A stretch of 34,345 nucleotides of DNA from Caldilineae bacterium (GTDB lineage Bacteria; Chloroflexota; Anaerolineae; DTLA01): contig JBBIHX010000015.1 of the NCBI GenBank assembly GCA_037446815.1, positions 1 to 34,345 on the forward strand. Direction: 5' to 3'. A program made the position numbers and the translations under genes. The notes below the pieces were generated by a model. It worked only from the letters and a program-made list of their open reading frames with translations, did not search any database and was not told the origin of the DNA. Shown here piece by piece: positions 1-34,345 of this stretch; within the stretch, counting starts at the first letter, position 1, and every line of letters begins with the position of its first letter.

Positions 1-30
1 GCGACGCACCTCCGAGGTGCGTCGCACGTT
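1..30. repeat. Palindromic repeat family G (GCGACGCACCTC-C-GAGGTGCGTCGC), left end cut by window
   Basis: Perfect 12-bp inverted repeat at 1-25; near-identical copy at 24460-24494. Confidence 0.8.
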
Positions 31-61
31 CCCCTGGAGCCGAATCCCCTGCCCGGCCCAC

Positions 62-90
62 TTGCGGGTCGGTCGGGCGGGTGCTATAAT
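62..90 (+). promoter_or_regulatory. Sigma70-type promoter for the kinase pair
   Basis: TTGCGG-17nt-TATAAT with extended TG; GGGAGG SD before ATG 159. Confidence 0.7.
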
Positions 91-158
91 GTTGCTGCGA
101 CCGCGGCGCATCCGAACGTATTGGGGCGGCGCAACGCTCCAATGGGAGGGCGTAGCCC

Positions 159-2162
159 ATGAAAGAGGGCCTCATGCGTATCTTCCAGCCCTTGCGGGGC
201 CTGTTCCGAGGATATCTTCACCGCATCCTCCTCGTCGCCTTCTTCTTCGTCGCCTTTGTGCCCGTGGCGTTCGGCTCCCTGGCCATCTCCCGCGTGATTC
301 AAGATTACCTGGCGCACGCCACTACCGAGCGCGTGAGCCGCGACATGAACCTGGCGCAGGCTTTCTACGACAGCGCCCGACGGCAGGTGTCCGCCGTGGC
401 GTTCAGCCTGGCGCTGGATAACGAGTTGCCCATGTACCTGTCGCCCGAGAGCGTCGGTCAGGACGAGACGATCGGCCTGATGGATCAGATGATCCTCCAC
501 CGCATCGTGAGCAACGAGTTGGAGGGGACGCAGTTCATCGGCGTATTCCGGTCCGACGGGCACCTGGTGGCAGGGCGCGTGCTTTTTGCTTACGGGGCTC
601 AGCGAGCGGTGCGGCGTGACATAGATTGGAGCAGCCTGCCCATCGTGGCGGCGGCGCTCCGGCAAGGTGCGCTGACATCGGGCACCGAGATCATCCCCGC
701 CGAGTACCTGGAACCCATTGGCCTGGCCGAGCAGGCGCGCATCCCGTTGATTGAAACGCCGCGAGCCGCGCCCGAATTGTTTGATCCGCGCGAGGGCACG
801 GCGGGGCTGGCGTTGACGGCGGTGGCGCCCGCGTATGGGCCTTCCAACAAACTGCTGGGATTCGTGGTCGTTCTGCAACTGTTCAACCGCGATTTCACCC
901 TGGTGGACCGCGTGAAGCACGTGGCTGGCGTGGACACGGCAACGATCTTCCTGGGCGACTGGCGGGTCTCCACCAACGTGCTCACCGAGACGGGCGAGCG
1001 CGCCATCGGCACACGACTGTCTGAGGAAGTGGCGAGAGTGGTCCTGTACGACGGCCAGGAGTACACGGGCCGCGCCTTCGTTGTGAAGGAGGACTTCATC
1101 ACGCGGTACTCCCCGCTGCGCGACCACGCCAATCAAATCGTGGGCATTCTGTACGTGGGCGCGCGCGAGGGGGCATTCCTGTCGCTAGTGCACGACTTCA
1201 ACCGCCGCGTCGTGCTCATCGCCGTCGTGAGCATCGTCATCGCGGTCATCTTGTCGCTGCCGGTGGCCCGATCCATCACCCAGCCCATCAGCACGCTGGT
1301 GGCGGCCAGCGCCCGGGTCGCCCACGGCGACATGTCCGTCCGCGTGCCCGAGAAGGGGCGCGGGGAACTCCGTCAACTGTCCGAAGCCTTCAACCGCATG
1401 GTGAACGAACTCCAAACCACCCAGGACGAACTCCTGCACGCCAGAAACCTTGCGTCCATCGGCCAGTTGGCGGCGGGGGTGGCACACGAAATCAACAACC
1501 CCCTAGGCACCATCATGTTGTATTCTGACATCCTGAACCGCGAAGTGCCGCCCGATTCCACTATCAAGGATGATTTGCAGATGATCGCCCGCGAGGCGGC
1601 GCGCTGCAAGGAGATCGTTACGGCGCTTCTGAACTTCGCCCGCCAGAGCCGCGTCATGGCCCAGGAGACCGACGTCAACGCCCTCGTGCGCGAACTCGCC
1701 GACGACTTGGAGCGCCTGCCGCTGTACGGGAATGTAATCATCGTCCAGAAACTGGACCCCAACTTGCCTATCATCCAGGCCGACCCGTCGCAGTTGCGGC
1801 AGGTGCTGGTGAACCTGGCCAACAACGCCGCCGAAGCCATGCCCGAGGGCGGCACGCTGACCTTCACCACGGCGCTGGACCCGGCGGGCGACCGCGTCCA
1901 CATCTCGGTGGAAGATACCGGCATCGGCATCCCGCCGGAGAACATCCCCAAGTTGTTCACGCCTTTCTTCACAACCAAGCCCATCGGCCGCGGCACGGGA
2001 CTCGGCCTGGCCATCACCTACGGCATCGTCAAAATGCACCGAGGACAGATCACCGTCCAGAGCCAGGTGGGCAAGGGAACCCGCTTCACCGTGATTTTGC
2101 CGTTGCGCATCCCGCACGCGCAGAACGGCGCGCCTTCGGGTGAAATCATGGGCATCGGATAG
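159..2162 (+). CDS. Membrane sensor histidine kinase (extracytoplasmic Cache-like domain, HAMP, HisKA, HATPase; NtrB-like)
   Basis: Two TM segments; HAMP (ITQPI..L..A..RVAHGD); H-box AHEINNPL; N box [30 protein letters not shown]. Confidence 0.93.
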
Positions 2163-2176
2163 CAGGAGGCGACCGC

Positions 2177-3376
2177 ATGGCAGAGCAAATCCCGCGCATA
2201 CTGGTCATTGACGACGAGTTGGGAATCCGCGAGGGGTGCCGCCGCATCCTCGCGCCTCTCGGGTACTCCGTGCAGGTGGCCGAGAACGGCACCGAGGGCC
2301 TCCGCATCGTGCGGGAGTGGAGCCCCGACCTGGTGCTCCTGGACGTGATGATGCCCGACATCACGGGCATAGACCTCCTGGAGCCCATCCACGCCCACGA
2401 CCCCGACATCGTGTGCATCATCATCACCGGATACGCCACCATTGAACTGGCCGTCCAGGCGGTGAAGCGCGGCGCCTACGACTTCATCTCCAAGCCGTTT
2501 TCGGGCGACACGCTCATCCTGGCCGTGCACCAGGGGCTGGAGCGGCGGCGTCTGGTGCTGGAGTCCAAGCGCATGCAGACGCTGGAGGCCGAGGCGCGGG
2601 AACTGGCGCGGGCCAAGGAAGAACTGGAGCGCCTGGACAAGATGAAGAGCGCCTTCATGCTGACGGTGGCCCACGAACTGCGCGCGCCCGTGGCCGCCAT
2701 CCAGGGCTACCTCCGCCTCATCCTGGACGGGTACGCCGACCCCGACAAGCAGCGCGAGATGCTGGAACGATCTGACCAGCGCGCGTCGGAGTTGCTGGCG
2801 CTGATAGAGGACCTGCTGGCCCTCGCCCGCGTGAAAGACGCCGCGCCCGAGGACAAGCGCGTCCCCGTCCCCGTGGGCGAGGTGCTGAAACAGGTTGCCG
2901 AACTGCTGCAGGTGGAGGCCGCCAAGAAGAACATCGCCTTCTCGGTGCAGGCGGACGTGAATCCCACTGTCTTGGCCACCCGCGACCATATTCGGCAATT
3001 GTGGACCAACCTCATCAGCAACGCCATCCGCTACACGCCCGAAGGCGGCAAGGTCTCGGTAACGCTGACCGTGCGCGGCGACACGGTGGAGGGCTCGGTG
3101 GCGGATACGGGCATCGGCATCGCGCAGGAAGACCTGCCGAGAATCTTTGACGAGTTCTACCGCACGCGCACGGCGAAGGAGATGGTATCCGGCGGCACGG
3201 GGCTGGGGCTGCCCATCGTCAAGCGCATCGTGGAGACCTACGGCGGGAATATCCGCGTGGAGTCGGAGGTGGGCAAGGGGTCGCGGTTCACGTTCACGCT
3301 CCCGCTCCACGCCGAGGCCCGGCCCGAAGCCGCAGCGGAGGCCCCGCGCCGAGCGGAGTCGGGCGCGCAGGGTTGA
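2177..3376 (+). CDS. Hybrid receiver-histidine kinase (REC-HisKA-HATPase), cytoplasmic
   Basis: [25 protein letters not shown]-box [36 protein letters not shown]. Confidence 0.93.
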
Positions 3377-3392
3377 GCCACGCGCCGTAGCA

Positions 3393-3767
3393 TCACCCGT
3401 CGGATGGCTGCGGCAGGTGCGCCAGAATGTCCGCCACGGCGACGGGCTTGCGCAGCCACGCCGTCGCGCCCAGAGCCGCCGCCTGCTCCTGCATCTCGCC
3501 CACCGGCCCGTCCAGCGACGACACGACGATGACCCTCATCCCCCCGTGAGCCAGGCTCATGCGGATTTGGCGGAGGGTGTCCAGCCCGTCCAGCGTGTAG
3601 GACATGCGCATGTCCAGGATGAACAGGTCTGCGGGGTAAGAGGAGAGGAGCGCGACGGCCTCTTTCCCGTTGCGGCATGCGCGGACGTCGTGCCCTGCGC
3701 CCTCCAGCGCCAGGCGCATTTGCTCCACGAAATCGGCGTCATCGTCCGCGATGAGAATCCTCGCCAT
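3393..3767 (-). CDS. Single-domain response regulator (CheY-like receiver)
   Basis: MARILIADDD..ILDMRM..VVSS..RKP; start moved to ATG 3767. Confidence 0.88.
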   Translation of the reverse strand: MARILIADDDADFVEQMRLALEGAGHDVRACRNGKEAVALLSSYPADLFILDMRMSYTLDGLDTLRQIRMSLAHGGMRVIVVSSLDGPVGEMQEQAAALGATAWLRKPVAVADILAHLPQPSDG

Positions 3768-3797
3768 TGGGGATGCTCCGTTTCCGCGCAATGGGCG

Positions 3798-4637
3798 CTA
3801 ACGGCGCTTGAGCAGCCGTCGCACCTCGTCCACCAGCCGCTGCGGGCTGACCGGTTTGGATAGCAGTTGGTCTATGGGCAGGTCTTCTCCCGTTGGGAAC
3901 AGGGCCGCGTGCTCGGAAGTGGGGATGGACGTGATCATCAGGATGGGGACATCGGCGATTTCCGGCTCCTTGCGGAGGTCTCGCGTGGCGTCCACGCCGT
4001 CCAGCAGGCCCTGCATCATCACGTCCATGATGACGAGGTCGGGCTTCAATGCCCGTGCGCGGGCGAGGGCGGCCTCCGCCGTTGCGGCGCTCACCACGTC
4101 CATCCGTTCTGCCTTGAGCACCTGGCGCACGATCTCCACAAAGTCGGGGTCGTCGTCCACAACCAGAATGCGCGGCGGGGCGGCCTCCGGCAGCGTCCAC
4201 TGGTGTGGCTCCTTGAACGTCTGGAGCACGTGCGATGTGGTAACTCGGGAGATTCCCGGGATTAGGCTGATCTTCTCGGTCAGGAATCGGGAAAGGGCGG
4301 CCGTGTTTGCCAGGAGCACCTCTGCCATGAGGTCATACTCGCCCGTGAGGAAGTGGGCGCAGCGCACCTCGGGCAGCGCGGCGAGGGCATTCCCCACCCG
4401 CTCAACTTGCCCAACGTCGGCCTTGATGAGCAAGATCGTATGGGTACCCAGCCCCAGCCACTCCGGCTTCACGCAGGCGGAGAAGGAGACGATTCCCTCT
4501 TCCATGAGCCGCTCCAGCCGCTTGCGCACGGTGGCCTCGGCCACGCCCAGGGCGCGCGCCACGTCCACGTTGCTGGCCCGCCCGTCCGCCTGCAGATAGC
4601 GGATGATCTCCCGATCCAGGTTGTCTATCTGGTACAC
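3798..4637 (-). CDS. Lrp/AsnC-family regulator (HTH + RAM) fused to a C-terminal receiver domain
   Basis: IDNLDREII..LQADGRAS..VARALGVAEATVRKRL HTH; TGEYDL RAM motif; then ILVVDDD..IMDVMM..ITS..SKP; GGAGG SD before GTG. Confidence 0.9.
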   Translation of the reverse strand: MYQIDNLDREIIRYLQADGRASNVDVARALGVAEATVRKRLERLMEEGIVSFSACVKPEWLGLGTHTILLIKADVGQVERVGNALAALPEVRCAHFLTGEYDLMAEVLLANTAALSRFLTEKISLIPGISRVTTSHVLQTFKEPHQWTLPEAAPPRILVVDDDPDFVEIVRQVLKAERMDVVSAATAEAALARARALKPDLVIMDVMMQGLLDGVDATRDLRKEPEIADVPILMITSIPTSEHAALFPTGEDLPIDQLLSKPVSPQRLVDEVRRLLKRR

Positions 4638-4677
4638 GCCCAGCCCTCCTCAAGGCTGAAGGATCGCAGGCGTCCCC

Positions 4678-5577
4678 CTAGAACAGCAGCGCAAGCCAGC
4701 GATCCAAGCAGGCCAATGTCAAGATGAGTCCCAGATACGGATAAGCGGAAAGTTTGTACATCTTCCAGGCCGCCTGGGTCATCCCCGTGCGGAACAGGCG
4801 CACGCTGCTCCAGACGAGGGCCACGTTGAGAGCCAAAGCCCCCGCGGCATACAACGCGCCCAAGTTGCTGTAGAACGGCATGGACAGGGTCTCCACACCC
4901 AGCGCCACCGCCAGGCCCAGGAGGATACCCATGTTCTGGCGTGGGGTGATGGTCAGTGGGAAGATGCGCACGCCGGCCTGGAGATAGTCGTGCCGATAGG
5001 CCTCCATAAGACTCCACACGTGGATGGGCGTCCAGATGAAGATGAGGCCGCACAGCCCCCACATCAGCGGCTCGGGGCGCGGGTTCACCCCCAGCCACCC
5101 GATGAGAAACGGGGCGCAACTGGCGAACTCGCCCAGGGGCACGTGGGTGATGGACCGCTTGCGGACGATGACCGAGGCCAGCACGCCCACCAGGCCGGCG
5201 GCGAAGGCCCACGGGTTCAGCGCCCACGCGATGATGAGCCCCACCAGCACCAGGCCGATGGCCAGCGGCAGCATCCGCTCGGCGGGCCAAATGCGGCGAC
5301 TGGGCAGGGGCCGGTGGCGCGTGCGTTCCATGCGCGCGTCCATGTCGCGGTCCAGGTAGTTGGTCAGGGCGTTGGCGCCCGCGCTCCCAACGGTTACCGC
5401 CAGCGTCGTCCACAGCAGGCGACCCAACGGCGGCGCGCCGTCCGCGGCCAGCACTGCCGTCGCCAGGCCGGCGAACGCCAGGAGCAGCGTCTCGCGCGGC
5501 TTGAGCACCTGCACATAGGCGCGCCAGTCGGTCCCTCGGCGCGTTGTTTGCACGGATACCGTCTCGTCGGTCTGCAC
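4678..5577 (-). CDS. cyoE: UbiA-family prenyltransferase, protoheme IX farnesyltransferase (CyoE/CtaB)-like
   Basis: LKPR start motif, NYLDRDMDARMERTRHRPLPS, WTPIH..YRHDY; multiple TM helices. Confidence 0.75.
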   Translation of the reverse strand: MQTDETVSVQTTRRGTDWRAYVQVLKPRETLLLAFAGLATAVLAADGAPPLGRLLWTTLAVTVGSAGANALTNYLDRDMDARMERTRHRPLPSRRIWPAERMLPLAIGLVLVGLIIAWALNPWAFAAGLVGVLASVIVRKRSITHVPLGEFASCAPFLIGWLGVNPRPEPLMWGLCGLIFIWTPIHVWSLMEAYRHDYLQAGVRIFPLTITPRQNMGILLGLAVALGVETLSMPFYSNLGALYAAGALALNVALVWSSVRLFRTGMTQAAWKMYKLSAYPYLGLILTLACLDRWLALLF

Positions 5578-5641
5578 GTTCGGTCCCTCGGACGTAAGGA
5601 TTTGTGCCAGTCTAGCCCCGGCAGGCGCAGGATGGATTGCC

Positions 5642-6472
5642 CTACCTGGGCTCTTCGGTTGCGCCTGCGGCGATCAGGTCCAGGCCCACCGTGAGGAGGT
5701 GCTCCACGGCGGGGTTCACCGGTCCAGGCAACGCCCGTAAGTCTACCGTCTTCAGGCGATTTTGGCAAACCGGACACTCGTAGAGGCGATAGGCCGCGTG
5801 GCTCGTGGGATAGTACACGAGATTCTCGTCGTTGGAGCAGAAGGTGCACCCGGTGCGTCGGTAGGGCCAGCAGGTGAAGCAGCGCTGGCAGAAGAGGTAG
5901 CGCCCCCCGACCGACGGCTCGAGCAGCGCCAGGACGGGCGCGCTTCCGCAGAACGGGCACACGGGCCGCCGCCAGTTGTCCAGCGGCAAACGGGGCACCA
6001 CGGCCCCCGCCAGGCGGCGCAGTTCCCCCTCCAGCGCCATCTCCACCGCGGCCTCGGTCAGCGACCCGCTGTCGGCCAGGAGCGAGCGGCGCTGTTCCAC
6101 GGCGGCGTGGGCAAGGGCCAGCAGGGCATCCGGCGGGGACTCCACCGCCGCGTCGGCCCACTCGTCGCGGTACTTGCGAAGAATCTCCGCCATGTGCACG
6201 ACCGCCTCGGCGAAGCGCACGCCGTCCAGTCGGAGGTCCTCCCACCGAACCCAGGGCGCGCCCTCGGCCATGTGGCGGCTGTCGGAGGTGGAGAAGGGAA
6301 GGGGCGTGCCCTTCCCTTCCCCCTCAGCCAGGGCTTGCGCCGCAAGGATTTCCTCGTACAGCGCCAGCAGAGGCGCCAAGCCCGAATGGTCGAGCCCTTT
6401 CTCCCGCAGGGCGGTGAGCGTATCGGCGATGGTGTAGTGAGATGGCAGAGGCCGATCCGCATTGGGACACAT
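5642..6472 (-). CDS. fdhE: Formate dehydrogenase accessory protein FdhE
   Basis: C-terminal CPFC, CQRC, CTFC, CPVC pattern (W..PVCPFCGS.P, R.L.C..C...W..R..C..C); directly after fdnI. Confidence 0.88.
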   Translation of the reverse strand: MCPNADRPLPSHYTIADTLTALREKGLDHSGLAPLLALYEEILAAQALAEGEGKGTPLPFSTSDSRHMAEGAPWVRWEDLRLDGVRFAEAVVHMAEILRKYRDEWADAAVESPPDALLALAHAAVEQRRSLLADSGSLTEAAVEMALEGELRRLAGAVVPRLPLDNWRRPVCPFCGSAPVLALLEPSVGGRYLFCQRCFTCWPYRRTGCTFCSNDENLVYYPTSHAAYRLYECPVCQNRLKTVDLRALPGPVNPAVEHLLTVGLDLIAAGATEEPR

Positions 6473-6473
6473 G

Positions 6474-7205
6474 CTAGTCCGCCTTCCCGTGGGCAGCCGC
6501 CTTCGCCTTGGCTTCCTCGTACAGTTTCTTGGCCCGTTCCTCGCCGTAGTACCACTTGGCGTGGTGCTCGCGGGCGTAGGATTCGGAGATGACGCCGTAC
6601 CGCATGCTCACCAGGGATTGCCACATCAGCGGGTGCGCAACCGCCAGGTAGAAGTGGATGATGAACATGCTGACGGTAACGAACATGGTGAGGTCGTGGA
6701 TGATGACCGCCGCCTGGAACACCCACACCGGCAGCACGCCCTTGCCGAACCACATGAGGGCGCCGGTGAGCACGAAGATGATGGTGCCCGAGACCAGGAT
6801 AACGGCATTCATCTTCTCGCCGGTGTTCCATCGGCCCTGCGGCGGCATGTCCACATGGCGGCCCAGCAGGTAGTAGGGGATCGCGCCCTTGAGCCAGCCG
6901 ACGTCGTCGCGCCCGAATCGCAGTTCCTTCAGGGTGAGCAGCAGGCGCCGGGGTTGCACGATGGCGTAACTGATGGGCACCGCGGCGAAGAGGACTGCGC
7001 TGATGCGGTGCACCAGGCGCATGAACTGCCCGGCCTCGCCCCGCGCCAACGGCGCCAGGAACGGGAAGAACAGCACCATGCCCGTCAGCGTGAGCAGGAT
7101 GAAGGTCAGGGTGTGTCCCCAGTGCAGGTACCGCTCCAGCGCCGTGTAGCGCGGAATCCAGCGGATGCGTATTGCCGTGTCAGAACCTTTCAGTCGCACG
7201 CTCAT
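6474..7205 (-). CDS. fdnI: Formate dehydrogenase gamma subunit (di-heme cytochrome b)
   Basis: RYT..ER..HW, four TM His ligands, PPQGRWNTGEK; ATG 7205 overlaps fdnH stop (ATGA). Confidence 0.9.
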   Translation of the reverse strand: MSVRLKGSDTAIRIRWIPRYTALERYLHWGHTLTFILLTLTGMVLFFPFLAPLARGEAGQFMRLVHRISAVLFAAVPISYAIVQPRRLLLTLKELRFGRDDVGWLKGAIPYYLLGRHVDMPPQGRWNTGEKMNAVILVSGTIIFVLTGALMWFGKGVLPVWVFQAAVIIHDLTMFVTVSMFIIHFYLAVAHPLMWQSLVSMRYGVISESYAREHHAKWYYGEERAKKLYEEAKAKAAAHGKAD

Positions 7206-7993
7206 TCTACTTCCTCCATGCGGATATGTCGCCGCGCGATGACAAACGCTGTAACAGCCGCCAGCGCGGTTACGCCGAAGGACACGCCCACCAGCGGCTG
7301 CACCCAATCTTGCCAGACGTGGGTGAGAGCCGGCGACGCGGGGCTGGTGGGCAGGCCATAGGTTTCGGGCTTGTCCAGCAGCACGTACATACGCCCGAGG
7401 CCGCCCAACAGCACGTCGCCGTACAGGTTAGCGTTGGGGTAGCCGTTCTTCTGGAGGTACAGCACCCGCTCGCGCCCTTTGGCGATCATCTCGTTCCGCT
7501 CGCCGAAGGAGAAGGCTCCGGGGGGGCAAGTCTTTACGCAAGCCGGCTTCTCGCCGTTGGTAACCCGGTCCATGCAGAAGGTGCACTTGAACGACTTGCC
7601 CTTGCCGGTGAGCGTATCGGTGAGCAGGCGAGGGATGTGGAACGGGCAGAACTGGGTGCAATACCCGCAGCCGTTGCACAGGTCCTGCTCCAGGGTTACC
7701 AACCCCATGGGGTGGTGCTTGAGCGCGCCGGTGGGGCAGACTTTGACGCAGGCGGCGTCGGTGCAGTGCATGCAGCCCTGGGCCAGGAAGAGCCAGCGCA
7801 TCTGCCCGCCCTCGTACTTCTCAATGAAGCGGATGCGCGTCCAGGTGTAGGGCGACAGGTCAGGCGGGTTCTCGTAGGAGCCACGGTTCTTGGTCAGGGT
7901 GCCGGGCAGGTCGTTCCACTGTTTGCAGGCGACCTGGCAGCCCCTGCAGGCCGTGCACTTGGAGGAGTCATAGAGCATCGCTACTTTTTCCAT
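7202..7993 (-). CDS. fdnH: Formate dehydrogenase beta subunit (4x[4Fe-4S], C-terminal TM anchor)
   Basis: CTACRGCQVAC, CMHC..C...C, CNGCGYC...C, CTFC..C...C; C-terminal hydrophobic helix. Confidence 0.93.
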   Translation of the reverse strand: MEKVAMLYDSSKCTACRGCQVACKQWNDLPGTLTKNRGSYENPPDLSPYTWTRIRFIEKYEGGQMRWLFLAQGCMHCTDAACVKVCPTGALKHHPMGLVTLEQDLCNGCGYCTQFCPFHIPRLLTDTLTGKGKSFKCTFCMDRVTNGEKPACVKTCPPGAFSFGERNEMIAKGRERVLYLQKNGYPNANLYGDVLLGGLGRMYVLLDKPETYGLPTSPASPALTHVWQDWVQPLVGVSFGVTALAAVTAFVIARRHIRMEEVE

Positions 7994-7995
7994 GG

Positions 7996-10900
7996 CTACA
8001 CCGCCTTTCTAACGTCCACAAGGAAAGCCTTGTATTCGGGGATCATGGTGTTGGCGTCGCCCACGTGCGGGGTGAGATCGTTGACGACATCCCCCGTGGC
8101 GATGCCCGCCCAGCCGAAGTGCCAGGGCAGGCCCACCAGGTCCACCTTCTTCCCGTCCACCACCAGCGGTTGCACGCGGTCCGTAACGATGGCGACGGCG
8201 GTAACCTGGCCGCGGGCGCTGGACACGATGACCTTGTCGCCGTTCTGGATGCCCTTGCGGCTGGCGAGGTCTTTGCTCATCTCCACGAACAGTTCGGGTT
8301 GCGCCTCGGCGAGCCAGGGGAGCGTGCGGGACATGGCGCCGGCCTGCCAGTGCTCCACGACGCGGTACGTGGTGGCGACGATGGGGAACTTGTCGGCTGT
8401 GCCCACATGGTCGCCGATCTCCTTGTCCTGGTCCGTAGTCCACAGTTTGATGACCGGGTTGTTCTGGGTACCGGACAGGAGGTTCTTGACCGGGCTTTCC
8501 AGCGGCTCATAGTGCTCGGGGAAGGGGCCATCGGCCAGCGGGCCAAATAGCCAACCCTTGCCGTCGGTGAGCATGATGAAGGGATCTTTGCCGCCGGGGT
8601 CGGTGGGCGCTCGGGTTGGGACGAAGTCGGGCACGTCGTAGCCCACCCACTTCTTCTGCGCCTCGTCCCACCAGATGAGGGCCTTCTCCTGGCTCCACGG
8701 CTTGCCGTTGGCGTCGGCCGAGCAGCGGTTGTAGATGATATGGCGGTTGACCGGCCAGACCCAGCCCCAGTAGGGGTAGGTGCCCAGGCCGCCCGGGTCT
8801 TTGGTGCCGCGGCGCTTGGCGGCGGGGAGTCGGCGGCCCTCGCCGTCGTCCGCCGTGGCGAAGTACCCGGCGTAAATCCAGCAGCCAGAAGCGGTGGTGC
8901 CATCGTCGCGCAGGACGCCGAAGGTGGTGAACAGGTCGCCCTTCTTGCCCACGATGTTGCCTTTGTCGTCCACCACGTCGGCGGCCCAGTAGCCGTTGAT
9001 CTCCATCGCCACGCGCTCGGGGTTGGGCGGGTCGCCGTAGTCCCAGGTGAGGTCCAGGATGCCCCTGTCCTTGGCGGCCGTGCTTCCGGCGTAGGCCTGC
9101 TTGATGGCCTTCATCAGGCGATCCAGAATCCAGATGTCGTCCTTGGCATCGCCAGGGGCACGGGCCACGGCCGGTCGCCACTGGATGAGTCGGCCGCTGG
9201 TTACGATGCTGCCGGCTTTTTCCATGGCGTCGGCGGCGGGGAGGAGGAAGACCTCGGTCTTGACCTCTTTGGGGTCCACCCCAGGCGCGTGCCAGAACCC
9301 GGCCGTCTCGGTCTCAAACAAGTCCATGACGACCATCCAGTCCAGGTTGCCCAGGCTCTTGCGCTCCATGCGGTTGTTGGGGCCCGACACCGCGGGGTTC
9401 ATGCCCATGATGAACATCCCCTTGATCTTGCCCGCATGGAGGGCCTGGAACAACGAAATCCACGAGTGATCGCCCGCCCGCTTGGGCAGGTAATCAAAGT
9501 AGAAGTCGTTGTCCTTGGTGGCCGCGTCGCCCCACCAGGCTTTGAGCAGACTGATGAGGAATTTGGGCTTGTTGGACCAGTAACTGGTCTTGGGGGTTTC
9601 CTTCTGGATGTACTCCGCAAGGTTCTTGTGGGCCGCCGCAGACGGTGTGCCGAGGTACCCGGGCAGGACGTGGTAGAGCACGCCCATGTCGGTGGAGCCC
9701 TGAACGTTGGACTCGCCCCGCAAGGCGTTGACGCCGCCGCCCGGAACTCCGATGTTGCCCAGGAGCAACTGCAAGAGGGCCATCGCGCGCACGTTCTGCG
9801 ACCCGACGGTGTGCTGCGTCTGGCCCATGGCGTACAGGATGGTGCCCGCTTTTCCGGGCTGCCCCGTGGCGGCGAAGGTTTCGGCGACTTTCAGGAACTG
9901 GTCTTTCGGGCAGCCGGTGATGCGCGATACGACGTCGGGGGTATAGCGGGCGTAGTGCTTCTTCAGGAGTTGGAAGACGCAGTTCGGGTCCTGCAGCGTC
10001 TCGTCGCGCTTGATGTTCCCGTCGGCATCCCGCTGGTAGGCCCACGTGGCGCGGTCATAGGTGCGGCTGGTCGGGTCGTAGCCGGAGAACAGGCCATCCA
10101 GGTCCGCGGGGCCTTTGAAGTCCGGCGAGACGAGCGTAGCGGCATTGGTGAAGTTGACTACGTACTCCTTGTGGTACAGTTCGTTCTGCAGGATGTGGTT
10201 GATGATGCCGCCGAGGAAGGCGATGTCGGTGCCGCTGCGGATGGGGGCGTAGATGTGGGCCTTGGCTGCCGTGCGGGTGAAGCGAGGGTCCACGACGATG
10301 AGTTTCGCGCCCTTCTCTATGGCGGCGTTGACCCAGTACATGGACGCCGGATGGTTCTCGGCGGGGTTGGCTCCGATGACGAAAATGCAGTCAGAGTTCT
10401 TCAGGTCAATCCAGTGATTGGTCATGGCACCACGGCCATACGTTGCGGCCAGACCGGCCACAGTGGCCGAGTGTCATATCCGCGCCTGGTGCTCTATCCA
10501 CACCAGGCCCAAGGCGCGCGCGAATTTCTGCGCCACGTAGCAGTCCTCGTTGTTGTTGGCGGCGCCGCCCAGCCACGCAATGGCCTGGGTGCGGTTCACG
10601 GTAACGCCGTTGGCGTCCTTCTCCTCAAAGGTGGCATCGCGCGTGGCCTTCACCCGCTTGGCGATTTCGGCGATGGCCCAGTCCCACGTCTTTTCCTCCC
10701 ATTTGTCGCTGCCGGGAGCGCGGTAGAGGACCTTCTTGAGGCGACGGTCGCTGATGGACAACTGGCGCACCGAGACGGACTTGGGGTCCAGGCCGCCACG
10801 GTTGATGATGTGGTCAGGGTCGCCTTCGGAGTTGATGATGTGGCCGGTCTCGTCGGTGGCGATGAGGAGGCCGCATCCAACGGAGCAGTAGGGGCAGATG

Positions 10901-11034
10901 GTGCGCCCCTCCCCGATGGGCTTGTGGAGCGGGAAGCGTCGCGCTTCCTCGGCTGCGGCCAACCGCGTCGGCAGCAGCAGCCCCCCAGCCGTCAACCCCG
11001 ATACTTTCAGGAAGTTACGTCGGCTGATCTCCAT
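7996..11034 (-). CDS. fdnG: Formate dehydrogenase-N-type alpha subunit, selenocysteine-containing (UGA at 10474-10476, ~1012 aa), Tat signal
   Basis: ORFs 10474..11079 and 7996..10461 are in frame across TGA: HQARI-U-HSATVAGLAATYGRGAMTNHW; SRRNFLK Tat motif; ALRGESNVQGSTD; GGAGGTG SD before ATG 11034. Confidence 0.95.
10425..10473 (-). promoter_or_regulatory. Bacterial SECIS element
   Basis: After UGA: upper stem GUGGCC-GGUCU-GGCCGC 12 nt downstream, lower stem CGGCCA/UGGCCG; the GGUCU resembles E. coli fdhF/fdnG SECIS apical sequence. Confidence 0.85.
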
Positions 11035-11154
11035 GCTAGTCTTCACCTCCGTTTGGGCTTTCGGATGCACTCGGCGCAAGCACTGTCAGTTATGTTCCCT
11101 AGTTCACCTCCTTGATGTTCACCATGAAACTTTGCATACGACATAGAACGCGAC

Positions 11155-11628
11155 TCAGGGCAGTTCAAAGGTGTTCAGCAGCGCCAGATGGGCTTTCTCC
11201 AGGTCGGCGCTGTGAATCACGCACGAGACCGTGGAGATGGACGTGCTGATGGCAAGGATGTTGACGCTCACCGACGCGAGGGCGTCAAACATCTGGCCCG
11301 CGATGCCGGGACGCTCCCGGAAGTCGGGGCCGAAGATGGACAGGATCGCCACGTCCGGGTTTGTGCGAACGCATCCGGCGCAGATTTGCGGGCTGACCCG
11401 ATTCACGAGGGCCATGGCCGCTGCCGCGTCGTCCTGGTCCACGCAGATCACGATGTGGTCGCGGTTTTCCGCATCCATGCACTGGACGATGAACTGGACG
11501 TTGATGCGGGCGTCGCCCAGCGACTTGAGCAGGGCAGCCGCAACCCCCGGCCTGTCGGGGACCGACAAGACGTCTATCTGGGCCAGATGGGTTCTGCGGA
11601 TGACGCCGCCGATGCGCGTCTTCTCCAT
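11155..11628 (-). CDS. Stand-alone tandem ACT-domain protein (aspartokinase regulatory/beta-subunit-like)
   Basis: VPDRPGVAA..INVQFIVQ and LSIFG..RPGIAGQMFDALA..VNILAISTS; AGGAGG SD before ATG 11628. Confidence 0.85.
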   Translation of the reverse strand: MEKTRIGGVIRRTHLAQIDVLSVPDRPGVAAALLKSLGDARINVQFIVQCMDAENRDHIVICVDQDDAAAAMALVNRVSPQICAGCVRTNPDVAILSIFGPDFRERPGIAGQMFDALASVSVNILAISTSISTVSCVIHSADLEKAHLALLNTFELP

Positions 11629-11695
11629 AAGGCCTCCTGGCCGCTTCAGGTTTCCCACAGGGGGATACAGCGCGGTGGTTGGCTCGCGGCCCGAA

Positions 11696-12076
11696 TCAGC
11701 CCCGCGCCAGCAGCGCCGCGATTCGCTCCTTGAGTTGCGCCGGGTTCACCGGCTTGGTGATCCACCCGTCCACCGGCACATCCCCGTCGGTAGGGAACAT
11801 CCCCGACTCCGGCGTAACGGTGAGGGAGGTAACGAGGAGCACGGGCGTCCCCTTGAGTTGCGGATCCTCGGCCATTTTGCGCGAGACGTCCACGCCATCC
11901 AGGACATAGGACATCATGATGTCCAGCAGCACCAGGTCGGGCTTGTCTTTCTTCATCATCTTCATGGCCTGGTCGCCGTTGCTGGCCGTGCTAATCTCGT
12001 ACCCTTCGGGCTGGAGGATGGAACGCACAACGGATACGAAATCGGGATCATCGTCTACGATCAGAATCTTCGCCAT
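11696..12076 (-). CDS. Single-domain response regulator
   Basis: MAKILIVDDD..LLDIMM..VTS..TKP; GAGGAGG SD. Confidence 0.92.
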   Translation of the reverse strand: MAKILIVDDDPDFVSVVRSILQPEGYEISTASNGDQAMKMMKKDKPDLVLLDIMMSYVLDGVDVSRKMAEDPQLKGTPVLLVTSLTVTPESGMFPTDGDVPVDGWITKPVNPAQLKERIAALLARG

Positions 12077-12109
12077 GCAGTGCCTCCTCTGGCTGCGGAT
12101 ATTGGGATT

Positions 12110-12481
12110 TTACGTGAGTCGCTGTACCGTTTCCAGGAGTTCCGCCGGTTTCACGGGCTTGGAAATCCAGCCGTCCACGGACAGGTAATCATCTGTGGGA
12201 AACAGCCCCGCGTGCGGCGTGTTGGCGATAGAGGTAACCATGACGATGGGGATGTGTTTGAGATTCGGGTCCTCACGGATGACCTGGCTGACGTTGAGAC
12301 CATCCAGGACTGTGGCCATCATGATGTCCAGCAGGATGATGTCGGGCCTGTCGGCGCGGACGCGCGCCAGCGCCTGGTCTCCGCTCGCGGCAGTGGTTAC
12401 CACATGGCCTTTGGACTCCAAGACCGTCCGGGCGATCTCCACAAAGTCCGGGTCATCGTCCACTACGAGCACCTTCGCCAT
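12110..12481 (-). CDS. Single-domain response regulator
   Basis: MAKVLVVDDD..LLDIMM..VTS..SKP; AGGAGG SD. Confidence 0.92.
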   Translation of the reverse strand: MAKVLVVDDDPDFVEIARTVLESKGHVVTTAASGDQALARVRADRPDIILLDIMMATVLDGLNVSQVIREDPNLKHIPIVMVTSIANTPHAGLFPTDDYLSVDGWISKPVKPAELLETVQRLT

Positions 12482-12543
12482 GTTGCCCTCCTTTCACATG
12501 AGCAGCGGGCCGCGGCTTCCGATGGGGACGATCGTCTACGCAT

Positions 12544-12572
12544 ATTATAGCACAAGATACGAAAAATGTCAA
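12544..12572 (-). promoter_or_regulatory. Consensus sigma70 promoter heading the receiver-ACT-fdn gene run
   Basis: TTGACA-17nt-TATAAT with TG extension on the minus strand. Confidence 0.85.
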
Positions 12573-12588
12573 TACCCTGCGACGAAAT

Positions 12589-12601
12589 TGCGAAAATCGC
12601 A
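12589..12601. promoter_or_regulatory. Candidate Lrp/AsnC (FFRP) operator TGCGA-AAA-TCGCA
   Basis: Perfect 5-3-5 palindrome with A/T centre, 16 bp upstream of the -35. Confidence 0.45.
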
Positions 12602-12620
12602 CAGAATGCCAGCCTCATGG

Positions 12621-12755
12621 TGTCATGCAGAGCCGAAGGCGAAGCATCTCAGGGCTTGCATCCACGGATCACACGGATTGCACGGATAGGGGAAGGTAGA
12701 GCAAGTTGGCAACTTGCTCCACGAGATTCTTCGCGGCTTCGCCGCTCAGAATGAC
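12621..12755. repeat. Composite repeat: family A arms enclosing a (CACGGAT)x3 unit and a GTAG palindrome (family E, 12696-12722)
   Basis: TGTCATGCAGAGCCGAAGGCGAAGCATCTC ... GAGATTCTTCGCGGCTTCGCCGCTCAGAATGAC. Confidence 0.85.
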
Positions 12756-12782
12756 GGTGGGGGGCGCACGGCCGTGCGGGGC

Positions 12783-13871
12783 TTACTGCCGGGGCAGGTA
12801 GTTCAGCGGGTTGCGCTGGATGCCGTCCTTGCGGATCTCAAAGTGCAGATGCGGGCCGGTAGATCGGCCCGTGGAACCCATCAGGCCGATGACCTCGCCC
12901 TTCCGCACCGATTGCCCAGGCTTCACATAGAAGATGCTGAAATGCGCGTAGAGCGTCTGGAAGCCGTTGCCGTGGTCAATCACCACGTACTTTCCGTAGC
13001 CGGTGTCGCTGGCTCCGACCAGGGCCACGTAGCCGGAGTCGGCAGCCACGATGCGCGTGCCCTCAGCCCACGTGATGTCTATTGCGCGGTGCAGTTCCCA
13101 GTAGCCCTGGGAAATGGCGCCCGTAGTGGGCCACACGAACGCGCCCGTGCCACGAGTCGCGCCTTCGGGAATCGGGCCGCTGTACACATGCACCACACGC
13201 GGCACGTAGGGCTTGCGCCCGCCGGGGACGATGACATACGTGCCAACCTGCAACTGCGGCGGGTCGCCCAGGTGGTTGTACTCGCACTCCAGGATGGCCG
13301 ACGGTTCCACCTTGTACTGCTTGGCGATGCTCTCCACCGTATCGCCCTTGACGACCTTGTGATACACCCCCGACACGGGCAGGATGACCAGTTCTTCGCC
13401 GATTTGCAGCAGGTCGGGGTTGAGTTCCAGTTGGGGGTTGGCCCACATGATGGTGTTGCCGCTGATGCCGAACTGTTCGGCGATGCCGTACAGCGTGTCG
13501 CCATACTGGACGGTGTAGGTGATGACTTCCTTGCGCGGGCGCTCGGGGATGGTGGTGTGGGGCACCGGCGCGCGATGGAACAGCGAGTCGTCGGTCGTGC
13601 GGATGCCGCCGCGGGCCGACAGGGCCGCATAGGGCCGAGGCTCCGTCTGCGCCAGCGCCGTGGCATCGGGGGCCGCTTGCGGTTTCGGCTGCGCCAGGAA
13701 TACGGCAGCGACGGCCAACGCCAACAGCGCCCCATGAGCGCCCAGGCGCAGGAGCGTGTGCCGCGCTCTACCAAGCGACTCGCGCAATCGCTTGCCTGCG
13801 AGGGTCAGGCCCCTTGGGGTCTGCGGCGCGCCCGTTGCGCCGTCCTCGCGCTCTTGGCTTGTGTCCGCCAA
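12783..13871 (-). CDS. LysM x2 + M23 metallopeptidase
   Basis: YTVQYGDTLYGIA, HKVVKGDTVESIA; HRAID and STGPHLHFE; N-terminal TM. Confidence 0.92.
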   Translation of the reverse strand: MADTSQEREDGATGAPQTPRGLTLAGKRLRESLGRARHTLLRLGAHGALLALAVAAVFLAQPKPQAAPDATALAQTEPRPYAALSARGGIRTTDDSLFHRAPVPHTTIPERPRKEVITYTVQYGDTLYGIAEQFGISGNTIMWANPQLELNPDLLQIGEELVILPVSGVYHKVVKGDTVESIAKQYKVEPSAILECEYNHLGDPPQLQVGTYVIVPGGRKPYVPRVVHVYSGPIPEGATRGTGAFVWPTTGAISQGYWELHRAIDITWAEGTRIVAADSGYVALVGASDTGYGKYVVIDHGNGFQTLYAHFSIFYVKPGQSVRKGEVIGLMGSTGRSTGPHLHFEIRKDGIQRNPLNYLPRQ

Positions 13872-13894
13872 TTCCCTCTCCGTTGTGCCGTTGG

Positions 13895-15250
13895 TTACAG
13901 GATGTCTTTCGTAAGGGTCGCCAGGAACTCGCGGTTATTCCGGGTCTTCTGGAGGCGCTCCAGGATGGGCACGATGGCCTCTTCGCCGCCGCCGATGGCC
14001 GAAATCATTCGGCGCAACGTCCACACTTTCTGGAGCGTCTCGCGGTCAAGGAGCAACTCTTCGCGGCGCGTGCCGGAGCGTTCTATGTCAAAGGCCGGGA
14101 AGATGCGGCGCTCGGCGAGTTTGCGGTTCAGGTGCAACTCCATGTTGCCCGTGCCCTTGAACTCTTCGTAAATGACATCGTCCATGCGGCTGCCGGTGTC
14201 TACCAGGCACGTGGCGATGATGGTGAGGCTGCCGCCTTCTTCTATGTTGCGCGCCGCGCCGAAGAAGTGCTTGGGCGGGTACAGGGCGCTGGGGTCCAAT
14301 CCGCCCGACAGCGTGCGGCCGCTGGGCGGGACGACCAGGTTGTACGCCCGCGACAGGCGGGTGATGCTGTCCAGCAGGATGACGACGTCGCGCTTGCTTT
14401 CCACCAGGCGCTTGGCCCGCGCCAGGGCCATCTCGGCGACCTTGGTGTGCTCCTCCACCGGGTCATCAAAGGTGGAACTCACTACCTCGGCCTCCACCGA
14501 GCGGTCCATGTCGGTAACTTCCTCGGGGCGCTCGCCGATGAGGCACACCATGAGGTGCACCTCGCGGTGGTTGGCGCTGATGGCGTTGGCAATCTGCTTG
14601 AGGATGGTGGTCTTGCCGGCCTTGGGCGGCGAGACGATGAGGCCGCGCTGCCCCCTGCCGATGGGCGCCAGGAGGTTGATAAGGCGCGTGGCCAAGATGT
14701 CGGGCGTGGTCTCCAGGTTGAAGGCGCGGTTCGGGAAGATGGGGGTGAGCCGCTCAAAATCCGGGCGGCGTTTGGCCGTCTCCGGGTCCAGACCGTTCAC
14801 GGCCTCCACGCGCAGCAGGCCGTAGTACTTCTCCGTCTCTTTGGGCGGGCGCACCTGGCCGATGACGAAATCGCCCGTGCGCAAGCCAAATCGGCGAATC
14901 TGCGACTGGGACACGTACACGTCCTCGGGCCCGGGCAGCAGGTGGTCGGACCTGAGGAAGCCGATGCCCTCCTGCACGATTTCCAGCACGCCGCCGCCGA
15001 AGATGAGCCCCTGCTTCTCGGCGTTGGCGCGCAGCAGGCGGAAGACCAGGTCCGTCTTCTTCAGGCGACTGTAGCCCGAGATGCCCATGGACCTGGCCAT
15101 GTCCTGCAATTCGCCCAGCGTCTTCTCCTCCAGTTCCGCGATGTTCATGACGTTCTGGGCTGGCGGTGGTGGCGGGACTTGTGCGACTTGTCCGTTCTCT
15201 TCGGTCAATCGTTCTTCAGACATTCGTTCTTCGGTCATTCGTTCTTCCAT
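13895..15250 (-). CDS. rho: Transcription termination factor Rho
   Basis: DVYVSQSQIRRFGLRTGD, PPKAGKT, LLDSITRL, EEFKGTGNMEL, SGTRREELL. Confidence 0.97.
   Translation of the reverse strand: MEERMTEERMSEERLTEENGQVAQVPPPPPAQNVMNIAELEEKTLGELQDMARSMGISGYSRLKKTDLVFRLLRANAEKQGLIFGGGVLEIVQEGIGFLRSDHLLPGPEDVYVSQSQIRRFGLRTGDFVIGQVRPPKETEKYYGLLRVEAVNGLDPETAKRRPDFERLTPIFPNRAFNLETTPDILATRLINLLAPIGRGQRGLIVSPPKAGKTTILKQIANAISANHREVHLMVCLIGERPEEVTDMDRSVEAEVVSSTFDDPVEEHTKVAEMALARAKRLVESKRDVVILLDSITRLSRAYNLVVPPSGRTLSGGLDPSALYPPKHFFGAARNIEEGGSLTIIATCLVDTGSRMDDVIYEEFKGTGNMELHLNRKLAERRIFPAFDIERSGTRREELLLDRETLQKVWTLRRMISAIGGGEEAIVPILERLQKTRNNREFLATLTKDIL
15198..15247 (-). repeat. 15-bp tandem repeat (x3.3) in rho 5' end encoding EERMT/EERMS/EERLT
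   Basis: TCTTCGGTCAATCGT TCTTCAGACATTCGT TCTTCGGTCATTCGT TCTTC on + strand. Confidence 0.85.
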
Positions 15251-15498
15251 GACAATAATGTATTGAGACTTGCGTCGCAGGCGCTCAGGGAATTACGAAA
15301 AGCGTAACAAGAGGATTCACGAGAGGGCACCTGCTTCACGCGCTTGTCTCTCCCCTGTCTGGCAGTCCCATATGCGACTGGCCCCAATATGCTTGCCCCC
15401 GCAACGTTCCTCCGGCCTCTGGAGACGGAACGGATGGGGGTCAACGGATACGCCGCGCACCGATACGACGAGGACCTGCCGGAGCCTTGACATATCCT

Positions 15499-15527
15499 AG
15501 TATAGCATACTTTTCGCGGTTAGTCAA
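15499..15527 (-). promoter_or_regulatory. rho promoter
   Basis: TTGACT-17nt-TATACT with TG extension; -35 overlaps the glpX 3' end. Confidence 0.7.
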
Positions 15528-16506
15528 ATCGGATTTGGCTAATCTGCATCAGTTTGTCCCAGCGGTGGGTGGCCTCAATGTAGCGCACCGTACCCGACTT
15601 GGACCGCATGGATAGGGAGTAGGTCTTGGCCCCATGGCCGAAGTAGCGTACTCCCTTGAGCAGTTCGCCGTCGGTGATGCCGGTGGCCGCGAAGAAGATG
15701 TTGTTCCCCGCTACCAGGTCGTCAATGGTGAGCACCTTGTCCAACTCGCGGCCGTTTTCTAGGGCCCAGCGGCGCTCGTCGTCGTTGCGCGGCCAGAGTT
15801 TGCACTGCATGTCTCCGCCGATGCACTTGAGGGCGCACGCGGTGATGACGGCCTCGGGCGAGCCGCCCACGCCCATGAGCACGTCCAAGCCGGTGTCTTC
15901 AATGGCCGCCATGAGGCCGCCGGAGATGTCGCCATCGGTAATCAACTTGATGCGCGCGCCGCACGCGCGGATGTCGGCGATGAGTTTCTCGTGGCGCGGG
16001 CGGTCCAAAACCACCACGGTGAGATCGTCCATGTCCTTGCCTTTGGCCCGAGCGATGGCGCGCAGGTTGTCGGCCACGGGCGCGTTGATGTCAATCGCGC
16101 CTTTGGCCTCCGGCCCGACGGCGATCTTGTCCATGTACACGATTTTGCCGGGCGCGTACATGGTGCCGCGCTCCGAAAGCGCCACCACCGACAGCGATCC
16201 GGGCCTCCCCAGCGATAGGAGCCGCGTGCCGTCAATGGGGTCCACGGCGATGTCCACCAGGGGCGGTTCGCCCGTGCCCAACCGCTCGCCGTTGTACAGC
16301 ATGGGCGCCTCGTCTTTCTCCCCCTCGCCGATGACGATGACGCCATCCATCTGGATGGTGTTGAGGACCAGGCGCATGGCGTCTACCGCGGCCTGGTCCG
16401 AGCCTTCCTTGTTGCCGCGTCCCATCCAGCGGGCCGAGGCCAGCGCCGCCGCCTCGGTTACGCGGACCAGTTCCATGGCGATGTTGCGGTCGGGTACGGT
16501 GTTCAT
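15520..16506 (-). CDS. glpX: Class II fructose-1,6-bisphosphatase
   Basis: ELVRVTEAAA, VIGEGEKDEAPML, DPIDGT, LDRPRH, ATGITDG. Confidence 0.96.
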   Translation of the reverse strand: MNTVPDRNIAMELVRVTEAAALASARWMGRGNKEGSDQAAVDAMRLVLNTIQMDGVIVIGEGEKDEAPMLYNGERLGTGEPPLVDIAVDPIDGTRLLSLGRPGSLSVVALSERGTMYAPGKIVYMDKIAVGPEAKGAIDINAPVADNLRAIARAKGKDMDDLTVVVLDRPRHEKLIADIRACGARIKLITDGDISGGLMAAIEDTGLDVLMGVGGSPEAVITACALKCIGGDMQCKLWPRNDDERRWALENGRELDKVLTIDDLVAGNNIFFAATGITDGELLKGVRYFGHGAKTYSLSMRSKSGTVRYIEATHRWDKLMQISQIRFD

Positions 16507-16537
16507 CGGTTTACCTCCCCAATAGGATGGCTGAAAT

Positions 16538-16610
16538 TCACCGCAGAGAACGCAAGAACGCGGAGAGATACAGAATAGACTTTGCGTTCCTTGCGCCCTG
16601 TACGGTTCAA
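16538..16610. repeat. Family F purine-rich repeat pair (TTCACCGCAGAGAACGCAAGAACGCGGAG and degenerate inverted copy)
   Basis: Similar to units at 26912-27129. Confidence 0.6.
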
Positions 16611-16668
16611 AATGACCCGCGAGAGCCTACCAGCACCGAACAGGGAGACTATCCACAAATTGTAGCGC

Positions 16669-16806
16669 GAGATTCCTCGGCGCTCCGCGCCTCAGGAATG
16701 GCAGCCTCATCGTGTCATGCTGAGCCGAAGGCGATACCCCCTCGCCCTTCGGGAGAGGGCTGGGGTGAGGGCCGAGATTCTTCGGCACTTCGGACCTCAG
16801 AATGAC
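16669..16806. repeat. Family A units (16669-16703, 16713-16733, 16774-16806) with a family C unit (16739-16771) nested between arms
   Basis: TGTCATGCTGAGCCGAAGGCGA ... CCCTCGCCCTTCGGGAGAGGGCTGGGGTGAGGG ... GAGATTCTTC..CTCAGAATGAC. Confidence 0.85.
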
Positions 16807-16842
16807 GGTCGGGCACGCCTTGCCGCGCGGCGTCGGCCTGCC

Positions 16843-16982
16843 GGTTTCATCTTGTGTGGGTGAACCGCAGGCGCACTCTCCTCGTGTGTCGTTGCGAGCG
16901 AAGCGAAGCAACCTCACGCCCCAGAGATTGCTTCGGGCGCTCCGCGCCCTCGCAATGACAAATGCCAACAGACTTTGGAACC
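16843..16982. mobile_element. MITE-like element copy 1: imperfect outer inverted repeats around a TGTC(A/G)TTGCGAG (family B) doublet
   Basis: Collinear with 33148-33358; ends GGTTTCATCTTGTGTGG / CCAACAGACTTTGGAACC; 14-bp direct repeat TCGGCCTGCCGGTT at 16833 and 16991. Confidence 0.55.
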
Positions 16983-17002
16983 GACTCCCATCGGCCTGCC
17001 GG

Positions 17003-17032
17003 TTGACGTTCTCCCCAGGGCGGTGCTACAAT
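17003..17032 (+). promoter_or_regulatory. Sigma70-type promoter
   Basis: TTGACG-18nt-TACAAT with TG extension. Confidence 0.6.
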
Positions 17033-17066
17033 CCCGCGCAGCGCCAACCCAGAACGGAGGAGACGC

Positions 17067-17741
17067 ATGGAGGCGTACCGCATCCTGGAACAGGTCTTTC
17101 GCGACCGGAAAACGTTCTACGCGAGCGTGCAGAAAGGTGCGAACGCCATTCGGCAAAGCGCGTGGGCGGCGGTGGTCTGGGCCGCGGCCCTGCTCATCTT
17201 CGGCGCTGTCATGGGTGTTCCTGGCGGAGTATACTACATGCTGGCCTCGGCAATCAAATTGCCGCTGGTGGTCGCGCTGGTAACCCTGGCGGCGCTGCCC
17301 CTCCTGCACTTCTTGGCGCTTTACTCCGGCGTCTCCATAAGCGCGTTTCAGACGGCGCACCTCGTGAGCGGCATGCTGGTCATCGTGTCGGTGCTGGCGC
17401 TGGCATTCGCGCCCGCGCTGTTGGCGCTGTGGATTTCCGTGGGCGACTACGGCCTGTACAAGATCGCCTGCGCGGCGGCGCTCGCCCTGTGCGGCGCGCT
17501 GGGGATCCTCTTCGCCAAGCAGGGGCTGGACCGGATGGCCAAGGCTCCCTCCCGCGCGCGGGAAACGTTGTTCTGGGTGTGGGCAGCGGTGTACGCGCTG
17601 GTGGCCGGGCAGGTGGCCTGGCTGGCGCGCCCGTTCATCGGTTCGCCCAACGCGCCGTTCCAGTTCCTTCGCGGCGCGGGCGGCAGCCTGTACCAGGAAC
17701 TGGCGCGCTCCGCGTGGCAACTGCTTCTCTCCCTGTTCTGA
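17067..17741 (+). CDS. Hypothetical integral membrane protein (about 5 TM)
   Basis: GGAGGA SD; hydrophobic helices; conserved-looking SAIKLP and Q.AW..RPFIG.P motifs. Confidence 0.75.
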   Translation: MEAYRILEQVFRDRKTFYASVQKGANAIRQSAWAAVVWAAALLIFGAVMGVPGGVYYMLASAIKLPLVVALVTLAALPLLHFLALYSGVSISAFQTAHLVSGMLVIVSVLALAFAPALLALWISVGDYGLYKIACAAALALCGALGILFAKQGLDRMAKAPSRARETLFWVWAAVYALVAGQVAWLARPFIGSPNAPFQFLRGAGGSLYQELARSAWQLLLSLF

Positions 17742-17760
17742 AGTCCCTGTTCTGACGGCG

Positions 17761-19578
17761 CTACTCCACCCGAAAGGTGTACGGCGCGGCCTGGGCCGTG
17801 TGGGGCGTCAGCGAGGCGACGATGAGCGTCATCCCTTCGGGCGCGCTCACCGTTGCCTGCCCCGTCCCGTCGGCGCCCACGTCAATCGGGATCACCCGCA
17901 GCGGGTCTCCGTGCACCACCGCCGTAACCTGATACCGCGCGGCGATGCGGTTCTCCACCCGCACGAACCCTCGCGCGTCCCAACCCGCGTCGGACTCGGC
18001 CTCGTCGCGCCAGCCGATTTCGGGAATCTCTACCGCGCGCACCCACAGGCCATCCAGGTTGATGGCGTCGTCGGTGAGGCATTCAAAGCGCAGGAGCACC
18101 TTGCGCCCTGCGAACGGCGTCAGCGAGAACGCCTCCTCTACCCATTCGGGAGTTGTCCCGCCGCCGGAATTGCCCGTGTACCCATGCCCGACGAGGCCGG
18201 TCTCGGGCGCGATGGGCCTCGCGTGCGCGCCGGCCAGCGGCTGCCAGGTGGCCCCGCCGTCCGCGGACACCAACACCAGGGCAAAGTCCCAATTCTCCTC
18301 CAGGGCATACCACATGACGACTCGAAGGTTTGCGGACTGAACGCCCGTCAGGTCTATCTCACGCGTGAGGGTGGCGTCCTTGTTGTCGCCGCGGTTGGCC
18401 CACCAGAGGCGGTCGCCGTCCGATGATGCGAACGGGGCCAGGCCCACACTCGGCGCGCCGGCGAATTCCACGCGCACGGTTCCGGCAGGCGGCACATGGA
18501 TGTAGTCCACGCCGAAGGGGGACACCGTGCCCGTGATGACCGCGGGAAGCGCCGCGACGGTATGGCCCGTCGGCGTCGGCAAGGCCAGCGGCCCGTAGCC
18601 GCCCAGGAGATTGCTCACCGTCCAGTCCCGAAACACCGAGGCGAAGTCGGCGCCGCGGCGGCCCACGGCGCGCTCCAGTCCCGTTAGCCCGCCGGACGGC
18701 TCGCGGGCCAGTTCGCGGATGAAGTCCTCCCCGTAGCGGTGGAGCAGGTACTCCATGAGCAGGTATGCCCCGCCGTAGTGGGGGCCCGCGTTGGCGGTGC
18801 GCAATGGCCAGAAGGGGAGGGGGATGTCGGGCGCGGCCAGGTAGGCCCCGTAGCCGCCCACCGGTAGCCCCGCCAACCGCGTGGCGAGTTGCGACAGGCC
18901 CTCGTTGACCCACGTCTCCTCGTCGGGGTCGTTGCGCCACTGGATCATGTGCTGGAACTCGTGGGCGAGGAGGGCGTCGTACCCCTCGGTGCCAGGCGCG
19001 GCCGTTTGCAGGTTGACGAATAGGATTTCCCGCTCGTTGCTGCGCGGCGCGACGGCCGCGGGGTATTCGTCCTGGCTGAAGAAGTACGCGCCCACGTTGG
19101 GCACCGCGCCGTTGAACACGTGCAGGCGGGGATCGCCGTCCGCGCCGGGCGTCCACTCCTCTCCGAAGAGGCGGCGCAGGATCGGGCCTGTGGTCTCGGC
19201 GAAGCGGCGCGCCGAGGCTTCCAAATCCTGCGCGGAGACGCTGAAGCCGTCCTCCACCCACATATACAGGTCGGGCGTAACCAGTTGCAGGGTGGCGGAG
19301 GCGCGCCGATAGGTGTTGTACAGCGTGTCGCTAATCCAGAACTCGGCGCGGTCGCCCACCTGCAATGGAGCGGGGGCCGAAAACGTGCCCCCGACAACGG
19401 CGCGACCGAGCCGACGGGCCACGTCCACGGGGTCGCGGGCGGGCGGCTCGGCGAGGGCCAGGGCCTGCTCCGTCGTGAGCGTCGGGGCGGGCGTCGGCGC
19501 GGGCGAGGGGCTGCTGCACGCCGCGCACACGGCGGCGAGGGCTGCGATGGCGACGAGTATGCGCAACGGTCGGGTCAA
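17761..19578 (-). CDS. Zinc metallopeptidase lipoprotein (HExxH zincin + immune inhibitor A-like beta domain)
   Basis: Signal peptide with AAC lipobox, AHEFQH..WVNEGLS, LEENWDF..VSADGGATW, GYTGNSGG. Confidence 0.8.
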   Translation of the reverse strand: MTRPLRILVAIAALAAVCAACSSPSPAPTPAPTLTTEQALALAEPPARDPVDVARRLGRAVVGGTFSAPAPLQVGDRAEFWISDTLYNTYRRASATLQLVTPDLYMWVEDGFSVSAQDLEASARRFAETTGPILRRLFGEEWTPGADGDPRLHVFNGAVPNVGAYFFSQDEYPAAVAPRSNEREILFVNLQTAAPGTEGYDALLAHEFQHMIQWRNDPDEETWVNEGLSQLATRLAGLPVGGYGAYLAAPDIPLPFWPLRTANAGPHYGGAYLLMEYLLHRYGEDFIRELAREPSGGLTGLERAVGRRGADFASVFRDWTVSNLLGGYGPLALPTPTGHTVAALPAVITGTVSPFGVDYIHVPPAGTVRVEFAGAPSVGLAPFASSDGDRLWWANRGDNKDATLTREIDLTGVQSANLRVVMWYALEENWDFALVLVSADGGATWQPLAGAHARPIAPETGLVGHGYTGNSGGGTTPEWVEEAFSLTPFAGRKVLLRFECLTDDAINLDGLWVRAVEIPEIGWRDEAESDAGWDARGFVRVENRIAARYQVTAVVHGDPLRVIPIDVGADGTGQATVSAPEGMTLIVASLTPHTAQAAPYTFRVE

Positions 19579-19600
19579 CGGCTGTCTCCCATGGGTGCGG

Positions 19601-19683
19601 GTAGGGGCAGGTCTAGGGGCAGGTCTCAGACCTGCCCCTACAACATAGGCCCTGTCCAGGACGGGTCTCAGACCCGCCCCTAC
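19601..19683. repeat. GTAG-type REP palindromes (family D)
   Basis: GTAGGGGCAGGTC TAGGGGCAGGTCT-C-AGACCTGCCCCTAC and a second degenerate unit; similar at 27165-27235. Confidence 0.85.
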
Positions 19684-19695
19684 GGCCCCGTCCTA

Positions 19696-21516
19696 CTAAT
19701 CGTAGTGCCGCCAGGTGCCGTTGCTGTACAGCACGAAGATGCCGAGGCGGTTACTCCACAGCATGTGCCCGCGCTCAAAGTTCTGCCACGAGAGGGTCAG
19801 CCCGCGCTCCGGCTCGGTGGCCCACGAGAGGCCCGAGCGCACGGCGGGATTCTCTCGCCAGACCTTGCCGAAGCCGCGCACGGGCTGGTAGTAGCCCCAC
19901 GGCGGGACGATGGTGGGGTCTGATTCGGGCTGGGGCGGCGCCCACGTGTCCGCGAAGGACTGCCACGTGCCGTTGTTGTAGAGCACGTACACCCGCGGCC
20001 CGACCGATGTCCAGAACATGTACCCGCCGATGAACACCTCTTCCGCCGCGACGGTGCTGAACTCATCGGCCACGGGACAACCCAACCCGCTGCGGACGGT
20101 GCTGTAGGTGTTCCAGATGCGCCCGAAGCCGAACTTGGGCGTGATGGCGCAGCCCGCAGGCGGCGTCGTCGGCTCCACCAGCACGAACTTCACGGCGTCA
20201 AACCCGATGCGCCGCGACAAGTAGGCTTCCTGTGTGTTGTCGGCCAGGTACACGTATTCGTCGCCCGTGGCGTTGAACGTGAACGTGCCCAGCCGCACCC
20301 AGACATTGGAGTAGATGTACTGGTTCACCGGCACGTCGTGGCGCATCCCCGCGTGATAGATGCGGTACCGCGCGTTGCCGGTCGTGGCGTTGCACGACGG
20401 GACGAAGACGTACACAGTGTAGCGGCCGGGTGTGGGCAGCGCGGGCGTCCACTTGGCCCAGTTGGACACGGCATACACGTTGTTCAGCGTCCAGTAGGAA
20501 TGATTGCCGTAGCCGCACCAACTGTTGCGCCAACCGGAGGCCGGCCCACCTTTGGCGAAGCCTGGGCTGTATTCGTCAATGACGACCTCCACGGGGCCAG
20601 GGGGCGGCGGGGTCGGAGGCGTGGGCGGGGGCGGGGTGGTCGGCTCCCAGCGCAGTCGCGCCACGGCCACGCCAATCTGCTCAAAGTACTCCACGCGGAT
20701 GCGATGGTCGCCCGCGCCCAGGTACATGGTGGCCGCATGGGTCGTCTCCGCCTGGGGGTACCACTTGTCAATGATGAGTTGCTCGTCCACCCACACGCGC
20801 ATCCCGTCATCATGGGTGGCGTAGAAGGTGTAGTTGCCCGCCGCCGCGAAGTTCACGATGCTGGTCCAGCGGACGGAGAAGTAATCGGAGGGGATGGGAG
20901 ACCCAGGGGAGTTGGCGCCCCAGTTGAAGTCCAGGATGGGGTCATCCCGCACCAGTTGCGGCGCGCCCGTCAGGTACATGTTGGGGTAGAACTCGCCGTG
21001 CCAGAACGAGGGCGCGTAGTCCGTGCGTACCCACGACAGGCGAATCTGGGCGATGCCGGTGTGCTCGTAGTATTCCAGGCGCACGGGGTGGTCGCCCGCG
21101 CTCATGACGCGCGTGAACGTGTACGTCGTGGGCGCTTGGTCAAACCACTTGTCCAGCACCAGGTCGCCGTTGAGCCACAGGCGCACGCCGTCATCGGTCG
21201 TTACGGTGAACCGATACGTCCCATCCTCAAAGCGGACGACCCGAGTCCACCGCACCGAGAAGTTGTCGGCGTTGACGCCCGACGCCGGCGCTCCCGCGGC
21301 CCAGTCAAAGTTGATGTCGGCATCGTCGCGCACCAGGGCGGGGCTGCCGCCGAACCAGGTGTTGTTGTAGTACTCGCCTCGCCAGGTGGGATCCGCTGCC
21401 TGGGCCCGGCCGGCTGTCAGGTGGGCCAGGGGCGCCCAGAACAGGGCCGCCAGGATGAGGATGCTCACCGCCTTGGAGCCCCAGCCAACAAGGGAACGTT
21501 TCCTATTGCCGCGCAT
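19696..21516 (-). CDS. Exported protein: two PA14 domains, Pro-rich linker, golvesin/CBM-like domain, C-terminal repeat domain
   Basis: Signal peptide ending AQA; WxGE(Y/F)Y.N..F(D/N)W..FSVRW..DDG(V/M)R twice; GFG(R/K)(I/V)W repeats; GGAGGTG SD before ATG 21516. Confidence 0.8.
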   Translation of the reverse strand: MRGNRKRSLVGWGSKAVSILILAALFWAPLAHLTAGRAQAADPTWRGEYYNNTWFGGSPALVRDDADINFDWAAGAPASGVNADNFSVRWTRVVRFEDGTYRFTVTTDDGVRLWLNGDLVLDKWFDQAPTTYTFTRVMSAGDHPVRLEYYEHTGIAQIRLSWVRTDYAPSFWHGEFYPNMYLTGAPQLVRDDPILDFNWGANSPGSPIPSDYFSVRWTSIVNFAAAGNYTFYATHDDGMRVWVDEQLIIDKWYPQAETTHAATMYLGAGDHRIRVEYFEQIGVAVARLRWEPTTPPPPTPPTPPPPGPVEVVIDEYSPGFAKGGPASGWRNSWCGYGNHSYWTLNNVYAVSNWAKWTPALPTPGRYTVYVFVPSCNATTGNARYRIYHAGMRHDVPVNQYIYSNVWVRLGTFTFNATGDEYVYLADNTQEAYLSRRIGFDAVKFVLVEPTTPPAGCAITPKFGFGRIWNTYSTVRSGLGCPVADEFSTVAAEEVFIGGYMFWTSVGPRVYVLYNNGTWQSFADTWAPPQPESDPTIVPPWGYYQPVRGFGKVWRENPAVRSGLSWATEPERGLTLSWQNFERGHMLWSNRLGIFVLYSNGTWRHYD

Positions 21517-21702
21517 ACTCACACCTCCTAACGCGGTTCTTGCCGCAATCCAAAACGAGCCGCACCTTCCGAGTCGGTCTATGCTACACATGCAAGAAGC
21601 ATGCCTGCAAATGCATAACGTGTCAAGTCAGGGAAGAGTTCCCTGCCCCGGATAGCGAGTCTCTGTCCCCTCGGGAAATCTGCCGCAGGCCCATCGCCGC
21701 GC

Positions 21703-22434
21703 TCACGGTGCAATGGTTACCGCCACGGCGCACGGCTCCGGGAAGTTGCCGGTCTTGTCCACAACCACGAGCCGCAGCGCGTACTCTCCCGGCGGGAACG
21801 CCGCCGCGTTGAATGTCTCCAACACGCCATCGGACACGGGCGCGTAGTGCAAATCCCCCACCACAGACCACTGAGACGGGTTGCGCCCGATGCCGATTTC
21901 TATCTTGTAGTACCAGAAGTTGCCGATGGAGGCGGTACCGGTTACCTGGACGACGCCCGAAAGGCGCGCGCCGGGACGCGGCGATGTGAGGTTGACGCCC
22001 GGCGTGGGGCAGAGGGGCGGTGGAAGCGGCGTGGGTGTGGGCGTGTAGACGGGAGATGTGGGGATGGGCTGGCGCGTCGGGCGGACGCGGGTAACGGTGG
22101 CCGTCGGCGTCGGCGTCAGTTCCTCCGGGCTGTAGGTGGGCGTGGCGCGGAGGAATCGGGTCGCCGTGGGCGTTGGCTCGGGTTCGGGCGAGGGGGCCAT
22201 CTCCCCAAGGTGCGTGGCCACAAACAGCGCCCCGCTCAGAATCGCCATGAGGACGACTACCGACAGGCCACGATACAGGCGGTTGCGCGCGAACTCCTTC
22301 TCCAGCGAGAAGATGGACTGGCGAATCTCGGCCCGCGCCCGGAGCGCCGCCCGCAGCCCGAACAGGGCGATGATGGCGAAGAGCGCGTAGAGCCAAATCG
22401 CGTAGGTTCTCAGCAGCGTGATCACGATGGACAT
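21703..22434 (-). CDS. Membrane protein with two TM helices, Pro/Thr linker and C-terminal Ig-like domain
   Basis: Hydrophobic N-terminus, PTPTAT repeats, LTSPRPG..VQVTGTA..GEYALRLVVVD..GN. Confidence 0.75.
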   Translation of the reverse strand: MSIVITLLRTYAIWLYALFAIIALFGLRAALRARAEIRQSIFSLEKEFARNRLYRGLSVVVLMAILSGALFVATHLGEMAPSPEPEPTPTATRFLRATPTYSPEELTPTPTATVTRVRPTRQPIPTSPVYTPTPTPLPPPLCPTPGVNLTSPRPGARLSGVVQVTGTASIGNFWYYKIEIGIGRNPSQWSVVGDLHYAPVSDGVLETFNAAAFPPGEYALRLVVVDKTGNFPEPCAVAVTIAP

Positions 22435-22482
22435 GCCGTCTCCGCACGTGCAGATTCTATGGTCAGAACGCCGCCCGCGTTC

Positions 22483-23340
22483 CTAGGTTCCGCTGATTTC
22501 CCGCAGGACGCCTCGGATGAGGCTGGCGAGGCGCGGGGCGATGACCTTGCCCGCGGCCAGCACCTCCTCATGGGTGGTGTCGTCGTGGCCCGCGGCGGCC
22601 AGGTCCGGCGAGAGGGTGTTGGATATGCCCGAGATGCCAAGCACCCGCATCCCCCCATGCCGCGCCACCGTTACCTCCGGCACGGTGGACATCCCCACGG
22701 CGTCGGCGCCGATGGCGCGCAAGAACCGCATGTCGGCCGGCGTCTCAAAACTGGGCCCCGCGAGCATGATGTACACGCCCTCGCGCAGGGGAATCCCCTC
22801 GCGCTGGGCCACGCGACGGGCGATGGCGCGCAACTCCACATCGTAGGCGCGGCTCATGTCCGGGAAGCGCGGCCCCAGGTCGGGATCGTTGGGCCCGCGC
22901 AACGGGTTCAGCCCCGCCATCCCCACCAGGTTGATGTGATCGGCGATGAGCATCAGGTCGCCCGCCCGAAACTCCGGGTTCAGCCCGCCCGCCGCGTTGG
23001 TAACGATGAGGACGCCGACGCCCATCTGCCGGAACACGCGGACGGGGAACGTTACCTGCTGCATGGAGTAGCCCTCGTAGTAGTGGGCGCGGCCCTGCAT
23101 CATCGCGACGCAGGCCCCCTCCAGCCGCCCGATGACCAGCCGCCCCATGTGCCCCTCAACGGTGCACTGGGGAAACTCGGGGATGTCGCTGTAGGGGATG
23201 ACGTCGGCGTCTGCTACCTCGGCGACCAACCCCCCGAGTCCCGAGCCCAGCACAATGGCTACCTGCGGTCTATGGCGCGTCCGCGACAGGATGTATTCCG
23301 ACGCGCGGACGAAGTGCTCTTTTGTGTAGAAGTCGGACAT
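22483..23340 (-). CDS. punA: Purine-nucleoside phosphorylase (trimeric PNP family)
   Basis: IVLGSGLG, QGRAHYYEG, TNAAGG, GPSFET, VGMSTVPE. Confidence 0.94.
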   Translation of the reverse strand: MSDFYTKEHFVRASEYILSRTRHRPQVAIVLGSGLGGLVAEVADADVIPYSDIPEFPQCTVEGHMGRLVIGRLEGACVAMMQGRAHYYEGYSMQQVTFPVRVFRQMGVGVLIVTNAAGGLNPEFRAGDLMLIADHINLVGMAGLNPLRGPNDPDLGPRFPDMSRAYDVELRAIARRVAQREGIPLREGVYIMLAGPSFETPADMRFLRAIGADAVGMSTVPEVTVARHGGMRVLGISGISNTLSPDLAAAGHDDTTHEEVLAAGKVIAPRLASLIRGVLREISGT

Positions 23341-23373
23341 GCTATCCCCCTGGATGGTGTGCGGTCTGCGATG

Positions 23374-24279
23374 TCAGTCTTTCTTGGCCCTGGGGTGCGC
23401 GTTGTCATACGCGTCCCTCAGTTCTTCTTTCGTTAGATGGGTGTAGATTTGCGTCGTAGATACGTTGGCGTGCCCGAGCAGTTTCTGGACGTCGGGCAGT
23501 TTGGCGCCGCCGGTCAGCAGGTGCGTGGCGAAGGAGTGGCGCAGGGTGTGCGGCGTTACGGTCTTGGTGATGCCGGCCTCCTCCACGTAGTGCTTGATGA
23601 TGAGCCAAAGCCCCTGGCGTGTAAGCGGCTTGCCCTGGAAATTCACGAAGACGGACTGCTCGTTTGGGTCCTTGACCATGTGGATGCGTCCGCGCTGGAG
23701 GTAGGCCTCCATGGCTTCCAACGCGCGCGGATGGACGGGGATGATGCGCTCCTTGCGCCGCTTGCCGTGCACCACGCGCACGCTGCCGGAGGCTAAGTTG
23801 ACATCGTTCAGCGCCAGGGACACCAATTCCGTAACGCGCATGCCGGTTGCGTAGAGCAGTTCCAGCAGCGCCCGATCCCTCAGACTCTTGGGATCGTCGC
23901 CCGTACCCGGCGCCGCCAGAAGCCGCTCCACCTCCTTGCGGGTCAGGGTCTTGGGCAGCCTCTTGCCCAGCCTGGGCGAGTCCAGCGTGGTGGTTGGGTC
24001 CTCTTTGATGCGCCCCTCCCGCGCGAGGAAGTGAAAGAACGACTTGACGGCGGCCAGTTTGCGCGCCACCGACGAAGAGGCGTACTCGCGCTCCTTCAGG
24101 AACATGACATATTTCACGATGAGGCCCTTGTCCACCGCGCCCCAGTCCGCCGTCGGGACTTTGCCGCGGGCGAAGTCAACAAACTGCGCCAGGTCGTTCT
24201 GGTAGGCGGCCAACGTATTGGGCGAATACCCTCGCTCCACCCTCAAGTAACTGAGGAACTCTTCTACTTCTTGCAGCAT
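23374..24279 (-). CDS. xerD: Site-specific tyrosine recombinase XerD
   Basis: ERGYSPNTLAAY, YATGMRVTEL, HTLRHSFATHLL, LLGH..TTQIYTH; AGGAGG SD before ATG 24279. Confidence 0.9.
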   Translation of the reverse strand: MLQEVEEFLSYLRVERGYSPNTLAAYQNDLAQFVDFARGKVPTADWGAVDKGLIVKYVMFLKEREYASSSVARKLAAVKSFFHFLAREGRIKEDPTTTLDSPRLGKRLPKTLTRKEVERLLAAPGTGDDPKSLRDRALLELLYATGMRVTELVSLALNDVNLASGSVRVVHGKRRKERIIPVHPRALEAMEAYLQRGRIHMVKDPNEQSVFVNFQGKPLTRQGLWLIIKHYVEEAGITKTVTPHTLRHSFATHLLTGGAKLPDVQKLLGHANVSTTQIYTHLTKEELRDAYDNAHPRAKKD

Positions 24280-24376
24280 TTGGTTCCTCCTAATCATCAT
24301 CGCCCTTGTCGCAAGAGCGCCGTCGCGGCCAAGCAATCGCGACGGCATCCCGCGTGTGCCGACAACCTCTACATCT

Positions 24377-24404
24377 ATTGTACCACAACTTTCCATAAAA
24401 TCAA
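24377..24404 (-). promoter_or_regulatory. xerD-punA promoter
   Basis: TTGATT-16nt-TACAAT with TG extension. Confidence 0.6.
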
Positions 24405-24459
24405 TATCGGGCAGGGGCGAGATTCGGCTCGCTTCGCCCGCGATGAGAGATGGAGAGAC

Positions 24460-24494
24460 AACGTGCGACGCGCCTCCGAGGTGCGTCGCACGTT
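24460..24494. repeat. Palindromic repeat family G
   Basis: AACGTGCGACGCGCCTC-C-GAGGTGCGTCGCACGTT; matches 1-30. Confidence 0.85.
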
Positions 24495-24536
24495 TCCCTT
24501 CGCGCGGATTCGCGCGCATTCGCGGTTACAAGAGCG

Positions 24537-24603
24537 GTCATTCTGAGGCGCGCAGCCGCGAAGAATCTCGCAACCCGAGACCCTTCGCTTCGCTCAGGGT
24601 GAC
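24537..24603. repeat. Family A doublet (CGTC/TGTC-type REP)
   Basis: Near-exact reverse complement of 32842-32908. Confidence 0.9.
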
Positions 24604-24634
24604 GGGACCCGGCTGTGTCCGCCCATGCTTCCAC

Positions 24635-24710
24635 CCCTTAGCGCGGCTTTAGCCCTGCACGGCCCCGCCCCCCGACCGTCATCTGAGCGGCGCAGCCGCG
24701 AAGAATCTCG
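24635..24710 (-). repeat. Family H (GGCCGTGCAGGGCTAAAGCCGCGCTAAGGG) plus single family A unit (24678-24710)
   Basis: Family H also at 34205-34237 and partly at 12770-12784. Confidence 0.65.
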
Positions 24711-24711
24711 C

Positions 24712-24844
24712 CCCTCACCCTAGCCCTCTCCCGGAGGGAGAGGGGACAGTGTCCGCACCCCGGCCCTGGCCCGCTGGGAGAGGGAACAGTGTCCTCACCC
24801 CGCCCCTCGCCCAGCGGGCGAGGGGACAGGGTCCTCACCCTGGC
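24712..24844 (+). repeat. Tandem array (40-bp period, about 3.3 units) of family C CCCTCACCC..CCCTCTCCC-NNN-GGGAGAGGG
   Basis: CC(T/G)CACCC starts at 24713, 24753, 24793, 24833; linker ACAG(T/G)GT. Confidence 0.85.
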
Positions 24845-24964
24845 TAGGAGTAGGTCAGGGTCCCACGCCCAACCCCGCGCTACCCCCTGGCGGCTAGGAA
24901 TGGCCACCCCACGCCGAATAGCCGCCCCACGCCGCCCCCACGGGCCGCGCCCCCTGCGCGCAAC

Positions 24965-24993
24965 TTGACGCCCACGCTCCACGCGCATAGAAT
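24965..24993 (+). promoter_or_regulatory. ppa-ctp promoter
   Basis: TTGACG-17nt-TAGAAT. Confidence 0.65.
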
Positions 24994-25024
24994 GCCCGTA
25001 CAAAATGCAACTGGGGGTGCGAGT

Positions 25025-25561
25025 ATGAACCTGTGGCACGAACTTCCCGTAGGCCCGGACTGGCCCGAAGTCATCAACGTCATCGTGGAGATACCCAAGG
25101 GCAGCCGCAACAAGTACGAGTACGACAAGGGGCGCGGAGTCATCAAGTTGAACCGAGTGCTGTTCTCTTCGCTGTACTACCCAGGGGACTATGGCCTTAT
25201 CCCACGCACCCACTACGAGGACGGCGACCCGCTGGATGTCCTCGTGATGATCAACGAGCCGACGTTCCCCGGCTGCGTGCTGGAGGCGCGGCCCGTCGGC
25301 TTCTTCCGCATGATGGACAAGGACCTGCCCGATGACAAGGTGCTGGCCGTGCCGGCATCGGACCCCCTCTATACCGAGATCCGCGACCTGGAAGATGTCC
25401 CGCCCCACTTTCTCCGCGAGGTTGCCCACTTCTTCTCGGTCTACAAGGACCTGGAAGAGACGCGGGTGAAGCCCATCGGCTGGGAGCCGCGAGAAGCCGC
25501 CTACGAGCAGATTCGCCACGCGGTGGAACTGTATAGCAGGGAAGGCATGCGGTTTCGATAG
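25025..25561 (+). CDS. ppa: Inorganic pyrophosphatase (family I)
   Basis: EIPKGSRNKYEYD, YGLIP, DGDPLDV, DDKVLAVP, YKDLE. Confidence 0.96.
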   Translation: MNLWHELPVGPDWPEVINVIVEIPKGSRNKYEYDKGRGVIKLNRVLFSSLYYPGDYGLIPRTHYEDGDPLDVLVMINEPTFPGCVLEARPVGFFRMMDKDLPDDKVLAVPASDPLYTEIRDLEDVPPHFLREVAHFFSVYKDLEETRVKPIGWEPREAAYEQIRHAVELYSREGMRFR

Positions 25562-25584
25562 GCCCAGGACCCCATATCCGGAGG

Positions 25585-26892
25585 TTGAGATTGCGCGCGA
25601 CCCGTACCGTTCTGTCGGTTTTCATTGTGTTTGCCCTCATGTTGGGGGCTTTCGCGGCGGGCTTTCTGGCGCGCGGGTGGATGGTGGCCCGCTACCAGCA
25701 GCAGCCCGCCAGCGTTGAGCAGCAGTTTTCCGTCTTCTGGGAGGCGTGGAACATCGCCCAGGAGAATTTCGTGGACCCGACGGCGCTGGACCCGAAGGCC
25801 ATGACCTACGGGGCCATCCGCGGGATGCTGGATTCGCTGGGGGACATCGGGCACACGCGCTTCCTCACGCCGAAGGACCTGGCCGAGGAGCGCGTGAGCA
25901 TGACGGGCAAGTACTCGGGCATCGGCGCGGAGATCGGCATGCGCGACGGTCGCCCCATCATCATCGCGCCGTTTGACGGCTCGCCCGCGCAGCAGGCCGG
26001 CATCCAGGCCGGGGACTACGTCATCCGCGTGGACGGCGAGGATACCGCCGGGCTGTCGCTGGACGAGGTGGTGGCCCGCATCCGTGGGCCGGAAGGGTCG
26101 CAGGTGAGGCTCACCATCATGCGCCCGGGGAGCGCGTCGCTGCTGGAGTTCACCATCGTGCGCGAGATTATCCGCGTTGCCGCGGTGTCGTGGGCCATGA
26201 TTCCCGAAACGCACATCGCGCACATTCGCATCAGTCAGTTCAGCGCCACCGCGCTGCCCGGCCTCAAGGACGCCATCACCGCCGCGAAGGGGGCGGGCGC
26301 GCAGGCGCTCATCGTGGATGTGCGCAACAACCCGGGGGGCCTGCTGGATCAGGCCGTGTCGGTGGCCAGCCAGTTCTTGGCGTCCGGCAACGTGGTGCTG
26401 GAGGCGCGGCGCGATGGCTCACAGAAGCCGTATCCGGTGGAGGAGGGCGGCCTGGCCGTGGACGTTCCCATCGCCGTGCTGGTGAACGAGGGGTCGGCCA
26501 GCGCGTCGGAAATCTTCGCGGGAGCCATCCAGGACAACGAGCGCGGCGTTATTGTGGGCCAGCCGACGTTCGGCACGGGCACCATCCTGTCCACCTTCAA
26601 CCTCAGCGATGGGTCGGCCATCTTGCTGGGGACGGGGCAGTGGCTCACTCCCGGCGGGCGCAGCCTCCGCCGCGAGGGGATCACGCCAGATGAGATCGTG
26701 GCGCTCCCGACGGACGGGCATATCCTGACGCCCGCCAAGTCGGGGACGCTCGCCCCCGATGAGATTGAGAAGGCCGGCGATACCCAACTGGCGCGCGCGA
26801 TACAGATTCTGTCGGGCCAAACCGCTGTGGCCGAGCCTCGGTTCAGCGCGGCGACGACTGTGCCGGACCGCCAGTGCGCGGGCGCGAATTGA
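25585..26892 (+). CDS. S41A-like carboxyl-terminal protease homolog (TM, PDZ, peptidase domain)
   Basis: GIG..PDZ..GSPAQQAGI; DVRNNPGGLL; SASASEI; canonical Lys replaced by Thr (TFGTG). Confidence 0.9.
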   Translation: MRLRATRTVLSVFIVFALMLGAFAAGFLARGWMVARYQQQPASVEQQFSVFWEAWNIAQENFVDPTALDPKAMTYGAIRGMLDSLGDIGHTRFLTPKDLAEERVSMTGKYSGIGAEIGMRDGRPIIIAPFDGSPAQQAGIQAGDYVIRVDGEDTAGLSLDEVVARIRGPEGSQVRLTIMRPGSASLLEFTIVREIIRVAAVSWAMIPETHIAHIRISQFSATALPGLKDAITAAKGAGAQALIVDVRNNPGGLLDQAVSVASQFLASGNVVLEARRDGSQKPYPVEEGGLAVDVPIAVLVNEGSASASEIFAGAIQDNERGVIVGQPTFGTGTILSTFNLSDGSAILLGTGQWLTPGGRSLRREGITPDEIVALPTDGHILTPAKSGTLAPDEIEKAGDTQLARAIQILSGQTAVAEPRFSAATTVPDRQCAGAN

Positions 26893-26911
26893 TTGCGCCG
26901 CGCGGTAGAAG

Positions 26912-27129
26912 TTTACCGCGGAGGCGCAGAGAGGGCGCAGAGGGACACAAGAGGAATGGCTTAGGTTCACCGCGGAGAACGGAGAGGACGCCGAGAAACA
27001 CAGAAGAATGCCTGAGGTTCACCGCGGAGAATCAGAGGGCGCAGAGGATGTTCTCCAGTTTTTCTCTGCGTGCTCCGCGTCTCGGCGGTGAAGCAGATTG
27101 CACCGCGGAGAGTCAGAGGGCGCAGAGGG
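26912..27129. repeat. Cluster of family F units (CACCGCGGAGA..CAGAGGGCGCAGAG): four direct, one inverted
   Basis: Units near 26913, 26967, 27018, 27101 (+) and 27063-27093 (-). Confidence 0.75.
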
Positions 27130-27164
27130 ATTCAAGGGGAAGAGCGCTCACTGCGGACGCGCGG

Positions 27165-27235
27165 GTAGGGGCGGGTCTGTAGGGGCGGGTCTGTACGGGC
27201 GGGTCTGTAGGGGCGGGTCTGAGACCCGCCCCTAC
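27165..27235. repeat. GTAG REP (family D) with left arm GTAGGGGCGGGTCT tandemly repeated x4
   Basis: Four 14-bp arms then G and AGACCCGCCCCTAC. Confidence 0.9.
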
Positions 27236-27237
27236 AA

Positions 27238-29785
<2,548 letters not shown>

Positions 29786-29827
29786 TCTGTCTTCTCCTTT
29801 GGTTACGTTGATAACCCGTAGCCGTAA

Positions 29828-31933
29828 CTAACTGATGACGAGTCGCATGTCCACGGCGTAGGCCCCCTGGCCGCTGTCCAATACCATCAGGGGGTTGATG
29901 TCCATTTCCACGACTTCGGGGAAGTCGGTAACGAGTTGCGACACGCGCAGGAGGGTGTCCACCATGGCCTCCATGTCGGCGGGCTTTTGGCCGCGCACGC
30001 CCTTGAGCAGGTTGTAGGAACGGATTTCGGCGATCATCTCCTCGGCCTCTCGGCGGGAGATGGGCGCGATGCGGAAGGACACGTCCTTGAGCACCTCCAC
30101 GTAGATGCCGCCCAAGCCGAACATGAGCAGGGGGCCGAATTGCGGGTCGCGGTTCATGCCGATAATCACTTCGCGGCCACCCATAATCATCTGCTGGATG
30201 AGGCATCCCCAGATGCGGGCTTCGGGCATGAAGCGGGTGGCGCGGTACACCAGCAGGTCAAATGCGTCGCGCACGTCGGACGCGCTGCGCAGGCCCACCT
30301 TGACGCCGCCGATGTCGGTCTTGTGCAGGATGTCGGGCGAGGCGATTTTCATCACCACGGGGAAGCCGATTTCCTGGGCGATGGCCACGGCCTCGTCGGC
30401 GGTGGCGGCCAGTTTGGATTGCGGGATGCGGATGCCGTAGGCTTGCAGGATGTCGCGCGCTTCCGAGTCGCCGATGGTGAGGCGGCCGTCGGCCCGCGCC
30501 TGGGCAAAGACGTCGGCCACCAGGCCCTTGTTCACGTCAAAGGTCTCAATGGTGGGCATCGGGCGCTCCATCCAGGCCACCTGGCGGTACATGGCGCGCA
30601 GGGCGGCGACGGCCCGCTCGGGCACCACGTAGTTCGGCACGAGGTATTCGTTCAGGATTTTCACGCCGGGGCCGGTGGTTGCCTCGCCCATGAAACTGGC
30701 CAGGATGGGCTTGTTGTATTTCTTGGACGCTTGGCCGATGGCGTGAGCGGTCTCTTCTATCTCGGTCATGACCTGGGGCGTAAGGATGACGATGACGGCA
30801 CCCACGTCGGGGTCTTTGAGCACGGTGTCAATGGCCATGGCGTAGCGGTCGGCGCGGGCATCTCCCAGCACGTCCACCGGGTTGAGGACGCTGGCCGCAG
30901 CGGGGAGGTTCGCGCGCAGGGTGTCCATCGTCTCGCGGGAGAGGGAGGCCTGGCGCAGGCCGGCGCGCTCCAGAGCGTCGGTGGCCATGATGCCGGGCCC
31001 GCCCGCGTTGGTAACGATGACCACGCCGCCCTTGCCCGGCAGCGGCTGGCGCGCGAAAGCCACGGAGAAGTCAAACAGGTCCTGCACCGAACCGGCGCGG
31101 ATGACCCCGGCCTGGCTGAAGGCGGCGTCGTAGGCGCGCTCGGAGCCGGCCAGGGTGCCGGTGTGCGACGAGACGGCGCGCGAACCGGCGCTGGTGGTGC
31201 CCGACTTGACGGCGATCATGGGCTTGCGTTTGGTAACCTTGCGGGCGATGTCTATGAACCGCGCGCCGTTGGCGATGCCTTCCAGGTAGGCCATGATGAC
31301 GCGGGATTCCGAGTCCTCGCCCCACGCTTCCATGAAGTCAATCTCGTTGAGGTCGGCCTTGTTGCCCAGCGATACAAAGCGCGAGAACCCCACGTTCTGG
31401 GCTAGGGCCATGTCCAGGATGGAGGTGCACAGCGCGCCCGACTGGGACATGAAGGCGATCTTGCCGCGCTTGGGCATGCCGGCGGCGAAGGACGCGTTCA
31501 TCTTGCCGATGGTGTCAATGACGCCCAGGACGTTGGGACCCACTATGCGGATGTTGTACTTGCGGGCAATCTCCATGAGGGTGCGTTCCATCTTCGCGCC
31601 CTCGCTGCCGGTCTCGCGGAATCCGGCGGAGATGATGATGACGCCCTTGACGCCCTTCTGGCCGCATTCCTCCAAGGCCGCTGCAACGTACTTGGCCGGT
31701 ATGACGATGACCGCCAGTTCAATGGGGTCGGGAACGTTCAGGACGCTGGAGTAACACTTGAGGCCGAGGATTTCGTCGGCCTTGGGATTGATGGGGTATA
31801 CCTTTCCCGGATAGCCGTACTGGACGATGTTGTTCAAGACCGAGAAGCCCAGTTTGTCGGTCTCGCGAGATGCTCCGATGACAGCGATAGATTTCGGCGT
31901 AGAGAAGGTTTCTAGCATGGTCTTGTCACCCAC
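29828..31933 (-). CDS. Acetate/acyl-CoA ligase (ADP-forming), fused alpha-beta
   Basis: IAVIGAS CoA-binding, SQSGA, SSHTGTLAG and LHKTDIGGV phospho-His motifs, ATP-grasp DINPL; start may be GTG 31933 or ATG 31918. Confidence 0.9.
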   Translation of the reverse strand: MGDKTMLETFSTPKSIAVIGASRETDKLGFSVLNNIVQYGYPGKVYPINPKADEILGLKCYSSVLNVPDPIELAVIVIPAKYVAAALEECGQKGVKGVIIISAGFRETGSEGAKMERTLMEIARKYNIRIVGPNVLGVIDTIGKMNASFAAGMPKRGKIAFMSQSGALCTSILDMALAQNVGFSRFVSLGNKADLNEIDFMEAWGEDSESRVIMAYLEGIANGARFIDIARKVTKRKPMIAVKSGTTSAGSRAVSSHTGTLAGSERAYDAAFSQAGVIRAGSVQDLFDFSVAFARQPLPGKGGVVIVTNAGGPGIMATDALERAGLRQASLSRETMDTLRANLPAAASVLNPVDVLGDARADRYAMAIDTVLKDPDVGAVIVILTPQVMTEIEETAHAIGQASKKYNKPILASFMGEATTGPGVKILNEYLVPNYVVPERAVAALRAMYRQVAWMERPMPTIETFDVNKGLVADVFAQARADGRLTIGDSEARDILQAYGIRIPQSKLAATADEAVAIAQEIGFPVVMKIASPDILHKTDIGGVKVGLRSASDVRDAFDLLVYRATRFMPEARIWGCLIQQMIMGGREVIIGMNRDPQFGPLLMFGLGGIYVEVLKDVSFRIAPISRREAEEMIAEIRSYNLLKGVRGQKPADMEAMVDTLLRVSQLVTDFPEVVEMDINPLMVLDSGQGAYAVDMRLVIS

Positions 31934-31997
31934 TTCCTAGAGATTCGGGCGAGGTGGGTCTTGGCCGTTCCGCCCCGCCACCAGCGCAACGGCGGCG

Positions 31998-32026
31998 ATT
32001 ATACTCCACTTGGGCGCAGGATGCAA
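31998..32026 (-). promoter_or_regulatory. Promoter of the acyl-CoA ligase operon
   Basis: TTGCAT-17nt-TATAAT. Confidence 0.65.
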
Positions 32027-32030
32027 ATCG

Positions 32031-32052
32031 GATTGTGATAGAATTCGCAATC
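32031..32052. promoter_or_regulatory. Palindromic operator, Rex- or CRP-like
   Basis: GATTGTGA-TAGAAT-TCGCAATC. Confidence 0.6.
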
Positions 32053-32074
32053 TGGGTCGGCCTGCGCGCTGGCC

Positions 32075-32755
32075 TCAGTCTTGCTGCACCTCCTCGGCGA
32101 TGAGCACCAGGTCGTGGGGCTTGAGCAGCGTGATGCGTCCGCGCCGCGAGCGGATGATGCCGCGCTTGGTCCATCGGCTCATGACGCGGATGGCCGTCTC
32201 CACGGTGGTGCCGGTCATGTCGGCGATGTCCTGTCGGGTTACCGTGGCGCCGATAACAATGCCATCGCCGGTGCGCTGGCCGGTGGCCGCCGCCAGTTTC
32301 AGTAGAACCCGGGCGATGCGCCGCTCCACGCGCTCCACGGCCAGGCTGAGCATAGTCTGGTACGCCTCCTGGAGCCGCTTGCCGAGGCTGCGCGCGGTCT
32401 GGAGCGCCAGTTCGGGATGCGCGTCCAGCGCCCGTAGGTAGTCGGCGCGCCGTATGCCCCACACCTGCGACGGCTCCATGGCCTGGGCCGAGACGGGGTA
32501 TCCCCCGCCGTCCAGGATGCCGGTCTCGCCGACGGTGTCTCCGGCAGAGACGATCTCCAGCAGCATCTCCTTGCCGGTGTCCGAATGCTTCAGGATTTTG
32601 ATGCGCCCGCTCCGCACCAGGTAAAGGGTGTCGGCCGGATCGCCCTCAAAGAACAGGTATTCGTCCTTGTCCACGGCGCGTGGCCGCAGGAGGGTCTGCA
32701 GATTTTGTCGCGCGTCTTCGGGCAGGCCGACAAACGGTGCCGATTCCAGGCTCAT
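32075..32755 (-). CDS. Crp/Fnr-family transcriptional regulator
   Basis: LFFEGDPAD.LYLV.SG.IKI, GE..YP, TRQDIADMTGTTVETAIR HTH. Confidence 0.93.
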   Translation of the reverse strand: MSLESAPFVGLPEDARQNLQTLLRPRAVDKDEYLFFEGDPADTLYLVRSGRIKILKHSDTGKEMLLEIVSAGDTVGETGILDGGGYPVSAQAMEPSQVWGIRRADYLRALDAHPELALQTARSLGKRLQEAYQTMLSLAVERVERRIARVLLKLAAATGQRTGDGIVIGATVTRQDIADMTGTTVETAIRVMSRWTKRGIIRSRRGRITLLKPHDLVLIAEEVQQD

Positions 32756-32785
32756 GTCTCAGTCCTTGAGCGTTGTGCTGGGCGT

Positions 32786-32815
32786 ATTATAGCATGATGC
32801 GGGGCGATGTGGCAA
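32786..32815 (-). promoter_or_regulatory. Crp/Fnr gene promoter
   Basis: TTGCCA-18nt-TATAAT with TG extension. Confidence 0.65.
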
Positions 32816-32840
32816 CCGCGGTTGGGGGCGTGGCCTGGCC

Positions 32841-32909
32841 TGTCACCCTGAGCGGAGCGAAGGGTCTCGGGTTGCGAGATTCTTCGCGGCTGCGCCGCTC
32901 AGAATGACA
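32841..32909. repeat. Family A doublet
   Basis: TGTCACCCTGAGCGGAGCGAAGGGTCTC..GAGATTCTTCGCGGCTGCGCCGCTCAGAATGACA. Confidence 0.9.
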
Positions 32910-32961
32910 GATTACGGCGTGGCCGCGCTGCAAAGGTTAGAGGGCATGCGGAGACACATGG

Positions 32962-32997
32962 AAAAGCAAAACCCCCGCACGCCGCCGCGCACAGGGG
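32962..32997 (-). terminator. Intrinsic terminator after tRNA-Lys
   Basis: CCCCTGTGCGC-GGCG-GCGTGCGGGGG followed by TTTTGCTTTT. Confidence 0.65.
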
Positions 32998-33012
32998 CCC
33001 GTATGTTCTGCC

Positions 33013-33089
<77 letters not shown>

Positions 33090-33098
33090 AGCGAGTGC

Positions 33099-33127
33099 AT
33101 AATATCCTGAAACGGGGGGAGTGTCAA
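33099..33127 (-). promoter_or_regulatory. tRNA-Lys promoter
   Basis: TTGACA-17nt-TATTAT. Confidence 0.75.
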
Positions 33128-33147
33128 ATCGCGCGGCCCTCCGAGTC

Positions 33148-33358
33148 GCTTCCATCTTCTGTTGGTGAAACGCATGAACATCTTCCTCAAGTGTCGTTGC
33201 GAGCGAAGCAATGCATCCTCGCCCAACCTCACCCCCTCGGAGGCCGAAGGCCGGGGGTGAGGGTGTCGCTCCCTCGCCCTTCGGGAGAGGGCTGGGGTGA
33301 GGGGGATTGCTTCGGCCGCTCCGCGCCCTCGCGACAAATACCAACAGACTTTGGAACC
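33148..33358. mobile_element. MITE-like element copy 2 with family C units inserted between the family B arms
   Basis: Ends GCTTCCATCTTCTGTTGGT / ACCAACAGACTTTGGAACC; 33271-33303 identical to 16739-16771. Confidence 0.55.
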
Positions 33359-33376
33359 GAATCCATCCCGCGCGTC

Positions 33377-33406
33377 TTGACAACTGCCGTCGGGTTCTGC
33401 TATCCT
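33377..33406 (+). promoter_or_regulatory. radC promoter
   Basis: TTGACA-18nt-TATCCT with TG extension. Confidence 0.6.
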
Positions 33407-33486
33407 CTCGGCGACATGCCCCATGGCGCGGCTCGTCCGCAGGCGCAGGCACCCGCCGCGCCTCCATCTCGGCGCAGGAGCGGCCT

Positions 33487-34197
33487 ATGGCAGAACAACC
33501 CGAACGCACGGAGTATCATCCAACCATCAGGGAGATGCCCACGTCCGAGCGGCCCCGCGAGCGGCTCATCCACTACGGGGCGGGCGCGCTGTCCACCGCC
33601 GAACTCCTCGCCATCGTCCTGCGCACGGGGGTGAGAGGGCAGAACGTGCTGGAACTGGCCAACTCGCTCCTGGCGCGATTCGGCGGGCTGCGGGGGCTGG
33701 CGCGGGCGAATCCCCAGGAGTTGGCGTCCACCAAGGGCGTGAGCGAGGCGAAGGCGTCGCAGGTGCTGGCCGCCCTGGAGTTGGGCAAGCGCCTCTGCGT
33801 GGAGTCGCCGGCCGAGCGCCCACAGGTTCAGTCGCCGCGCGATGTGGTCAACCTCCTGCAGGCTGACATGGCGCTGCTGGAGCAGGAGCACCTGCGCGTG
33901 CTGCTGCTGGACGCGCGGAACCGCGTCCTGGCGGCCAAGACGGTGTATGTGGGGCGGCTGGATGGGGTGGACGTGCGCCTGGGCGACCTGTTTCGCGAGG
34001 CGGTGCGGGCGGGCGCGGCCGCGTTCGTCGTGGCGCACAACCACCCATCGGGCGATCCCACGCCCTCGCCCGAGGACGTGCGCATCACCCAGCAGATTCG
34101 CCAGGCGGGCGACCTGCTGGGCATCGCGCTGTTGGATCATGTCATCATCGGCGGCACGCGGTACGTGAGCCTGAAGGAGCGCGGCCTGGGGTTCTGA
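33487..34197 (+). CDS. radC: RadC (UPF0758, JAB/MPN domain), full-length chromosomal type
   Basis: [21 protein letters not shown], Hh[29 protein letters not shown]. Confidence 0.95.
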
Positions 34198-34204
34198 AGC
34201 GCAT

Positions 34205-34265
34205 GGCCGCGCGGGGCTAAAGCCGCCGCGCTAAGGGTGTAGGGCAAGTTGGCAACTTGCCCCAC
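34205..34265. repeat. Family H unit followed by GTAG palindrome family E (34239-34265)
   Basis: GTAGGGCAAGTTGGCAACTTGCCCCAC; matches 12696-12722. Confidence 0.8.
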
Positions 34266-34292
34266 GGGGACGAGGGGTGCGCGGCCCGGTCC

Positions 34293-34345
34293 TGTCACCC
34301 TGAGCGAAGCGAAGGGTCTCGGTTGGCGAGATTCTTCGCGGCTTC
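34293..34345. repeat. Family A doublet truncated by window end
   Basis: TGTCACCCTGAGCGAAGCGAAGGGTCTC..GAGATTCTTCGCGGCTTC. Confidence 0.85.

What the first reader, a model, noticed from the sequence alone, without database searches (positions are those of the whole stretch)
159..12601. Formate dehydrogenase operon embedded in a multi-receiver phosphorelay with ACT and Lrp components
Seen: one consensus promoter (12544-12572) precedes REC, REC, ACT, fdnG, fdnH, fdnI, fdhE, cyoE-like, AsnC-REC and REC. All are on one strand with short gaps and no obvious terminator. They converge, 16 bp apart, on a Cache-HAMP kinase plus a REC-kinase. That totals two kinases, five intact receivers and only one DNA-binding output, the AsnC-REC. 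Known: E. coli fdn is controlled by NarL/FNR and fdhF by FhlA, not by this architecture. Inference: a dedicated circuit that integrates an external ligand (Cache), amino-acid-like signals (ACT, RAM) and phosphorylation to control formate oxidation. Best candidate in the window for an undescribed system.
Basis: partly seen in the sequence, partly recalled or inferred. Interest (0 to 1): 0.8.

Follow-up and report, generated by a model that had tools for sequence, protein, structure and literature searches.

The report
Formate-sensing signalling cassette around formate dehydrogenase
A respiratory formate dehydrogenase operon of an uncultured Anaerolineae bacterium carries its own unusual regulators, including a kinase whose sensor looks built to bind formate, and related gene sets flank formate and hydrogen enzymes across this bacterial class.

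Summary
Thirteen genes have the stated domains, one perfect sigma-70-type promoter precedes them, and no terminator-like site lies inside. fdnG carries an in-frame TGA (selenocysteine).

- **Formate sensor.** The Cache module of HK1 matches the solved formate-bound sensors 8PY0/8PY1. It keeps all five formate-contact or pocket residues, invariant in 40 of 40 homologues.
- **Operator.** A 13-bp Lrp-type palindrome sits beside the -35 box. Its core CGA-WWW-TCG precedes 20 of 23 AsnC-REC genes in other families.
- **Conserved cassette.** The twin-ACT protein, the "FPT" receivers, the AsnC-REC regulator and the kinase core recur in Anaerolineae. The ACT protein was found in 130 of 401 genomes. 45 of 65 ACT neighbourhoods hold formate dehydrogenase, hydrogenase or NuoEF genes, most often NuoE/NuoF rather than FdnGHI.
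- **Not supported.** No Hpt domain was found, so "phosphorelay" is unsupported. Nothing shows an amino-acid signal.

Co-transcription and phosphotransfer remain untested. Five literature searches found no description of the system.

The parts
159..2162 (+). HK1: membrane sensor kinase. It has two transmembrane helices, a two-module Cache-like extracytoplasmic domain, then HAMP, HisKA and HATPase. The second module (aa 242-344) is of the formate-binding Cache type.
   Evidence: Pfam sCache_3_3 E 2.6e-30, with HAMP, HisKA and HATPase_c. Best PDB sequence matches are the formate-bound sensors 8py1_A and 8py0_A. T262, R269, T272, T285 and Y317 are invariant in 40 of 40 homologues. AF2 model pLDDT 88.4. 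Foldseek match to 8py0_A: rmsd 1.7 A over 103 columns, 28% identity.
2177..3376 (+). HK2: cytoplasmic REC-HisKA-HATPase kinase, 14 bp downstream of HK1.
   Evidence: Pfam. Its kinase core is 48-58% identical to the single kinase of the cassette in four other families. A REC-HK lies near 33 of 40 HK1-type kinases elsewhere.
3393..3791 (-). REC5: single-domain receiver without the FPT motif; last gene of the operon.
   Evidence: Pfam Response_reg E 1.1e-18. Catalytic residues are intact. Among the loci compared it was seen only in the same genus.
3798..4637 (-). AsnC/Lrp-type HTH + RAM domain + C-terminal FPT-type receiver. It is the only DNA-binding protein of the set.
   Evidence: Pfam HTH_AsnC-type, AsnC_trans_reg and Response_reg. 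315 protein clusters at E <= 1e-20; the 120 listed are 274-299 aa with the same domains and only generic names. Full-length homologues of 46-50% identity occur in four other families.
4678..5577 (-). UbiA-family prenyltransferase, closest to heme O synthase (CtaB/CyoE) but below its cut-offs.
   Evidence: Pfam UbiA E 7.7e-36. TIGR01473 scores 167.7 bits against a cut-off of 210.3. It is the only copy found in the genome with this query. It recurs within 10 kb of the ACT gene in 9 of 65 loci.
5642..6472 (-). FdhE-like cysteine-rich accessory protein.
   Evidence: Pfam FdhE_central 28.1 bits against a cut-off of 27. TIGR01562 scores 42.9 against 187.65.
6474..7307 (-). fdnI: cytochrome b subunit. 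This is the longest frame; the true start is probably downstream of the fdnH stop.
   Evidence: Pfam Ni_hydr_CYTB E 1.9e-18. TIGR01583 scores 107.8 against a cut-off of 115.85.
7202..7993 (-). fdnH: iron-sulfur subunit.
   Evidence: Pfam Fer4_11 and related families. TIGR01582 scores 242.7 against a cut-off of 334.7.
7996..11034 (-). fdnG: TAT-exported molybdopterin catalytic subunit with selenocysteine encoded by TGA at 10474-10476.
   Evidence: TAT_signal and Molybdop_Fe4S4 in the N-terminal part; Molybdopterin and Molydop_binding in the C-terminal part. TIGR01553 scores 1067.7 bits against a cut-off of 814.2. Context HQARI-TGA-HSATVAG. tRNA-Sec is in the genome.
11155..11628 (-). Stand-alone twin-ACT protein (157 aa from the ATG at 11628), resembling the regulatory domain of aspartokinase.
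   Evidence: Pfam ACT_9, ACT_7 and ACT. Best PDB matches are aspartokinase regulatory domains 3l76, 5yei, 2dtj and 2dt9. The family has 57% mean column identity, with Cys62 and Cys136 invariant in 41 sequences. Found in 130 of 401 Anaerolineae genomes.
11696..12076 (-). REC2: FPT-type single-domain receiver, the kind that sits just upstream of the ACT gene.
   Evidence: Pfam, residues. Its nearest tree neighbours are receivers upstream of ACT genes. A receiver lies directly upstream of 33 of 63 ACT genes.
12110..12481 (-). REC1: FPT-type single-domain receiver; first gene of the operon.
   Evidence: Pfam, residues. Its nearest tree neighbours are the receivers that follow AsnC-REC in other families.
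12544..12572 (-). Sigma-70-type promoter TTGACA-17-TATAAT with an extended -10 TG.
   Evidence: 12 of 12 matches. Conserved in two other genomes of the genus, although the sequence further upstream cannot be aligned.
12589..12601 (.). 13-bp palindrome TGCGA-WWW-TCGCA; proposed AsnC-REC operator. It ends 16 nt upstream of the -35 box.
   Evidence: It is the only CGA-WWW-TCG site in the window and the only exact copy in the 3.19-Mb genome. It is conserved in L001 and L002. The same core lies 25-123 nt upstream of 20 of 23 AsnC(-REC) genes in other families.
12527..12536 (.). 10-bp palindrome GACGATCGTC just downstream of the -10 box, at the start of a conserved leader (to 12482).
   Evidence: Read. 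Invariant in window, L001 and L002. Function unknown. No Rfam family matches the leader.

Best explanation
This is a respiratory, selenocysteine-containing, outward-facing formate dehydrogenase operon (fdnGHI with an FdhE-like and a heme-O-synthase-like gene). It has captured an Anaerolineae-specific signalling cassette and is most likely switched by formate itself.

**Proposed chain of events.**
1. Extracytoplasmic formate binds the second Cache module of HK1.
2. HK1 acts on, or together with, the sensor-less kinase HK2, either through HK2's own receiver or in parallel.
3. The kinases phosphorylate the FPT-type receivers REC1, REC2 and AsnC-REC.
4. Phosphorylated AsnC-REC binds the TGCGA-WWW-TCGCA palindrome next to the -35 box of the one strong promoter. 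It thereby sets transcription of the whole ten-gene unit, its own gene included (autoregulation).
5. The free receivers, REC5 and the twin-ACT protein modulate the flow of phosphate or act on the enzyme. Their roles are open.

**Shown here.** Gene content, promoter, Sec codon, the formate-type residues and fold of HK1, the recurrence of the cassette beside formate and hydrogen enzymes, and the enrichment of the palindrome upstream of AsnC-REC genes.

**Inferred.** Ligand, phosphotransfer partners, DNA binding, the sign of regulation, and the single transcript.
For: **Enzyme.** TIGR01553 is above its cut-off, a TAT signal is present, and TGA sits at the canonical active-site position. tRNA-Sec is in the genome.

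**Sensor.**
- sCache_3_3 matches at E 2.6e-30.
- The only PDB sequence matches are the two formate-bound sensors of PMC11804620 (passages read).
- HK1 has T262, R269 and Y317 at the positions of T105, R118 and Y167 of 8PY1. It has T272 and T285 at PacF T145 and T158 (my mapping from the alignment; the spacings fit the paper's numbering in both chains).
- All five residues are invariant in 40 of 40 homologues.
- The AF2 model (pLDDT 88.4) superposes on 8py0_A at 1.7 A over 103 columns.

**Context of HK1-type kinases in 40 further loci.**
- 33 have a REC-HK in the same locus.
- 13 hold FDH or FocA genes, and 26 hold FDH, FocA, hydrogenase or NuoF genes.
- 11 hold a FocA formate channel fused to an FPT-type receiver. 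Pfam confirmed 3 of the 3 checked.
- 4 of the 5 FdnG-type loci among the 65 ACT neighbourhoods carry the Cache kinase, against 1 of the other 60.

**Operator.**
- The palindrome and promoter are conserved in three genomes of the genus while the upstream flank is not.
- The core motif precedes 20 of 23 AsnC(-REC) genes, with 24 sites where about 0.25 are expected from the overall density of 0.039 per kb.
- The form matches the 5-3-5 sites of archaeal Lrp-type proteins (abstract of PMC2715240, seen in the listing).

**Operon.** No conserved promoter-like block lies between the ACT gene and fdnG, and no terminator-like site lies in the intergenic spaces.

**Cassette.** The whole layout is kept in genomes of the same genus. 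REC1, REC2 and AsnC-REC fall with three distinct positional classes of the cassette.
Against: - No RNA data, binding data or phosphotransfer data exist.
- HK1 is only 20-28% identical to the characterised formate sensors. Its formate-type module is the second, membrane-proximal one of a two-module sensor, whereas in PacF formate binds the distal module.
- HK1-type kinases also sit next to uptake NiFe hydrogenases in 13 of 40 loci, and 14 of 40 loci hold no formate or hydrogen gene within reach.
- Three FdnG-type loci in other families (L024, L068, L071) have the kinases and the ACT gene but no AsnC-REC within the fetched stretch, so the output can differ.
- The exact palindrome is found nowhere else in this genome, so no wider regulon supports it.
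- 3 of 23 AsnC(-REC) genes lack the motif.
- Gene maps of the other loci come from my own GC3-based ORF caller and BLAST labels. This caller mis-called the window's own REC1-REC2-ACT stretch.
- The genomes compared are related, so counts overstate independence.
Confidence: 0.6

Rival explanations
1. The circuit reads hydrogen, NAD(H) redox state or another small carboxylate rather than formate. It governs reducing-equivalent metabolism in general, and in this genus the FDH operon is only one client.
For: - The commonest form of the cassette has NuoE and NuoF genes between the receivers (32 of 65 ACT loci) and a 6-TM PilS-like kinase instead of a Cache kinase.
- Hox or hyp genes are nearby in several loci (HoxH 5, Hyp 12 of 65).
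- HK1-type kinases lie next to uptake NiFe hydrogenases in 13 of 40 loci.
- The formate-type module of HK1 is in the proximal position, unlike PacF.
Against: - All five formate-pocket residues are invariant in 40 of 40 HK1 homologues.
- The source paper reports these residues at 98-99% identity in 744 homologues, and the homologues it tested bound formate.
- FocA-receiver fusions lie next to 11 of 40 HK1-type kinases.
- In this genome the Hox, NuoEF-FdhA and NuoEFG clusters on contigs C36, C57 and C3 carry no cassette genes.
Confidence: 0.2
2. The arrangement is a chance or neutral juxtaposition. A signalling gene cluster was broken up by insertion of an FDH operon in this genus, and the regulators control unrelated targets.
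For: - The order differs from the canonical cassette. Here AsnC-REC lies at the distal end and the kinases are convergent.
- The FdnGHI pairing was found in 5 of 65 ACT loci and 5 of 40 HK1 loci.
- 20 of 65 ACT genes sit among housekeeping genes.
Against: - Association with formate dehydrogenases of two different types, formate channels and hydrogenases recurs in separate branches of the ACT tree and in many families.
- The Lrp-type operator has moved to the head of the operon that now contains fdnGHI.
- The sensor type (outward-facing Cache) goes with the outward-facing enzyme.
Confidence: 0.12
3. The twin-ACT protein is simply a separately encoded regulatory (beta) subunit of aspartokinase and is not part of the system.
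For: Its best matches are aspartokinase regulatory domains and solved beta subunits. In a TIGR00657 scan of the genome, the ACT region of the model is matched only by this gene.
Against: - The genome has a 393-aa aspartokinase next to aspartate-semialdehyde dehydrogenase. About 100 residues lie beyond its matched kinase domain; I did not check them for ACT domains.
- The ACT gene lies directly after a receiver in 33 of 63 cases, and 45 of 65 neighbourhoods hold a kinase.
- In family f43 it follows FdhA or the UbiA gene with no signalling genes nearby.
- Apart from the window's genome and two genomes of one further family, none of the 301 genomes in the phylum-wide sample has it.
Confidence: 0.05

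Closest known systems
E. coli FDH-N / FDH-O (fdnGHI, fdoGHI-fdhE)
   Same: TAT-exported selenocysteine molybdoenzyme, iron-sulfur subunit, cytochrome b subunit and an FdhE-like gene in one operon.
   Different: From established knowledge, E. coli fdn is controlled by NarL/NarP and FNR. Here the operon carries its own receivers, ACT protein and AsnC-REC regulator. The beta, gamma and FdhE matches are below the NCBIfam cut-offs, and a heme-O-synthase-like gene is included.
Formate-binding Cache sensor domains of chemoreceptors (PacF, Atu0526, 8PY0/8PY1; PMC11804620)
   Same: sCache_3_3 profile match, the Arg/Thr/Thr/Thr/Tyr pocket residues, and a close fold match.
   Different: The output is a histidine kinase, not a chemoreceptor. 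The formate-type module is the second of two modules and is preceded by a module with no Pfam match. Term searches of the paper found no mention of formate dehydrogenase or Chloroflexi and only general mentions of kinases.
Lrp/AsnC (feast/famine) regulators
   Same: AsnC-type HTH plus RAM domain, and a 5-3-5 palindromic site of the NNCGA-WWW-TCGNN kind (abstract of PMC2715240).
   Different: A receiver domain is fused to the C-terminus, so control by phosphorylation is expected in place of, or besides, an amino-acid effector. Sources give only generic names.
Aspartokinase beta subunit (LysC-beta; 2DTJ, 2DT9)
   Same: Two ACT domains in about 160 residues, alignable over the whole length.
   Different: It is encoded in formate dehydrogenase, hydrogenase or two-component contexts, not within or beside lysC. 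It has invariant Cys62 and Cys136.
Hox-type NAD-linked NiFe hydrogenase and NAD-linked FDH operons (HoxEFUYH, FdsGBA)
   Same: In other Anaerolineae families the cassette is interleaved with NuoE/NuoF (HoxE/F-like) genes and adjoins HoxU/Y/H or NuoG-like FdhA genes.
   Different: In the window there is no NuoE or NuoF; the partner enzyme is the membrane-bound FdnGHI type. I know of no account of receivers or ACT genes inside hox operons (recalled knowledge plus the searches).

Membership tests
FDH-N type formate dehydrogenase (FdnGHI) | Catalytic subunit matches the FDH-N alpha model above its curated cut-off | tested here: met
   TIGR01553 scores 1067.7 bits for the part after the TGA (cut-off 814.2) and 180.7 bits for the N-terminal part.
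FDH-N type formate dehydrogenase (FdnGHI) | Twin-arginine signal and Sec/Cys at the active site | tested here: met
   Pfam TAT_signal. The SRRNFLK motif and in-frame TGA in HQARI-U-HSATVAG are read. tRNA-Sec was found. The hairpin after the TGA is not better than shuffles (z -0.93).
FDH-N type formate dehydrogenase (FdnGHI) | Beta and gamma subunits and FdhE reach their family cut-offs | tested here: inconclusive
   TIGR01582 scores 242.7 against 334.7. TIGR01583 scores 107.8 against 115.85. TIGR01562 scores 42.9 against 187.65. Pfam FdhE_central just passes at 28.1 against 27.
Formate-binding Cache domains (PacF/Atu0526 family, PMC11804620) | Full-length sCache_3_3 match or Cache_3-Cache_2 match | tested here: met
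   sCache_3_3 covers positions 3-104 of 107 at E 2.6e-30. Cache_3-Cache_2 matches partially, positions 83-188 of 299.
Formate-binding Cache domains (PacF/Atu0526 family, PMC11804620) | Conserved Arg (PacF R142) and Thr residues (T145, T158), plus the Thr and Tyr that hydrogen-bond formate in 8PY0/8PY1 | tested here: met
   R269, T272, T285, T262 and Y317, by the HMMER alignment to 8py1_A and 8py0_A and the paper's residue numbers. They are invariant in 40 of 40 sequences. The mapping to the numbering is my inference.
Formate-binding Cache domains (PacF/Atu0526 family, PMC11804620) | Fold match to a solved formate-bound domain | tested here: met
   Foldseek match to 8py0_A: E 6.4e-8, rmsd 1.7 A over 103 columns, 28% identity. 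8py1_C also matched.
Formate-binding Cache domains (PacF/Atu0526 family, PMC11804620) | Formate module is the single module or the membrane-distal module | tested here: not met
   In the AF2 model the matching module (aa 247-336) is the second one and leads straight into the second transmembrane helix.
Formate-binding Cache domains (PacF/Atu0526 family, PMC11804620) | Binds formate | not testable with these tools
   Needs calorimetry or a thermal-shift assay on the purified sensor domain.
Multi-step phosphorelay | A histidine phosphotransfer (Hpt) domain or protein between receivers | tested here: not met
   None of the 13 proteins has an Hpt family at E <= 0.01.
Two-component system | HisKA + HATPase kinases and receivers with intact phospho-acceptor residues | tested here: met
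Lrp/AsnC transcription factors | AsnC-type HTH and RAM (AsnC_trans_reg) domains | tested here: met
   HTH_AsnC-type E 1.4e-14 and AsnC_trans_reg E 2.8e-19.
Lrp/AsnC transcription factors | Palindromic operator near its own gene or operon | tested here: met
   20 of 23 homologous genes have the CGA-WWW-TCG core upstream. In the window, the single site lies at the operon promoter. Binding itself was not tested.
Aspartokinase beta subunit | Encoded within or beside the aspartokinase gene and serving it | tested here: not met
   The aspartokinase lies on another contig (C45), next to asd. The ACT gene lies in the FDH operon.
Heme O synthase (CtaB/CyoE) | Reaches the equivalog cut-off | tested here: inconclusive
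   TIGR01473 scores 167.7 against 210.3 and NF003349 scores 165.9 against 246. The genome has a COX1 gene on contig C80 and no second copy of this prenyltransferase was found with this query.

The most novel reading that the evidence does not exclude
The FPT-type receiver is a portable phospho-switch that acts directly on formate and hydrogen proteins, not only through transcription. The same receiver type occurs in three forms. It is free, next to FDH, NuoEF and hydrogenase subunits. It is fused to the FocA formate channel. It is fused to an AsnC regulator. The twin-ACT protein, with two invariant cysteines, would be a metabolite- or redox-reading adaptor between kinase, receivers and enzyme. 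Together they would form a class-wide, post-translational and transcriptional control layer for formate and H2 flux in Anaerolineae, driven by a formate-sensing kinase.
Probability: 0.3. Interest if true: 0.8.

Novelty: new variant of a known kind. Interest (0 to 1): 0.66.

Why it matters
Formate and hydrogen are the main currencies of electron exchange in anoxic communities. Anaerolineae are abundant fermenters and syntrophic partners in sediments, hot springs and digesters, yet almost nothing is known about how they regulate these enzymes.

If the reading holds, it gives four things:
- A kinase with a formate-type Cache sensor encoded next to a formate dehydrogenase operon, a pairing that my searches did not find described.
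- A testable operator for a well-populated but uncharacterised regulator family (AsnC-REC, at least 315 protein clusters).
- A conserved set of small receivers and an ACT protein whose targets may be the enzymes and the formate channel themselves.
- Parts that are small and soluble, so binding, phosphotransfer and DNA-binding tests can be done without cultivating the organism.

Tried and rejected
- **RNA evidence.** No RNA holder was listed for 3393-12620.
- **Complex prediction.** It was never run: the queue was full, then the tool was declared unavailable.
- **Exact palindrome elsewhere.** GCGAWWWTCGC was not found upstream of cassettes outside the genus. Relaxing it to the core CGA-WWW-TCG gave the result.
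- **Wider regulon.** A genome-wide search for the 13-mer found 1 exact site and 2 sites with one mismatch, about the number expected by chance. No wider regulon can be claimed.
- **SECIS.** The hairpin after the TGA folds no better than shuffles (z -0.93).
- **Leader RNA.** Rfam at gathering thresholds found only a tRNA at 33016-33089 and nothing in the conserved leader.
- **Internal promoter.** The ACT-fdnG spacer is conserved only at the ribosome-binding site.
- **Literature.** Searches of the held library found no description of the cassette, of AsnC-REC, or of a formate-sensing kinase controlling FDH. Subscription journals are not covered. Supplements of PMC11804620, including its list of 744 homologues, were not opened, so I cannot say whether HK1-type kinases are in that set.
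- **Reach beyond the class.** The best 80 of 234 relatives of the ACT protein in 185,579 species genomes are Anaerolineae or Chloroflexota assemblies, except one 1.9-kb contig labelled KSB1. All are metagenome-assembled, so no cultured carrier was identified.

Full report
**What is in the window.** The window is a whole 34,345-bp contig (C15) of a 3.19-Mb, 93.6%-complete metagenome-assembled genome. Its nearest named relatives are labelled Anaerolineae or Chloroflexota.

- On the plus strand lies HK1 (159-2162; sCache_3_3, HAMP, HisKA, HATPase). HK2 follows 14 bp later (2177-3376; REC, HisKA, HATPase).
- Converging on them with a 16-bp gap is a ten-gene minus-strand row: REC1, REC2, a twin-ACT protein, fdnG, fdnH, fdnI, an FdhE-like gene, a UbiA/heme-O-synthase-like gene, AsnC-REC and REC5.
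- fdnG is a single gene of about 1012 codons read through TGA at 10474-10476 (HQARI-U-HSATVAG). It has a twin-arginine signal, and the genome has a tRNA-Sec gene.
- The alpha subunit passes the FDH-N equivalog cut-off. The beta, gamma, FdhE and heme-O-synthase matches do not.

All five receivers keep the acidic pair, the phospho-acceptor Asp, Thr/Ser and Lys. REC1, REC2 and the receiver of AsnC-REC share the LFPT(D/G) motif and are 40-53% identical to each other. None of the 13 proteins has an Hpt domain.

**Promoter and operon.** The only perfect sigma-70-type promoter in 1-13000 is TTGACA-17-TATAAT, with TG before the -10 box, at 12572-12544. No terminator-like site lies in an intergenic space of the row.

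I aligned the upstream region with two genomes of the same genus (about 90% protein identity, same gene order). The distal flank cannot be aligned. Three blocks are invariant: a block holding a 13-bp palindrome (TGCGA-TTT-TCGCA, 12589-12601), the promoter, and a second palindrome (GACGATCGTC, 12527-12536) with the leader.

The 120-bp spacer between the ACT gene and fdnG is conserved only at the ribosome-binding site. One transcript from one promoter is therefore the simplest reading, but it is a prediction. No RNA run was listed for this stretch.

**The cassette is conserved, and wider than FDH-N.** Full-length AsnC-REC homologues (46-50% identity) occur in four other families of the class, each next to several FPT-type receivers.

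In the loci fetched from other families the recurring unit is, in order:
- AsnC-REC (not always present)
- two or more receivers
- NuoE, NuoF
- one receiver
- the twin-ACT protein
- a kinase

That kinase's core is 48-58% identical to HK2 in four other families, and its N-terminus is a 6-TM PilS-like domain.

Some loci also adjoin other genes:
- a NuoG-like FdhA split by a stop, plus FocA (for example L018, L053, L054);
- HoxU/Y/H (L016, L034, L036);
- hypFCDE (L013, L017, L039).

A search of 401 genomes of the class with the ACT protein found it in 130, with an all-or-none pattern by family. Apart from the window's genome and two genomes of one further family, none of the 301 genomes in the phylum-wide sample had it. 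The best 80 of 234 relatives among 185,579 species genomes are, with one short exception, Anaerolineae or Chloroflexota assemblies.

I mapped 65 ACT neighbourhoods of +/-10 kb. Sixty were chosen by me from the list for family spread and contig size. Five had been fetched earlier through AsnC-REC or receiver matches.

| Feature within the neighbourhood | Loci (of 65) |
|---|---|
| Any FDH, Hox, Hyp or NuoEF gene | 45 |
| FDH (FdnG type 5, FdhA type 14) | 19 |
| NuoEF | 32 |
| HoxH | 5 |
| Hyp | 12 |
| An FPT receiver | 44 |
| A kinase | 45 |
| AsnC-REC | 18 |
| None of the redox genes | 20 |

Pfam shows the ACT-flanking genes of the redox-free loci it sampled to be housekeeping genes. In family f43 the ACT gene follows FdhA or the UbiA-like gene with no signalling genes nearby.

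On an ACT tree the FDH, Hox and NuoEF contexts lie in several separate branches. On a receiver tree, REC1 is nearest to the receivers that follow AsnC-REC, REC2 to those that precede ACT, and the fused receiver to other AsnC-fused ones. So the window keeps three distinct members of the cassette in a rearranged order.

In the window's own genome the Hox cluster (C36), a NuoEF-FdhA cluster (C57) and a NuoEFG-like cluster (C3) carry none of these signalling genes. The only ACT gene and the only close (FPT-type) matches to the cassette receivers are on C15.

**HK1 looks like a formate sensor.** The HK1 sensor has only two sequence matches among all PDB chains, 8py1_A and 8py0_A. These are the formate-bound single-Cache sensors described in PMC11804620 (passages read).

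That paper names the contacts as follows:
- an Arg salt bridge (R118/R111, equal to PacF R142);
- a Thr (T105/T100) and a Tyr (Y167/Y160);
- PacF T145 and T158, conserved at 98% in 744 homologues.

In the HMMER alignment HK1 carries T262, R269, T272, T285 and Y317 at these places. The Thr-to-Arg and Arg-to-Tyr spacings in both chains agree with the paper's numbers, which is how I mapped them. All five residues are invariant in 40 of 40 HK1-type sensors from this class.

An AlphaFold2 model (pLDDT 88.4) shows a long helix, a first module with no Pfam match, and a second module (247-336) that runs into the second transmembrane helix. Foldseek finds double-Cache sensors for the whole domain. For the second module it finds 8py0_A at 1.7 A over 103 columns and 28% identity, the highest identity in the list. 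The formate-type module is thus membrane-proximal, unlike PacF, and identity to the characterised sensors is modest.

**Context of HK1-type kinases.** The HK1 sensor was found in 71 of 401 genomes. I fetched 40 further loci and left out hits lying in loci already fetched around ACT genes.

| Feature within the locus | Loci (of 40) |
|---|---|
| A REC-HK in the locus | 33 |
| Two REC-HKs in the locus (typically one on each side of HK1) | 14 |
| FdnG | 5 |
| FdhA | 3 |
| FocA | 11 |
| HoxH (uptake-type NiFe, where checked) | 13 |
| Any formate or hydrogen gene | 26 |

All 11 FocA genes are fused to a C-terminal FPT-type receiver. Pfam confirmed this in the 3 examples checked. Among the 65 ACT loci, the Cache kinase accompanies 4 of the 5 FdnG-type loci and 1 of the other 60. 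An outward-facing sensor therefore goes with the outward-facing enzyme.

**A candidate operator.** The core CGA-WWW-TCG occurs 73 times in 1.87 Mb of window plus loci, or 0.039 per kb. It lies 25-123 nt upstream of the start of homology of 20 of 23 AsnC(-REC) genes in other families. That is 24 sites where about 0.25 are expected, with consensus (G/T)ACGA-WWW-TCGTA.

This is the 5-3-5 form reported for archaeal Lrp-type proteins (abstract of PMC2715240, seen in the listing).

In the window the only such site in 34 kb is the conserved palindrome 16 nt upstream of the -35 box. I place it at about -58 from the predicted start. It is also the only exact copy in the genome. The operator has thus travelled to the head of an operon that now includes fdnGHI and ends with the regulator gene. 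This is the strongest argument that the regulator controls the dehydrogenase.

**Best reading and its limits.** Formate outside the cell is sensed by HK1. HK1 and HK2 phosphorylate the FPT receivers. AsnC-REC binds the palindrome and sets transcription of the whole unit, itself included. The free receivers, REC5 and the ACT protein tune the response or act on proteins directly.

I put this at 0.6. The rivals are:
- a hydrogen, redox or other-acid signal (0.2);
- neutral juxtaposition (0.12);
- the ACT protein as a plain aspartokinase subunit (0.05). This genome has a 393-aa aspartokinase next to asd on C45.

The limits are these:
- Ligand, phosphotransfer, DNA binding and transcript structure are inferred.
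- The neighbourhood maps rest on my own ORF caller and BLAST labels, which mis-called the window's own REC1-REC2-ACT stretch.
- The genomes compared are kin, so counts are not independent events.

**Novelty.** The enzyme and the formate-type Cache domain are known kinds. Searches of the held library did not find the following described:
- the coupling of that sensor to a kinase pair;
- the FPT receiver family in its free, FocA-fused and AsnC-fused forms;
- the twin-ACT companion;
- the recurrent embedding of these genes in formate and hydrogen enzyme operons.

I rate it a new variant of a known kind (two-component control of a respiratory operon). An open and more novel possibility is that the receivers act directly on enzymes and channels.

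Noticed in passing
L183:7916-9205 (+), L175:6943-8202 (+), L189:7456-8706 (+), and 9 more genes in loci L163-L198: FocA formate/nitrite channels are fused to a C-terminal FPT-type receiver (414-520 aa as called). They lie near HK1-type Cache kinases in 11 of 40 loci. This suggests phospho-control of a formate channel.
   Followed up: partly
L012:8375-13204, L013:7928-13881, L060-L064 and others: The canonical cassette has NuoE and NuoF genes set between receivers, followed by a receiver, the ACT gene and a 6-TM PilS-like kinase. In family f32 no catalytic FDH or hydrogenase gene lies within 10 kb in 6 of 7 loci. There the flavoprotein pair may itself be a redox sensor.
   Followed up: partly
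L164, L171, L172, L175, L176: A trio of REC-HK, Cache-HK and REC-HK lies next to an uptake-type NiFe hydrogenase operon (small and large subunits, maturation protease, HybA-like Fe-S protein, cytochrome b). In four of the five loci a receiver ends that operon.
   Followed up: partly
window 12527-12536 and 12482-12543: A perfect 10-bp palindrome GACGATCGTC lies right after the -10 box, and a roughly 60-nt leader is invariant in three genomes of the genus. No Rfam family matches. It could be a second operator or an RNA element.
   Followed up: partly
window 12699-12719: A perfect 9-bp inverted repeat with a 3-nt loop (GAGCAAGTT-GCC-AACTTGCTC) lies just after the stop of the M23/LysM peptidase gene (12783-13871, minus strand). 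It is probably that gene's terminator hairpin, though no T-run follows.
   Followed up: no
window 11155-11628 (alignment A1): The twin-ACT family has two invariant cysteines (Cys62 and Cys136 of the window protein) in 41 sequences. This hints at redox or metal chemistry rather than amino-acid binding.
   Followed up: no
window 4678-5577; G000 contig C80:300-1784: The heme-O-synthase-like gene in the FDH operon is the only copy found in a genome that also has a heme-copper oxidase subunit I. This may link formate oxidation to aerobic respiration. The same gene sits next to the ACT gene or FdhA in families f43 and f48.
   Followed up: partly
L013:7270-7857, L056, L057, L059: An Rrf2-type regulator gene is divergently transcribed from AsnC-REC in two families. 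The CGA-WWW-TCG sites lie in the shared spacer.
   Followed up: no
window 23374-24519 and 33016-33089: A tyrosine recombinase (phage-integrase family) gene, and a tRNA gene near the contig end. No further sign of a mobile element was sought.
   Followed up: no
window 28712-31933 and 32075-32755: An ADP-forming acyl-CoA synthetase-like gene (CoA-binding plus ATP-grasp), a DRTGG/AAA_26 protein and a Crp-family regulator. These are ordinary fermentation genes.
   Followed up: no
L048:11493-13907: A GDP-mannose dehydratase/epimerase gene is interrupted by an intein with a LAGLIDADG domain, in another Anaerolineae genome.
   Followed up: no
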